Notes under the pieces: generated by a model
What the model was told of the DNA's origin: nothing
The model's database searches: none
What the model saw: the letters and a program-made list of their open reading frames with translations, nothing else
Translations under genes and position numbers: made by a program
NCBI RefSeq assembly: GCF_021869535.1
Contig: NW_026262745.1
Span: forward strand, 8,494,001 to 8,558,000
Length of the DNA stretch: 64,000 bases
DNA from: Mytilus californianus
Lineage: Eukaryota
Reading direction: 5' to 3'
In this document: positions 1 to 64,000 of the stretch, piece by piece
Layout: every line of letters begins with the position of its first letter
Position numbering within the stretch: the stretch's first letter is position 1

Positions 1-1719
1 AGTGCCTATCATTACAATGATTTTATATCTTTATAAATGACTTTAAATCCATTATTTTCCCTCATATAATAGTATATTATTATAGTATATAACAATGGTA
101 AATAATATTGTATCAATACAGAGCGCTGCAATAACAACAATTGTTTGGAGAGAAAAACGATCTGCCAGTGAAAGGTATTCAATATCAAATACTAATATTC
201 GCAATAATCGGTTTTTGTCTCCTGTTGTTGAATACAATATTTCGAATAGCAGCATTGTTCTATTTCAAATAACCAAATATTTGTACCGGCCGTTTCGGTG
301 AATCTATTTCACGACGGTATCACCAGCCCAATAGCCAGTACTTCGGTACTGGCATGAACGTACGGATATTGTTTGATTGAAATTTTCTGTTTCAAATTTT
401 GGAAATCATTTAAATTTAAGGTATAGATCTCCCTCCTTCCTGTCCGGATTTTGTTATGTTTTAGTTAATTTTTGGCATGAACATCTCTTCAACGTTTGTA
501 TAAGTTTAGGTTTTACGCATATTTTGGCTTCGAGCATCACTGAAGAGTCATTTATTGTCGCAATGCGCTGCTGGTGCAGTACAATTTGTACCGTTAATCT
601 TATTACTTAACTGATTGGTAAACGCAACCGTTCTGAATTGTTGATGTTTCTATATATTTTTTCTTTCTTTTCCTTTCTATGTTGATTAGTCTACATGATA
701 AGAACTGAAACGTTTTGAATATACCGCATAGAAAGAAAAGAAAACTGATACAACATTTTGTATAGTGTAATATGTAATCTTTAATTGAACAAAACTGTAA
801 AAGCGCTTTAGATGATCCTTATATAAAAAAAACCCAGCTGTAGAAGCTTATTTAAAAACAACAATCTACTCTTGTTTCGCATAATCCCCGAGGAACGTCA
901 CACTATTTTGACTCTTAACTAATTTTTTTTTTTTTTTTTGCAATACGACGATTGTCGAATGCGAAGCAGCATAAGGTTGTTTTTTTTTCAAATCACAAGT
1001 TACCACTCTTCGTTTAGATTTAATTCGCAATACCAAATCTTCTGTGTTAGTGCTGGCTATTCAAATACAGTACATCTTTCTTCATTTTCAATTCACTTAT
1101 CTAGTTTGTATGATGTCTCATAGCTGTCATGGTCGACAAGTTTTAGCAAAGTTGATCCAGACCTGTATCTTGTACCTGTTCTTCTAATGGGAGCAAATCT
1201 TTTTAACATGTACAAATTGAAAAAATGAAGTATCTACACGCGTTACTTTAAAATTCTTGCATTTCCATATATCTCTATTTCTATAACCTCTCAATACTTA
1301 AAACAGTTAGACCCATCTGCTGATTAAAGCTGAAATCACGTTATGCTGAATTCTGACCTAACTGCTGATGAAACTGGATCAAATGGAATCCCATGTAACT
1401 TTATTTTGATAAACGTATATTCTTCCTATAGGCTTGTGTGCAGATTTTGTCAAAACTACGAAATCAAGTATTCGCGCAAAATCAATTTTCCATCAATCAA
1501 CGAAATAAGTAAATCCATAAATCCACTAACTATTACTCGAAGTTGAAACCTGTGACTAGATATGCTGTGCATATTTCCTAACCCAGGACCGAATTGATTT
1601 GATTACCTGTAATATGTGACGTATGGCTCATAAGGAGTAGGATAAAAGGTCTTTTGGGATAATTTATATCATTTTGTTAACAAAATACTTTGTTTCTGAT
1701 CAATTACATATTTTGCATA

Positions 1720-2130
1720 TTTACTGTTCGTATTTTGCAACACAAGGTCGGTATTCCTATTGGAACCAACAGAATGAGTTTTCTTCTCGCCGACAAGTTC
1801 CTTTATTCATATGAGGCAAACTTCATACAAGGGCTACACAAAAGGAGTAAGAAGTAACTTTAAATTTCTTTTATTAAAGTTGCTGCCCTGATTTGAATAA
1901 GTCTTTATTTAATGGCTATACTGATCGCATCTATTCCATTCATGTTGAAATAATACCACACATACATTTATTCTGAAGTTGTATATCCACAGCAGTTTGT
2001 TCTGCTTCATATTCTGAATTAAACATGGACAGTGCCAATTTTCAACTATGATTTCATTAAAAGAGGATTGATGCTGACAATGAAATTATTAATCATGTGG
2101 TTTAAATAGAACAAGGTGTACTCCTATCTT
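1720..2130 (+). mobile_element. Degenerate Penelope-like reverse transcriptase remnant
   Basis: Broken frames resemble Q..GIP.GTN...L.AD.FLYSYEA.FIQGL and DF.KRGL.LT.KLLN. Confidence 0.6.
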
Positions 2131-4396
2131 CAAACTTTTTATTGACCAATTTCACAGATAACTATGGATGTGTACAATTTATCGTGCAACAATACCTTCT
2201 ACATATTTACGTGTATGAGATCACCATATGCGTCCTATCGTCGGATTTGTACCTGTTATGAAAAACATTACTGGCGTCTCCAGTTGGACAGGAACTTATT
2301 ACTTTTCCGGAGCATTTGATTTCGCAGCTAATTTTTTAAAATCTTTATTTAGCTTCGAAACACTATCTAAAAGTACGTATAATAAGTACATGTGTGTGCT
2401 TCCCAAATAAGACACCATGTCATTCATGAACGAATTAGATCGTATTGAATTACCCCTTTTTACCCTGTTTTGATTCCCTTTTACATCCATTTGCTATTTA
2501 AATTAATGAAATATATTGCACTATGCACATGTATTGGATATTTATGTGTAAATTGGACAAATTAACTCAAGCATTTTCGTTGTACACTCATAAACAATCC
2601 CTGAAGACAGAGGCGAGTCACGCGCAAGAGTACCAACGATAACCCACAAAACTACACTGAAAAGTAAGAAAAATATGTGAAGCTCTCATGCATATATCAA
2701 CTAAGCAAAAATTGTCTCACAATAAACGTTTTGATTCTTTTTCACATGAAAGGAAACCCGAATAATTCAGTCGTTATATTCCGCTGCTCAACAATGACAA
2801 CTAGAGTAGAAATAAATCTGACACAGAGAAAGAACGAATGATTCGAATTAAAAAAAAGGTAACCATTGAAAAGATGACAGCTCTTGATAACCTTAATTTT
2901 CATCACATTGCATCATTACGATACCTACTTGCAGTATTTTTAAAGAGTGTGTGGAGCCTTTGAATTTAAATCTAGTGACAGATTCAGACAAACATAGCTG
3001 ACATTGCGGCATGGGCTTTGCTCATTGTTGAAAACCGTACAGTGACCTATAGTTGTTAATTTCTGTGTCATTTGGTCTCTTGTGGAGAGTTGCTTCATTG
3101 GCAATCATACCACATCTTATTATTTTTACATCTAAGGACTCGGTTACAAGCTGGTCTGGGAACACAGTTATCGTCCCTTGATTTTCGTTGTCTACAAATA
3201 TAGTCCCTATTGTGGACAGTGTGTTACTTGCCATTTTGTTATACCCTTTCCAAATTTATTTCTTCATGTTTTATACCTCAAATAGCTGGTAGGGGTGAAA
3301 TTACACTTAAAAGTAAAGTAGTGATTTGGTCCAGCTAAAAAAGGTTAAAAATTAGTATTTCGGAAGCTGTCAAAAGAATTCAAGACCCCTTAACATAAAA
3401 TTGTCCATAGTTTGAGTTAGAGCTGATGAACTTTTCTAAAATTTTAATATAATTTGTCCCAAAAGTAGTACACCACACTGTAAAAATATTATTGAGAAAG
3501 CGCAGGTGGGATTTTTTTAATTTTCATTTTTTGTCTAAAAGAAATGCTCTACAAAGTAACTGTGTTCTCGGGTCAGCTTCTAAATCGTAATGGATACGTT
3601 TTGTCCCTTCTTTGCATATCATGTTCCGTATGTACCTCATTTCTTTAATTCAATAGCAGTTTTGTTGATAGCTGTTTTGTGCATATCTGTTATACGTATG
3701 TGTATGTTTATGTTTTGTTTTCTTCTGTAAGTATTTTACACTAGCGACTGATAAGAACGATATGAAATACATGTCGTATTACTTCTATTTGTGAGTTTTA
3801 TTTCATAAAATAGATTGGTTCTTGGTTACAATGCAATTTACAAAGGTGGTAATATTTTCGGAAATTCCTAAAAGTTTTAATTAGTAAAGGTAATTGGCTT
3901 GCTTGTGTATATATAATGTCAATAAATTAACATGAAGTTTTATTGGCTATAAATTATTAATTTTTTATAAATGTTTGAAAAATGTCTTGTATGTTAATCA
4001 CAACTGAGCACACATATTTGCATTTTACACACTACGTAAAAGGATATGTTCCTGTCTACAAGGAAAGTATCGTCCTATCGTGATATAACTTCAAAACATT
4101 TGCGGCCGACTTCAAGAGGTTTTAGTACGGTTTGTGTTGTCACAACGACTCTTTTCGCTTGTTGAACTCATACCCTGGGAATTACTTCCATTTTTTCTGA
4201 TGTACTGCAGAACTTCGTGCTTCCTTTGGTATGCATCTGACTTAAACCTGAGTGAGAATTATTTATTTTGTCTTTCGGTTTTTACAGGTGGATAGCTACA
4301 ACTTTCATTTACTTTCCGATAAAATGTGTTTTCCTGTTATCTATAGTCGTAATATTTCTACTATATTGATATAAAATAAGTCCACATAAAACTGCT

Positions 4397-6382
4397 TTAG
4401 TCACATGTTATTCTGTACATCTCTAAATACTCTCCACCAGCTATATAAAATGTTTCGTGATCATCATTGTCTAACCAGATATCCCGTGGATCCGTGATAG
4501 TGTCAAATTTGTTAAGAAGTGTTTTGTGTTTATTACCGTCTTCTGAGAGGACATGTAACGATCCTTTCTTATCTCGATCTACAACTAAAATTAGACCTGA
4601 CGGCAAAGCTATTATACATTCTGGGGTTTTAATCATCTCGTCTTTAAAGCAGTAAACGTCTTCCCCTTGAATTGTTATGCATTTGACTTCTTTGTCTTTT
4701 GTTGTAAAAATAATATTCTTTTTAGCTATATTCATGCCATTTATACCACAGTCTGTATTTGTAGAAAACACAGTTGTCATTTCCGTCGAACTATTTGGAC
4801 TTGCAGTCGAGACGAACTTTTTAATAGCTTCGTCTACAACTATGTAAATGTGTTTACCGTGTTTACATGATGCCCCGACGTAATCTTTATTAAAGGTCAA
4901 CAAAACGGGATTATTGATAAGGTCTCCAACTATCCCTGCTTTGTATAAAAACTTTTGTTCGAAAGGAGAAATAAAAATTTGATTTTGTTCTTTATCATAA
5001 CACAAACGACAAGCATCTTGTTCGAACTTTGTAGTGTTAATAACATGCCCAGTTTTTTTGTCAAATACCTGTAATATATTCTTTAATGATCTGTTACCAA
5101 GTATAATGTGATCATCTCCTACACATACTCCGCAGGATAAGTCCGATCCTTCGATGTGAAAACTATTAACCAATTCAACTCTGATATCTATAAACTGCGG
5201 TAGATATTTTATACCTAAATTTTTACAGCAATTTCGAATATCTTTCATTTGATTTTCCAAATCATGTTCTGTTTTGTTTAATATTCCCATACAATCAGCT
5301 GTTTCCAGCTGCTCTAAAATTTCGTTTTTCGCGAACTTGATGTCGAGTGTAGTCTCATGCTTGATAACCTTGTCTATTTCGATAAGGCTGGTCTTTATTT
5401 GATTCTTCAGAGTCTCAACATGAATGAAATGCTGTGTTTTGGTTCCAAACTCTTTAACAATTCTGTTAACAGTAATCCAGTGGTCTAAAATATCTACGAA
5501 TTGTTCAAGTAAACGTATTCGAATATTATAATTTGTATTTTGTTCGTCACGATATACATTTAACTGCTTCTTAAATGCCTCAAATAAAGCGTCTAGCTTA
5601 CATTTAACTTGTTCAAGAAACCTTCCTGCGTCGTTCCCTGCGTTTTCCAACTTCTCTTTAAGGTCGCGTTTTTCATCTTCTTTTTCGTTTAGAACTTTTA
5701 ATGTTGCTTGTTTGATACACTCTAGTTTATCCTGAAGTGTGTCGTACACACTATTAGAATTTGTAATTTCTTCAATTGACTTGACGCTTTCACAGTTCCA
5801 ATGATTTGTAGTTACGCACTGGATACAACATAACTGTTCATGGTTGAAACAAAAAGCTTCAATACTGTTAGATGGGTGTTCATTGCAATTCTCAGACACT
5901 GCATGCAAATCAAGTCCAGATACATTTGGTCCTAATTCCTCCAATGCAATTACTGGGTGTGAAGATAGAAGCCATGTGTGCATTGTGTTACATTTTTCAC
6001 ACAAAGTTTTTTCGCATCCCTCGCACCAGAACTTGGCAAGTGATATTTGTTGGTGCTGTTCACACACATTACAATCTTGTTGTTTATCTCCCTTTGTTGT
6101 AGAAATCATAATGGCAAGGATAAGATTATCTTGAAGTGCAGAAGACCATTCATCAACCGGTGCTTTCGGATTTCTCGGTTTCACGACTGATCTGCAAACT
6201 GGACATGTAAATTGGGTTAATTCACTGTTCTTGTTGCGTCCTATATTTAAAATATATTCGTGTATGCATTGTTTACAAAAGCTATGCATACAAGGTAAGA
6301 TTTTTGGTTGTTTAATTGCTTCAAAACATATCGGACAATTTAATAAATCTTCTTTATCTGCTTTCGCTTTACTCAACGCCAT
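4397..6382 (-). CDS. Intronless TRIM-family E3 ligase (RING, B-box1, B-box2, coiled coil, C-terminal NHL-like beta-propeller), about 661 aa
   Basis: Open 667-codon ORF. Likely start is ATG at 6382 in AAAATGG context (MALSKAKADKED). C3HC4 RING CPICF..LPCMHSFCKQC..CPVC; B-box1 CNVC..CEGCEKTLCEKCNTMH; B-box2 CNEH..FCFNHEQLCCIQC..H; helical charged middle region; propeller-like C-terminus (DPRDIWLD). Confidence 0.93.
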   Translation of the reverse strand: MALSKAKADKEDLLNCPICFEAIKQPKILPCMHSFCKQCIHEYILNIGRNKNSELTQFTCPVCRSVVKPRNPKAPVDEWSSALQDNLILAIMISTTKGDKQQDCNVCEQHQQISLAKFWCEGCEKTLCEKCNTMHTWLLSSHPVIALEELGPNVSGLDLHAVSENCNEHPSNSIEAFCFNHEQLCCIQCVTTNHWNCESVKSIEEITNSNSVYDTLQDKLECIKQATLKVLNEKEDEKRDLKEKLENAGNDAGRFLEQVKCKLDALFEAFKKQLNVYRDEQNTNYNIRIRLLEQFVDILDHWITVNRIVKEFGTKTQHFIHVETLKNQIKTSLIEIDKVIKHETTLDIKFAKNEILEQLETADCMGILNKTEHDLENQMKDIRNCCKNLGIKYLPQFIDIRVELVNSFHIEGSDLSCGVCVGDDHIILGNRSLKNILQVFDKKTGHVINTTKFEQDACRLCYDKEQNQIFISPFEQKFLYKAGIVGDLINNPVLLTFNKDYVGASCKHGKHIYIVVDEAIKKFVSTASPNSSTEMTTVFSTNTDCGINGMNIAKKNIIFTTKDKEVKCITIQGEDVYCFKDEMIKTPECIIALPSGLILVVDRDKKGSLHVLSEDGNKHKTLLNKFDTITDPRDIWLDNDDHETFYIAGGEYLEMYRITCD

Positions 6383-6772
6383 TTTGTTGCAATCCTTCAA
6401 ATTTATAAATAGCTTACCTCGTTTTGAATCGGTGTTAAAATATTACTATTTGTAGGTAAACACACGTGGGTAAACAGTCCTGTGAATATATACATTATTA
6501 ACCTTTTCAATAGTGTTTAAATCATGACTGTAATTATAAATGAATAAGAATAAAACCGTTGAAGAAGAGCTTATACAGATATCTTTATTTTTAAAAGATG
6601 GTTCAGAGACACTATCGATGGACATTCTACTGAAAGACTCGATAAATGTTCCTTAATTTGTTGTTTTGAGTAACTTAGCATGAATTACATGGTGGGACTG
6701 TTTAATTTTGTTACAAGCTACTTATATAAAAACAAGATGAGATCAACAGAGCTCAACCTACGGGATACGTAT

Positions 6773-7466
6773 TTAAAGGGGCATTAGAAATTAGAAATTT
6801 AAAATATGATTTTGTTTTGTTCAATCATTAATGAAAGTGAAATAGTGAAATAATAATTCGCTTTGAGCAGCCAATTTGGTTCAATTTTGCCAAAATAAGC
6901 TAAGAAACATCGCTGATGAATTATTCACTTGCAAGTGAATGATTCGACCTCATTGACTCCGTATTTATGTGACCTTCAATTTAACCACTTAGCTAGAAAT
7001 GGTTTACGCATGAATTAGGCGTGTTCAGTTATTAAAGGAAAATAATGTCAACATTAAAAGTGAAACAAGGGTAAACCATTTGATTTACTGATTCGATCCA
7101 CAAAAAAACTCATTCTAATACAGGTAAAAACGATGATTAACATATATTTTTTACCCATAATATGAAATCAAACAGACCAGATAAATCCAGTTGCACGAGT
7201 TCGCTATCTATAATTTTTCTATATTTATGTTTATATCGGGTTATATGACCGTCGGCAGACTTCGGAGATCACCTCGATGGTTAATTAGATGGCGTCTACA
7301 CTAAAATACATACGAAATGCTGATACATATTATCTAGCCCATGCATTGTAAATTGTTTATTTTAAACTTTTTATAATTTGGATATACTTTTTAGTATATT
7401 ATAAATCAAATATGAGAATTTGAGTCAAATCGGTGAACATGAATTGGACGGCTAATGCCCCTTTAA
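6773..7466. mobile_element. MITE with TTAA target duplication (Kolobok- or piggyBac-like)
   Basis: TTAA-AGGGGCATTAG at 6773-6787 and CTAATGCCCCT-TTAA at 7452-7466. No coding capacity. Confidence 0.8.
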
Positions 7467-8539
7467 TAGACCGTATACGTACAAAAACCATCTGGATGAT
7501 GCATTGAGACGTTAACAAAATTGCCCAGAAAAAAAATGTATATATAAATATTCATGTATACAATATAGTAGACAACAGACAATGTTGGACGAACACCTTT
7601 ACAATGAATGTTTTATGACAATATATTTGATTACACAATATAGAAACTCAAACGAACGAACTAGAGCGGGAACTAGCAATAGCATATTATATAAGTGAAA
7701 ATGATTTAGAATATTAGAATATTCACTAAAAAAATCAAAACACGCAAAAAAAGCTTTAAATTCCCTTGGATAATAAACGTTAAACAAAAGCAAAAACATT
7801 TATAACAGAAGTCGACCATCGGCAGCCACTGCATTAATGCTGCTGGCTGGGAACATGCACATAACAAATATGCCGGGATTAAACTTGTTTGGGTGTCGGT
7901 CCTCCCAAAGCTAAGACAATAGACTACTTTCGAGTTATGTCTTTCACCGGAAAAGTTCGTCAATTATGCGCGCCTTTATGACGTCATTTACCAGATAGAG
8001 GGGATCGCCTGTATCCCTGCACTATCAAAGTTCATCAAGCGTCTTCGTGATCGTCAATATGCAGGATAAACTAGAAATAATGTTTTTCCGTAGGTACTTA
8101 ATCACAATTCCCTTATTGACAGCAGTGCTGATGATCAATAATAATAGCACCATATTTTATCAAACGCTCGCTCAACATGGAAAGGATTTTAAACATATTT
8201 TATTCATTAAGATATGAAAAGGATTGAGCAACAGGCACAGCCTATAAAAGCTCTCTCCCTATTACATGTACAAGGTATAAATCAAATATTAACAACTGTA
8301 TTTAAAATAATATAATATAGTGGAAAATACATGCTACTTATGAGCACACACAAGAAAATATATATTTAGAGTGTTTAAATTACTAAATGTATAGTATATT
8401 TAAGTATGTAGGCAATTAATCATCATTTATTCAAGTACCTTGAGACATGTAAATATCCCTTAGTGGAATAAGAGAAATAATGTTGAAAGGAAAGAAATGA
8501 AAACAAAAATAAACACTAAATAAAACAAAAATTAAGAAA

Positions 8540-10400
8540 ATTTCAAACAAAACGGTGAGTGTCACTGATGTATTTCTGAACAGATTTAAAAATAGCAATA
8601 TTCATATCATAAGAAAATAATCTGTTTCCAAAAAGTAATAAGTCAATATTTATGTCAACATTATCAACAATTGAGTGAATGGAATCAAGTAAGATCTGTC
8701 TAACATCATTGCGTGTACTTAGGGTAAATAAAAAAGAAATGCTGGTTATCCTCAATAGGGGGATTACAGTTTGCACAAATAGTGTTCTCTAATAAGAACT
8801 GATTAAACAAATGAGATTTTAGGTTGCTAGCATTATTTCTGAGTTGACAATGACTAATATTATGTTTCCTTATCCAATAATTAAAAGGTTTAAATATGTC
8901 ATCAGTCCTATAAAACTTGTCCAGTCTACCTCTAAATATACACAAACTTAGGAATTTTAGTCTTATAGTGGAAGGAATGAAACTATTAAAGTAAGAGCTA
9001 GTTCTAGGAAATGGGGGTAAAAAAGTATAATGTTTATTCCTCAACGTATAAGGAGTTTGTCTGGTAAAATATGGCTGGACTAACTCATATAAGTATGCAG
9101 GTGTCATCCCATTTAATATTTTATAAAACAGTATAAGCGTATGTTTATTTCGTCTATTCTCCAGAGTTTCTAATCCTAATTCAATTTAAAGTTTTTGTCT
9201 TGAGGAACTACGCCGTAGTCCAGTATTAATTCTAGCAGCTTCTATTTGAATATTTTCAAGAAGCTCGGACTCGTGCAGGGAGCAATTGCCCCAAACAACA
9301 TCACCATACTCTAATATAGGTCTAATGAAAGCATAATAAATACGTATAAGTGAATTCCTGTCTAATAAAAGTGTCTTTTTGTTGTTTGGATGTACAAGTA
9401 CCCGGCCACGTCCACTTGTAGTTGTTGTATTTGTATTTTTATCCATCTGATGAGTTAAGCCTTTTTCAAATGATTTTATAGCTCGTTCTTATGTTGTACT
9501 GTTACACCACTGGCCCAGGTTAGGGGGAGGGTTGGGATCCCGTTGACATGTTTAACCCCGCCACATTCTGTATGTATGTACCTGTACCAAGTCAGGGGCC
9601 TGTAATTCAGTGGTTGTCGTTTGTTTATGTGTTACATATTTGTTTTTCGTTCATTTTTTGTACATAAATTAGGCCGTTAGTTTTCTCGTTTGAATTGTTT
9701 TACATTGTCATTTCGGGGCCGTTTATAGGGGTTCGGGGCTGACTGTGCGGTATGGGCTTTGTTCATTGTTGAAGGCCGTACGGTGACCTATAGTTGTTAA
9801 TTTCTGTGTCATTTGGTCTCTTGTGGAGAGTTGTCTCATTGGCAATCATACCACATCTTCTTTTTTATATTAACTTGTCGAAGCACAGATAAACGAGAGC
9901 ATGCTTTTTATAAATATTATCAGTATGTGTGTTCCATGAAGCTGATGACTGAAATGTTATCCCTAGATGACAGTGAATATTTATTTTCTCAACTTCTTCA
10001 CCATTTATCCCAAAAAATACAGGTGGATTCCCTTTCCCTTCTAGTAAACACAATATGTTAAAATTAAATTGAACAGCCCATGATTTTGCCCAGTTTGAGA
10101 TAACATCTAAGTCATCAGTCAAAGAAGCAGCTGCTACAGCATGATCATTCTCTATTATAACAAATAAAGAAGTGTCATCTGCAAAAACATTAACAATGTC
10201 ATTTACTATATCATTTATGTAAATGAGAAACAGAAAGGGTCCCAAAACTGATCCCTGAGGGACATCTGCATGTATACTTCTAAGAGTTGATGAAAAGCCT
10301 TCTGAAACTACCTTTTGTTGACGAACTGAAAGATATCTTTCTATCTAAGATAAGAGCTGATCATTTAAGCCAGATTGTTGAAGTTTAAATAAAAGTCCTT
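8540..10400 (-). mobile_element. Degenerate CR1/L2-type LINE reverse transcriptase, interrupted by a short interspersed element at about 9395-9870
   Basis: VPQGSVLGPFLFLIYINDI..FADDTSLF, YAFIRPILEYGDVVW and SFIPSTIRL motifs in broken frames. Confidence 0.85.
9395..9870 (+). mobile_element. Short interspersed non-autonomous repeat; related copies near 3005-3125, 39470-39575 and 63320-63610 (minus)
   Basis: Shared tail ggtgacctatagttgttaatttctgtgtcatttggtctcttgtggagagttg..cattggcaatcataccacatctt recurs within the window. Confidence 0.75.
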
Positions 10401-11029
10401 TATGCCAAAAAACATGGAAAGGATGCCCCTAAACGCACGAACGATGTTCACTAAAACCAAAGTTTTTGGCGGAAATGCAGAGAACTCGAAAGTTGTCTAT
10501 TGTGTCACAGCACACCAATAAAACTGTAAAATACAAAAGACACAAAGTACCGATCTAAGAGTACTCGCAGTTACAAAAAGCAAGTTCAACTACCGTGATT
10601 TTTTTTTTTTATTTTAGTTGATACCAATTTTCGTTGACTGACCACAAACTATATTTTCGTTGATATTTAATAACGTGATTTTGACAACGTCGGCACACAA
10701 GAATATAGATAATTTGTACTTCGTTGAACGTTTAAAGTAAGAAAATTTGGTTCGACAATTCTTTTAATCTAGTTAATTCAATATATTATATAATGCTTTA
10801 TTTCGATTTACTAGTATTAGAAGTACAACTTTGCTCCTCTAATTGGAGATTTGTATGAATTTTCCTTATGCCATAACAGATTTGCTTTGATTACTAAATA
10901 TATGTCGGACTTAACGTACGGAGTAGAAAACTGACAATATTTGTCTTTTTTGCTACTTTATCTGAAATATCGCTCCTGCCAAGCTTCGGGTTGATAATTT
11001 TTCTATAGATCTTATAATCATACTTCTTA

Positions 11030-11720
11030 AAAACAAGCCACTCTTTATTAGATCAAACAATTTATTGAATCTGATTTTATTTATGAAAATGTTGGATTGT
11101 TTTCAAATAGACAACATATTTGATGCGTTTGGAGGACTTTTTTCAATAGACAAATTGCATTCCTAGAGGATCAAAATGTGCGCCTCTGCCTACCAACTTT
11201 TTCATTTATTTTTATGAGGCAGACTTTATACAGGACCTTCTTAAGAAAAACGTCTGAAATTATATCCCAACTTTACTTTCAGCTATAGAGATGATGTTCC
11301 TTTCCTCAAAACTGCAAGGTCAGGTGATTATGATGACTCTAATCATAAAACAAAAACGTAAAAAATAAATACCACAGATACAGTTAAATGTGCCTCATAT
11401 CTTGGCTTAAATCTAGAAATTGGTAATGAGTGTCGGTTAAGACTACAATTTACCACGCAAGAGATGATTTCAGTTTTCCCATTTTGAACTATCCATTCCA
11501 GTGTAGCAACATTCCAACAGCGCCTGCTTAAGAAGATCATATTTCCCAGCTGATACAGTATTCCAGGACTTGTGTTTTCTTTCAAGCTTACAAAGCAGCT
11601 ATTCTATCAAAGGTTCCAATTGATAAAGTTTAAGCAATCCCTTTAAAAGTTTTACAGACGCCACCATGATTTGGTTGGCCCTTATGGAAAATCTGTGTTA
11701 CAGATGACTTATCACTGGAT
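11030..11720 (+). mobile_element. Degenerate Penelope-like reverse transcriptase remnant; related short 3' pieces at 11740-11920, 12960-13150, 14430-14640, 15090-15310 and 27400-27560
   Basis: Broken frames resemble GIP.G..CAPL...YEADFIQDLLKK..FTFSY.DDV..TTDTVKCASYL.L.LEI..RDDFSFPI.N.P..CSNIPTAPA..FY.RHHDLV. Confidence 0.75.
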
Positions 11721-12101
11721 TTATTAAATGCATGCACAAAACGACGAGTGCTAGACGTAAAGTAGAAGCATCTTATCCTTGATGAGCAGCACCTGCATTC
11801 ACTCCCTGTTTATGGTGGGGTTCGTTTTGCCATTTATAAGTTTTCAGTTAATTGTTTGGTTAATGCTGATTGTCTTTTCGTAGTTTTTATAGTAGAGCTA
11901 TGGTGTTGTCTGTTTTTATACAACACAAGAACAAACTGTAAAAATTGGTTGGAAATGGATTGGCTAATCAGAAGGTGTTGTTGGTTATGCAGACCAACAA
12001 TGTATCTTCCAACATTATGAATTTTGATTGCCCCTTGGTATCTTCTCTCATGTTATGATGTTTAACTCGTCTTTGAACACATATGTTAATCTATTGTCAA
12101 A

Positions 12102-12661
12102 GAGGGTGGTAAAGGGGGGGGGGGGGGGTGCTTGCACGGAAAAAACGTGAAATAAGACATAATTTCACGTTGAACGTGAAATAATTTCTGTCATGAACGT
12201 TGCCCGAAAAATAAAGACTTTGATGTGAACCTTTTGTGACTGAGTCACTGTCCTCTTGTATATATAAACTCTCTGTTTTACTTAATATTCCGGATTAAGT
12301 ATACACATTTATGATATAAATGGTTTACGGCTTTTAAAAAAGTATATAACGATCTTCTTAACTTTTAAAATGCAAATAAAGGAACAACATCATAGGCCTT
12401 TCTGCTTTATCAAAAAACAAAATTCAATCATTTTTTTTTACTTGACGATCCCTGCCTAGTGTTTGAAATTTATTTGAAAAATACCGAGCACGCAAAATAA
12501 GCATTTGAAATTCACGATGCACGTAAAATTAAATAAGCAGAACACGTTGAACTAGGCACCTGTCTTGCACGACTGAACGTCAAATAAAAAAGTTAAAACA
12601 CGTTGAACGTGAAATAAAAAACGGCGATCACGTTGCACGAAAATAACCCTTTACCACCCTC
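12102..12661. mobile_element. 560-bp MITE with GAG..CTC termini and a 6-bp TSD
   Basis: TIRs GAGGGTGGTAAAGGG (12102-16) and CCCTTTACCACCCTC (12647-61). GTCAAA on both flanks (12096-12101, 12662-67). Subterminal cacgttgaacgtgaaata repeats. Confidence 0.85.
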
Positions 12662-15639
12662 GTCAAATACCAAAATGTTACAAGATACAAAACTTTTCTG
12701 CAATTATTATTTGCTTTAAAAATTAATTGTGTTTTGACACTACAAATTGAACACCTTAAATCTTAAATTAAACACCTAACATCTTACTTAACAAGAAATC
12801 CTGGACAAGCATAGGTTAGACGTTCCTTGTTATTTCAACCAAAGATGAAAAATTGAACTCGTCACTCTGCTTTAAACCCAAATTAATAAGTGTACCTCCA
12901 CACACCCTTATACTGCAATGTCTTTTAGATATTCCATGAATCTTCGTTTAAAAACAAAGACATATGTTTCAGTTTTTGGTGGAATCCGAGCTTCTCATCA
13001 GTCTTAGTTTTCTATGCAGTGTTTTTGTTGATTTATTTTTGGTTTCGTCGTCTTTTGTTTGTTTTTGTTTTTGTTTTTGTTTTGCCATGGCGTTGCCAGT
13101 CTTCAATGTCCACTTAGTTTCTTTTGCCTTTTTTGTTTGTATTAGCAATTAAACAGTGCGTCAGAGAAGATACTTAAACATTTTAAAGATCTATGATTAT
13201 ATCTAAAAAGAATGAAACATTTCACTCTGAACATTTGTATTCCTTAAACTAAAATAAAAGACATATTGAAACAATATTTTCAAATTTGTTTTTTGATAAC
13301 AAAAAGACAAAAAATGATAAATCATACTTAAATTCAGACGACAGTCCGGTTGTATCGACAAGGTAAGCATCTCCTGCTTTGCATGCATCACGTGACATGC
13401 AAATTCACATGTAAAACCAATCGAAATGAGGCGAACAAGGTTAACATCATGACAAAAAGAAAATAACAAAAGACAACTCAAAGACCACATCAACCCACTG
13501 AGAAGACTAGGCGATTGATTATTTTTATTCACAACATATTTGTTACGTTTTTTAAAAGTTCATGTTCCTATACATTCAATTATGCTCCACTTCTCGTCGA
13601 CCTGTTTCTTTATTCGCACGAGTCGGACTTTACAAAAAAAAAGTGAAGCAACATTATCGTTTAAATTCCATTCAGCAATATAAATAATAATCTCTTACTG
13701 CCTAATTCAAAATTTGGGACTATGTGAATTATATCTATCCCATTAAACGTGAGATATGAATATCACAGTCAGATATGCATCATATGTTGACTCACTTAAA
13801 TATAACACTTGAAAAATTAAATGCATCCGAAACGCTTTTTATTTATCTTCAACAGGAACGGTCAAACCCATTTTTAAGCAAAGAATGTAAACGTTCGTGA
13901 ATACACAAGAAGCTATATGAGGCTGTTGATAACTGAACTATACGATAAACGGATGGATTAAATTTTCATTGAACGTTCCAGGATTATGTAGCAACCTGTC
14001 AGCAACACCTTCATATTGAGTGCATATATCCAAGTTTCATTCAATGACTATTTTCTGGTAACAATTTCCTTGTTAGATGGATCCTGTTGACATACAAGGG
14101 TTCTACGTATAGTGTTTTTGTTTTGACTGCCTTTTCGTATCTTATTACTTTTTTTACTCATTAACATGTGTACGGTCGCTTTCACCCTTGTTTTGTTTAA
14201 AAGGGTTCGTGATGCTTTGGTTTAGTTGTCAGTGTTGTATTTTGTGCTATTCTATTTTTCTATCTCTACTGGTAAAATTCTCGTTTAGCTTTAGTCCTGG
14301 AAATCCTTGTTTTAATTTCTAATTTTTAAAGTCTTTATGTTAGAGAATTTACATGTTCCGATGATTTTTGTATTTGCTAATGTCTTATGTTAGAAAAGAG
14401 ACATTTATCAATCCGCTATTGTTAAGTACTTAGTCAATGGATATGACTCATAACAGTGGTTTAACTAAAGTAACACAATGGGTACCACTACTGAAGCAGG
14501 AACTGTTGACCCTTCAAGAGAACATGAGTTCACCTCTGGATTTTTGGTGTTGGTCAATCATACGTTTTCTGTGTAATGTTTTATTGTTGTTATTTGTCTT
14601 TTCTCCATTTTTTTATTATGGTCATGGTGCTTTCTGTTTTTATTGTCCCTTGAAATTTTATCTCTCTTTCTCTGTTACATCGTCTCGAATAAGCAAAAAA
14701 AAATATCACTGGACGTTATCCAAGCAATATCATATTTTCATATTTGCGGTTTTCACTACTAGTATATTGCAAAAGTTATCTCGAATAACCTGAAAGAAAT
14801 TCTGATTCTTTTCTTAAGAAAGTTTCCCAAAAATGGACACAGCTGCCTTAACTAACTTATCAATCGTATTAAGGACATTGTCTGTGCTTTAAAATTCAGA
14901 CGACATCGTGTAAAATACTAGTCATTTTGTTGGCAGATATCTTCATAATTCACAATTTTTGAACGTGTGCTTAGAACGAATGATTGTTTGTGGAAACTCC
15001 TATTGTCGTTTTATAGATTATTATCAATAAGCAAAATGCGTACAAAATGTAGCATTTTTGATTTCATCACTAGCATTGAGTAGACGTTGGAAATAACTAG
15101 TGATGGAGGATATGCTTACCCTTCCGGTGGACATGCTACGATCATCCTCAGTTTTTTTTTATGTGGGGTTCGTTTTGCTCAGTTTTTAGTTTTCTATGTA
15201 GTGTTTAGTGACCTTCTTTGCCTTTTGTATTCTTTCGCTTTTTGCCACGTCATTTTCGTCAATTTATGAGTTTTGAATGTTCTATTGATATCTCCCACCA
15301 TCTTTTTGGAGAAAAGAAAAAGAGTTTAGCTTGGAGAAATAATGTCAATTGCGTCTTTTAAAATGAAATATTAGACAACAGAATTTTCGAAAATTATCTT
15401 GTTTATCTATTTCAATGTCATAAAATGTTCGCATTTTCCAAAAAAAATTTATAGTGTTGCTTGTTACAATGATACTGTTTTTATTTAAAATGACTGAAAA
15501 CACATGGTCACTTCTGTTACCTAAAACTAATCGTGTCAATGCTAAAACTTGCTATTTTTAATATATGAAATTGTTGAGAACTACAAGTGTTGTTTATAAG
15601 ATGAATTAAAGACAATTGATGACAAACGCGAGTTAATTG

Positions 15640-17653
15640 TTAGTTAGGTGTAATTCTGTACATCTCCATGTACTCTCCACCAACAACAAACAATGTTTCG
15701 TAATCGTCATTGTCTAAAAAGATATCGCGAGGTTCTGTAATACTGTCGAACTTGTCAAGAATTCTTCTTTGTCTGGTACCGTCTTCAGAGAGGACATGCA
15801 ATGACCCTTCGTTAGCTCGATTAACAAATAAAGTTAAACCGGATGGCAACACGATTATACTTTCAATCGGTTTACTTTCTTCGTCATCAAAGCAGTACAC
15901 TTCATCTCCTTGAAGTGTTATGCATTTGATTTCGTTATCTTTTGTAGTAACAACAATCTTTCTTCGATAAACATTCATACCATTTACACCGCAATCTGTA
16001 TTTATAGCAACGACGGATGTCATTTCCTCTGAACTGTCGGGGCTTGCTGTCGAGGAAAATTTTTTAATGGCATTATCTACCACTATATAAATGTCTTCAC
16101 GATATTTGCACAATGCTCCCACATAATCATTATTAAAAATCAGCAACTCCGGCTCTTTAATGGCGTCCCTTGCTATCTCTGCTTTGTACAGTTGACTGGA
16201 TGCACACGAGATACATATTAGATTTTGGTCTTTGTCGTAACAGAAACGGCGAGGTTCCCCACTGAACTCAGTTGTATTTATAACAGTTCCAGTTTTTTTG
16301 TCAACTATCTGAAGTTCCTCCGACTCGGTACCAAGAACAATGTTGTCATTTCCTATACAAACTCCGCAGTATAATTCGGAACCATTGATATGATAAGTCT
16401 CAACTAATTCCACTCTGACATTCTCATATTCTGGATAAGGTGCACATCCAATATTTTACAGCACTTGTATATATCATCGGCTTGGCCAGCTAAATCGTTT
16501 TCCCCAATTTTATTAAATGTACCAATATTTTCTGCTGTTTCCAAGTGCAATTCATGCCAGATTTCTCAAGTGCTCTAAAATTTCATTCTTTATAAATATG
16601 AGGTCAAGTAAATGATCATTCCTTATGGCCTAAATTGTTTATTTGACGTACACTTGCTTTGAGTTGCTTCTTCAATGTGTCAACGTGGATAAAATATTGT
16701 GTTCTTGTCGCAAACTCTCTAACAACTCTGTCAACACTCATCCAGTGGTCTAAACTTGCAATTAATTGTTCCAGTAAACGTATTCGAATGTTGAAACTAG
16801 TATTTTCATCGTCACGAAATAAATGCAACTGTTTAGTAAATGTTTCAAACAAACAGTCTAGATTGGATTTAATCATAGCAAGAAACTCTTTAGCTTCTTC
16901 CTCCGTGTTATCGGTCATAGCTTTAAATTTGCTTTTTTGTTGTTCCTTTTCTTTTAAAAGTTTAATTGTTGCGTATTTAATGCTTTCGAGTTTATCATGA
17001 AGAGTGATGCAAACGTCGTCAGAACCGGTTGTTTCTTCAATCGATTTAACGTTTTCACAGCACCGGTGGTTTGAAGAGACGCACTGAATACAGCATAGCT
17101 GTTCGTGTTTGAAACAAAAAGCTTCGATATTATTCGTTGGGTGTGTATTGCATTGTTCTGAGATTGCATGTAAATCAATTCCAGATGTATTAGATCCCAG
17201 GTCTTCAAGAGCAACAACAAGATGTGTAGAGGAAAGCTTCATCCAGCTGTGCATTGTATTACATTTTTCACAGAAAGTTTCATCACATTCTTTGCACCAG
17301 AACTTGGCCACGGACTGTTGTTGGTGTCGTTTACAGGCACCACAGTCTTGTTGTTGGTCTTCCTTGTTTCTTGCAATCATAATTGATAGAATAAGATTAT
17401 TTTGAAGTGCCGCTGACCATTCATCTGTAGTTGCTTTAACATCTTTAGGTTTCACAACTGACTTGCAAACTGGACATGAAAACTGGGTTAGTTTACTATT
17501 CTTGTTCCGCCCCATATTTAAAATGTGTTCGTGGATGCATTGCTTACAAAATAAATGAAGAATAGGTAAAATTTTCGGCTGTTTAACTGTTTCTGAACAG
17601 ATCGGACAACTAAATAAATGTAACTGAACCTCTTTCGGTTTAGATAACGCCAT
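15640..17653 (-). pseudogene. TRIM paralog of 4397-6382, disrupted by three frameshifts and loss of a RING cysteine
   Basis: ORFs 16616-17653 (RING/B-boxes/coiled coil) and 15640-16413 (propeller) align end to end with the 4397-6382 protein. Against that paralog there is a +1 shift near 16630, a 25-nt insertion at 16549-16573 and a -1 shift near 16440 (net +1, matching the offset between the two ORFs). RING LPCMHSF has become LPILHLF. Confidence 0.9.
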
Positions 17654-17966
17654 TTTTCTGTCTTTGTTTCTGTTGATTTACTTCCGCTATACTGCGCTTT
17701 ATTTATAACAGTAATTTGTAAATGAGGCTACCTTAATTGTTTGTATATGTTGGATAAAATTTTGCCAGGTTTTATAAACTCTAACCTTACTTTTTACTGA
17801 TTAAAACAAATATGAAATTGTTAAACGATCGTTTAAGTATATCTTAAAATTTAGCGAAGCCAATATCACTAATATTATTTATAATCAAGTGTTTAATTTT
17901 CACAGGTAAGCGAGCAAACAATGTGTGTTTACATTTTCCACATTATTGACCACGTGTGAAAACAAA
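17654..17966. promoter_or_regulatory. Short divergent promoter region shared by the TRIM pseudogene and the selenoprotein gene
   Basis: Start codons point away from each other with 313 bp between them. ETS-like ACTTCCGC at 17680-87 and E-box CACGTG at 17951-56. Confidence 0.55.
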
Positions 17967-18118
17967 ATGGCTAGTGACAAATCTATTGCAGATGAACTTG
18001 GAAAGATTACTTTGTTTTCCAAAGAGGGCTCTGAGATACTTGCGAATGTCGTTCTACCTAAGGATATCAAAAAATATTCTTTATTGGTTTTCTTAAGAAA
18101 TCTGGCATGAATTGCATG
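17967..18118 (+). CDS. Selenoprotein coding exon 1, containing the Sec TGA at 18108-18110
   Basis: ATG in AAAATGG context. The frame continues past TGA as ATT GCA TG into a strong GTAAGT donor at 18119. Confidence 0.88.
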
Positions 18119-21100
18119 GTAAGTGTAATTTCTTCACTTTGACTGCATGATAACTTGTTTAAAATTTACCAGACTGAGACCTAACGTATTGAAAATATTT
18201 AAATCGGTTTCCCAACCGTTTTCATTTTTTCATATCTCAAAATGCCTACCCTCAAGTTCTTATTGACACTTTCCGTAATGAATTGTGAAAAAACTACCTG
18301 TCTTCCTATAAAACATACTAGGTAAACAAATTCAGCAAATAAAAAGGAATTCATGGCTTCCTATATCTATCATATGGCTGTCAAGAAAGAAACTTTTACT
18401 ACATAAAACCTCTTTTGTACCACCTTACACAACTTCAGCTGTTGATCCAAAGATGGATTATCGCTAGGTTATACGTACTATATATCAAACAAAATCAATT
18501 TTATTAGTTTAAAATCCAAACAATAGGATTCACTGTGTCTAATCTACCCAAGCAAAAAATGTTTGGACTCGATGGTATCTAATATCCGGCACGGTGACGG
18601 AAAATCAATAGACAGAGAAAAGGTAGTTTTCTGTTTATTTATTTGTTATTGTTATGATATCGGAGAATATATATACATATATAACTGTTTTATATTGTGA
18701 GATGTAATTTTTTCTACAACCGTTCTAGATTAACAGAGAAATAAGAAAAAATGCACGTCAAAATGACGAATTGAGTGAATCTTGCCTCGAATTTGTTTAA
18801 TTTCTCCTTAAATTGTTCACATAGTACGGAAAGAAAGGTACTGAAAGAAAGATATTGACATGGAGATTGCAAAACTAGTCACTTTGAGCACTTCAATCCT
18901 TGTATTTCTGCGTATGGAACCAAAGAAATAGGTCATGTCAAAATGGAAGCACCCGGTTTTTATCAATGTTGTTTACTACACAATGACCCGGTTTTGTCTA
19001 TGTATAGAACCCGGTTTTGTTCATTTTATGAAAAACAACGTTAACACTGGTACCCTGAAACAAAAAAATAAATTAACAAATGGCTGATCATGTGGGTTTT
19101 CAAACCAGATACTTCAATGAAGCTTGTGGCCAAGTTTAATTAAATTGTTAAAGAGGAGAAGATTGTTGTTAGTTAATTGGCAAAAACGCAAAGAAATGGT
19201 AAAAATCGTAATTAAAGGTCAATAATTCTTACAAGGATATCGACCAAGTTGACTTATTCGTATATATTGTCTTGCTGATCATTTTTTCTATATAACTTTT
19301 ATATATTTCAAGATAATAGACAGAAATGGAAAAAAAGGAGAAATTTGTCATTCAAGGACATTGACTTCTATAAGAATTCGTGTGAGAGTTTTGATGTGTA
19401 TGGACAAAAGGTAGAGCTCAACATTATGAACATATCAGCCCCTGTTAAATTTTCTCTATCTATAGCTGTTTTCAAATAATAGACAAAACTTGCATCCCCC
19501 TATGTTCTATTTTAAGCCATGTCGGCCATCTTTGTTGACAAGCGGGGGTCATCAAAAACTTTTTAAACTAGATACATGTACCCCAATGATGATGAAAAAC
19601 AGTTAAACATAAGTTCGTTAGACCTTTTAAAACCGACATAAGATTGTGGATAAGGTTTGTTAAATGTATTGTAGCCCAGTAATTTCAGAGGAGAAGATTA
19701 TGTAAAAAATGGACGACACACTAAATTCCAAAACATATAAACGAACCAAAATTAAAAAACATACAAGACTAACAAAGGCGAGAGGCTCCTGACTTGGGAC
19801 AGGCGCAAAAATGTGGCCGGGTTAAACATGTTTTTTGAGATCTCAACCCTCCCCCTATAACTCTAACCAATGTAAAATAAACAAACACACAGCAATACGC
19901 ACAGTAAAACTCAGTTAATTAAAAGTCCGAGTTGTGAATATTTGAATATATTTACCTATGTTGAAAGACATGCATAATGTCAAATCATAAAAATACAAAT
20001 GGTTTAGTCTCTAAGAAACTTGTAAGATTTCTGCTACTATTTTTGCCAAATAAGTGCAATTTTGGTACTCGTCGCAATTTGGGAACTGTGACGTTCAATA
20101 ACAAAACGATAGACAGAAAACAATACAAACATGTAGCATTGAAAAAAAAAATGTAAATATTTATTACAATACTATTTTTCACAACATGCCTCCTCTATAA
20201 AGTTATCATTTCAAATATCTTGATTATTTATATTATAATGTTAGTCACGAATCATACACAGTTCATGCATTGACATTATAGTTGTTTCCCTCATTTTACA
20301 TTTCACTTATACTGTAACGTGTGAAATTTTGAAATGTCTAGATCCAAGTGGTATCATAGGAAAATGATGTTCTGTTTCAAAATATTTTATGTTTTTGTAG
20401 TCAGATGAAGATTCAGGCCTTTCGCCAAATCGAGTCAACACTTACTCAGAATGACATCAGGCTTGTCTTCATCAGCAACTCTACATCAGAGCAGACGACA
20501 GAATTCTTGCAGATTACAACAGTGTCCGTATGTGGAGATCTATTCTCGGATCCACAACTTCATCTGTATAAATTGTTCAGTTTAAAGAGGGGTCGGTTCA
20601 GATCACTTTTTATGCCTATTGTTTCTGGTTTGCGAAAATATGGAATGAAAGGAGTAACTGAAGGTATGAGCAAAACAGAACTTATTAACTCAAGTTTTTG
20701 TGAAAAAATCTGAAGTTCCATAATTAAAGGACACATACGAAAAATTACATTTGATGGCGTATATGGAAAATTGCTATCAAATATTTAACTATGTTTGCCT
20801 ATATCATGTATATTGTTATACTGGGGTGAATGAGCAAGTTTATTCCGATTGCGTCATTAAGCACAGGCACTTGTCTCAGAATTTTTCCCCTATATACCTT
20901 AATATAACGTGTTATATTAAGGTATATAGGAAAAAAAATTCTGAGACAAGTACCTGTGTCATTAAGTCTGAACTTGACTACAATAGTTGCTCGAAGTTAA
21001 ACTTGCGCTACCATGATTTGTTTTTGTTCTTCTTGTATTAATTGTTAATTCATGTTTTATTGTTTCGTTATTCAATGAAATCTGTAACCATGTATGCAAA

Positions 21101-24100
21101 CACAGTTATAGCCTCTACAAATAATGATTATTAATTTATAAGGCGATTGGAATTACAGTGTATGGATATAAGTTTGGACTTTGGACAATAATTTCTGTGG
21201 AAAAATGGTTAAAAGTGGAATTCATAGCAAAAATTTGCAAATAACGAATACTTATCCATGCACGTAAAATTAAACATCTGCTAAAATCAAAAAGAAAATA
21301 TGCTTATCGAGACAATAAGCGTATCTAAAATAATTCCCGTTTGGTAAAGATAATTTTTTAAGAAGCTATCTTTGTTAACCTTGCATCACTTTGTAACAAG
21401 TATTTGTAAGTCGTGAAAATTTATTAATGACTTTAAAATACCTACAGGTATTAAACTTGGTTACGAAACCGGACATCTAGCAGGAGATTCCTGGCAACAA
21501 GGTGGAACTGTTATCTTAGACACAGAAGCCAACATTAAATATGTGGTAAGTTGTATTTCAAATGTCAGTTTCCATTCATGACTCAATATATAAATAGCAG
21601 AGACGTCTCTGCAAATAGGTACCTATGCCAGGTATTCGGATGAAGTACTCAAATATGAAAAGTAGTGGATTTGAATGAGACTATTATCCTTGTTTGTTTT
21701 AGTGATGGGCCTGCAGGACTTAAACTCGCGCCGAACCATACTCTATACAATTATAAGCTGACCTGTGCTTGTAGTACGAATAATTCCCTACATGTCTCTT
21801 CCGTATTTCAGAAGTAATTTCAGGGGACATTTTTAAAGTTCGAATGTTCGTTCATTAAATTATTTCAATCAAATGTTGATTTTCTAGGACCTGTAGTACA
21901 GTCATTGCAGTTGGTACATTGTTTGTGCAATAATACAGTTCTTTCCTCTAAGCTTATATAATCCACTTTGTGACATTTATTTCTAAAAAAAAAATATTTG
22001 TATTCCATTTCTTGCAAATATAACTTTTCTGTCCAGCGTTTAAATGTATTCTGGTACAACTATCTTTCGGGAGTTGATATACCAGATTAAACGTATGTGA
22101 TATAATTTTCATGTTCTATTCGATACCATTTGATTTCGTTCTAGATACATTCCAAACCTGAGATTAATTACTCTTTGACATGTGAATACTTTGCAATATC
22201 GATTTAAGAATGGATATTGTGAGTGATTTGAACACAATGGGTTTTTGTCGAGCCTTCGACTTTTGTCGAAAAAAGCGAGACATAGCGATCCTACATTCCG
22301 TCGGCGTCATCGTCGTCGTCGGCGGCGTCCACAAATATTCACTCTGTGGTAAAGTTTTTGAAATTTTAATAACTTTCTTAAACTATCCTGGATTTCTACC
22401 AAACTTTGACAGAAGCTTGTTTATGATCATAAGATAATATTCAAAAGTAAATTTTGTTAAAAAAAAATTCTATTTTTTCCGTATTTAACTTATAAATGGA
22501 CTTAGTTTTTCTGCCAAGAAACATTACATTCACTCTGTGGTTAAAGTTTTTGAAATTTTAATAACTTTCTTAAACTATCCTGGATTTCTACCAAACTTGG
22601 AAAGAAGCTTGTTTATGATCATAAGATAGTATCCAGAAGTAAATTTTGTAAAAAAAAAAATCCATTTTTTCCGTATTTTACTTATAAATGGACTTAGTTT
22701 TTCTGCCAAGAAACATTACATTCACTCTGTGGTTGAAGTTTTTGAAATTTTAATAACTTTCTTAAACTATCCTGGATTTCTACCAAACATGGAAAGAAGC
22801 TTGTTTATGATCATAAGATAGTATCCAGAAGTAAATTTTGTAAAAAAAAAATCCATTTTTTCCGTATTTTACTTATAAATGGACTTAGTTTTTCTGCCAG
22901 TTAACATTACATTCACTCAGTGGTTAAAGTTTTTAAAATTTTAACAACTTTCTTAAACTATCCTGGATTTGTACCAAACTTGGACAGAAGCTTGTTTATG
23001 ATTAAAAGCTAGTATCTAGAAGGAAATTTTGTTAAAATTTTGTTTGATTTTTTCCGTATTTTACTTATAAATGGACTTTGTTTTTCTTCCAGTTAACATT
23101 ACATACAGTCTGCAGTTTAAGTTTTTAAAACATTTATTAGATTCATAAACTATCCTGGATTTTTACCAAACTTGGACAGAAGCTACTAACAATCAAAAGA
23201 TAGTATAGAGAGGAATATTTTTATTTATTTTTTTCCTCATTTTTGTTGAGCCTGCGATTAACAGCAAAAGTAGGCGAGACACTGGGTTCCGCGGAACCCT
23301 TACAAATTTTTTCTTTAAATATTTTTATTCTGGTATTCTAGCTAAACCTTACTTTATGTATTTTTAAGATATGATCTACCTATGTATCAAGTAGTGATCA
23401 GTAGTTATCTACAAATAATCTACATATAATTCGTATACAAGTCAACAAGTCTTTTCTCTCTCTAAGGGGGCGTTTATTAAGGACTCAAGAAGCTTCATTG
23501 GTAACTTTATATCCAATTCCAATCCCTGGCCTTCTTTACTCATAATATATGAATATAAAGTAGGCTATAACAGATGTGTGTGTTATTTAACATGAAGCTA
23601 TAGTTTTCATGTAGACAGAGCTTTGTTACATGTGATTAAAAGAAGAGCAGGGTAAAAACCAGTGAAATAGAAATTTAATTTCTGTATTCTTTGATTTTTC
23701 TGCCATATTTCTCTATTCTTTATATTTTTTGTTGATTATTCTTTATTCTTTATATTTAAGCACCCCATTATTCTCTATTCTTTATATTTAAGCACCCCAT
23801 TATTCTCTATTCTTTATCAACATATCTTTATTTTTTTTGGTACATTTTTCTCTATTGTTTATATTTTTTCCCCATTATTCTCTATTTATTCAGTAAACCC
23901 CCATCCAGACCCTCATATTTTGCTGAATGATTTTCCTCTAAGTGTTTTTTTGTAGGTTCATGCTTTGTTGTAACATTGACTTTGTTTTGCTTTCAGCATG
24001 TTGAAGAGCACCCAGCTGATTGGCCAGACATGGAAAAGGTTCTCCCCTTGATGGGAATTCAAAATACTTCTATAGATTACAAGATGGCTGTTAATGATTG

Positions 24101-24137
24101 GCTAAAAGCTAGAGAGGAATCTACAAGCAAATCTTAA
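17967..24137 (+). CDS. PRXL2C: Peroxiredoxin-like 2 (AhpC/TSA_2, PRXL2C/AAED1 or SelU-type) selenoprotein, 217 aa, U48xxC51 motif
   Basis: Exons 17967-18118, 20401-20663, 21448-21545 and 23997-24137 (654 nt). All introns are GT-AG with consistent phases. Spliced protein: MASDKSIADELG..LLVFLRNLA-U-IAC-QMKIQAF..IRLVFIS..DLFSDPQLHLYKLFSLKRG..GDSWQQGGTVILDTEANIKYVHVEEHPADWPDMEKVLPLMGIQ..STSKS*. These motifs match, from memory, PRXL2C FVRHFLCYIC, DPEREIYKRLGMKRG, GDPAQQGGTLIL and VLQLVGVQ. The TGA at 18108-18110 occupies the first redox Cys position. The symbol is a family-level best match, not a tested orthology. Confidence 0.9.
20401..20663 (+). CDS. Selenoprotein coding exon 2
   Basis: Acceptor tttttgtag ends at 20400. 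T20401 completes TGT (Cys51). Donor GTATGA at 20664 (phase 1). Confidence 0.9.
20862..20958. mobile_element. 97-bp fold-back MITE with 8-bp TSD in selenoprotein intron 2
   Basis: Arms of 47 and 48 nt are near-perfect complements around a 2-nt centre. TCATTAAG is duplicated at 20854-61 and 20959-66. Confidence 0.88.
21448..21545 (+). CDS. Selenoprotein coding exon 3 (GDSWQQGG motif)
   Basis: Acceptor cctacag. Encodes GIKLGYETGHLAGDSWQQGGTVILDTEANIKYV. Donor GTAAGT at 21546. Confidence 0.9.
22242..23310 (+). mobile_element. Helentron-type non-autonomous element carrying a roughly 191-bp tandem array (about 5 units), in selenoprotein intron 3
   Basis: GTC microsatellite near the 5' end. Unit starts at 22337, 22528, 22720, 22911 and about 23102. 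Perfect 16-bp palindrome GGGTTCCGCGGAACCC at 23284-99 near the 3' end. Confidence 0.75.
23997..24137 (+). CDS. Selenoprotein coding exon 4 (terminal)
   Basis: Acceptor tttgttttgctttcag. Encodes HVEEHPADWPDMEKVLPLMGIQNTSIDYKMAVNDWLKAREESTSKS, then TAA TAA. Confidence 0.88.
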   Translation, partial: HVEEHPADWPDMEKVLPLMGIQNTSIDYKMAVNDWLKAREESTSKS

Positions 24138-24303
24138 TAACAATAACATAAGATGGCATCAGTGTAAATGAATGAATGCATGTGTTTATACATTTTTTCA
24201 AGTTGCAAAATAGCTTATATTTAATAGCAATTATTTTCATAATTTTACATTTATGTCAAATATTTATTAAATTTTGAATTAGTCGATGATTATCTATAGA
24301 AAA

Positions 24304-24366
24304 GATGATAGAATGATGGTTGATCTATAAAGACATGGTCACTAATCAGCCTGATGGTAAATCATC
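24304..24366 (+). promoter_or_regulatory. Eukaryotic SECIS element (form 2) in the selenoprotein 3' UTR
   Basis: Helix I GATGAT(24304-09)/ATCATC(24361-66). Core ATGAT(24313-17)/TGAT(24352-55) gives the tandem G.A/A.G quartet. Helix II GGTTGAT(24318-24)/ATCAGCC(24345-51), extendable by 2 bp over a bulged C. Unpaired AAA at 24329-31, 11 nt above the core. Apical mini-stem GAC-ATG-GTC. Confidence 0.9.
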
Positions 24367-24424
24367 AATTGATAATCAGATATATTGTTATATACCATTC
24401 TTTTGTATTAATTTTGTAATATGT

Positions 24425-24430
24425 AATAAA
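24425..24430 (+). promoter_or_regulatory. Probable polyadenylation signal of the selenoprotein mRNA
   Basis: AATAAA about 60 nt downstream of the SECIS. Confidence 0.6.
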
Positions 24431-24774
24431 GATTTTTAAAAATTCCTATTTCCTCATGTCACTATGTATACAAATATTCTATAACAAAACGTTTCATTGT
24501 TGACATCAGTTTTGCCCCAGTGGATTTTTTGAAAAAATTATTCATCTACATCACATATTTTCTCTCATGATGACACAGAAAGTTAAAGAAACCTGTTTTT
24601 TTCTTGTATGGCAAAAAAATATGTATACATCATTTTGTGATCTCACCTATTACAAAAAATGTTGACTCTATTTTTTTTCTGTTCAATCATTGAGGTTGTC
24701 ATTATTGGCTTCCTGGGGTTTCTATGGTCAAATAATGATTTTAACAGGATTTCAGGTATCAATATTCTAAAAAA

Positions 24775-25352
24775 AAAAAAATGGGGAATGTGTCCATGGG
24801 ACACAGATGATGCCCCCTTTGCATATAATGTTATAAAGGGACAGAACTCAAGAACGGTAAAATTTGTACTTGATCTGAGTTTTGTGGTAATAAGCATTGT
24901 GTATAAGTTTCATAACATTTGGTTGAGGCAAACTTTAGTTAGAGAACGGAAACAAAAAATTCAGCAATTTTTCCATTTGTAAAGGGGCATAACTCTAGAA
25001 CAGCAAACGTGACGTCACCAAAATTCAAACTCAATCTGTGTTTTATGGTAATAAGCATTGTGCATAAGTATCGTTAAATTTGGTTGAGGCAAACTAAAGT
25101 TAGAGAACGGAAACAAAAAATTCAGCAATTTTTCCATTTGTAAAGGGTATTACTCTAGAACAGTAAAAGTGACGCCACCCAAATTCAAACTCGATTTGTG
25201 TTTAGTGGTAATCAGCATTGCGTTTAAGTTTCATAGTATTTGGTTGAGACAAACTAAAGTTAAAGAACAGAAACCAATTTTGGTACGTAGGGACGTACAG
25301 ACGGACAAGGGTAAAACCTAATGCTCCCTCCGCTACATCGGGGGCATAAAAA
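24775..25352 (-). mobile_element. Helentron-type element with a roughly 158-bp tandem array; same family at 51987-52722 and 59050-59485
   Basis: Shared gatgatgcccc head, repeated ggtaataagcattgtgtataagtttcataacatttggttgaggcaaac units, GACG/GACA microsatellite and terminal hairpin. Confidence 0.75.
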
Positions 25353-25545
25353 AAATGACTACTTGAAATTCATACAATATGTCATAATATCCTTCAATTT
25401 TAGGGCTACAGGATTGGTATACCTGCCTCTGGGTGCAGGATTTTTTACTGCATTGTAGCCAATTGGTGGCCTTGGGCTGTTTTTAGCTCTTTGGTTGGGT
25501 TGTTGACTCATTCCCCGTTTCCATTCTCTATTCTATTTCTAATTC

Positions 25546-27126
25546 AACAAGCATTCTGAGAGTATTGCATGGCAATACATAGTCCCCTACCGTTTAAAAA
25601 TTAATTGTACTGGAACAATATGCTAACTTGATCTATGACTTGTCATGATGTAAACTATATAACAATCTTCAAGCATGATGACAGAGTGTGGAAAACTGAT
25701 TATTTAAGAATGTATTCATCTGATGTTTCAGTCACGTTGAAATCTCGTTCTGGAATTGTTTCCAAAACATGAGATACAAGTGGAAAATTACAAAGAATTT
25801 TTAAAATATTATAATCAAACATAACTCTGTGAAAAAATTGTGTATTTACAATATGTAGTTTTTGAGTAATAAAATTTTCAAATTTTATTACCAATCAAGT
25901 CAGTCTCATTAGCCAAAATGTTGAGAAAATGGGTGAGGGGTACAAGAAATGAATTGACCAGAAACATGTACATCCGATATAATTTTTTTTCTTTTCAAAT
26001 TTCTTAGATATGTATTTTTTCAATCATTTATAACAAAGAAATTGAAATAATATACTTTATGGAATCTACTGACAGAAGATTTACCAGGCATTGGTTCACT
26101 TGTGTTTAATTTTTTTAATTAATTCTTTTAATATGCTTTTTATTTAAAAAAAAAAGAGAAAAATCCCACATTTACAAAATTGACAGCATGGTAAATTTGA
26201 CACTAAAAAGCAACAAAATTTTACAAAACTTTCTTATATTAACACCTACCTATAGTTTTTTTTTAAGTTAAATCTATTCAGATTGGTCCACTTCATCTTA
26301 ATTGAAAGTATGAAAAAAAGTTTAATTGTGAAACTGTGATTTTTTTCATGATTGTAGCCCAAAAATGGGTAAAAATTGATGAAAAATGGGAAAATCATCA
26401 GAATTCGGAACTTTCAAATGGCCGTAGCAAAAAAAGAAGTGCATATGATTTTTTCTTCGCCAATTATCTTTTTAAAGTCATATAAACCCAAAAATCAAGT
26501 AAAGAAAAAAAGTTTAATTCTAGAAATTTTTGGCTCCTCAGAGGTGTACATCCTTCAGTGAATTTTCTAAGTCCAAGGACCATAACTCTGCAAAAAATCA
26601 TCAGACCAGAACAAAATAAGAACTTGGTCTGTAACTTGTCATGATAAAACTATATACCAATTATCAAATATATATCTTCAAGCATGATGAAAAAAAGTGT
26701 GGAAAACGGATTATTTGAGTGAATTTTTTAAGTCCAAGGACCATAACTCTGCACACAATCATCAGACCCAAACAATATTCAAACTTGATCTGTAACTTGT
26801 CATGACAAAACAATGTACAAATTATTAAATGAATATCTTCAAGCATGACGAAAAAAAAATGTGTAAACTGAATATTTGAGTGAATTTTATAAGTCCAAGG
26901 ACCATAACTCTGCACAAAATTATCAGACCAGAACAAAATTCGAACTTGATCTGTAACTTGTCATGATAAAACAATATACCAAATATCAAATCAATATCTT
27001 CAAGCACGAAGAAAAAAAGTGTGGAAAACTGATTTGCCGGACTGACAGATGGACAAACAGACAGACAGACAAACAGACGGAGTGCAAATCTAAAGTCCCC
27101 TTCGACTTTGTCGGTAGGGGACTAAT
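25546..27126 (-). mobile_element. Helentron-type element with a roughly 160-bp array at 26560-27030
   Basis: Sub-terminal inverted repeat AGTCCCCTACCG (25581-92) and CGGTAGGGGACT (27112-23). GACA microsatellite. Repeated tccaaggaccataactctgca units. Confidence 0.65.
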
Positions 27127-27717
27127 TACAAAGGTTCTTTCTTCTGATGATCTGAAGGAAAGGTGTTTGAGTAAAACTGGTTTAACCCAACCACATTTTG
27201 TGCCTGTACTAGGTCCAGCTATATATCTTGACTGTGTGTTGTTCCTTGTCGTTTGTGTGTCAGTAATTTTTTTCAGAGGTGTCCAGTGTTGGTCTGGTCT
27301 GTGTTCCATTCATATTTTTGGCGATTCTTGTTAATGTATTAGATCACTTGATGTTGTGTGCTAAGGTACACTAGAAATTTTTACATGGTACTGGACTTGC
27401 ATTCAAAAGACAAGTAAGTTATTAAACCAAAGTTTTTTAATGGTAAAGTTGAAGTTATTTCATGGAATGTTTTACCAATTCCAATGATCTGGTTGACCCC
27501 TATGAAATATCTGTGTCGCAGATGATGGTGGATATGTTCCATATGATGTAGCCGCAATCTTGAGCTCCTTTTGTCGTTTAGGACTATCACTAATTACATT
27601 TAACAAATTTCCTACATAACTGGTTGATTTCCTATACATTAAAGTGCAACCTTTTCCTTTGCTGTAGAGTAATTTCTTAAATCATTGATATTATTTTTGG
27701 AGAAATATGAACGAGAT

Positions 27718-28258
27718 CATCTTTGCTAGCCAAGGGTTACGATCCACTTCCCTCCTCTCCACCCTTGGCAGATTAAGCCAACATTTGTGATAACAGTGTT
27801 GTGCCATCTATCGGTAGATTAAAGTCACGCCCATTCCGAATACATTATTCTTGGCCAATGGTAGCACTTGAACTCTTCAATTTGGAGGTAAAAACACGGT
27901 AGCGTCTAGATTCTACACACTTGGTAAAGCAGGAAACGAAAATATACGTTGACTTTCATACATTTGTGCAAGAAACATACACAGGAACTTCTATTAAATG
28001 ATTATAAACATTCAAATTGTCACTAAATATAGTCGTGTGTTTAGGGATGTAAAGACTTGTTGCACAATAAGCACGTGCCAATTGTTTACATACACTTTCT
28101 ACATTTACACGATCATGTTATAGACGCTTTTTGATTGGATGCAGCGAGTTTCAACTGCAACCAATGAAAATCACTACCTTGTGTCTCCGAAATTCTATCT
28201 CAATCCGCCAAGGGAGGAGAGGAAGGAAGTGGATCGTAACCCTTGGCTAGCGAAGATG
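27718..28258. mobile_element. Mutator-like MITE (roughly 53-bp TIRs, 9-bp TSD)
   Basis: TIRs CATCTTTGCTAGCCAAGGGTTACGATCCACTTCC.. and ..GGAAGTGGATCGTAACCCTTGGCTAGCGAAGATG. Flanks GAACGAGAT and GAACGAAAT match at 8 of 9 positions. Confidence 0.8.
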
Positions 28259-28882
28259 GAACGAAATGGGATGAGGGGTTAACATTTTTGAGAATGCAAC
28301 TTTCCCAAAAAGATCAGTTTTTCAAACATTTAAAACCTATTTTTTTATGAGTGACTGAAAGGTTGTTATATACACTAGTAAAGTTTATTACGAGGTTTAA
28401 CATCTATCAATTCAAAAGGAAGTTGTGATACGTCCAGATTTTACTTGCCATCTTTCTTCCCTTTCAGGTTTTCCTCCTAGTCATGATAAATATGTGTAGG
28501 TTTAATGTGATGTAATATATCAATTGGGAGCTATTCTATGTCAGACAAAGAGCCACTGGAAAGGGTTTTAAAAACTTCTAGTTATATTTTTGACATAACA
28601 AAAACTTTCAATTTATATATTTTATTAACAATAATTTATAATTGTAATTTTATAACAGTGACTGTGTCAAAAATTTAGATTAATAATTTCATTTCCTAAT
28701 TACAAATTCCAGATGATATTCAAGATAAATGAAATTATTTAAATTAAGTAAAAAAAAACTTTATAATTACAAAAATTAATGTCTGCCCTAATTTAATGTC
28801 TGTGTCGCTATAGCTACAAACACAATAAAAAAACTGGCATGTGTATTCTGTCTTCTGTTGGATTTAGTAAACAAATCTTCTT

Positions 28883-28914
28883 TCAGTAACCATGTGATGA
28901 ATTTGACGATTTAC
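28883..28914 (-). CDS. Candidate ubinuclein terminal exon B
   Basis: Strong acceptor ttgttgttttattttgcag. Phase-1 compatible, encodes GKSSNSSHGY*. AATAAA on the minus strand near 28620. Confidence 0.4.
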
Positions 28915-29140
28915 CTGCAAAATAAAACAACAAATTTACTTAGATTAATTAATTAATTAGAATACTCCAGGATCTTTTTTATGATTTGATAACTCTACTG
29001 TCCCTAATCAGCATCATGTAAAATTGTCAGTGATGGAAAAATGAGTTAAGTATACAGAAAATGAATCAGAAATGTGTTATAAAGTGGAATAATGCACTGT
29101 TTATCCCTGATATGCTACACTCACAGAACTAATTTTTCTC

Positions 29141-29710
29141 ATAATTAAAGAACCTTATTGAGCGTGCTCACATACCCCATTTCCCCACATTGTCATTGGA
29201 GAAATAAAATAAGTGTAAGAAAAAAAAATTGAATCATAATTTCCTGTCAATATGCACATCTACATAGTATGTCCTTATTATCTACACAGTTTCATGAAAT
29301 TCTGTTGTGTGGTTTGAGAGGAGTTGTGATGACAAAAGGTTGCAGCAGTATATTGGGCAAATAAGTACAAAGGGGCGTAACTCCTAGAAAAAAAATTGAA
29401 TCGTAATTTCCTGTCGATATGCACATCTACGTAGTATGTCCTTATTATCCGAAAAGGTTTCATGAAATTCTGTTGTGTGGTTTGAGAGGAGTTGCGATGA
29501 CAAAAGGTTGCAGTAGTATATTGGGCAAATAAGTACAAAGGGGCGTTACTCCTGGAAAAAAAATTGAAACGTAATTTCCTGTTGATATGCACAACTACAT
29601 AGTATGTCCTTATTATCTAAAAAGGTTTCGTGAAATTTCTGTTGTGTGGTTTGAGAGGAGTTGCGATGACAAGAAACAGGACTGACGGACTGACGGACGG
29701 ACAGACAGAT

Positions 29711-29743
<33 letters not shown>

Positions 29744-29762
29744 TGTTGCGTGGGGTATAATA
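29141..29762 (-). mobile_element. Helentron-type element with about 3 units of roughly 168 bp
   Basis: Repeated tatgtccttattatc..gaaattctgttgtgtggtttgagaggagttg units, GACG/GACT microsatellite, and terminal hairpin ataccctccgcaacttgttgcgtggggtat. Confidence 0.7.
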
Positions 29763-30888
29763 AATAAAAGCAGAAATAACTATTCCAGAGCCAATCAATG
29801 AACAAATCAAAATAAACAAATCCAGACAGCCAATAGTGGAAATCTACTTTCAGTGGAATAGATTAGTCTGATATTTTAGAACCAAGTCTTTACTAGCCAA
29901 TGGTAACATATTTATTTATACGCATTCTACCCATCTTCATGATCTTATTGTGTATCAACTTTCAAATATTTCTATTTGCTTTTTATACACAAGAATTACA
30001 AACACATATAGTTTCTACAACTGCATGGCCATCAAGTGTGATACAATATTTCTCCAAAAGAGACAGAAATTTTTCAAATTTAATCACAAGACTTGTTGGG
30101 TTCTGTAAATGTTTAGTTTTTTTTTTTTTACATTTTCGAGAGAGGAATAATATCGTATTGCACAAGATTCTTTTATTGGAATCTCTTTATCATTTATAGA
30201 CAATATGAAGACAAACTTTTATCTTTCTTTTTCAATGATCTGCAAAAATATGCTTTCTTTCTATGTGATGTCATCAGGCATGGTTCCCATTTGTTCCCGA
30301 TGTCATAATAGCAAATTCAGAGGAAAGCAAGAAAATTTGACATTACCATTACATTTGACCAGTGAACAGATGAGATCAAATGTACCACAAACTGATACTC
30401 AATCAGTTGTTGAAAGAATTAACGGCTAAGAATTAGAGAAAAATAAATTTACTGACACACTTCAATCAAGAGTTAATCAATAAATACTGTGACATTTAAT
30501 AAAGAAAATTAAAGAGGTTGTGACAAATAGACAAAAGAAGAAAAGGTGATCATAAATCCAAAGAAAAGTCAATTCAGAAGTCATAAACTGGATATATATA
30601 TATATATATTTATATACATAGTAGTAAATACAAGTACATTGTATGTGTAATACAATCGATGGCAATCATGCTGTATCAGCCATCGGTGATGATATCGATA
30701 TCAGTCACGGTTGCAAAGGCTTTATCAAACCCCTAATCTGTATGATGTCACGAAATCGATATCAGTCACCGTTACAAGGGCTTTATCAAACCCCTTATAT
30801 ATGTTTTACGTCATGTCACGTGAAAAAACATCTAAATTAGTTGTATTTGAGGTACATGTATATAATAAAGTGTATATGATATGGCTAT

Positions 30889-30990
30889 TTCAATATCACA
30901 CTCTGTATCAACCCTCAACCAACATAATCCTTCCAGCAGAGCTCTTGGGATTATATTGGTGTCTCGGGTTGATACAGGTGTGATATTGAA
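30889..30990. repeat. Roughly 100-bp imperfect palindrome (fold-back element)
   Basis: ttcaatatcacactctgtatcaaccc pairs with gggttgatacaggtgtgatattgaa; an inner aacataatcc/ggattatatt stem is also present. Confidence 0.75.
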
Positions 30991-33028
30991 AAAGCCATAT
31001 GATATTTTCTCTCTCTCTCTATATATATATATATACCATGTACCATATATACACAACAAGAGTGCACACACTGTATTTGGTATATTTAGATTTCTAATTT
31101 CAGAACCATAATATAATGCCTCATACAAATACTAATCATGATCAATATCATTTTCTGAAAGTTCTTTAATGATACATGAAATATATTTATAAAAGGCCTT
31201 CGGAACTTTGTATAATGTGTATCTGAATGAAGGTTATCCTAAAAAGCATAAGTTGGTTCATCAAATATATTACAAACCACTATCTAACACGAACAATTTA
31301 GTTTCTTCTCACCTACTTTACTGACCATGACGATAAAGGTTTTACTACAAATATAACATAAACATAACATTATCAATGATCCTTGACTATGAGGTCAAGG
31401 TCAGATAAACCCTACCTGACAGACATATACACCTTACAATCATTTCATACTTCATATATAGTTTACCTATTGCTTATAGTATCTAAGAAGACCAAACTAC
31501 TGACACTTGACATTGACCAATAAACCAGGAAAATCAGGTTAAGACAGATGATACCTGCCAGACAGACATGTAAAACTTACAACCAATGAATCCATATACC
31601 AAACATAGTTGACCTATTGCTTATAATATTTGAAAAACAGACCAAAACACACACAAAAATCAAAGCAAGGACAATGGACATATGAATAATATTTTTTTCT
31701 TACATTTCTATCTTAAACTGAATGCTCTGTAATCTATATAGATACTGCATGATTTAGCTAAACCAACTATAATTATTACAAATCAAAAATAGGCAATATT
31801 TTTCAATACTCATACAATTGTTCCCTTAGTGCAGGTCAATGTCCATGCTAGCAATACAATTAAATACCATACAATCTAGTCATGCTAGTAGTATAAAACA
31901 GTGTGGTATGATTGCCAATGAGACAACTTATAAGTGTGTGCAATAGTTTCTTCTCACTTTTAACACATAATACCTGATTTTCATAAGTAGTCATTGATTT
32001 GCATTTTTCTATCAAACATAACTAAAACATTAAAACAACTATGACTTGGAAGATTCAAGTATTAATAATGTATTGATACGTGTGATTCAACAAGAATAAG
32101 GAGAAACAGGCTCCTTCTAATCAAATGTATTTTAGAGTATATCAAATGGAGATAAGTATTTTTTATATAAAATGAAACAAATCCAAATGTTCTAGAAGTT
32201 TCTTTCTGAGATAAATTTTTTTACACACTGGTCAACCTAGGTTATTAATGGATGCTTTACACATATATAATATATATTATAAAATTGAGAATGGAAATGG
32301 GGAATGTGTCAAAGAGACAACAACCCGACCATAGAACAGACAACAGCAGAAGGTCACCAACAGGTCTTCAATGCAGCGAGAAATTCCCGCACCCGGAGGT
32401 GTCCTTCAGCTGGCCCCTAATATATATATATATTTAAGAGTTTTTATTGTTTAAGTACTCGAGAGGCTACAATAGACAGGTTATCCTGTTTTATATATGT
32501 ATGGCTTTCACATATATGTATAAGGTTCAAGCATTCACCAAATATGTTATTTCTACATAACTTTGAATCACCATGGAAAACATATTTAAATTTTTAAAAC
32601 AAAAACAAAACACACAGAGGCACATGGAGCTGTCTTATAAATTATGGTAGTTCCAAATGGAATTTCCCACAAAATCTTGTGTGTAGAAATTAGCAATTAA
32701 TGATTGTGTTAGAATTCCAATACAAAACATGGCTACTAAAATACAGTATCTTAGCATCATTGGTGATACTTTTACAATCTGACAACAATTGAGTGAACCG
32801 TACACTAAGACAAAGCAAATTCTTACATTTCTTGAAATATACATTAATAGTGTATCAATAAAATCAGGCCCTTTTACCAAAATAATTATCTATGCAAGAA
32901 TAGAAACTTAAAAGAGAAACATCCAGATAAGAATGTTTAACTAGCATAATTTTGACACTTAGCCCAAAGAGCATAGAAACTTCTAATAGCCCATGCAAAA
33001 GATATGATGTTCGAAATAAAAATTATGA

Positions 33029-33183
33029 AATAATTCATGGGGGCTTGAAATTATATTGATTTTACCACGGGTGGCCCTTTATGCTAAATATTTTACCTCG
33101 AGTCATAGCGAGGGGTAAAATATGGGCAAAAAAGGGCGAGCCCATGGTGAAATCAATATAAATTCAAGCCCCCATGGATTATT
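33029..33183. repeat. Roughly 155-bp imperfect palindrome (fold-back element)
   Basis: aataattcatgggggcttgaaattatattgattttacca pairs with tggtgaaatcaatataaattcaagcccccatggattatt; inner atattttacctcg/cgaggggtaaaatat stem. Confidence 0.8.
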
Positions 33184-34548
33184 TTTATTCTAATAGGACA
33201 ATGATGGCAATTCTATTTGATCCAAGTGATCTAGGTAATGGAAAATATTTGCTGTTCCTATATTAAACACACTATTATCATTGATGTAAAAGACGAAGAA
33301 AACTGAATTAGTGATATGCTTAAAAGATTGACAATAACTTACTAAGACAGGTTTGGATGAAGTTGAATGATTATCTTACTTTTATTTAAGAAAATGGGTT
33401 TTCGACAAATTCTAATCATCATTTATTTATGTTTTCAGGTTTTGACTACTTTCAGTTTTTCGTAGAATGCTTATAGGTTCTTGTCATCGTTCAATGACGA
33501 CATTTACAACATCTGACCTCGGGTAACTCATTCATTAAAAGCATACGACATGGGAGTAAGATTTAATCAGCCCAAACAAATTATGATATTGCTGAATTTA
33601 TTCGTATTTTACCACAGGTGTGTACTCAACGGGTTTGAAGAACGTCATATTAGAATAATCATTAGACTATAAAAATAAAATGATAGACATGCAATCTTAC
33701 CAAAATATGGACTACATGCAACTCTACATTATAAAGAGATTGGAATACAAATTTAGGACGTAAACACACAAATATATGTATCAAACAAAATGTGATTCAT
33801 CTCAAGATTATTCTCACAACCTAAGATTGCTTCATTAAAACATAAAATACTCAAGGAAGACTCTAAACTCTTCTGATGAATGAAACTGCAGAGAAATGAA
33901 GGTTTCTGACAATTTTCAGTCTTCCCATGGTAGTATGTATGTCTGAATGAAACATCTCTATAAATCATGATTATTTGTGATGATATAAAAGTTTGAAAAT
34001 CAATTGTTACTAATAGAGTCCTAAATTGGGTTCCTAACAGAGTAACTGTTTATGAATCAAGCATATCCATTTTGTAAACAGGTTTCACATCATTTAACAT
34101 AAATCTCTTATACCATAATGGCCTAAGGTGGAAATTATATATCAATTTCTGTTATGGTTAGTTCATTACTAGGATATACTTTCTTATAAATCATTTACAC
34201 AAGATGAATACTGAAGTAAATAATTGAAATATGACCTTGACCATGAACAGTTACTCTAAAAAGACTATAGAGTTTACATACAATGCTTATTACACAACAC
34301 CACACAGGGACTTTTACCTGTATAGTAAGTTCCATAGGGATAAGTTGATTGTTGTGTGGTAAAGGGTGGGAAAAATCCTGTAATATCACCATATATACAT
34401 AAGATAAACACATCTTTAATTTCAGTTTAAAAAACATTTAATAAAATATTTTCTACGGTCATGTACCATTTGGTTTCCATAAAGCAAAAGGCTTAATACT
34501 ATGCAAAGATAATGTACCAGTTGTAGTAGAGATGTCAATAACCTTGCA

Positions 34549-34745
34549 TCAGTATGTTTGATCATAAACATCATCTAGATTGTTTAATATATGAATGTTA
34601 TGTCTTGTTTTTCCAGGTATCAATGGCTTTAAAAAGAGAACTGTTAGGAAATTTAACTTGCAGGGATGGTTAGACCCACATAAGTGTAATTTTATTGTTA
34701 TTTCGAACAATCCATTCATGTTAGGGATAAACCCCATCAATCTTC
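34549..34745 (-). CDS. Candidate ubinuclein terminal exon A
   Basis: Acceptor catacattttag. Phase-1 compatible and open for 64 codons (GRLMGFIPNMNGLF..) to TGA. No recognisable homology. Confidence 0.35.
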
Positions 34746-35622
34746 CTAAAATGTATGTTAATTCAAACTAAGATTTCTTAATTCAAGAAACAATAAATAT
34801 ATCTGCAAATTTGTACAAAAATTCCTTAAAATTGCCTTGTAAATAGCACAATCAGGATATACAACTCTGGTTGTTCCAGAAAAAAAATCAAGTCTTTCAT
34901 GGCTTTTAAAATTCTGTAGGAGGTAGAGCAATAAAGTGAATTTCTTATGAAATAAGCTGTAAAATTCTGTATGTACAAATGTATCTTTTGTAGGAGTCCT
35001 AAGAAAGTACCTTCGATGACTCACATTGTTTTTCTAAACATCTCTCATTTTATGAAATATTATTTACAACATGTATTATTCTTAATAAAATTCACAAATT
35101 GTAGGTAAAAGCTCTTAATGACTTTGTGCTTTGCAACACCTTCATATTAAAACTATGAATTAACTAGTAATTCTATTGCTTGATTTATGTACTAGTTCTA
35201 AAAATTCATATACCGTAGATTCATTCATTTTCATGAGTACCAGTTTTAGTGGAATGAGAAAAATTGCATTTTTGTGGATACTTGATTTTGTGGTTTAGCC
35301 AATTTATGCATATAAGCCTATAGAAAGATTGTTTTAATTTACCTATTCCAACTGAAACTCACGGAAACTTTTGAAATCCCATGAATTTTATAAAGCGTCC
35401 AAAGTAAAAATACTATTGGATGACTGCACTTATAAAAAATACTACCTAGAACCTACTGTATACTTTACATACATATATTAATGATGGATATCTGATTTCT
35501 ATAATTACCTGCTGGACTTTGTTGTGTTTCAGTTGTTATAAATGGTATGTTTTGACTGACATAAATGTGCTATATGAAATGTAACTATATTTATATATTT
35601 ATATATTGTTTTCTATAATTAC

Positions 35623-38600
35623 CTGCTTGACTCTGTAAATTAGCGTTTGGTTGTCCTTGTAATAAAGGACTTGTTGGAACATAATTATTACCTGGATGGT
35701 TACCAAGGCCTAAAATAAGAAACATTTCATGTCTTAAAAATCCAAATTTTTTAAATTTTTTTAAGAGTTTTTTTTATTTCTAATAATACTAAACATATGG
35801 CACCAATAAAAAAAAATACAAAATCAAATCATAGAATGGCTTAGAAACTGGTAGAATACGAGGCTTTGCAGAGAATAACTTATTTTTCAAGCTAAGTACA
35901 AATAAAATGTATGTTTGGAGACAATATATTGTTCTTATCTTTATACTGCAACACTTAAAACCTTTTATTTTACAAATGAAATATTTTGGGTAAAAATCAA
36001 CAATTAGGAGTTTGAAATGGACGACACAAAATTTCCCCAACCTACAGAAACACATTATCATTGTCACAAACAAGTCAGTGACTTAATATCACAAATGAAT
36101 ATTCAATATAATTTGATTGGCAAATAACACAGTTGCAGTATAAATCTTCATATTTTCATATGAGATAACCATAAACATTTTTTTTTTTTCAAGTTTTATA
36201 TCCTTTTTTACATGTAATAATGGTATTAAAGCCATTTTAATTGGGTTTTGTATTAACAAGTTTTATAAAGGTTTTATTTTCATGTCTTGTCTCTCCGTTT
36301 TTTTTATATTACTGATGGTACCTTCAGAATGTTCTAATGAGTTTTTCTTGGTGTGGGTGTAGAAAACTGAAATGCCCTACTCAGTAAAATCATGGTGAAT
36401 TATTATATTAAATCGCAAATATATAGCAAAATTCCTAACTGGTTATTTTCTTTGCCCAACAAGACTGTTCATTTTATATTATGCCAATGAAATACACAGA
36501 CTTATCAGACAAAAAAAATTACAAAAATTGATATATTGTGATAATATGCTACCATCATTTCTGTTGCTTACCAGTTCTATGAAACAAACTTACCCTGAGG
36601 TATGCTGTTGTGTAGCAGTGATTTTACTGTAGACTTACCCTGAGGTATGCTGTTGTGTAGCAGTGATTTTACTGTAGACTTACCCTGAGGTATGCTGTTG
36701 TGTAGCAATGATTTTACTGTAGACTTACCCTGAGGAATACTGTTGTGTAGCAGTGATTTTACTGTAGACTTACCCTGAGGTATGTTGTTGTGTAGCAGTG
36801 ATTTTACTGTAGACTTACCCTGAGGTATGTTGTTGTGTAGCAGTGATTTTACTATACTTACCCTGAGGTATGCTGTTGTGTAGCAGTGATCTTACTCGTG
36901 TTACTGTAGACTTACCCTGAGGTATGTTGTTGTGTAACTGATTTTACTGTAGACTTACCCTGAGGTATGCTATTGTGTAGCAGTGATTTTACTGTAGACT
37001 TACCCTGAGGTATGCTGTTGTGTAGCAGTGATTTTACTGTAGACTTACCCTGAGGTATGTTGTTGTGTAGCAGTGATTTTACTGTAGACTTACCCTGAGG
37101 TATGCTGTTGAGTAGCAGTGATTTTAATGTAGACTTACCCTGAGGTATGCTATTGTGTAGCAGTGATTTTACTGTAGACTTACCCTGAGGTATGCTGTTG
37201 TGTAGCAGTGATTTTATTGTAGACCTACCCTGAGGTATGTTGTTGTGCAGCAGTGATTTTACTGTAGACTTACCCTGAGGTATGCTGTTGTGTAGCAGTG
37301 ATTTTATTGTAGACTTACCCTGAGGTATGTTGTTGTGTAGCAATGATTTTATTGTAGACTTACCCTGAGGTATGTTGTTGTGTAGCAATGATTTTACTGT
37401 AGACTTACCCTGAGGTATGTTGTTGTGCAGCAGTGATTTTACTGTAGACTTACCCTGAGGTATGTTATTGTGTAGCAATGATTTTACTGTAGACTTACCC
37501 TGAGGTATGTTGTTGTGCAGCAGTGATTTTACTGTAGACTTACATTGAGGTATGTTGTTGTGCAGCAGTGATTTTACTGTAGACTTACCCTGAGGTATGT
37601 TGTTGTGTAGCAGTGATTTCATGGTAGGAGAATGTGGTGGTGGTTGTATTCCTCCTGTTTCTTTATTGAAAGATGATAGTTTTATACTCTGGTACCCTGG
37701 AACTGGTTTAGGCATTCCTGGTAGAGCATATGATGAAGGAGATGTGTTTGAAGGTTTTGTTTGCACTATTGAAGTCATACTCCATATAGGAGAAGCACTA
37801 GTTTTACCTTGTGGTGGTGTGGAACGGTTAACAACACCAGAAGGTGACGGGGATTTCTGTTGTACATGGGCCTGGTCAATTTGACCAAACAGACTTTGTA
37901 ATAAATTAGTTGCAGTTGCCTCCCCTTTTGAAGGACTTGTCAAACTAGCAACTGAATGTGGACTATGATAGCTGCCACTAGATTTAGAGGGTGACTGTCT
38001 TTGTCCTCCCCCTGGGGATGCCAAGGGGGAGACATGATGAGCTGATATGTGTGCTGACGTTGGTGATATTCTTAGTCCCTGAATTTGGTTTCCTGTTTGC
38101 ATGGACACTGAACCCTGAGATATTGAACGCACCAGAGTTGGTTTTTTAGCACTATCTAAACTATTATTTCCTATGTTTGGTGGAGAATATTTTGTGACTG
38201 CAGGTCTTCCATGAAGAGAAGTCCCAGAATGCACTACAATAGTTTTTGGTTTATTAACTCGCTGAGTAGTAACAGTTTTTGGTTTTCCATCTCCGTGATG
38301 ACTTTGGGAAAGTTGTTTCTCTCGACTTTCAAGAAATTGTTTATATGCATCTTGATTTATCAATGATGTAATGTTCCCTGATGCAGCCTTCTGAGTCAGA
38401 TACGAAGCTAACTGGGCATTAGTAACTTGCTTTTGATGTGCTTGAGTCGGTGATTGTTTTTGATGTGCTTGAGTCGGTGATTGCTTTTGATGTGCTTGAG
38501 TGGGTGTTTGCTTTGGTGCCTGTGCTGCTTTCAACTTTTGAACCATTTGATGAGCATCCTGTGGTTTTATCTGTAGTGATGACTGTACAGCATGTTGCTG

Positions 38601-41600
38601 GTGACCTTTTGTTGGTGAAGTTTTGCTTTCTTCCTTCCCAAGCTGATGTTGAAACACAGAAGATGCATAATTCTGAAATTGTGCTAGAAAAGTTGAATCC
38701 TTTTTATTTTCAGACTGCTGGGCTACATGGCTAATATTATTAGTAGTATTTTGTCCTGAGGTTGGAGATGTTAGGGATGATCTTAAAATATCAGAAACCA
38801 CATGATCCCAAGATCTATCACCTATGTATTTTTGAGATGCTGCCGAAGATGCCAGTAGTGAAAGTCCAGGTGATGTAGCACTAACACTACTTCCTGTTTT
38901 CTCTTTATTTCCTGTCATCATCTTGTCTGCTGCAGATTTTGCCAATGAAGATGACTGCTCATTCGCATAATCTAATAAGGTGGGAATGATTTTACCAGCA
39001 TCCCCTGAACCTGGTGGTCTCACTGGAGTGCTTCCTGGAAAAACAGGCTTCTGGGATAGTCCTTGTGCACTAGCTGGGGTAACACCCTGTTTTGTTACCA
39101 TTAGGGGGGCACTTGATGGGGTTATTCCTTGCTTAGTTGTCATGGTTGGTGTGTTGGCAGCAGAATTTGATGTTTTGGTTATCACTGGCACTTTCTTGAT
39201 CTTTGGTCTGAAAAAGATGTTAAGCACTTATTTCAAATTTTCAAGACAGTTATTGGAACTATATATTAACTGAAGAAAACAATTGTGGATGTGATAAAAA
39301 CAGTTACTCACCAATCAATCCCATCAAAATATAAATAAACAAAAACCTTCTACATTGTTCACTAATCTTGTTACCACTATGGCTATTATTTTACATTCGT
39401 TTTCATTTAACATCTGAGTAATAAATTCTGTATTAACTAGCTTTGAACAAAAGGGATCAGACTTTTAATCCTTGTTGAAGGACGTACAGTGACCTATAAT
39501 TACTTACTCTATGTCATTTGGTCTCTGGTGATAGTAGTCTCATTGGTAATCCTACCACATCTTATTATTTTTATATTGTCTCAGAGTATGCCATATCTTC
39601 CTTGACATACAATTTTTTATTTTAATGTGAATCTTTTCTTGATTGCTTTGTGCACACTTGGAATAAGCTTTTCCTAAATTAGCTTTTCCTACAGAATATT
39701 TAAGTCTTTACTCATTTTCTGATAATCAGTGATTTTTTCTAAAAAGGTTACTATCAATTCCTGCACCTGAGGTGATAAATACTTACGGGTTTGTCCAGGC
39801 TACATGTCCTGGTCTACTTTCTTTGAATAGAACACTGAAATGAAACCATTCTTATTATAATAGCATTCAATATGTGTAAATATGTGTTAACAAGACACAA
39901 GTTGATAACAATGATTATGTAAATACTAGATGAACCAATCCAATGACTGTATAGTGTTGACTGGCAGCGGCATATACCACTTCTTAGCTATAAATAGATC
40001 ACATTATAAAATTGTTTTCATATTTCTATTTTTTTAACAAATAACAAATCAACAGCTGAAACAGTATTCAGTACAAGATTATTCGAAGTGAATATGTCTT
40101 TTTGAACACAGAAACAATGAACTATATGTGTTTAAAAAAATATTTTAAATCTTTTTACCCCTTGTAATCATTTATCTTTGATGGTATGATGTTACACATC
40201 CAGCAAATAACCATAAAACTTTATTGTGTACCAGAGCATGTTAATGTGATATGATTTGTAATACATATACAGAACCATATTTATTACATGCTAGGTCACA
40301 AGGTTAAGTCAATCAAATGAATTACAACTACCTGAAAGCATTCAAAATCCAGGCCATTCAATCTTGTCTACCTGAAAGCATTCAAAATCCAGGCCATTCA
40401 ATCTTGTCTACCTGAAAGCATTCAAAATCCAGGCCATTCAGTCTTGTCTACTTGTTTTAAATACAGCATGCTTAGCAGTGAATCAGCAAGTATCAATTTT
40501 AAGGTCTATGGTACTAGTAATGAAACTTGGGATGTAATGCATGACCTTCCACACTCAAGGCCAGCATGCCATTTCCATTGCAATATTTCACTTTGATTGA
40601 TTGGAGGATTGTTGTTTGTTTTAAGTCCAGTAGCAAATGTTTCATGCATGTTGAGGATGAGAACCATTTAACTATGAAGGTTTATGATTATTTTTTTTTG
40701 TATTTTACCTGGTTTGCATCCATCCTTTTGGCCATAGTATTTTAACCTCTCTTTCAATAAATGTCTTCAAGTATTCCTCAGCTGTTTGTGTTCTTGTTTT
40801 CATGTAATTATAGATCTTCATCTTAACACGAACAACATCACACAACAATGCCCTAATAAAGAAAATCAATTGTAATATCAACAGCAGCAGGAAAATCAAT
40901 GTAAATAAAATGCTCCGCAGGGCGCAGCTTGATGAGACCGCAGAGGTCGAACCCTGAACAGTTGGGGCAAGTATGGACACAACATTCAAGCTTGATACAG
41001 CTCTGAATTTGGATTGTGATTAAATATTTGACACAGCATAGGTTTCTGACACAGAATGAATGTGGTCTAAGAACTTAAAAAATTTAAATTGGACATTCAC
41101 CTATTATGAGCCAATATCCAAAATCTAAATACATGGTTAGATTCAGCACATCAAAGAACCCCAAGAATTCAATTTTTGATGAAATCAAACAAAGTTTAAT
41201 TTTGGACCCTTTTGACCTCAATGTGGACAAAGTTGATAATGGGGCCCAAAAATAAAAAATCTAAGTACATGGTTAGATTCAGCATATCAAAGAACCCCAT
41301 ATATTCAATTTTTGTTGAAATCAAACAAAGTTTAATTTTGGACCCCGATTTGGACCAACTTGAAAACTGGGCCCATAATCAAAAATATAAATACATGTTT
41401 AGATTCAGCATATCAAAGAACCCTAAGAATTCAATTTTTGTTAAAATCAAACTAAGTTTAATTTTGGACCCTTTGGACCTTAATGTAGACCAATTTGAAA
41501 ACGGAACCAAAAATTAAGAATCTAAATACACGGTTAGATTCGGCATATCAAAGAACCCCAATAATTCAATTTTTGATGAAATCAAACAAAGTTTATTTTG

Positions 41601-44600
41601 GACCCTTTTGACCTCAATGTGGACAAAGTTGATAATGGGGCCCAAAAATAAAAAATCTAAGTACATGGTTAGATTCAGCATATCAAAGAACCCCATATAT
41701 TCAATTTTTGTTGAAATCAAACAAAGTTTAATTTTGGACCCCGATTTGGACCAACTTGAAAACTGGGCCCATAATCAAAAATATAAATACATGTTTAGAT
41801 TCAGCATATCAAAGAACCCTAAGAATTCAATTTTTGTTAAAATCAAACTAAGTTTAATTTTGGACCCTTTGGACCTTAATGTAGACCAATTTGAAAACGG
41901 AACCAAAAATTAAGAATCTAAATACACGGTTAGATTCGGCATATCAAAGAACCCCAATAATTCAATTTTTGATGAAATCAAACAAAGTTTAATTTTGGAC
42001 CCTTTGGACCTCAATGTGGACCAATTTAAAAACGGGGCCCAAAATCCAAAAACTTAATATACGGTTAGAATCAGGATATTAAAGAACCCCAAGAATTCAA
42101 GAATAAAACCCCATTGAAATTGGTCAAGAAATAAGCAATTTATACGAAGTATCTTCTTTTGCACAATACTGTGCAATTGAATATTTCTTGCTATTGCGCA
42201 ATACTGTACAATTGACAATTTCTTGCTATTGCGCAATATTGTGCTATTGGATATTTCTTGCTATTGCACAATACTGTGCAATTGAAGATTTCTTGCTATT
42301 GCGCAATACTGTGCAATTGAAGATTTCTTGCTATTGTGCAATACTATGCAATTGAAAATTTCTTGCTATTGCACAATACTTATTATATAATAATTTACAC
42401 ATCCTGTTTGGTGTGTATCTTCTTCCATATCATTATTATTTGCTTTTAAATATAAAACAGAAATAACCAACTTAAAATGGAAAATTTTAAAAAAAGAAAA
42501 AAAAAGGAAAAAAAAATCCCCCCCCCCAAATTTTTTGAACCCCCTTATGATTCATCACCCCCACGCTCAATCCCAGCCTTCCCTTTGTGGTATGGTACCT
42601 TGCAGTACAATTTCAGAGAGATCCATACACTTGAACACAAGTTATTGTCTGGAAACTAGAAAAATGCTTATTTTTGGCCCTTTTTTGGCCCCTTATTCCT
42701 AAACATTTTGGGCAATTACCCCCAAACTCAATTCCAGCTTTCCCTTTGTGATATGGAACCTTGTAGTACAATTTCAGAAAGATCCATACACTTACACACA
42801 AGTTATTATCATGAAACTAGAAAAATGCTTGTTTTTTGCCCCTTTTTTGGCCCCTAATTCCTAATATTTTGAGGCAATTACCCCCAAAATAAATCCCAGC
42901 ATTCCCTGTGTGATATGGAACCTTGTGGTACAATTTTAAAGAGATCCATACACTTGAACACAAGTTATTGTCTGGAAACTAGAAAAATGCTTATTTTTGG
43001 CCCCTTATTCCTAAACGTTTTGGGCAATTACCCCCAAACTCAATTCCAGCTTTCCTTTTGTGATATGGAACCTTGTAGTACAATTTCAGAAAGATCCATA
43101 TACTTACACACAAGTTATTGTCATTAAACTAGATAAATGCTTGTTTTTTGCCCCTTTTTTGGCCCCTAATTCCAAATATTTTGAGGCAATTACCTTACCC
43201 CCCAAAATCAATCCCAGCATTCCCTGTGTGATATGGAACCTTGTAGTACAATGTCAGAGAGATCCATACACTAACACACAAGTTATGTCTGGAAGTTACA
43301 AAAATGCTTATTTTTGGCCCCTTTTTGGCCCCTAATTCCTTAACTGTTGATACCATAACCCCCAAAATCAATCCCAACCTTCCTTTTGTGGTATTAAACC
43401 TTATGGTAAAATTTCATAGAGATCCATTCACTTAAACTAAAGTTAGAGTGCGAAAACCAATGTGTCTTCGGACGACGACGACGACGACGCCAATTTTAAT
43501 TTTTAATTTAAAGAGATAGTGTTTAGAATGTTCAGGACTACTCCTGTTACTGTCATAAATTACCAGAGACAAACTACATTAGTATACTTAAAAGATAAGA
43601 ATATTGTAAATTTTATAAATGAAAAAAGCATGACAGTATAAGGTTTGCAATAACAAAAACTTGCATTCATATTTTCCGTTGTGATTTTCCTTCACTAAAT
43701 TTTTTTTTTGCAATCCCATTCATAAAGTCTCACATTTTTACCATTACTCAGTGCATGCAATAATTTTTGAATTTACCGTATTCAAAATTACCATAATATT
43801 TTTATCCAAATCCAAGCTCAGATTGTGATACGTCAAAGTAAGAACAGGGATCTAGGGTAATCATATCTAAAATCATTTACAGTTTTTCGAGACTTAATGT
43901 TATTTTAGAGCTTGACAAATGGTACAAATACTTGTCTATTATTAAGACAATTGTTGGCTTCACATTTTTTATTATGTTGTTTGTTGATTGGTTGCTACCT
44001 TTTAAATTTATGTTTACCTGTCACCTTTGGTTTATACATATTATGAATCATAAACTTTCTTTTAAAAGATGTAAATACAGAATGTAAATTTGAAATAATT
44101 TCATTTATTTTCACTACAAATAGCTGTATCTGTCCTCAACATTTCTTATTTCATTCATACGCTTCCATCTGTTTAAAAAATAAAAATAAAATTGCGTTTA
44201 AAATTAAAATGCCCCTCAATAGATGGGGTTCTCATAATGTGGTTTATGGTTCAAATAAGGGGAATTATCTGAGGTATGACACATAAAACTTGTCATAAGA
44301 GACCTTGTCTAGGGTAAAGTAGTTTCTAACATGTAACTTTTTCAAAAATCAAACTCCTTATCAATAGGAAAGTTCAAATTAAATCATTACCTACTTAATC
44401 AAGAGGCGTAATTTTGAAACTTATAAATTAAAATACATTAATGTTAAACTTTGCTTTTGTTTAGAGCCATTTAAAGAGTAGTTTATATTATAGTGTGTAA
44501 ACATTGTGAAACCACGTTTGGAGATTTGTAGAAAACGACAGAAATGACCCCTTTGAGTCACAATAGCTTCATTGTCTGGTAACACAGTAATATAAATACC

Positions 44601-47600
44601 TAAGATTTTCATTCCATTCAAATTTTTTCTTTGGTGCTGCCACTTTTTTCTTAGTGGGTTCCTGGTTTGTATTTGTTTTTTCTCCTTCCTCTTCAGAATC
44701 CTCAGTATCACCATCTTTACCCTCTGGTTTGTTCTCCTCTGGTTTGTTGGCATCATTTTCTGCCTGCTTCTGTTTCCTGTTAAAAAATGGCAGAAAATTT
44801 TAAATGAAAAAAAAAATAAAAATAACAGAACCACATTGTATATCTAGAAAAAATTCATTTTGAACTATGTTTTTTTTACAGAATTATTGGACATACATGT
44901 ATATGAAGTAATATGGTGACTTTTAGATTTCAAAAGCATGCCTTTGAAATTGAGCCAAGTTTCATTGAAGGTCAAATGAACTTCCTTCAAGGTGTTGGGG
45001 GGCCTTTCAGAAATGTTGACCTTGAAGCATTCTGGGTAGTTGAGCAGCATTTTTATGTCACTAGTAGACATTCATTTAAATATTTAAAGTATTTTATTCT
45101 ATTTGTCTATGAGCACGTTAATCTACTGTTGTTTTGTCTATTGGGTATTGATTTTCGTGGATTTCAATGGTACAAGTGAACCACCAATTTAACTGTTCAT
45201 CAAACGAAAATATTCTATGGGCTTTTACACAGAATGAAACCATGAAATCATGAATCTACAAAAAATGCAATTATTCCAAGATCCAAGCAAAATTGGTACC
45301 AACATAAGTAAATATATTCACAGTATCATGTTTTTATTTATAGCAGGAGTATTTTCTCTCTTATCTTGAAACACAAGTGTCTTTTATCCTGCACTTTTTA
45401 TATATGTAACACTCAGGAACGTGTCCGATTCCCCCCCAAACGTGTCCATATTACGTCACTGAACTGCAAAACATGTCTAGGTGCTAAAGGGCGCCAAAAC
45501 GTGTCATTTTTAAGAACGCCCAAACATGTACATTCCCCTAAACGTGTCCATATACAGCCTAAAGGCTTCTTTTTATGAAAGCTCAATTTAATTAAGTTAA
45601 TTTTTGGCCTTCAAGTAACAATAAAATGTCCACAAATATTAAATATATAATTTTATTATTGTTTTTCTTTTAACATAGACTCCTTTTAATACACGTTCAG
45701 TCAGAATGGGGATGTTTAATCTGAAATCTTGTAAAGGAAGAGATAGACCAACCTAATGTATTTATTGTTAATATGTTATAGTCCTGAATATGCATGAAAT
45801 ATTTGCCACTGGATGTTTAGCAACCAAAAATCAATCAATTTATTGTTTTAGATATGCATGAAATAATTGCCACAAGCAACAATCAGTTAATCTTTTACTT
45901 TTCCTATTTGATTATTACCTCTTTCACTATTGATTTAACGTAATGTGACAGTTAAAAGGAGGATGCATATTCAAAATTACTTTCGGTTATGAATTATAAG
46001 GTTGGTATCAGGGATACTAATGATACATGCACATTTATTCCTCTTGCTTATGTCTCTTTATTGATGCTCGAACCCAAAAACTTAATCCCAGTACATACTT
46101 TGAAGAGCTGATAAAAACTAGAGGCTCTAAAGAGCCTGTGTCGCTCACCTTGGTCTATGTGCATATTAAACAAAGGACACAGATGGATTCATGACAAAAT
46201 TGTGTTTTGGTGATGGTGATGTGTTTGTAGATCTTACTTTACTGAACATTCTTGCTCCTTACTATTATCTCTATCAATAATGAACTTGACCCGGTAGTTA
46301 CAGTGGAAAATATTTTGTAAAAATTTACAAAAATTTACAAAATTTATGAAAATTGTAAAAAATTGACTATAAAGGGCAATAACTTCTTAAGGGGTCAATT
46401 GACAGTTTTGGTCATGTTGACTTATTTGTAGATCTAACTTTGCTGTACATTATTGCTGTTCACAGTTTATCTCTATCTATAATAATATTCAAGATAATAA
46501 CCAAAAGCTGCAAAATTTTCTTAAAATTACCAATTCAGGGGCAGCAACCCAACAACGTGTTGCCTGATTGATTAGTCTGAAAATTTCAGGGCAGATAGAT
46601 CTTGACCTCATGAACAATTTTATCCTCATCAGATTTGCTCTAAATGCTTTGGTTTCAGAGATATGAGCCAAAAACTGCATTTTACCCTATGTACTATTTT
46701 TTAGCCATGTCAGCCATCTTGGTTCGCGGGCGGGGTCATCGGACACATTTTTTAAACTAGATACCCTAATGATGATTGTGGACAAGTTTGGTTAAATTTG
46801 TCTTAGTAGTTTCAGAGGAGAAGATTTTTGTAAAAGATTACAAATATTTACGAAAAATGGTTAAAAATTGACTATAAAGGGCAATAACTCCTTAAGGGGT
46901 CAACTGACCATTTTGGTCAAGTTGACTTATTTGTAGATCTTACTTTGCTGAACATTATTGCTGTTTACAGTTTATCTCTATCTATAATAATATTCAAGAT
47001 AATAACCAAAAACGGCAAAATTTCCTTAAAATTACCAATTCAGGGGCAGCAACCCAACAACGGGTTGTCCGATTCATCTGAAAATTTCAGGGCAGATAGA
47101 TCTTGACCTGATAAACGATTTAACCCATGTCAGATTTGCTCTAAATGCTTTGGTTTCTGAGATATAAGCCAAAATCGACATTTTACTCCTATGTTCTATT
47201 TTTAGCCATGGCGGCCATCTTGGTTGGTTGTCCGGGTCACCGGACACATTTTTTAAACTAGATACCCAATGATGATTGTGGCCAAGTTTGGTCAAATTTG
47301 GCCCAGTAGTTTCAGAGGAGAAGATTTTTGTAAAAGTTATGGACGACGACGACGATGGACGACGGACGCCAAGTGATGAGAAAAGCTCACTTGGCCCTTT
47401 GGGCCAGGTGAGCTAAAAATCAGTGCAATATTCTCAAACATCATTAATATGCATGTAGTTAGACATCACCGGAGTATATTGGTACAAAAGAATTCACCTA
47501 GTAAACAATGAATTTAACTGTACAAAACTAATTAATTGCAATTTGTTTATGTTCGCTCTAAACATGCATGTAATATTTGTCACTGGACATTAAGCAATCA

Positions 47601-50600
47601 ACAGTAAAGAGTTAATTTATATGTTGCAAATCAAACTTGCAATTATGCTAAATATGAACAACCAGCATTGAATAAATAAGTGCTAATAAATTTTGGATGT
47701 TCTTCTTTCAACTCTGTTCCTTTTTTAATTGCCAGTAATTGTGCCCAAAAAACTTCAGCATTTATGTCCTTTGAATGCGGCTTTAATCTTTTTTTAGGAT
47801 TCCAACATCTTCAATCGTAGAATGAATTGCTGTAAACGTTATTGACACCAATGAGGACATAATAGCGCTAAAAGTTTTGAGACGTTCTTGTGTTTTAAAG
47901 TGGAAACGTTTTGGCGAAAAACAATTATCGGACACGTTTGGGGGATGTGAAATCAGACACGTTTGGGCGTTTTATGATTTTACGGACACGTTTGGGCGTT
48001 TTATGATTTTACGGACACGTTTGGGCGGATGGACACGTTTGGGAGTGTTACATATATAAATATATATCATATATGTATAATAGACAAGAATTTCTAATTA
48101 GACAAAACATTCAACTGACATTAATATGTAAAATAATCCTTAAAAGATTCTCAAAGGCATGGTTTGATTTTTTGTTCAGATTCCACTATTCATTTTTCTA
48201 TGATGTATTATACATAAATACATAACTTGTAAAAGAGACAACTAAGACAAAGATTGCTGAATTGCTGAGTTAGCAACAAGTCATATATATATATAGATTG
48301 ATGAGAACAAAATGTAATTCATGTGAGATTGAACAAAGAAGGGCAAAATACAAGTATAATTACCAAATCTGAAATTCTGCATCATGTTTCTCTTGTTGTG
48401 CTTGCATAACAATTGCAATAGCTGAAAAATCAAGTTTATATTAAAAAAAAAAAATTTTTAAATAGGAAATGGAATGTCTTGATTTATTAAATCATTGGGT
48501 AGCATTCTCATTTAAGCAATACATTTATTCATAAATAACATTACTTTGTACAGCTAATTAGTTACCTGACAGAAATTGACCCAAAAGCCAAATCCAACAA
48601 TGAATATATTCAATATACATTGAAAGTCAATATTTCTAACTCACTCCTATAAAGATATAAACTAAGAAAAAGTTCAGATCATTTTATATTTGAAATGGAT
48701 ATCTTGAAAATTTGGAACTGTTATCTTTTGTATACTGTAAATTCAGAAATTATTGCATGCATTTATTATTGTGAATTTTGAAGAATGGACAAAAATGCGA
48801 GTTTAATTATTGTGATTTCTTTGAAATCTGCATACAGTTATATGGATCCGATATCAGAATGCCAGTTTTTATTATTGCGATACTCGTTCAGTCACATTAT
48901 TCGCATTAAAAAACCTCACAATAATTTTTGAATTTACAGTAACCATCAATAAAGAGCTATAGAATCATATTGTTAACTTCCCAAACAATGATTTAGATAG
49001 ACAGCATCTTAATATCACACAAGTTGTACCACCTTTATATTTCAGGGGTTCAAATTAACATTTGGTACTGGAAGGTCCAGGACCGTTGACACTCCGAACT
49101 GAAAGGTCCACAACCCAAATCCCAGGTAATACTTTTACATGAATTATTTCATAACTCATTAAGATACAAAACGTATGTGCTTCTGGTGTTAGGTTAGATT
49201 GTTTCATCATATTTTAACTGCATGTAAAGTTTTTTTTAATGGAGAAGGTCCGATAAGGGCTAATTATGGACTAAAATTTGAAGTACATCTGATGAAATAT
49301 TTTTGTCATTTTTTATACAATTAAGTGTCTACTTCAGTCGATTCAATTAGTTTATGTTAAAGATTTTAACTGTTTTGGTCATCAAAGAGGCTCAAATTCA
49401 TGCTTAAATATGAAAAATCTATAATATATGCCATAAAATTTCACTTTTCAGATGGTTTTGTTCTAAAATGGAAGTGGCCGCATTCGTGTTCAGTCTTAAC
49501 ATTTATATATGTTATGTAATATCAATAAATACAACATATATCTAAATATTAAGACTGAACACAGCCACTTCCATTTTAGATAAAAACCGTCTTAAAATTA
49601 ACACAAATGCTAAAATTGTGAAGATTTCAGTAATTCTGCATGAAATAATGATGCTAGTACCTGATGCATGTCCATTGTACTGTCAAAAACAGCCCATATT
49701 TATATAACAAAAGAATTCTTACTTTCAAATAAAAAGCTAAAAGTTTACATTTTCAACAAATTTGTAAAACGCTGTATTTTGGGGCCAAAAAGGGGTCTTA
49801 CCGGACCTACTTCTTTACAAATATATTGCCAGGCAACCATATAGTACCAAACATATTAAGACTGAACACGGCCACTTCCATTTTAGATGAAAACCGTCAT
49901 CAAAATCTACCCACGGTCTTTTAATTTTTCAGTGGGGCTTAAATCAAATTTCCGTTCCCGTTCACGATCATTGTGTTGGTCTTTAGTGATGATTTTCATT
50001 TAATTTCTTTCATTATGTTGCCAAGGAAGACGTTAAAGACCGTTCATCATCTCGGGCTTTCTCTTGGAAGACGTATCACCAAAGCAAAACAGACTCATTT
50101 TGTTTTTCGCAAATGTCTAAATGATTTGTCACGTGATTTCTCGCAACTATTTATAACCTTGTGTTTCCAAGAAATACTAAGTTAAAAATAACTTTTATCA
50201 CTCGTTGGCAAGGTCAGGGATGAAACATTTTATTATCTCAATTTCAATAATAATATGGCTTTGAAATGACAATACTGATGGTTAAAAAGGTCGGCAAAAT
50301 TAATTTTTATTTATTTTGAGTTTCAAATCGAACAAATCGAAGGTCCGTCGGGCGTACCTAATAACCAAAACGAAAGTCCGATTGCAACAGTGGAAGGTCA
50401 CGGACCTTGGACCACCACTAATTTTAACCCCTGATATTTCCACTGCTCAATTGCTATTTTGCAGCACAAATAATTTATTTCATGCAATTTAAGGAAATAG
50501 TAAGTTTCCATCAGATTTTTCAGTAAACAAATGTTAATTTTTTTTTTTTCTTTGGTAAAAATTTTTGTGGATACCAGAAAGCCAGATGATTTAGGAAACA

Positions 50601-53600
50601 AATGTAATTTTTTTGGATTTCACTATTTCATAGATTTAACACATATTAGTTTTAAAGTCTATACACAATTTGTAATTTATTAAATACTAAAATTCTTGTT
50701 TCACCTTATCTCACAAATTCCATGAAAAATAGTACTGGAAAATCATAAATCCAGAATAGATAGTCATAATATTATGATTACCATCTTTAAGTTTCTGTAA
50801 CGGTCCTTTCAGCTGATCCTCTTGTCTATCTAACCTCAGTTTCTTTGCTCTCTTTAGTAATGTATCTTTGGTACAAGGTAGGAACCAGGCTAAATGTCCA
50901 AATATAACTGATCTCTGACTGCATGGTAACTGTCTTGTTGTCAGTTCAATTCTGTAAAAGATTTGTAAAAGCTGATAAATATTTGAATTTTTTTCTATTT
51001 TAGCGACGGTGAGTAATGGACCAAAATACAATATAAGTTATTATGACTTCAGGTAATACTCCATACAAAAAATACTATCAAAATCAGAAATGCAAGATTT
51101 TATTTTTGCAAAACAATCCTATTACAATTTTCCCAATAATAAAAACATCCCATAGTTTTCAGGCTGTTTTGTCATTGAATTTTAATCAAAATCAACTTTC
51201 ATCTATCAATCTATCAACATTTAGCACTTGTTTTCCTTAAAAAAATTATTCCTGTATTTTTCCCCCCTTTGAAACTTATTTCCAAGTTAGAAACAGATAG
51301 TACTCAAAGATTAACATTTTGAAGGTTTTATTTCGGTCTTTTATGCTGCCACCCTTTCCTAAGTTGGTTCCTGGGTTTGTCTTTCATCTCTTTCTATTAA
51401 AGATAGATTTTTTTAACCCAGTTGAAACAGTTTTTTTCATTTCATTTAACTTAACCTCCAAGGGATGTCTTGCTTTGTGTGTTATGTGATCAGTGTTTGT
51501 ACATTGGTATTTAAAAGACTGCTGAGGGTTTCAACTCCAAAAATGAATAACTGTTTTATTTACTTTCATTGATTGAAGAAAAAATTTATTTTTCATGGAT
51601 AATTGATTCTTTGGTTTTGCATACAAGTCTATCGAAAATTTGAACTTCATTGAACATTTAAATTTCTGATTAACCTACACAGTATCCTATATTTTTAACC
51701 ATCTTTCATAGAATACTTACTCTAACAACATTTCACTGACTTCTCCATTGAAAAACTTTCCTTTGCTAACATTAGAACACTTTGCAGTCTGGAAAATTAT
51801 ACAATTAATTCAGTTCATTTTTAGTTTATTACTTACAAACAAAATTTTATAAGACAGTTATGTATTATTGATGCTTGCATCATCATTTTTTGTTTAACCT
51901 AACTATTTTCCGACTCTCCATACATCTTTTTCTATTCAGCTCTATAAAATGGCAATCACTATTAATATGCATTAAAGTAAAACATAATAAATGGGGAATG
52001 TGTCCATTGGACACAGATGATGCCCCCGCTTGCATATCATAATAAAGTTATAAAGGACATAACTGAAGAACGGTAAAAGTGAAACTACACAAATTTGTAC
52101 TTGATCTGAGTTTTGTGGTAATAAGTATTATGTATAAGTTTCATAACATTTGGTTGGGGCAAACTTAAGTTAGAGAACGGAAACGAAAAATTCAGCTTTT
52201 TTCCATTTGTAAATGGGCATAACTCTAGAACAGTAAAAGTAACACCACCAAAATTCAAATTTGATCTGTATTTTGTGGTAATAAGCATTGTGAATAAGTT
52301 TCACTACGTTTGGTTGATGCTAACTAAAGTTAGAGAACAGAAACGAAAAAATTCAGCAATTTTTCAATTTGTAAACAGGCATAACTCTAGCACGGTTTTA
52401 GTGACACCACCCAAATTCATACTTGATCTGTATTTTGTGGTTATAAGCATTGTGTAAAAGTTTCATAACATTTGGTTGAGGCAAAATAAAGTTCGAGAAT
52501 GGAAACGACATTTGTAAAGGGGCATAACTCTAGAACAGTTGAAGTGACGCCCCCAAAATTCAAACTTGATCTGTGTTTTGTGGTAATAAGCATTGTGTAT
52601 AAGTTTCGTAACGTTTGGTTGAGGCAAACTAAAATTAGAGAAAGCAAACTAACTTTGGGACGTACAGACGGACGGACAAGGGTAAAACTTAATGCCCCCT
52701 CCACTACGGCGGGGGCATAACAAACCTTTTTAATTAAAATAATAGCATGCATCATTCATATAGTTTGCTACAACCAAAATTTTTTAGTAAGAATACATTG
52801 CTTTAATTCAAACACTTATTTTTGAATGATTCATGAATAGAATAAACTAAATAATATTTCGTTTTGCATATATGTACCTCTTTCAGTTTATCAATAATTT
52901 TGAGAAAATCTGGTTTGAGTCCGTCCGGTAACTTAGGTGCAGATTCTGGTTTTTTCTCTTCATTACCATCTTTACTGTTTGAGTCTGTCATACCAATCAC
53001 TGAATCAAACACGGCATCAAGCTTGTCACCTTTACTCATGGCTATTACAGAATCAATCACAGAGTCTATACCTTCGTCTTGTGACGATCCCTCCTGTGAT
53101 GACTGACTGTTAACATTGGGTGTTATTCTCCCGTTCATATTTGATTCTGGACCAGCAGTAGATTCTGTTTGTTGTTTTAGTAACTCGGCCACAGTTGGTG
53201 ACATTTTCTTTCTGTCAAAACAAGGCATAATTTATAATACAATCATTTATATCATGTATAAGTAGACTTAGTATAACCTTTCTGTTTCCTAGAAACCTCA
53301 AAGACTATTTTATTATAATCTAGTACTACCTTAGTCAGTTCATTAAATTGAGTCATTATATCAAACATGACCATACCAGAAGTTTGCTTGAGATCTATAA
53401 GATATGGTATTCAGGATCTTCACAGGAGATATGGGATCATACTCCATATCAAAATAAGAATTAATTCATGTAAGACATAGATTTGTTGGAAATTTTCACT
53501 TGGTCTTGGTCGCTATATTCAAATTTTATCCCGAGCAATTCCTCACACATAAATGTACATGTATCGTAACCTAAATGCAAACAATATGTCAATTTTTATC

Positions 53601-56600
53601 CCTAGCAGTAGCGAATAAATGAATATAGCAGTCCAGGCCATGTGAAAATGGTAGTTATATTACAATGTTAATACATCCTGAGCCTTCTGTTGTACTGTTT
53701 ATTTTATTTAATATTAACATGTTATTAAATAACCTTTTCACCTGAAGTCATTTCAATTTTTCTGATAACCTCTTCAATGCGAAAATGAATGATACAATAT
53801 ACAATAAATATAAACATTCTATTAAACATATGTCCTAATGAAACCTATTACAGATGACTTTTGTGATATATTTGTAACTTACTTGGATTTTTCAGGATTT
53901 GGCTTCTTTGGTTTTTTAAATTCTTTTCCTTCACCATTTAATAATTTCTTCTTTTTCTTTCCTCCTCCCTCAATATTATCTTTTATTTTTCTTTTCTAAA
54001 AACAATTGAAATCTTATTTAACTAGACAAGAAGAGGAATCCTTGGTCTACCAGTTCAAAATATTGGGAGACAAGTCAAATGTTTGATAGGAATACAATTG
54101 CTGTAGTGAAAATCATCAAAAATATTTAGATAACTAAGCTGTCAACAGACAGAAGCTCATCATTAGCATAACCAACATTATCAAAATCAATTCATCTGAA
54201 TCACCAAGGTTACATCCAAAATTTGACCTACACACTTTTGAAAATCTCCATTGAGGTGTACTGCCTGGCATTCTTTTGTAAGTCATAAACTGGTTTTATA
54301 ACATTTTCCATGACGAGCAATCTAACTTTAAACTATGATTATGAATGAATACATACTTTTATATTGGTTTCTTTCTTTTCCCCATCAGATTCAGAGTCAG
54401 ACTCTATTTTCTGCAATATTAAAGGATACTCAATAAATACACAATAAAGGATAGAATTTTGATTATTCCAAAAAGTACTTTTTCATCTAAGAAATTATTC
54501 TTTCATGCCATGCTCTAGGCTCACATTAATTAGGATAGGCATTATATTTGTCAATATCTTTATACCAAGTGTCGACCTATGTTAAAATGAACATAGAACA
54601 TGCCATGATAGAACTATTACGATTCTAATAGGAAAATACACAACATTTGTATTTCTAAGCAGACCTATTAGACACACTCAAAGGGCAGCCATTTTGATTT
54701 GATGGAGAAAAGCGTTCTAGCAAACAACCATTTCACCACTATTGCTTGAATAGATACATGTATACTTACCTTTAGAATTATTTTATTTAATTTTCGAAGA
54801 GAGTAAAGACAACAAAAATGTCTGTTTTGATCTCCTGTGTGTTAAAAATACAACTAACTTTGCAGTTTTAATTGTGACGTCACACACCTGCATCCCATGT
54901 TCTAATGGAATTACAACATTGCTTTGTTTATAATGAGCGTCATATTAGAAATCAGAATTCACTTGCTTGAATTTCCCCTACAAATTGTGAGGCAAAACAA
55001 AACTTTTCAAAAAGATAAATTTTTATGAGATACACTAATAAATTTTGTTAGCTTATATTCTGAAATTTATTAAATTTTTTTAGTTTATATTCTGAAATTT
55101 ATTAAATTTTGTTAGCTTATATTCTGAAATTTAATAAACTATGATCACATACATTATTTTAAACATATTTTTAAAATAATCCAATATAGACATTTTGACT
55201 ACTAACCCTTTTCTTCTTTTTCTTTTTCAGAGTTCCTAGTTTAAAGTCATCATCTGAGTCATCTGATAATTCTTTGAAATCTAATTTCCCACAGTTTATA
55301 TAAAATCCTCCAAGTTTTGTTGTTAAGCAGGCTGGTACGACTTCATCATACTAGACAAAATAGAAATGTGTTTAATGTCTCACTTGCCTTTCACTAAAAT
55401 CAAATTACAAATTTGTAATAGCAATTTGATGGAATGCTATATAACTGCATGTAATGATATCACTTCATAATTTTTGAGATCCTCATCAGATCAGAAACAT
55501 ATTTCAATTGAGAATGATTTGAACCTCAAAATGTTTTTGAAAATGTGATATATAGATAATTATGCATTAGGATTGGAAATATCATCATTTATAAGTTATT
55601 CCTCCTACTCTATTCAAATCCTAAACATTTGAAGAGCATAATAAAAATTACAGAAGAACAATCGGTGCATAAGTTAAATTGCAATTTGGAGTCCAGTGCC
55701 ATTAATGGGATGGTTTATTTCCCCTTCTTTAACTACTTACACATTTCCAAAGCATTTATTTTACCATTTTGTAAAGCTGCACATTTCTTAAACTTACAGC
55801 CTCAGAATTATCAATAAACTCATCATTTTCGTCATAACCATCACCAAGGTCAACATAATCTTGTATCCGTCCATGTTTCTTTTTCCATTTTGTGTTCTTT
55901 GGATTCTGAAAAATAAAAAATAAATTTATTTGTTACATGATTTTTAACTTGGTATACCATTATTGCTTAAAATGTACTTCTTTTTTGTAGTGATGATGTC
56001 TTATGCCACTGCTATATTTTACTTCTATCTATGCCTCTAAAGAATACTGCCATTTCAAATAAATTTTATGTTATCCCTTCATAACACCTTTAAGGAGTGT
56101 TGTATACGTTTTATTATTTTATTTATTTTATTTTTTTTTTTGGGGGGGGGGCTTATCTAGCTTCATGTAGCATGTGTAGTAGCTGGTTTTAGCTAGACAG
56201 GCAAATGGGTCATGTGTGCACATACAACTGGTTTAACAACCACTACAATGTGTGCCTGCTCCAAGTCAGACTACATGGAACATGTCTTAATTGTAGTTTT
56301 TCTCTTTTTTCAGCCTTTCATCATCACTTGCTAATTAATAGTGTACAGTAAAATGTTGGAAAGAATATACAAAATGGTGATGTCAATGAGTTAAAATAAA
56401 TGAAATGATCTTAAAATAAAGTTAAGTTTATCATGATGGGAGAATAACCATTTACATATTTTTCTTCAAACTTTTTTGCAATGGCAGCCATAGCTTCAAC
56501 GTCTTCATCTTCACCAAAAGGATCATCTCCATTTTCTGCTGGCTTCTTTTCACCCTGAAATACAATTTCAATGTAAAACAAGTGAAACTGCAACTACTGC

Positions 56601-59600
56601 TAACTGATGATACCCCCGCCCAAATATGGATAATTTTAATAGTGTAAAAATATGTAAGTGTTCCTCAGGAAGTTGTTGAGTGATGAATCTGAAAATGCAT
56701 CACACGGTATAGCTCACTCATATAAACCTTGAAACCAAATTTCAGAAATCCTTGTAATGTAGTACCTGAGAAAAAATGCAACGAAAAATATTCAAGGGAC
56801 GGATGGACAGATGGACGGACAGACCGAGGTAAAACAGTAAACCCCCCCTTTTTTTAAAGCGGAGGTATAATAAAGAATCATGATCTTTTCAAATTTGAGG
56901 GTTGCTTGGTCGTACTTTAAAATACACAATTTTTCAGCTGCATTATCAATATTCCAAGGTATCCTTGTTTGTCATTAACACATTAACCATTTATATTTGA
57001 ATGTTTGTGTATGTGTGTATTTTTGTAAAATTCACTTCCTGTTGCACACCAGTTTAACATGAAGCAGTGCTACCAAGGAAGAATTTTGATCACTTCTTTT
57101 TTGAACATGTTCAAAACAAAACATCCTCTTTTCCAATGACTTTTTTTTTTACATGTTCTGCAGCCTGCACAGGAAATATGGCTTTTGGCCTCAGCACATT
57201 TGAATTTTGCCAAACAGAAAAGACAGTCTTGATAAAGCTCATGATTTTTGGAAAAATTTGTGTACTATCAACTCAAATCATATCTTTATTTAACCTTAAC
57301 ATCCAGAATATGCCAGAAAGAAACATTTTTCCAAGTCAAAAAGAAAACAATTATTCTGAGATAACAACAAACAAGGCATTAATTTTATGTGGTCTTATTT
57401 GTCAAATATTCAAATTTAGTTATGGTGACTAAGCCATGATTGTATATCAAAGATTAGGGTCATCAACATAATTCTTCAGTAAGTTCATGAATGTATCCTT
57501 TTTTCAAATACTGGAAAAATCTGCAAGCACCATGGGTACATTAGATGAGTTGTGATCTTTATAGATTTGTAGTAAAAGAAATGCATTTTTAGGTTCATGT
57601 ATACTAATTATTTTGGTGGGGGGTTCAGAGATCAAGACTCAGGACATTATAAACTTGTTTAATCAATGTCTCTGTTAGGACGGGAAAAAATCATCAAAAC
57701 TAGGACACAAAACTGTTTTTTTTTAATTCCACTAACATTCCACACTTGGTGAATTATCTTCTTTAACCTTATTATCTCATTATTAGAATTTTGTGGGGAA
57801 ACCTTTGACATGTGTTGAGACAGACCTAAATATTGATTCTATGATCCCAGGTAGCATGCACTGTGACAGATATTTTTGTAACAAATTCTAAATGATAATG
57901 TGTCAGTCACGACATCTAGACCAAAATCAATAATAAATATTTTACAGATGTGACCCTTGACAAGAATTTCTTCCAAATTTTTGCAAGTAAATAAAATATT
58001 TTTGGATGATATGATGAGACAGCAACCCAGCATAACAAAATTTGATTGATATCAAGAGGTCAACATATGGTCTTACATTTGTAAGTGACAATATGTCAAG
58101 CTTTAAAATGTGCTGAGTATAGAAAAATTGTGAATAAATTAACACTATGAAAGATAACTGCTAATTCCAACCTATTCAAGGACCTGCTTATACTGTTAAA
58201 TGCCAAGGAAATTTACAAGTTTTCTGGTTTATACTGTTAAATGCCAAGGAAATTTACAAGTTTTCTGTTTTATACTGTTAAATGTCAAGGAAATTTACAA
58301 GTTTTCTGTTTTATACTGTTAAATGCCAAGGAAATTTCCAAGTTTTCTGGTTTATACTGTTAAATGCCAAGGAAATTTACAAGTTTTCTGGTTTATACTG
58401 TTAAATGCCAAGGGAATTTACAAGTTTTCTGTTTTATACTGTTAAATGCCAAGGGAATTTACAAGTTTTCTGGTTTATACTGTTAAATGCCAAGGAAATT
58501 TACAAGTTTTCTGGTTTATACTGTTAAATGCCAAGGAAATTTACAAGTTTTCTGTTTTATACTGTTAAATGCCAAGGGAATTTACAAGTTTTCTGTTTTA
58601 TACTGTTAAATGCCAAGGGAATTTACAAGTTTTCTGGTTTATACTGTTAAATGCCAAGGAAATTTACAAGTTTTCTGGTTTATACTGTTAAATGCCAAGG
58701 AAATTTACAAGTTTTCTGTTTTATACTGTTAAATGCCAAGGGAAAGTTATGATGCTGGGACTAGATGTGATCGTTTTTATACCATTTCTTTTTTTTTTTT
58801 TTAGAAACATTTGTAAACCTATTTTTCTAAACAATGAAAAAAGGTGCAACAATTTCTATTTTTCATGCTTCTCTACAGTACAGTACATATTATTGATATC
58901 AAGAGATGGAAGATCTTCCAAATTACAGACAGAATGACATTGTGTTTGATTTATCTAAAATTCACATCTTGACACATATTTACAAATCAGAAATGTGGCA
59001 TTCAAGTTTGTATCAACTGAAAATTTCTCTTATATATATATACATGGTATATAAAAGAATTGATTCCTAAATGATGCCCCCGCTTGTAAATATACGGCAA
59101 TTCATAAATTTTCTATTTATAAAGGGACACAACTTGACAACGGTGAAAGTGACGCCACCCATATTTAAAACTGATCTGTGTTTGTTGAAAATACACATTG
59201 TGTATAAGTTTCATAACATTTGGTTGAGGCAATCTAAAGTAAGAGTGCGGAAACGACAAATTTAGCAATTTTTCCATTCATTAAAGGGACATAACTGGAG
59301 AATGGTGAGTCAGACACCACCCAAATTCATACTAGATCTGGTGTTTGGTGGTAATACAAATGTAAGCATTGTGTATAAATTTCATAACTAAAGTTAGAAA
59401 ACAGAACTAATTTTGGGACGTACAAAAATGTATGGTCAGACATGGGTAAAACTGAATGCCCCCTCCACCGCAGCAAGAGCATAAAAAGTTGAAATTTGTT
59501 CTGTAAGTCATCATTATACACAATTGTACCAAAAAGCAAATACGATATCTACAGGCATAAGGAAAATAGCCTGGACCAACTTCTTCATTTCAAAAGAACA

Positions 59601-62211
59601 TAAGGACAGACATGGCTAACATAATAAGCCCCAGCCATGTAATGTAAGGGACATTAAAACTCTCAGTTAGATAATGAATGGTGACCCCTTTGTGCAAGAT
59701 TTTTGATTTTTTAGGTTAAATTTACATCCTCAAATATTTTTTGGACACCTGCAGCTTGCCGACTGTTGTTCAAGACTGTATGTTACCTTTTCAAAGACTT
59801 TTAGTTGTTGGTGTTGTTGGGTTGCTGTTTCTTTGACAAATATATACCCAAAGTTCTCCCAATAAATTTTCAAACATCACCATGTTTATAAAACATCTGA
59901 TTATAAACTTTATACAGCCCTGGGGGGGATATACCCACATCTCTTTTTTATTCATACTGAAAACAAAAGTTTCACGATGAAATTTTCAGTAATGGACAAG
60001 CTTACACTTTTTGTGCATAATATATTACAGATTTTAGAACCAGTAAATATCATTTGGCATTTTATTCAATAACGGACATACATACGTATTGCATAAAATA
60101 TGCATACTGCTGTTATCTTCACAAATTCTTGTTCAATTCAATTAACTTGAATCAAGACAGAGAAATAATGACTTTTCTGTTTTCTAAAGCATCTACATGT
60201 TTAAGGCAAATCTAATCTGGCTAAAAAATACTTGTCTTTAAAAGGACTCATAAATTAGGTTTATAAATTTTGAAAATAAAAGTCTGTGCTCCTCTTCAAA
60301 ACAGTACATGTATTTGTTTTCAAATGACAGTTATATAAGTCTTGATAAGTTCAGATTCATAGAAGGATGAAGGGCTCCTATATCTATATTTATGGGCATT
60401 AAGTACAATAGAATACATTGTCAATCTAATTAAAATTAGATCTTCCATCTCATTCACTTGTAACTTGTTTATCATGTTTTTTTTGTGTGTCATAGGATAC
60501 CTCATATCCTTTGTTTATCCATTATATCACACAGAAATGCTTTTTGTTGCTACAATGATATATCTGCCTTTTTATAGCCTTCATATTTTCCAACTGAGAT
60601 TCTGTTTAAACATGTTAATCAACAATTTTATTTTAAATTCTCAAATTCTGACGCCAACTAGAACATGACCAATATATTTTACATAATTCATTGGTAATTA
60701 CTTTTCATTTTCCTCGATTGCAATAACATCAAGACCTTTTTTAATTTTACTTTTAGAAATTTTCTAAAACATTTGCAGGAAAGCAATTGCCTTCTATAGA
60801 AAATAGTTCATTTATCAATTAAATGATGTCCATCTCTATTAAATTTATATCTTACAAAATCCTATTAAATATTAAAACTTAGGAAAACATTTTCAGTTCA
60901 ACAGTAAATACATTTGAAGTTAATCTCCAGACTTAACTAATTCTGTACACGAAATTTCTATGTATACTACATTCATTAATTTAACCAACTCGATTTTTCC
61001 TATTTCTATTCTTTAACCACTCCGCTAGAGCCTCGCAGATCGATAACCAATCACACGCGCGCCTAATTACCTTTAATCAGATGATTAAAAACAATAACTG
61101 TCCACTTCGTACCTGTCTTTTTATCGTATGTGCATGTTATCGATTTAATTCTATAAATAGATACTGCTTAGCACTGCAATTTACCTACAACTTCATTCAA
61201 CCATAACATCACTTTGGTTCCTACACTTTGACCTTTGTCATTAACATATTCACCACACACCAATATTTGCAAAATATTTCTAAAACAGTTTTTTTTGCCC
61301 TCAGGATTATTATAGTGCAAGCGATAAGTAACCCTCATTGTCCAGACCCAATCAATCATCTTATCTATGTCACACTTCACAAAGAGCCAATAACTTTTAC
61401 ACCAAACAAATTGCATAAACTCTGGAAATACATTTCAAACTTCTGTTTTATTCGTCTATCGAAATATTTTATTTGCTCTAAACGATTTTTGCTTCTTGCA
61501 CACATACAATGTTAAATCAAGTCCACGTCCAAGGAAATGTGTCATGCGTTCCAAATATGGTAGTTAGACGATAAAAACACACAGATAATAGATCGTAATT
61601 AATCCCCGTTTATTTCATTATTTTCTTACAATCATTTTTCACATTACAAAAAAATAATATTTCTTTCGAAAAACTTTCTTTTCAAAGGTTCTCTCTCCTA
61701 TCATTTGAATGGCAGTAGAGAACAGGCATGTCCAATTTTTGACCAGAAATTGAAAATAATGTAGTAAATAACTGCAAATATTACAAGATGGCGTACATTT
61801 GGGTCTGGCTATTTTGTTAAGCTGTATAGAATGTTATGTACAACGAACATCGACATGAAGGCAGTTTTTACACGTAGAAAATGTTCAGGGCTCATACAAA
61901 ACTGAAGATATGCACAAACTGGGAAGAGGATTCCCCACTCCAAAAAGAGTGAAATAGACTCAAGAATGAATTAACTTTTGTTTGATTTTGAAAGAAAAAG
62001 ATATTTTTATGAAATTAACACAGTATTTTAATTTTTGTCAACTCACCAGTGACTTTTTCAGTAAATCTGCATAGGAAAACTCTGAGCACTGTTGTTCGTT
62101 CGGAGTGTTGAGGGACAAACTGAAACGGACAGTTGGAGGGTCCTTTTTCGACTTTTTATCCTTCTCTGAATTAGTAACAGTGGTAAATGGAAGTCTCTTG
62201 GGTTCCGTCAT
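35623..62211 (-). CDS. UBN1: Ubinuclein (UBN1/UBN2/yemanuclein ortholog; HIRA-complex H3.3 chaperone subunit), at least 15 coding exons, roughly 1150-1200 aa
   Basis: Phase-consistent GT-AG exons: 62211-62047, 56554-56456, 55905-55798, 55350-55207, 54410-54357, 53995-53883, 53211-52878, 51788-51721, 50951-50782, 48421-48364, 44776-44600, 40852-40709, 39834-39787, 39207-37589, 35709-35623. Diagnostic segments: [14 protein letters not shown]; [23 protein letters not shown]; HUN domain [41 protein letters not shown]; middle domain [48 protein letters not shown]. Terminal exon unresolved. Confidence 0.93.
36588..37630 (-). repeat. 45-bp minisatellite, 23 units, each containing the exon 3' end plus a GT donor
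   Basis: Minus-strand unit CTACAGTAAAATCACTGCTACACAACAGCATACCTCAGGGTAAGT. Donor-containing motifs start on + at 36589, 36634 ... 37584 with 45-nt spacing, except three indel units (43, 54, 43). Confidence 0.97.
37589..39207 (-). CDS. UBN1: Ubinuclein large low-complexity (S/P/Q-rich) exon, drawn to the first donor of the 45-bp array
   Basis: Acceptor ttttcag ends at 39208 (phase 2). Open for 1619 nt to CCTCAGG|GTAAGT (phase 1), which matches the phase of exon 35709-35623. Confidence 0.85.
40328..40451. repeat. 40-bp tandem repeat, about 3 copies
   Basis: ctacctgaaagcattcaaaatccaggccattcaatcttgt repeated. Confidence 0.9.
40893..42400. mobile_element. Satellite-bearing non-autonomous element: 126-136-bp units with a 396-bp higher-order repeat, followed by a 35-bp array (42160-42385)
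   Basis: Unit starts at 41125, 41261, 41387, 41522 and 41657. The ORF-track translations at 41212 and 41608 are identical, offset by 396. Confidence 0.8.
42500..43492. mobile_element. Helentron-type element with a roughly 160-bp array and GAC microsatellite end
   Basis: Repeated gatatggaaccttgtagtacaatttcagaaagatccatacact units, ending in ggacgacgacgacgacgacgcc. Confidence 0.7.
45405..48052. mobile_element. 2.65-kb non-autonomous DNA transposon with TGT..ACA termini (Ginger-like), hosting a nested Helentron-type element
   Basis: TGTAACACTC (45405-14) and GAGTGTTACA (48043-52), TATA on both flanks, and multiple subterminal AAACGTGTCC/GGACACGTTT repeats at both ends. Confidence 0.8.
46115..47420 (-). 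mobile_element. Helentron-type element with a roughly 505-bp internal duplication; fragment of the same family at about 19400-19720
   Basis: gactataaagggcaataact at 46365 and 46870. GAC microsatellite. Terminal agctcac..ggccctttgggcc..gtgagct hairpin structure. Confidence 0.75.
49043..50433. mobile_element. CAGGGG..CCCCTG element (hAT- or P-like ends) with 6-bp flanking duplication and a nested TTAA-type MITE (49240-49814)
   Basis: CAGGGGTTCAAATT and AATTTTAACCCCTG termini. ATATTT at 49037-42 and 50434-39. Nested element ttaa-TGGAGAAGGTCCGATAAG..CTTACCGGACCTACTTCT-ttac. Confidence 0.7.
55207..56554 (-). CDS. UBN1: Ubinuclein exons 2-4 (HRD/HUN domain region)
   Basis: Exons 56554-56456, 55905-55798 and 55350-55207, all phase 0, give [33 protein letters not shown]. 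Confidence 0.93.
56577..56871 (-). mobile_element. Short Helentron-type element abutting the ubinuclein exon 2 acceptor
   Basis: aacaagtgaaactgc..tgatgatacccccgcc head, GACG/GATG microsatellite, and ..gcggaggtataat end. Confidence 0.65.
58188..58742. repeat. 41-bp minisatellite, about 13.5 copies, in ubinuclein intron 1
   Basis: Unit ttatactgttaaatgccaaggaaatttacaagttttctggt with single-base variants. Confidence 0.95.
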
Positions 62212-62293
62212 GTTGTCCACTCAAAAGATCCTTTGTCGCAAACACTTTCTTCGTACAAAACTCTGCATTACTGTCACGAATCTAGCAAATCTA

Positions 62294-62319
62294 CCGCCAT
62301 TTTGTTATATTTGACGTCA
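62294..62319 (-). promoter_or_regulatory. YY1-like motif (CCGCCATTTTG) and CRE (TGACGTCA) upstream of ubinuclein
   Basis: Motifs at 62294-62304 and 62312-62319, 80-110 bp upstream of the start codon. This arrangement is common at housekeeping-gene starts. Confidence 0.5.
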
Positions 62320-63629
62320 TTCGACTTTTGACCCCCTGTCATTGGAAGAGTCCAATATTGTATAGTGTATTCAGTAAGTATTTTCCCGTTTTGAATAAGA
62401 AAAAAAATGCTGCATTTGAAAAAAATAAGTTCAGAAGTATATTTTCTTCATTATTTTAGGTAATTATCACCATTATTTTAATACTATCATAACAAAAATA
62501 ATTTAAACTATATAATTTACTTTACCCGCACACCTGTAGGTGGTATTGTCCAAAACTTTTCAGGAAACCCCGATCTAAAAATATGTAAAACGGTCTTTTC
62601 CCGTTTTCATATACAACAAGTTTTAGGAAATCTTGTTTTTCCACTGGTTCCGAGGAAATTTTAAAGTTAATTTAAACATATGGCAGTAAAACAAGTATAT
62701 AAATTGATCAAATTTTGATGTAATGTATTTTTACAACTGAAAACAATTCAAATCCACAAAAAACAGTACCAACATTGAACATTTACTTAGATATCATGGC
62801 AAGAAATAACTATACAATCTTTTGCTCTTCGATCGACATTTCAGAATTTTGAGTACAATTTCAAGCTGGCCTATCAATTTTTCCAGCACTTTTATCAGTT
62901 AATCTTTTTTTCGACCCAAGCGAGCCCTGACTCAGTTGCGTGACCAGTGATGGTTTCTGTTTTTCTTCTTTTTTTTTCTGCTGGAAGGGATGGACTACTC
63001 ACTGGCACTTTCGCAAATATCAATCATCACAGGTTAGATCAGTCTTAATATCACAACAAAAACGTACAGCATGACCAGTGGATATTATCCATCGAAGCAT
63101 TACCAGAAACGGAACAGTTTTATAAACTAACGTGACGGTACCCAATTTGCACCTATTTTGACGGTTTTTTCACCTACGTTTATTTATGATCCAGACAAAA
63201 GTTTTCATTCTGTGTTTATTTTGTAGAAAGTGTCATTATTGCGTATATGGTTCCACTAATTTAATTTTGAATCCATATTGAATCATAGAAAAATGGGTTT
63301 CAACAGACCTCCAAACGATTGGTATGATTGCCAATGAGACAAGTATCCACCAAAGTTCAAATGAAGTGGATTTAAGCAACTATAGGCAACAATGAGAAAA
63401 ACCCATACCGTATAGTCGGCAATAAACGGCCCCGACATGAAAAATATGAAACAATTCAATTGAGAAAACTAACGGCCTAATTTATAACAAAACAATTTAC
63501 GAAAAACAAATATGACAGACATGAACCAACGACAACCACTGAACTACAGGCTACTGATTTGGGACAGGCACATAAAGAATGTGGCGGGGTTAAACATGTT
63601 TGTGAGCACACTGCCAGCATAGACTCTAT

Positions 63630-64000
63630 CGTCACATGCACGCGGAAATTAATGAAATCAAGATATCAGAAAAGGTCGCAAACAAATTATTTGAAAACAT
63701 CAACCTTAAGCTACAGGTTCAGATCATCTTAGCCTCCATTCATCACACTGGTCTTTCAAAAATCAATTATTACACACAAACTATAGACGGACTGAAAACA
63801 TGCATACGTGTATCTGTCCTGCATTAAAAAAAAGACAAACACAATGCCATCAATTACAGACCAATCTCACCAACATGTATATTTTGTAAAATAATGGAAC
63901 ACATCAGATAGCTAGTCAAATAATGAACCACCTTGAGAAAAAAAACATGTAATATACGATCTGCAACATATATTTCGATCAAAACGCTTATGCGAGACAC
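63630..64000 (+). mobile_element. Degenerate CR1/L2-type LINE ORF2 fragment, truncated by the window edge
   Basis: KKDK.NAINYRPIS.TCIFCKIMEHI..SQIMNHLEK..QH.FRSKRLCET in broken frames. Confidence 0.8.

What the first reader, a model, noticed from the sequence alone, without database searches (positions are those of the whole stretch)
16542..18116. The TRIM pseudogene carries an exact 21-nt copy of the neighbouring selenoprotein's Sec-codon region, inserted as a frameshift
Seen in the sequence: relative to the intact paralog (NEILEQLETA), the pseudogene has a 25-nt insertion. On the minus strand it reads GCACTTG-AGAAATCTGGCATGAATT-GCACTTG, with the 7-bp direct repeats at 16542-48 and 16567-73. 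AGAAATCTGGCATGAATTGCA (16566-16546, minus) is identical to selenoprotein exon 1 at 18096-18116, spanning the Sec TGA, and the match is 24 of 25 nt with the flanking CTT. The two copies form an inverted repeat 1.5 kb apart. Established knowledge: short templated insertions with junction microhomology and a small duplication are the signature of polymerase-theta-mediated end joining or template switching, usually copying nearby sequence. Inference: a break in the TRIM gene was repaired using the divergently transcribed neighbour as template and knocked the gene out. Speculatively, a plus-strand transcript across 16546-66 would be a 21-nt antisense to the Sec codon, and the TRIM transcript would be a sense decoy for it.
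Basis: partly seen in the sequence, partly recalled or inferred. Interest (0 to 1): 0.85.

Follow-up and report, generated by a model that had tools for sequence, protein, structure and literature searches.

The report
Templated 25-nt insertion in TRIM pseudogene
A decaying TRIM gene of the California mussel carries a 25-base insertion whose new letters were copied, in reverse orientation, from the selenoprotein gene 1.5 kb away; it is a clean natural example of a known kind of repair or replication scar, with no sign of a function.

Summary
The 21-mer is exact at 16546-16566 (-) and 18096-18116 (+). It and the 18 truly new bases occur nowhere else in the 1.65-Gb genome, which I take to be Mytilus californianus.

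Orthologous loci from M. coruscus (97.9% identical), M. galloprovincialis and M. trossulus all lack the 25-nt insertion. The donor 21-mer in selenoprotein exon 1 is invariant in all four species. So the copy went from the exon into the TRIM gene, in the M. californianus lineage. The junctions carry 3-nt microhomologies (CTT, GCA) and a 7-nt duplication. This fits a microhomology-mediated templated insertion, by polymerase-theta snap-back or by replicative template switching.

The claim that the insertion knocked the gene out is not shown:
- It is one of three lineage-specific frameshifts (+4, +25, -1) within 190 bp.
- The +4 lies upstream and already gives the stop at 16616-16618.
- A zinc-binding RING cysteine is also lost.
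- M. coruscus has its own frameshift in the same gene.

A dispersed ~165-bp repeat family matches the 21-mer at 19-20 of 21 positions (134 hits). That is probably one chance match multiplied by copy number. The antisense and decoy idea has no support. This is a known kind of mutation, of modest interest. Read support could not be checked.

The parts
16549..16573 (-). The 25-nt insertion. Placement is ambiguous by 7 nt and could equally be 16542-16566. It consists of 18 novel nt (16549-16566) plus a duplicated GCACTTG.
   Evidence: Absent from two paralogs and from the orthologs of M. coruscus, M. galloprovincialis and M. trossulus.
16546..16566 (-). The 21-nt copy identical to selenoprotein exon 1. 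The copied TGA lies at 16554-16552.
16542..16548 (-). Downstream copy of the 7-nt direct repeat GCACTTG. Its first 3 nt (GCA) are microhomology with the donor.
16567..16573 (-). Upstream copy of the 7-nt direct repeat GCACTTG. Its CTT matches the donor's CTT one base before the copied stretch.
18096..18116 (+). The donor 21-mer in selenoprotein exon 1, spanning the Sec codon TGA at 18108-18110.
   Evidence: Invariant in four Mytilus species. 18 of 21 with the TGA kept in a more distant mussel contig.
15640..17653 (-). TRIM pseudogene (RING, B-box, coiled coil, C-terminal beta-propeller) with three frameshifts and no nonsense substitutions.
   Evidence: Pfam; alignments; blastx to Mytilus orthologs.
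16632..16635 (-). A second, M. californianus-specific frameshift (+4). It puts the stop codon at 16616-16618 into frame, upstream of the 25-nt insertion in the reading direction.
16443..16445 (-). A third, M. californianus-specific frameshift (-1) with an adjacent substitution.
17562..17563 (-). A TG-to-AT change that replaces a zinc-binding RING cysteine with isoleucine, in M. californianus only.
17967..18118 (+). Selenoprotein exon 1. It ends ...TGA ATT GCA TG|gt. The split codon is completed by T at 20401, giving Cys and the motif U-I-A-C.
   Evidence: The Cys homolog P0016 has ACVSC at this position.
20401..20663 (+). Selenoprotein exon 2 (AhpC-TSA_2 domain).
21448..21545 (+). Selenoprotein exon 3.
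23997..24137 (+). Selenoprotein last exon, with its stop codon.
24305..24365 (+). SECIS candidate with the AUGA, AAA and UGAU motifs.
   Evidence: Rfam SECIS_1, 26 bits against a curated cut-off of 35.
4397..6400 (-). Intact 667-aa TRIM paralog, used as the uninserted reference.

Best explanation
In the Mytilus californianus lineage, after its split from M. coruscus, a DNA 3' end in the TRIM gene at ...GAGCACTTG switched template. It primed on the same strand about 1.5 kb upstream, at exon 1 of the divergently oriented PRXL2/SelU-type selenoprotein gene. CTT microhomology with a terminal G-T mispair served as the primer site. The polymerase copied 18-21 nt (AGAAATCTGGCATGAATT-GCA). The end then returned to the TRIM sequence through the 3-nt microhomology GCA, landing 7 nt behind the point of departure, so GCACTTG was copied twice. 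The result is a 25-nt inverted templated insertion that shifts the frame. Shown: the identity, its uniqueness in the genome, the direction from exon to TRIM, the lineage specificity and the junction anatomy. Inferred: the pathway, which is either polymerase-theta end joining of the snap-back type or replicative template switching (FoSTeS/MMBIR); the two cannot be separated from sequence. The insertion is one of three frameshifts in a gene already losing constraint. It has no demonstrated function, and that it holds the Sec codon is incidental.
For: - The 21-mer and the novel 18-mer are exact at these two sites only, in 1.65 Gb.
- The chance expectation is 8e-7 matches within +/-5 kb.
- No other 16-mer or longer is shared between the pseudogene and the window, apart from homologous positions in the paralog.
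- The insertion is absent from two paralogs and from three orthologs at 88-98% identity in syntenic loci.
- With the insertion removed, the site is identical to the M. galloprovincialis sequence.
- The donor is invariant in four Mytilus species and encodes the conserved A-U/C-x-x-C motif.
- Exon 1 is single-copy in the genome.
- PMC7454005 describes POLQ-dependent templated insertions of 2-35 bp, copied from adjacent sequence or from many kb away. It includes a snap-back class and microhomology at both initiation and completion.
Against: - No sequencing reads were available, so an assembly or polishing error is not excluded.
- The left microhomology is separated from the copied tract by one mismatch.
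- According to the literature, templates are more usually within tens of bases of the break than 1.5 kb away.
- A repeat family carries a 17/18 (20/21) look-alike at about 130 places.
- Only one haplotype of one individual was seen.
Confidence: 0.8

Rival explanations
1. All three clustered frameshifts (+4, +25, -1) and the adjacent substitution came from one error-prone repair or break-induced replication tract, not from three separate events. This is a variant of the best explanation, not an alternative to templating.
For: The three M. californianus-specific indels lie within 190 bp of a 2034-bp gene. The probability of that for three random sites is 0.025. A lineage-specific substitution at 16443 abuts the -1 deletion.
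Against: The 16 M. californianus-specific substitutions are spread over the gene with no cluster at 16440-16640. Three indels to 16 substitutions is about what neutral decay of a pseudogene gives (my own estimate from general knowledge). The +4 and -1 have no traceable template.
Confidence: 0.2
2. Assembly or polishing artefact: the 25 nt are not in the animal's DNA.
For: No reads could be inspected. The region has three frameshifts close together.
Against: A consensus error would not write an exact inverted copy of a unique sequence 1.5 kb away, flanked by a precise 7-nt duplication. The rest of the gene aligns cleanly at 97.9% to M. coruscus. No alternative haplotig of the locus is in the assembly.
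Confidence: 0.05
3. The insert was copied from a member of the dispersed ~165-bp repeat family (units holding AAAAATCTGGCATGAATTGYA), and its identity to the exon is secondary.
For: There are 134 hits at up to 2 mismatches against 1 for the control, and two copies match at 20 of 21. The repeat also shares GCAC at the right junction.
Against: No repeat copy has the exact 18-mer or 21-mer. None lies in the window even at 3 mismatches. An exact match to a conserved exon 1.5 kb away would then be a coincidence of about 1e-6. Similarity between the exon and the repeat does not extend beyond the 21-mer: local alignment score 27 against a background mean of 16 and maximum of 43. Neighbouring exon 21-mers each have 2-3 single chance hits at up to 2 mismatches. 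So one such hit falling in a high-copy family is unremarkable.
Confidence: 0.02
4. The copy is functional, acting as a sense decoy or as the source of a 21-nt antisense RNA against the Sec-codon region of the selenoprotein mRNA.
For: Only the exact 21-nt identity and the shared intergenic region of about 310 bp.
Against: It is present in one lineage only, inside a gene with two other frameshifts and a lost RING cysteine. The TRIM-sense transcript carries the same sense as the mRNA and cannot pair with it. No small-RNA or structural signal was found: Rfam gives nothing at 16500-16600. No expression data were available.
Confidence: 0.02

Closest known systems
[quoted passage not shown]
   Same: A short insert (18-21 nt, within the reported 2-35 bp range) copied in inverted orientation from the same strand upstream. 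Microhomology occurs at both initiation (CTT) and completion (GCA). The flanking sequence is duplicated (PMC7454005; PMC7165422 listed).
   Different: The template is 1.5 kb away rather than within tens of bases. One mismatch separates the left microhomology from the copied tract. Dependence on POLQ cannot be tested. This is a germline, evolutionary event seen in one assembly.
Replicative short template switching (Loytynoja and Goldman model; FoSTeS/MMBIR)
   Same: An inverted copy of nearby sequence appears as a complex insertion in a lineage comparison. The return to the original template behind the departure point explains the 7-nt duplication (PMC5453318 and PMC8421209, listed).
   Different: By their titles and abstracts these events are short-range, local events, and here the donor is 1.5 kb away. 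No replacement of the original sequence accompanies the insertion.
Transposon excision footprint with target-site duplication
   Same: A 7-bp direct repeat flanks a short foreign stretch.
   Different: The 18 nt between the repeats match a conserved single-copy exon exactly. They do not match the termini of any element. The look-alike motif in the repeat family is internal to its unit.

Membership tests
Microhomology-mediated templated insertion (TMEJ / template-switch class) | The inserted bases are identical to a pre-existing sequence elsewhere, beyond chance. | tested here: met
   18/18 and 21/21 exact. It is the only other copy in 1.65 Gb and lies 1.5 kb away. Expected 8e-7 within +/-5 kb.
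Microhomology-mediated templated insertion (TMEJ / template-switch class) | The insertion is derived: it is absent from the ancestral state of the recipient. | tested here: met
   Absent in three orthologs (97.9%, 89.9%, 88.1% identity) and two paralogs.
Microhomology-mediated templated insertion (TMEJ / template-switch class) | The template is older than the insertion. | tested here: met
   The donor 21-mer is invariant in four Mytilus species. It encodes the conserved U/CxxC motif.
Microhomology-mediated templated insertion (TMEJ / template-switch class) | Microhomology between recipient and template at both junctions. | tested here: met
   GCA (3 nt) is contiguous on one side. CTT (3 nt) on the other side lies one mismatched base from the tract. 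The stretches are short, so this is weak on its own.
Microhomology-mediated templated insertion (TMEJ / template-switch class) | Dependence on polymerase theta, as against a replicative polymerase. | not testable with these tools
   Sequence alone does not separate the pathways.
Microhomology-mediated templated insertion (TMEJ / template-switch class) | The insertion is real in the DNA of the organism (read support). | not testable with these tools
   No reads were available. There is no second haplotig in the assembly and no other record of the ORFs.
TRIM-type E3 ligase gene (RING, B-box, coiled coil, C-terminal beta-propeller) | RING and B-box domains. | tested here: met
   Pfam zf-C3HC4 at 30.8 bits and zf-B_box at 27.3 bits in the 345-aa ORF. 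A RING cysteine is replaced.
TRIM-type E3 ligase gene (RING, B-box, coiled coil, C-terminal beta-propeller) | An intact reading frame. | tested here: not met
   Three frameshifts relative to the intact 661-aa M. galloprovincialis ortholog and the M. trossulus ortholog, whose frame stays open for 665 codons. It is a pseudogene.
PRXL2/SelU-type selenoprotein (AhpC-TSA_2 fold) | AhpC-TSA_2 domain. | tested here: met
   PF13911 at 27.0 bits, equal to the cut-off of 27, on exon 2 alone. The precomputed annotation of the orthologs also gives PF13911.
PRXL2/SelU-type selenoprotein (AhpC-TSA_2 fold) | An in-frame TGA at the first position of the redox motif, conserved across species. | tested here: met
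   U-I-A-C with the split codon TG|T. The TGA is kept in five mussel sequences. The Cys homolog has A-C-V-S-C.
PRXL2/SelU-type selenoprotein (AhpC-TSA_2 fold) | A SECIS element in the 3' UTR. | tested here: inconclusive
   SECIS_1 at 26 bits, below the curated 35. It has the AUGA, AAA and UGAU motifs and starts 168 nt after the stop codon.
Transposon excision footprint | The bases between the duplicated target sites match the termini of an element. | tested here: not met
   They match a single-copy exon exactly. The look-alike repeat motif is internal to its unit and matches only 17 of 18.

The most novel reading that the evidence does not exclude
The three clustered frameshifts are the scar of a single mutagenic repair event at a locus with a shared bidirectional promoter. 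Physical or transcriptional proximity of the divergent pair made the neighbour's first exon the template. If so, divergently transcribed neighbours would be preferred donors for kilobase-range templated insertions in bivalve germlines. A functional decoy or antisense role for the copied Sec-codon context is a remoter possibility still.
Probability: 0.1. Interest if true: 0.5.

Novelty: new member of a known kind. Interest (0 to 1): 0.3.

Why it matters
This is a well-polarised natural example of a templated insertion. The donor, the recipient, the ancestral state and the lineage are all identified. The donor lies 1.5 kb away in inverted orientation, in a mollusc, a group where such scars have hardly been catalogued. 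It could serve as a positive control for genome-wide scans for template-switch mutations in bivalves. It also documents lineage-specific decay of one member of the expanded mussel TRIM family. It says nothing new about selenoprotein biology, because the copied Sec codon is incidental.

Tried and rejected
- **Chance.** Rejected on the match statistics.
- **A common repeat.** The exact 21-mer and 18-mer are unique to the two sites. A repeat family gives 134 hits at up to 2 mismatches, so I fetched 23 loci holding copies of it and built a consensus of the ~165-bp unit from 27 copies. Similarity to the exon does not extend beyond the motif. Two control 21-mers from the same exon gave 2-3 single chance hits each. 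I read the family match as one chance hit multiplied by copy number.
- **Ancestral TRIM sequence.** Rejected by three orthologs and two paralogs.
- **Transposon footprint.** Rejected (see the membership test).
- **The older M. galloprovincialis scaffold.** L048 (UYJE01005939.1) has no exon 1 or TRIM gene within reach, and its exon 2 appears three times, so it could not be used. The newer chromosome assembly gave the locus (L050).
- **Other individuals or transcripts.** A look-up of contigs encoding the two pseudogene ORFs found nothing on record.
- **Homolog search by length.** The search for homologous proteins with the 345-aa piece returned only 52%-identical kin because of its length window. 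The orthologs came from the search with the full-length paralog.
- No contig that I take for human was met.

Full report
**What is in the sequence**

On the minus strand, 16573-16542 reads GCACTTG AGAAATCTGGCATGAATT GCACTTG. The plus strand at 18092-18118 reads CTTA AGAAATCTGGCATGAATTGCA TG, followed by gtaagt. The 21-mer is exact at 16546-16566 (-) and 18096-18116 (+). No third match occurs in the window, even with 3 mismatches, and none of 100 shuffles reaches two matches.

**Whole-genome check**

- The window is G000:C165:8494001-8558000 of a 1.65-Gb assembly.
- The exact 21-mer and the 18 bases that are truly new in the TRIM gene occur only at these two places.
- A composition-aware estimate gives 0.13 chance copies of the 18-mer in the genome, and 8e-7 within +/-5 kb.
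- Apart from homologous positions in the paralog, this is the only 16-mer or longer that the pseudogene shares with the rest of the window.
- Exon 1 is single-copy at the DNA level.

At up to 2 mismatches the 21-mer has 134 hits, against 1 for the reversed control. All belong to one dispersed family built of ~165-bp tandem units that hold AAAAATCTGGCATGAATTGYA. I read this as one chance hit multiplied by copy number, for these reasons:

- The best copies are 20 of 21 (17 of 18 in the novel part), and none is exact.
- None lies in the window.
- Local alignment of the exon region to the repeat consensus scores 27, against a background mean of 16 and a maximum of 43. The likeness therefore does not extend beyond the motif.
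- Two neighbouring 21-mers of the same exon each have 2-3 isolated chance hits at up to 2 mismatches.

If the repeat were the source, the exact identity with a conserved exon 1.5 kb away would be unexplained.

**What the two genes are**

*The recipient* (15640-17653, minus strand) has RING and B-box domains. It is 70-71% identical in DNA to two intact 667-aa paralogs, one at 4397-6400 and one just upstream of the window.

*The donor gene* is a PRXL2/SelU-type selenoprotein:

- Exon 2 matches AhpC-TSA_2.
- Exon 1 ends TGA ATT GCA TG|gt, and exon 2 starts with T after an AG acceptor. The motif is therefore U-I-A-C.
- A Cys-containing homolog has A-C-V-S-C at this position, and most database homologs start at the Met just after the UGA, which is what mis-called selenoproteins would look like.
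- Exons 3 and 4 and a SECIS candidate follow. The SECIS scores 26 bits, below the curated 35, but has the AUGA, AAA and UGAU motifs.

**Which organism**

A hit named Mytilus californianus sits on a contig of 140,809,528 bases. That is the exact length of G000:C88. I therefore take the genome to be M. californianus.

**Polarity and age**

A search with the intact paralog, followed by blastx against the pseudogene, found its orthologs:

| Species | Protein | Identity to the N-terminal ORF | Locus | DNA identity to the pseudogene |
|---|---|---|---|---|
| M. coruscus | P0031 | 98.6% | L049 | 97.9% |
| M. galloprovincialis | P0030 | 89.7% | L050 | 89.9% |
| M. trossulus | P0032 | 84.4% | L051 | 88.1% |

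L050 and L051 carry a called AhpC-TSA_2 gene divergent from the TRIM gene. All three loci hold selenoprotein exon 1 on the opposite strand upstream of it. So synteny holds.

In the four-species alignment all three orthologs lack the 25 nt. With the insertion removed, the M. californianus site is letter for letter the M. galloprovincialis sequence TTTTAGAGCACTTGGAAACAGCAG. The donor 21-mer, together with its flanking TA and TGGT, is invariant in all four species. A more distant mussel contig keeps 18 of 21 with the TGA. The copy therefore went from the exon into the TRIM gene, in the M. californianus lineage after the split from M. coruscus.

**Mechanism (inferred)**

The insert on the TRIM coding strand equals the exon on the opposite strand. 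The template was therefore the same physical strand, 1.5 kb upstream.

1. A 3' end ...CACTTG can pair with the template's TAAG through CTT, plus a terminal G-T mispair.
2. Synthesis of AGAAATCTGGCATGAATTGCA follows.
3. Re-annealing through GCA, 7 nt behind the departure point, re-copies GCACTTG. This gives the 7-nt duplication and a 25-nt net gain.

The anatomy matches the snap-back class of POLQ-dependent templated insertions. These are 2-35 bp long, have templates either adjacent or many kb away, and show microhomology at initiation and at completion (PMC7454005). It equally fits replicative template switching (PMC5453318 and PMC8421209, listed). Sequence cannot choose between the two.

**Did it knock the gene out? 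Not shown**

- Relative to all three orthologs and both paralogs, the pseudogene has three frameshifts: +4 at 16632-16635, +25, and -1 at about 16445.
- The +4 lies upstream of the 25-nt insertion in the reading direction. It brings the stop at 16616-16618 into frame, so the longest product is the 345-aa ORF whatever the 25 nt do.
- Without the 25 nt, the +4 and -1 would still leave about 60 codons out of frame.
- M. californianus has also changed TG to AT at 17562-17563, replacing a zinc-binding RING cysteine.
- M. coruscus has its own 5-nt insertion in the RING region, with a stop at codon 46. The M. galloprovincialis and M. trossulus genes are intact.
- No lesion is shared. The gene seems to be decaying in the californianus/coruscus clade, and the first hit cannot be named.

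The three indels lie within 190 bp (P = 0.025 for random placement). That leaves room for a single error-prone repair tract. However, the 16 lineage-specific substitutions do not cluster there.

**The decoy and antisense idea**

The TRIM-sense transcript would carry the same sense as the selenoprotein mRNA and cannot pair with it. Nothing in Rfam marks the site. The copy sits in a decaying gene of one lineage. I give this idea about 2%.

**Earlier notes of the scan**

The notes on the selenoprotein and its SECIS agree with what I found.

**Limits**

- No reads were available, so assembly error is not excluded.
- Only one haplotype of one animal was seen.
- No expression data were available.

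**Verdict**

The core reading, a templated insertion copied from the neighbouring gene, is well supported and now polarised by outgroups. The knock-out claim and the regulatory speculation are not supported. This is a known kind of mutation, and the example is clean but ordinary.

Noticed in passing
G000-wide; examples L003:1420-1620, L006:840-1700, L038: A dispersed repeat family made of ~165-bp tandem units (GGGGCATAACTC...GATCGGCACTGATTTTCGAACTTGTCCGAGACATTGCTGATATAAACC...AAAAATCTGGCATGAATTGTACACATGAGAGCGCTAAC). At least 134 places match the 21-mer at up to 2 mismatches. One copy (L008) runs into an ACGG-like microsatellite. It resembles the satellite-bearing non-autonomous elements described in bivalves (from memory, not tested).
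   Followed up: partly
window 20858-20961: A near-perfect ~100-nt hairpin in intron 2 of the selenoprotein gene. It gives sub-threshold Rfam hits to many unrelated miRNA families on both strands, best 55 bits against a cut-off of 83. It looks like a MITE-type palindrome rather than a miRNA.
   Followed up: no
L049:about 6070-6080 (M. coruscus ortholog; aligns at window 17588): The M. coruscus ortholog of the TRIM pseudogene has its own 5-nt insertion (GTAAT) in the RING region, with a stop at codon 46. The database model (P0031, 615 aa) starts at a downstream Met. This looks like independent decay of the same gene in the sister species.
   Followed up: partly
window 17562-17563: A dinucleotide change, TG to AT, replaces a conserved RING cysteine with isoleucine, in M. 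californianus only.
   Followed up: partly
L048:8290-10315 (M. galloprovincialis UYJE01005939.1): In the older M. galloprovincialis scaffold, exon 2 of the selenoprotein appears three times in tandem about 840 bp apart (79-90% identical to the window). Exon 1 and the TRIM gene are not found within 8 kb upstream. The newer chromosome assembly (L050) has the normal arrangement. This is either structural variation or an assembly problem.
   Followed up: no
window 22210-23012: An array of units about 190 bp apart in intron 3 of the selenoprotein gene, seen as four 30-aa ORFs that all read MV(K/E)VF(E/K)IL(I/T)TFLNYPGF(L/V)PN..RSLFMI.. (the motif also lies inside a 75-aa ORF).
   Followed up: no
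window 17654-17966: Only about 310 bp separate the start codons of the TRIM pseudogene and the selenoprotein. The part nearest the selenoprotein ATG (TTTACATTTTCCAC.TTATTGACCACGT.TGAAAACAA.ATG) is almost invariant in four Mytilus species. This is a likely shared or core promoter.
   Followed up: no

What the first reader, a model, noticed from the sequence alone, without database searches (positions are those of the whole stretch)
17967..24430. Hidden selenoprotein gene: PRXL2C/SelU-type thioredoxin fold with in-frame UGA (UxxC) and a matching SECIS
Seen in the sequence: the 61-aa ORF at 17925-18110 ends in TGA exactly where PRXL2-family proteins carry the first Cys of the CxxC redox motif. 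Eight nt later there is a strong GTAAGT donor, and three more phase-consistent exons complete a 217-aa protein with the motif LRNLA-U-IA-C. A canonical SECIS sits 167 nt after the true stop. Established knowledge: UGA recoding to Sec in eukaryotes needs a 3' UTR SECIS; the SelU/PRXL2 family has Sec and Cys forms, and human PRXL2C is a Cys form. Inference: this is a Sec-containing PRXL2C-like oxidoreductase that standard gene finders would truncate or split. The family is known; whether this UxxC member is already described for this lineage cannot be judged from here.
Basis: partly seen in the sequence, partly recalled or inferred. Interest (0 to 1): 0.9.

Follow-up and report, generated by a model that had tools for sequence, protein, structure and literature searches.

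The report
Mis-annotated mussel SelU/PRXL2C selenoprotein gene
This is a real four-exon mussel gene for a peroxiredoxin-like (SelU/PRXL2) redox protein whose active-site residue is selenocysteine encoded by UGA. Public annotation truncates it, but the protein family and its selenium-containing forms in invertebrates are already known.

Summary
Exons 17967-18118, 20401-20663, 21448-21545 and 23997-24137 (+), all with GT-AG introns, give a 217-aa protein. It has an in-frame TGA at codon 48 (motif LRNLA-U-IA-C) and a form-2 SECIS at 24304-24366.

- Spliced RNA-seq contigs from at least five other molluscs, and the Haliotis and Crassostrea genomes, carry TGA at the same codon (FLRNFA-U-xA-C).
- Protein sequence is conserved on both sides of the TGA, and the intron lies at the same place inside the Cys codon.
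- A SECIS follows each orthologous stop codon. Its helix 2 stays paired while its sequence changes completely.
- A Cys-form homologue has ACVSC at the same place.

Residues 53-217 are identical to RefSeq "peroxiredoxin-like 2C [Mytilus californianus]" (165 aa). RefSeq therefore starts at Met53 and omits the Sec and the N-terminus, and it does the same in three other Mytilus species.

The family is SelU/PRXL2 (Pfam AhpC-TSA_2). It lies nearest PRXL2C and only slightly further from PRXL2B. I could not build a tree.

Sec-containing SelU proteins in invertebrates, including the mollusc Lottia, were published in 2012. This is a new member of a known kind and a useful annotation fix.

Another note of this scan on this same window records the same SECIS.

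The parts
17967..18118 (+). Coding exon 1: Met1 to the first two bases of Cys51. It holds the conserved strand SLLVFLRNLA and the Sec codon.
   Evidence: The N-terminal 47 aa align with orthologue transcripts (17-26 of 45-47 identical). Codon-position differences against L007 are 11/7/23 for positions 1/2/3, a coding signature.
18108..18110 (+). In-frame TGA, codon 48: selenocysteine, first position of the U-I-A-C redox motif.
   Evidence: TGA is at the same codon in L004/L005, L006, L007/L008, L009, L010, Haliotis L003 and C. virginica L011, and L012/L013. The Cys form is seen in P0014.
18119..20400 (+). Intron 1 (GTAAGT...TTTTTGTAG), phase 2, splitting the Cys51 codon.
   Evidence: The position and phase are the same in Haliotis and Crassostrea (TGA-ATA-GC(G/T)-TG|GTA).
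20401..20663 (+). Coding exon 2 (last base of Cys51 to Glu138).
   Evidence: Pfam AhpC-TSA_2 E 8.7e-6, profile positions 7-65. phmmer hits to mollusc orthologues reach 4.8e-35.
21448..21545 (+). Coding exon 3, carrying the family's invariant HLAGDSWQQGGT block.
   Evidence: Pfam AhpC-TSA_2 profile positions 85-108, collinear with exon 2. The junctions are confirmed by identity with the RefSeq protein P0054.
23997..24137 (+). Coding exon 4, ending in TAA at 24135-24137.
24304..24366 (+). Form-2 SECIS. Helix 1 is GAUGAU (24304-24309) paired with AUCAUC (24361-24366). The quartet is AUGA (24313-24316) with UGAU (24352-24355). Helix 2 is GGUUGAU/AUCAGCC plus 2 further bp. It has unpaired AA and a 3-bp apical stem GAC/GUC.
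   Evidence: Rfam SECIS_1 26.0 bits. Structure of the part between the quartet strands.
24425..24430 (+). AATAAA polyadenylation signal, 59 nt after the SECIS.
   Evidence: Read from the sequence.

Best explanation
This is an intact, expressed-type nuclear gene of Mytilus californianus for a 217-aa thioredoxin-fold oxidoreductase of the SelU/PRXL2 family (Pfam AhpC-TSA_2), closest to PRXL2C (SELENOU2/AAED1/C9orf21). Codon 48 is UGA. The form-2 SECIS in the 3' UTR recodes it to selenocysteine, by the standard eukaryotic route of SBP2, eEFSec and Sec-tRNA (inferred from established knowledge). Sec48 holds the first, nucleophilic position of a U-x-x-C motif that follows the conserved strand LLVFLRNLA. 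Inferred chemistry: Sec48 attacks a peroxide, endoperoxide or disulfide substrate, forms a selenenylsulfide with Cys51, and is recycled by thioredoxin or glutathione, as the first Cys of CxxC does in PRXL2-type enzymes. Shown here: the gene structure, the conserved UGA, coding constraint on both sides of it, and conserved SECIS elements. Inferred: actual Sec insertion, the substrate and the reductant.
For: - Gene model: 4 exons, GT-AG introns, in phase, 217 aa. Residues 53-217 are identical to RefSeq XP_052078832.1, which independently supports junctions 2-3 and 3-4.
- Spliced RNA-seq contigs from other molluscs read straight through the exon 1/2 junction with TGA at the same codon: L004/L005, L006, L007/L008, L009 and L010.
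- The Haliotis asinina and Crassostrea virginica genomes have exon 1 with TGA and the same phase-2 intron.
- The N-terminus before the UGA is conserved and shows a third-position excess of substitutions.
- A homologue carries Cys at the aligned site, SYACVSCQ.
- SECIS_1 matches follow the orthologous stop codons on the coding strand. They are the only SECIS_1 matches in the 9 kb searched around the window gene (26.0 bits), in Haliotis L003 (25.7), in C. virginica L011 (23.1), in the L004 transcript (17.9) and in metagenomic L013 (33.9). L012 has one after its Sec copy (22.3) and a weaker one further downstream.
- Helix-2 positions 1-8 are paired in 5-6 of 6 species with 2-4 different pair types per position, while AUGA/GA and the unpaired As stay fixed.
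- Family: AhpC-TSA_2 on exons 2 and 3. Foldseek against AFDB Swiss-Prot ranks PRXL2C first (human E 4.4e-5, 27% identity) and PRXL2B second (2.4e-3). The top ESM-Atlas cluster is 'C9orf21 protein' for both the mussel and the oyster orthologue.
Against: - There is no RNA or protein evidence from this species, so the 18118-20401 junction rests on orthologues.
- The SECIS scores below Rfam's gathering threshold (26 against 35), has a short 7-bp continuous helix 2, and is not distinguishable by free energy alone (z = -0.63).
- A larger scan with stricter filters did not list it.
- The two closest transcripts (L007/L008) end before any SECIS.
- One M. galloprovincialis assembly copy (L001) is degenerate, so decayed copies of this gene exist in the genus.
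- Subfamily placement is by similarity ranking only. Automatic names of orthologues disagree: PRXL2C, AAED1 and prostamide/PGF synthase-like.
Confidence: 0.9

Rival explanations
1. The RefSeq model is right. UGA-48 is a true stop that ends a short upstream ORF, and the functional product is the 165-aa protein starting at Met53, without the redox motif.
For: RefSeq annotates exactly this in M. californianus, M. edulis, M. galloprovincialis and M. trossulus. A Met lies two residues after Cys51 in mytilids.
Against: - The Met is not conserved. Gastropod orthologues have L or V there and other start points.
- The 47 residues before the UGA are conserved as protein, with a coding substitution pattern.
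- The truncated protein would lack the strand and the UxxC/CxxC motif that a Cys-form homologue retains.
- A conserved SECIS would have no purpose.
Confidence: 0.04
2. The window copy is a pseudogene or decaying paralogue whose TGA is a nonsense mutation.
For: A degenerate copy exists in an older M. galloprovincialis assembly: exon 2 in three pieces with stops, and a 7-nt deletion in SECIS helix 2.
Against: In the window all four exons are open, all splice sites are canonical, and the SECIS is intact. The TGA is shared by bivalves and gastropods at the same codon, which a random nonsense mutation cannot explain. The protein is identical to the RefSeq product over 165 residues.
Confidence: 0.03
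3. It is a real selenoprotein but an orthologue of PRXL2B (SELENOU3, prostamide/prostaglandin F synthase) rather than PRXL2C. In that case it is the same gene as the published Lottia Lg.SelU3.
For: NCBI names the oyster orthologue 'prostamide/prostaglandin F synthase-like'. The only solved relative found by sequence is PRXL2B, 9us9, E 1.2e-8. Jiang et al. 2012 place the Lottia and Capitella Sec proteins in their SelU3 (prFsy) lineage and found Sec in the C9orf21-like lineage only in Trichoplax (PMC3473315). The Foldseek margin is small.
Against: PRXL2C entries rank first in Foldseek and align over equal spans, 143 against 143 residues, whereas PRXL2B spans 134 residues against 140 and its profile alignment to 9us9 carries a 5-residue gap. 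The top ESM-Atlas hit is the chordate C9orf21 cluster for two orthologues. RefSeq names the Mytilus and Pomacea proteins PRXL2C/AAED1.
Confidence: 0.25

Closest known systems
PRXL2C (SELENOU2, AAED1, C9orf21) of vertebrates
   Same: It has the same Pfam domain (AhpC-TSA_2) and a similar length. It is the best Foldseek match (human E 4.4e-5, 27% identity, residues 74-216 against 2-144 of the mussel orthologue, with equal spans). It is also the best ESM-Atlas cluster. RefSeq gives the mussel gene this name.
   Different: Vertebrate PRXL2C is a Cys protein (PMC13134290), whereas the mussel gene has Sec at the first position of the motif plus a SECIS. Identity is only about 25-27%, and orthology was not tested by a tree.
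PRXL2B (SELENOU3, prostamide/prostaglandin F synthase), including the published invertebrate Sec forms Lg.SelU3 (Lottia) and Ct.SelU3 (Capitella)
   Same: It belongs to the same family. The profile of the mollusc clade matches PDB 9us9 at E 1.2e-8. Jiang et al. 2012 report Sec-containing members with SECIS in a mollusc and an annelid (PMC3473315).
   Different: The Foldseek match is weaker than for PRXL2C (2.4e-3), and the profile alignment to PDB 9us9 has a 5-residue gap. Whether Lg.SelU3 is this gene's orthologue could not be checked, because no sequence is held.
SELENOU1 (PRXL2A) of fish and birds
   Same: It is the classical Sec-containing SelU, a thioredoxin-fold protein with Sec/Cys interchange across lineages (PMC3316567, PMC13134290).
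   Different: It is a different subfamily: PRXL2A does not appear among the 30 best Swiss-Prot structural matches. The 2026 vertebrate survey found Sec only in the SELENOU1 branch of its data set, so this gene is a Sec form outside that branch.
SELENOL (UxxU peroxiredoxin-like selenoprotein)
   Same: It is a related AhpC/TSA-like fold and appears among the AFDB cluster matches.
   Different: Identity is 17-19%, it appears only as a fold-level match, and its motif is UxxU with two Sec. Here there is one Sec and one Cys.

Membership tests
Eukaryotic selenoprotein gene | In-frame UGA at a position where homologues carry Cys | tested here: met
   U48 aligns with the first Cys of SYACVSCQ in P0014/L012 copy 2.
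Eukaryotic selenoprotein gene | UGA conserved in orthologues, with protein-level conservation on both sides | tested here: met
   TGA is at the same codon in five transcript species, two further mollusc genomes and two metagenomic loci.
Eukaryotic selenoprotein gene | SECIS in the 3' UTR: AUGA/GA quartet, unpaired AA, helices 1 and 2 | tested here: met
   All elements are present at 24304-24366. Rfam SECIS_1 scores 26.0 bits, below the gathering score of 35. Orthologous SECIS elements show compensatory helix-2 changes. SECISearch3 was not available.
Eukaryotic selenoprotein gene | Selenium actually incorporated at the UGA | not testable with these tools
   This needs 75Se labelling, mass spectrometry or ribosome profiling.
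SelU / PRXL2 family (Pfam PF13911 AhpC-TSA_2) | AhpC-TSA_2 domain | tested here: met
   Exon 2 scores 26.5 bits (E 8.7e-6) and exon 3 scores 16.7 bits, at collinear profile positions. Each piece alone is just under the cutoff of 27. All orthologues carry precomputed PF13911.
SelU / PRXL2 family (Pfam PF13911 AhpC-TSA_2) | Thioredoxin-like fold with a C/U-x-x-C motif after the first conserved strand | tested here: met
   The motif U-I-A-C follows LLVFLRNLA. The AF2 model of the orthologue fragment (pLDDT 77.8) matches PRXL2C and PRXL2B with probability 1.0. The model lacks the N-terminal 52 residues, so the motif's place in the fold is inferred.
PRXL2C (SELENOU2) subfamily | Closer to PRXL2C than to PRXL2A or PRXL2B | tested here: met
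   Foldseek gives PRXL2C 4.4e-5 to 2.2e-4 and PRXL2B 2.4e-3 or worse, with PRXL2A absent from the top 30. The Atlas top cluster is C9orf21. The margin is small.
PRXL2C (SELENOU2) subfamily | Groups with PRXL2C in a phylogenetic tree | not tested
   The word-indexed protein search never returned vertebrate PRXL2 sequences, so there was nothing to build a tree from.

The most novel reading that the evidence does not exclude
The mollusc genes form a Sec-retaining branch of the PRXL2C (SELENOU2) lineage, present across bivalves and gastropods and in an unidentified organism with intronless copies. This would run against the published inference that this lineage converted to Cys early in animal evolution (Sec seen only in Trichoplax) and against the recent statement that all Sec-encoding SelU genes are SELENOU1. 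The branch is systematically truncated in RefSeq.
Probability: 0.45. Interest if true: 0.4.

Novelty: new member of a known kind. Interest (0 to 1): 0.32.

Why it matters
- It corrects the annotation of a gene that RefSeq truncates in at least four Mytilus species and mis-handles in oyster, abalone and apple snail. The 165-aa proteins in the databases lack the catalytic residue.
- It adds a well-supported entry to mollusc selenoproteomes.
- It gives a natural U-x-x-C / C-x-x-C pair in a PRXL2-type protein whose biochemistry is poorly known, which is useful for asking what Sec buys in this fold.
- It does not open a new kind of biology. Sec forms of SelU-family proteins in invertebrates have been in print since 2012.

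Tried and rejected
- The exon-2 peptide against PDB sequences gave nothing. Only the profile reached PRXL2B.
- Two profile searches of the 5.8-billion-protein index (the second at E up to 10) returned only the mollusc-type clade and no vertebrate PRXL2 proteins. The PRXL2A/B/C tree could therefore not be built.
- The AFDB fold-cluster search gave a mix of SelL, PAMM, PGF synthase and bacterial AhpC-like entries and did not resolve the subfamily.
- MAFFT could not align the divergent SECIS elements, so I did not build a covariance model from the orthologues. I tabulated helix-2 pairs anchored on the quartet instead.
- Free-energy folding of the SECIS is not significant (z = -0.63). My own pattern scanner finds 7 candidates per strand in 64 kb at the same score, so it gives only about 0.03 expected in a 300-nt UTR.
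- The whole-window Rfam scan, with its stricter filters, dropped the SECIS match and listed no other SECIS.
- The L007/L008 transcripts end before a SECIS.
- The paper on mollusc SelP and oyster selenoproteins (PMC6885538) is not held.
- Literature searches for AAED1 or PRXL2C with selenocysteine, and for Mytilus with SECIS, found no description of this gene.
- Pfam on neighbours of the metagenomic homologues did not identify their source organism.
Full report
**What is in the sequence**

The region reads as a four-exon gene on the + strand.
- Exon 1 (17967-18118) opens at the first ATG after an in-frame stop, in a good initiation context (acaaaATGG).
- It runs 47 codons to TGA at 18108-18110, continues ATT GCA TG, and meets GTAAGT at 18119.
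- The acceptor tttttgtag|T at 20400/20401 completes a Cys codon, giving L-R-N-L-A-U-I-A-C.
- Exons 2 (20401-20663), 3 (21448-21545) and 4 (23997-24137) have canonical borders and stay in phase.
- The total is 654 nt, 217 codons, ending in TAA.

There are no Ns in the window.

**Family**

Pfam AhpC-TSA_2 matches exon 2 (E 8.7e-6, profile positions 7-65) and exon 3 (profile positions 85-108), in order.

An exhaustive phmmer search with the exon 2 peptide against 1.84 billion representatives found only 18 proteins. Many of them start at a Met just after the point where the motif would be. This is the signature of gene callers stopping at an in-frame TGA.

**Identity of the window and state of public annotation**

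Residues 53-217 of my model are identical over all 165 positions to XP_052078832.1, "peroxiredoxin-like 2C [Mytilus californianus]". The M. edulis, M. trossulus and M. galloprovincialis RefSeq proteins are also 165 aa, with 7-12 differences.

So the window is M. californianus. The junctions 2-3 and 3-4 agree with an independent gene model. RefSeq begins the protein at Met53 and omits the N-terminus and the redox motif. In Pomacea the orthologue is flagged "LOW QUALITY PROTEIN: thioredoxin-like protein AAED1".

**Is the UGA a Sec codon?**

Intron-less RNA-seq contigs from other molluscs show a single reading frame from an N-terminal Met, through TGA, into the rest of the protein:

| Contig | Sequence around the UGA |
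|---|---|
| L004/L005 | ...VVFLRNFA-U-IAC-QLKVQ... |
| L006 | ...VVFLRNFA-U-VAC-LLKVQ... |
| L007/L008 | ...LLVFLRNFA-U-VAC-QMKIQ... |
| L009 | ...VIFLRNFA-U-LAC-LLRMQ... |
| L010 | ...LLVFLRNFA-U-IAC-HVKIQ... |

The stop is TGA in every case. These contigs also show the exon 1/exon 2 junction in mature mRNA.

In the Haliotis asinina and Crassostrea virginica genomes, exon 1 ends ...FLRN(L/F)A-TGA-ATA-GC(G/T)-TG|GTA. That is the same phase-2 intron inside the Cys codon.

The 47 residues before the UGA align across species, with 17-26 identical. Against L007, nucleotide differences fall 11/7/23 on codon positions 1/2/3. The region upstream of the UGA is therefore under coding constraint.

A homologue on a metagenomic contig has Cys at the aligned site (SYACVSCQ). 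Its tandem neighbour has TGA there (NYA-U-VAC).

**SECIS**

The element at 24304-24366 has these parts:
- helix 1, GAUGAU/AUCAUC;
- the AUGA...UGAU quartet;
- a 7-bp helix 2 extended by 2 bp beyond a 3-nt bulge;
- unpaired AA 12 nt after AUGAN;
- a 3-bp apical stem.

This is a form-2 SECIS. Rfam SECIS_1 gives 26.0 bits, under the gathering score of 35. The E-value of 0.13 is corrected for 4227 families.

On its own this would be suggestive only. The fold energy is not unusual, and a crude pattern scan has a real background.

The comparative evidence settles it. In four of the orthologue and homologue loci searched, the only SECIS_1 match lies just 3' of the stop codon on the coding strand:

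| Locus | Score (bits) |
|---|---|
| Haliotis L003 | 25.7 |
| C. virginica L011 | 23.1 |
| L004 transcript | 17.9 |
| Metagenomic L013 | 33.9 |

L012 has one such match after its Sec copy (22.3 bits) and a second, weaker one at 3857-3920, downstream of its Cys copy.

I anchored six elements on the quartet. Helix-2 positions 1-8 are paired in 5-6 of 6 species, with 2-4 different pair types at each position. AUGA, GA and the unpaired As do not change.

**Subfamily**

An AF2 model of the M. trossulus orthologue (residues after the motif, pLDDT 77.8) matches Swiss-Prot models in this order:
- PRXL2C of human, cow and mouse, and Arabidopsis AAED1 (E 4.4e-5 to 2.2e-4, 23-27% identity, equal aligned spans);
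- PRXL2B / prostamide-PGF synthase (2.4e-3 and weaker);
- PRXL2A is not in the top 30.

The ESM-Atlas feature search puts the chordate "C9orf21 protein" cluster first for both the mussel and the oyster orthologue (0.95, 207 shared features). The only solved structure reached by sequence is PRXL2B (9us9, E 1.2e-8).

I could not obtain PRXL2A/B/C sequences through the tools, so there is no tree. PRXL2C is the best-supported label but is not proven.

**What is known**

Jiang et al. 2012 (PMC3473315) reported more than ten Sec-containing SelU proteins in six invertebrates, including Lg.SelU3 in the mollusc Lottia and Ct.SelU3 in Capitella. They state that in the C9orf21-like lineage only Trichoplax had Sec.

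The 2026 vertebrate survey (PMC13134290) equates SELENOU2 with PRXL2C and SELENOU3 with PRXL2B. It found Sec only in SELENOU1 within its data set.

I found no paper describing this gene in mussels or a Sec form of PRXL2C in molluscs, but the key oyster paper is not held.

**Mechanism**

Shown: a conserved UGA, a conserved SECIS and an intact thioredoxin-fold reading frame.

Inferred from established knowledge of Sec decoding and of CxxC oxidoreductases:
- SBP2 bound to the SECIS recruits eEFSec with Sec-tRNA to UGA-48.
- Sec48 is the attacking residue of U-x-x-C and forms a selenenylsulfide with Cys51.
- A thiol reductant regenerates it.

The substrate is unknown.

**Verdict**

It is an annotation-level discovery within a known selenoprotein family. 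It has a moderate chance of documenting an undescribed Sec-retaining PRXL2C branch.

Noticed in passing
window 16546-16570 (-) and 18092-18116 (+): A 25-nt inverted copy (96% complementary, 21 nt exact) of the Sec-codon region of exon 1 lies 1.5 kb upstream. It sits in the gap between two ORFs (15640-16413 and 16616-17653, minus strand) of what the other first-stage note calls a TRIM pseudogene; I ran no domain search on them. No such match occurred in 100 shuffles. A separate first-stage note covers it.
   Followed up: partly
window 20858-20961 (intron 2) and 49449-49596: Long near-perfect palindromic hairpins give sub-threshold matches to many unrelated miRNA families on both strands. They look like inverted-repeat (MITE-like) elements rather than miRNA genes.
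   Followed up: no
window 22337-23184 (intron 3), 23735-23817, 24868-25274: Three tandem repeats: 192 bp x 4.4 copies (91% matches) inside intron 3, a 32-bp x 2.6 array, and a 160-bp x 2.5 array just downstream of the gene.
   Followed up: no
L001 (M. galloprovincialis GCA_900618805.1, UYJE01005939.1): The copy of this gene in the older M. galloprovincialis assembly is degenerate. Exon 2 occurs in three partial copies with stops and frameshifts, and the SECIS has a 7-nt deletion that removes the 5' strand of helix 2. A newer RefSeq model for the species is intact. This is either a decayed haplotype copy or an assembly artefact.
   Followed up: partly
L011 (Crassostrea virginica) 5987-7829 and 10000-10792: Exons 3-4 and the SECIS are present twice in tandem, about 3 kb apart, behind a single exon 1-2. 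These may be alternative 3' ends, each with its own SECIS, since the annotated protein is 'isoform X3'.
   Followed up: partly
L012 1995-2638 and 3001-3920; L013/L014 2860-3635 (JGI and ENA metagenome contigs): These are intronless homologues (about 46% identical) with a C-terminal hydrophobic tail, from an unidentified organism. L013 and L012 copy 1 have TGA (NYA-U-VAC) and a SECIS within about 10 nt of the stop (33.9 and 22.3 bits). L012 copy 2, in tandem, has Cys (SYACVSC), is split into two ORFs, and has a weak SECIS-like match downstream. Pfam on the neighbouring genes gave only ankyrin repeats.
   Followed up: partly
window about 25000-40000 (by synteny with L001 6241-8071): The downstream neighbour in M. 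galloprovincialis is a ubinuclein-type gene (HUN, UBN_AB domains) on the opposite strand. A first-stage note reports a ubinuclein minisatellite at 36588-37630 in this window.
   Followed up: no

What the first reader, a model, noticed from the sequence alone, without database searches (positions are those of the whole stretch)
36588..37630. Ubinuclein minisatellite that multiplies a 5' splice site 23 times, 15 of them in frame
Seen in the sequence: the 45-bp unit consists of the last part of the large exon plus GTAAGT (CCT CAG G|GTAAGT CTACAGT..). The final unit runs into unique intron sequence (G|GTAAGTTTGTTTC at 36589), so the array arose by tandem duplication across the exon-intron boundary. 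Because the unit is 45 nt, each of the first 15 donors is in phase 1 and compatible with the next exon (35709). Each skipped donor would add 15 aa ([15 protein letters not shown]). A 2-nt deletion then shifts the frame and stops it at 36912. Two donors are variant (CAAT|GTAAGT near 37539, GTAGGT near 37224). Inference: the locus could yield a ladder of ubinuclein isoforms whose range depends on VNTR allele length, with distal donors feeding NMD. Alternatively the array could act as a U1 snRNP sink while only the first donor is used.
Basis: partly seen in the sequence, partly recalled or inferred. Interest (0 to 1): 0.8.

Follow-up and report, generated by a model that had tools for sequence, protein, structure and literature searches.

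The report
Splice-junction minisatellite in mussel ubinuclein
A California mussel gene carries a tandem repeat that copies its own exon-intron junction, and so its splice signal, 23 times; this is real but a known repeat type, and available RNA and annotation use only the first copy.

Summary
On the minus strand of the Mytilus californianus ubinuclein gene, a 45-bp unit is repeated head to tail about 23 times. The unit is the last 39 nt of the 1.6-kb exon plus GTAAGT. This gives 23 GTA[AG]GT donors. The first 15 are in phase 1 and in an open frame. Units 16-18 carry indels, and the read-through stops at 36914-36912.

M. trossulus, M. edulis and M. galloprovincialis have one copy, followed by the same GTAAGTTTGT that flanks the last unit here. 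M. coruscus has an orthologous array of about 15 donors.

The functional reading is not supported:
- In M. coruscus only donors 1-2 are in frame.
- Unit decay fits neutral divergence.
- Both RefSeq models of the California mussel, and an M. coruscus transcript contig, join donor 1 to exon 35709.
- No protein with the repeated 15-aa unit turned up in the protein collection.

The kind is known: "mirages" in amphioxus, and human F7, IFI6, CBS, LMNB2 and PDGFA, where the most upstream donor dominates. The scan already noted six such repeats in two other genes of this genome. Minor use of the decoy donors remains untested.

The parts
28753..62211 (-). Ubinuclein gene of Mytilus californianus (XP_052078802.1 / XP_052078803.1), about 16 coding exons
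   Evidence: tblastn of P0041 on the window, 100% in most exons. L003 from GCA_021869535.1 contains window 36000-39300 exactly. Pfam HUN and UBN_AB on the gene product.
37589..39207 (-). Large coding exon (1619 nt, residues 562-1101 of P0041)
37583..37588 (-). Donor 1 (AGG|GTAAGT), the donor used in the annotated models and in the M. coruscus transcript
36588..37627 (-). 45-bp minisatellite of 23 units. Each unit is the last 39 nt of the exon plus GTAAGT. Unit 1 is the authentic junction.
36953..37582 (-). Units 2-15: 14 decoy donors in phase 1, in an open frame that would add 15 aa per unit. Donor 2 is weakened (AAT|GTAAGT) and donor 9 is GTAGGT.
36813..36952 (-). Units 16-18, of 43, 54 and 43 nt. 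These indels break the frame. The read-through stop TAA is at 36914-36912.
36588..36812 (-). Units 19-23: decoy donors in phase 0, incompatible with the next exon. They keep the ancestral AGC variant.
35710..36587 (-). Unique remainder of the intron. It starts TTGTTT, as in the single-copy species.
35623..35709 (-). Next coding exon (87 nt, enters and leaves in phase 1)
34318..34377 (-). 20-aa cassette exon, present in isoform X1 and skipped in X2

Best explanation
This is a lineage-specific junction minisatellite of the 'mirage' type. In the common ancestor of M. californianus and M. coruscus, a 45-bp segment was duplicated in tandem and then amplified by slippage or unequal exchange. The segment is the last 39 nt of the large ubinuclein exon plus the first 6 nt of the intron. 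The array now lies functionally inside the intron. The spliceosome uses the first, most upstream donor, and the 22 downstream copies are removed with the intron. The copies decay at about the neutral rate. The run of 15 in-frame donors follows from a unit length that happens to be a multiple of 3, and from indels having hit only units 16-18 so far. Shown here: the array, its origin, its species distribution, and the use of donor 1 in the models and in one transcript contig. Inferred: that the decoys are largely silent in M. californianus, and why they would be (preference for the upstream site, as shown experimentally for human F7).
For: - Structure and statistics of the array.
- Single copy with the same downstream flank in M. 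trossulus, M. edulis and M. galloprovincialis.
- An orthologous array with the same unit boundaries and the same consensus in M. coruscus.
- M. coruscus has indels from unit 3 on, leaving only donors 1-2 in phase 1 and a stop after 50 codons.
- M. californianus RefSeq isoforms X1 and X2 both read ...IPQG|LGNHPG..., which is donor 1.
- The Logan transcript contig L002 is M. coruscus (99.6-100% identical to L004) and joins donor 1 to the next exon.
- No protein with the repeated unit was found.
- Units differ from their consensus at 30 of 855 positions (3.5%). The between-species divergence is dS 0.058, and 5-8% in orthologous introns, so about 3% per lineage.
- The duplicated peptide lies in a segment not conserved in oysters or scallops.
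- Literature: in F7, LMNB2 and PDGFA only the upstream donor is used, and amphioxus mirages do not disturb splicing (PMC1557585, PMC3087553, PMC3902484).
Against: - There are no junction counts from M. californianus RNA. Annotation and assembled contigs show only dominant isoforms, and products of donors 16-23 would be removed by NMD.
- The decoys are strong. They can form 7 contiguous Watson-Crick pairs with U1 (positions -1 to +6), as good as or better than the gene's other donors. In IFI6 and CBS two proximal decoys are used (PMC1557585).
- The consensus unit is identical in both species, where about 2.6-3 differences are expected if it evolved as single-copy neutral DNA (P about 0.05-0.07). 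This is marginal. It is also expected if both arrays still hold decayed copies of the ancestral units.
- Some indels in the M. coruscus array could be assembly errors.
Confidence: 0.75

Rival explanations
1. Isoform ladder. Several of donors 2-15 are used, giving ubinuclein isoforms longer by multiples of 15 aa. The range depends on the VNTR allele. Distal donors feed NMD.
For: There are 14 in-frame decoys with the same strong core as donor 1. The frame is open through 15 units. Precedent exists in IFI6 and CBS, where two proximal decoys are used (PMC1557585).
Against: Only donor 1 appears in the two RefSeq isoforms and in the M. coruscus contig. No such proteins are in the collection. In-frame capacity is not conserved, with 2 donors in M. 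coruscus. The nearest decoy here is weakened to AAT|GT. The segment that would be multiplied is a poorly conserved linker.
Confidence: 0.12
2. Regulatory array. The decoys bind U1 snRNP, or G-triplet factors at CAGGGU. They would act as a sink, as an intronic enhancer of donor 1, or as an in-frame backup if donor 1 is mutated.
For: There are 22 strong U1 sites and one GGG per unit. The array has persisted in two species. In F7 a patient mutation of the authentic site activates the next decoy (PMC1557585).
Against: Three Mytilus species do without the array. Unit decay is neutral-like, and the M. coruscus array is riddled with indels. In F7, mutating the G triplets or changing the repeat number did not change donor choice. 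Predicted accessibility does not set donor 1 apart from the decoys.
Confidence: 0.08
3. Coding repeat or assembly artefact. Either the units are really exonic and translated, with the frame breaks being sequence errors, or the array is a misassembly.
For: The frame is open through 15 units.
Against: An independent assembly of the sister species has the array at the same place. There are no Ns in the window. Transcripts and models contain one unit only. The conserved C-terminal exons must be joined in phase 1.
Confidence: 0.03

Closest known systems
Human F7 intron 7 minisatellite (37 bp x 5-9; Borensztajn et al. 2006, PMC1557585)
   Same: The first monomer spans the exon-intron junction. The authentic donor is followed by identical pseudo-donors, and physiologically only the most upstream one is used.
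   Different: The F7 unit holds 4 nt of exon and 33 nt of intron, its donor is weak (UGG/gugggu), and its length is not a multiple of 3. Here the unit holds 39 nt of exon and 6 nt of intron, the donor is strong, there are 23 copies, and the unit preserves the frame. Donor choice has not been measured here.
Human IFI6 (6-16) and CBS exon 13/intron 13 minisatellites (Turri 1995; Yang 2000; Lievers 2001, as cited in PMC1557585)
   Same: Many reiterated donors. The authentic donor and the two most proximal decoys are used, which is a short real ladder.
   Different: Their units are shorter. The CBS unit is 31 bp (cited in PMC1557585). The IFI6 unit is 12 nt by my own recollection, not checked here. 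No use of decoys was seen for the mussel gene in the data available.
Amphioxus 'mirages' (Adh3, globins, TnC, PGBD5; PMC3087553, PMC3902484)
   Same: Minisatellite-like tandem duplications of exon-intron boundaries in an invertebrate. They have edge units excluded from homogenisation and do not disturb normal splicing.
   Different: A different phylum and different genes. Here the array is shared by two species, and it lets the founding duplication be placed by three single-copy outgroups.
Human LMNB2 and PDGFA junction repeats (100 bp and 81 bp; cited in PMC1557585)
   Same: The exon-intron junction is reiterated through much of the intron, and only the authentic donor is used.
   Different: The units are longer. 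No sequence relation to the mussel array.

Membership tests
Exon-intron junction minisatellite ('mirage'; F7/IFI6/CBS type) | Head-to-tail tandem array of a short unit (10-160 bp) | tested here: met
   Period 45, 22.8 copies, 92% matches. Unit table.
Exon-intron junction minisatellite ('mirage'; F7/IFI6/CBS type) | The first unit contains an authentic exon-intron junction | tested here: met
   The RefSeq protein and the transcript contig end the exon at 37589 and resume at 35709. The single-copy orthologues splice at the same place.
Exon-intron junction minisatellite ('mirage'; F7/IFI6/CBS type) | The splice-site consensus is reiterated in the units | tested here: met
   23 GTA[AG]GT donors, 21 of them exact AGG|GTAAGT.
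Exon-intron junction minisatellite ('mirage'; F7/IFI6/CBS type) | The normal mRNA contains one copy (the upstream donor is used) | tested here: inconclusive
   Met for the M. coruscus transcript contig and for the M. californianus RefSeq models. No read-level data for M. californianus were available.
Exon-intron junction minisatellite ('mirage'; F7/IFI6/CBS type) | Copy number varies between alleles (VNTR) | not testable with these tools
   Only one haplotype per species was available. The species differ: 23 donors against about 15.
Ubinuclein (UBN1/UBN2, HIRA-complex subunit) | HUN domain (PF08729) and UBN_AB middle domain (PF14075) | tested here: met
   Precomputed Pfam hits on the gene product at this locus and on its orthologues. 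The large exon alone has no real Pfam hit.

The most novel reading that the evidence does not exclude
The decoy donors are not silent. M. californianus would make a measurable +15-aa ladder (up to +210 aa) whose extent depends on the VNTR allele, or the array would serve as an in-frame backup that buffers loss of donor 1. That would make it a natural invertebrate test bed for how a spliceosome chooses among 23 equal, strong 5' splice sites behind a 1.6-kb exon.
Probability: 0.12. Interest if true: 0.45.

Novelty: new member of a known kind. Interest (0 to 1): 0.27.

Why it matters
This is a clean, datable example of a junction minisatellite outside chordates. The founding duplication can be read base by base against three single-copy species, and the array can be followed in two descendants. 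Together with earlier notes of the scan, it suggests such repeats recur in mussel genomes. That matters for gene annotation, because there are many equally good donors and read-through ORFs. It also makes a natural substrate for studying 5' splice-site choice. It does not by itself show a new mechanism or a new function.

Tried and rejected
- Pfam scan of the read-through ORF gave only spurious low-complexity hits (RecA_C, DUF5016) caused by the repeat.
- Two searches for proteins carrying the repeated 15-aa unit found nothing. One used the full-length range (424-1349 aa) and one the fragment range (131-417 aa). This says nothing about sizes outside those ranges.
- Exact look-ups of isoform X2 of M. 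californianus and of the short M. coruscus model, meant to find more transcript contigs, returned nothing on record.
- Local RNA folding (unpaired probability of positions -3 to +6) gave 0.001-0.026 for all 23 donors. Donor 1 is not more accessible, so structure gives no explanation.
- I tested for constraint on the units. Substitutions per unit fit neutral divergence. The identical consensus in both species is only marginally unexpected.
- I considered the G-triplet enhancer idea, but it failed in the F7 system.
- I considered CTACAG as an internal acceptor that would make 33-nt micro-exons. I rejected it by eye because there is no pyrimidine tract.
- I could not read Turri et al. 1995.
Exon mapping used stored database proteins only.
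- No contig that I take for human was met.

Full report
**What is there**

The window is an exact piece of the Mytilus californianus assembly GCA_021869535.1, scaffold JAKFGE010000009.1.

The ubinuclein gene runs on the minus strand from about 62211 to 28753. It is mapped by the RefSeq protein XP_052078802.1 (P0041), at 100% identity in most exons. Its product carries the HUN and UBN_AB domains. The large exon is 39207-37589. The next exon is 35709-35623. A 20-aa cassette exon lies at 34377-34318.

**The array**

Tandem Repeats Finder reports 36588-37619, period 45, 22.8 copies, 92% matches.

Cutting the minus strand after each GTA[AG]GT gives 23 donors:
- Donors 1-15 (37588 to 36958) are spaced exactly 45 nt apart and are all in phase 1.
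- Units 16, 17 and 18 are 43, 54 and 43 nt long.
- As a result, donors 16-17 are in phase 2 and donors 18-23 are in phase 0.

The ORF 39227-36912 reads through 15 units and stops at TAA 36914-36912, inside donor 16.

The unit is the last 39 nt of the exon plus GTAAGT. The internal units share three substitutions against the exon copy (CTACAGTAAAATC instead of CTACCATGAAATC).

The exact 9-mer AGGGTAAGT occurs 21 times in the window, all in the array, against 0.39 expected. Donor 2 reads AAT|GTAAGT and donor 9 reads GTAGGT.

**Origin**

The orthologous loci of M. trossulus (L001), M. edulis (L005) and M. galloprovincialis (L006) have no 45-bp array. Each has exactly one CCTCAGG|GTAAGT. In all three the intron continues TTGTA or TTATA (GTAAGTTTGT in M. 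trossulus and M. galloprovincialis). In M. californianus the same continuation, TTGTTT, follows the last unit. More distant mytilid homologues also show one unit, followed by unique read-through sequence.

The array is therefore an insertion of 22 extra units exactly at the junction. The rest of the intron is about the same length in M. californianus (878 nt) and M. trossulus (about 750-800 nt, estimated from the coordinates).

M. coruscus (L004) has an array at the same place, with the same unit boundaries and the same consensus unit. It has about 15 GTAAGT donors. The duplication therefore predates the split of these two species and postdates their split from the M. edulis complex.

The 3' units keep the ancestral AGC codon seen in the single-copy species. 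The 5' units and the exon copy carry AAC. This polarity is typical of minisatellite turnover.

**Is there selection for the in-frame ladder?**

In M. coruscus the units measure 45, 29, 32, 45, 45, 82, 11, 48 nt and so on. Only donors 1 and 2 are in phase 1, and the read-through stops after 50 codons. Some of these indels could be assembly errors, but deletions of 13-16 nt are not typical of such errors.

In M. californianus the 19 full-length internal units differ from their consensus at 30 of 855 positions (3.5%), and many of those differences are shared variants. The two species differ by dS 0.058 in the large exon and by 5-8% in most orthologous intron stretches. That is about 3% per lineage, so the units decay about as fast as neutral DNA.

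The consensus unit is identical in both species. If it evolved as single-copy neutral DNA, about 2.6-3 differences would be expected (P about 0.05-0.07). This is marginal. It is also what one expects if both arrays still hold decayed copies of the ancestral units.

All three indels falling in the last 8 of 23 units has a probability of about 0.04 if they were independent. They are adjacent, however, and may be one event.

The peptide that would be multiplied (KSLLHN.IPQG) lies in a stretch that is not conserved in oysters or scallops.

**Which donor is used?**

Both RefSeq isoforms of M. californianus (P0041, 1159 aa; P0042, 1139 aa) read ...[13 protein letters not shown]|[10 protein letters not shown]..., which is donor 1 joined to 35709. 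They differ only by the cassette exon.

The Logan contig L002 (run SRR13891805) is 99.6-100% identical to the M. coruscus locus. It joins the exon end at L004:24026 to the next exon. This is direct transcript evidence from a species that has the array.

Two searches of the large protein collection for the repeated unit found nothing. Their length windows limit what that means.

I had no read-level RNA data, so minor use of the decoys is open. So are NMD-sensitive products of donors 16-23.

The decoys are intrinsically strong. They can form seven contiguous Watson-Crick pairs with the conserved 5' end of U1 (positions -1 to +6). This rests on established knowledge of U1. They are at least as good as the gene's other donors. 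Predicted local structure does not distinguish donor 1 from the decoys.

**Comparison with what is known**

Borensztajn et al. 2006 (PMC1557585) describe exactly this class: minisatellites whose first monomer spans an exon-intron boundary.
- In F7 (37 bp), LMNB2 (100 bp) and PDGFA (81 bp), only the most upstream donor is used.
- In IFI6 and CBS (31 bp), the two most proximal decoys are used as well.
- In F7 the decoys are functional, but they lose to the upstream site whatever the repeat number or the G triplets. Only decoys with perfect consensus start to compete.

In amphioxus the same repeat type is called a "mirage". It occurs in Adh3, globin, TnC and PGBD5 genes and does not disturb splicing (PMC3087553, PMC3902484). 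That note reports six such repeats in two other genes of this genome.

**Verdict**

This is a real and neatly documented junction minisatellite, and a new member of a known kind. The best reading (0.75) is a neutral intronic array with donor 1 in use. The isoform ladder (0.12) and a regulatory role (0.08) are not excluded, but nothing found here supports them.

No sequence that I take for human was met.

Noticed in passing
window 35607-35636 and 35493-35522 (minus strand): A second junction duplicate. A 30-nt copy (90% identical) of the end of exon 35709-35623 plus its donor (AGCAG|GTAATTATAG) lies 114 nt downstream in the intron. It is present only in M. californianus among the five Mytilus loci.
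   Followed up: partly
window 38427-38514: A coding 27-bp repeat of 3.3 copies (QSPTQAHQK) inside the large exon. M. coruscus has 3.4 copies (L004 23104-23196). The M. trossulus protein has one.
   Followed up: partly
window 37543 (donor 2): The decoy nearest the authentic donor is the only one changed at both -2 and -1 (CAAT|GT). [quoted passage not shown] M. coruscus donor 2 is intact, so this may be chance.
   Followed up: no
window 36588-37627: Polarity in the array. Units 2-7, 9 and 13 carry AAC like the exon copy, and most 3' units carry AGC, the state of the exon in the M. edulis complex. This suggests exchange between the exon copy and neighbouring units, which may have changed the coded residue from S to N.
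   Followed up: partly
window 35710-36587 versus L004 24720-25815: The intron stretch just downstream of the array is more diverged between M. californianus and M. coruscus (12.7-16% substitutions, many gaps) than other orthologous introns of the gene (5-8%).
   Followed up: no
window 34318-34377: The 20-aa cassette exon (FFPPFTTQQSTYPYGTYYT) is alternatively included in the annotated isoforms of all five Mytilus species.
   Followed up: partly
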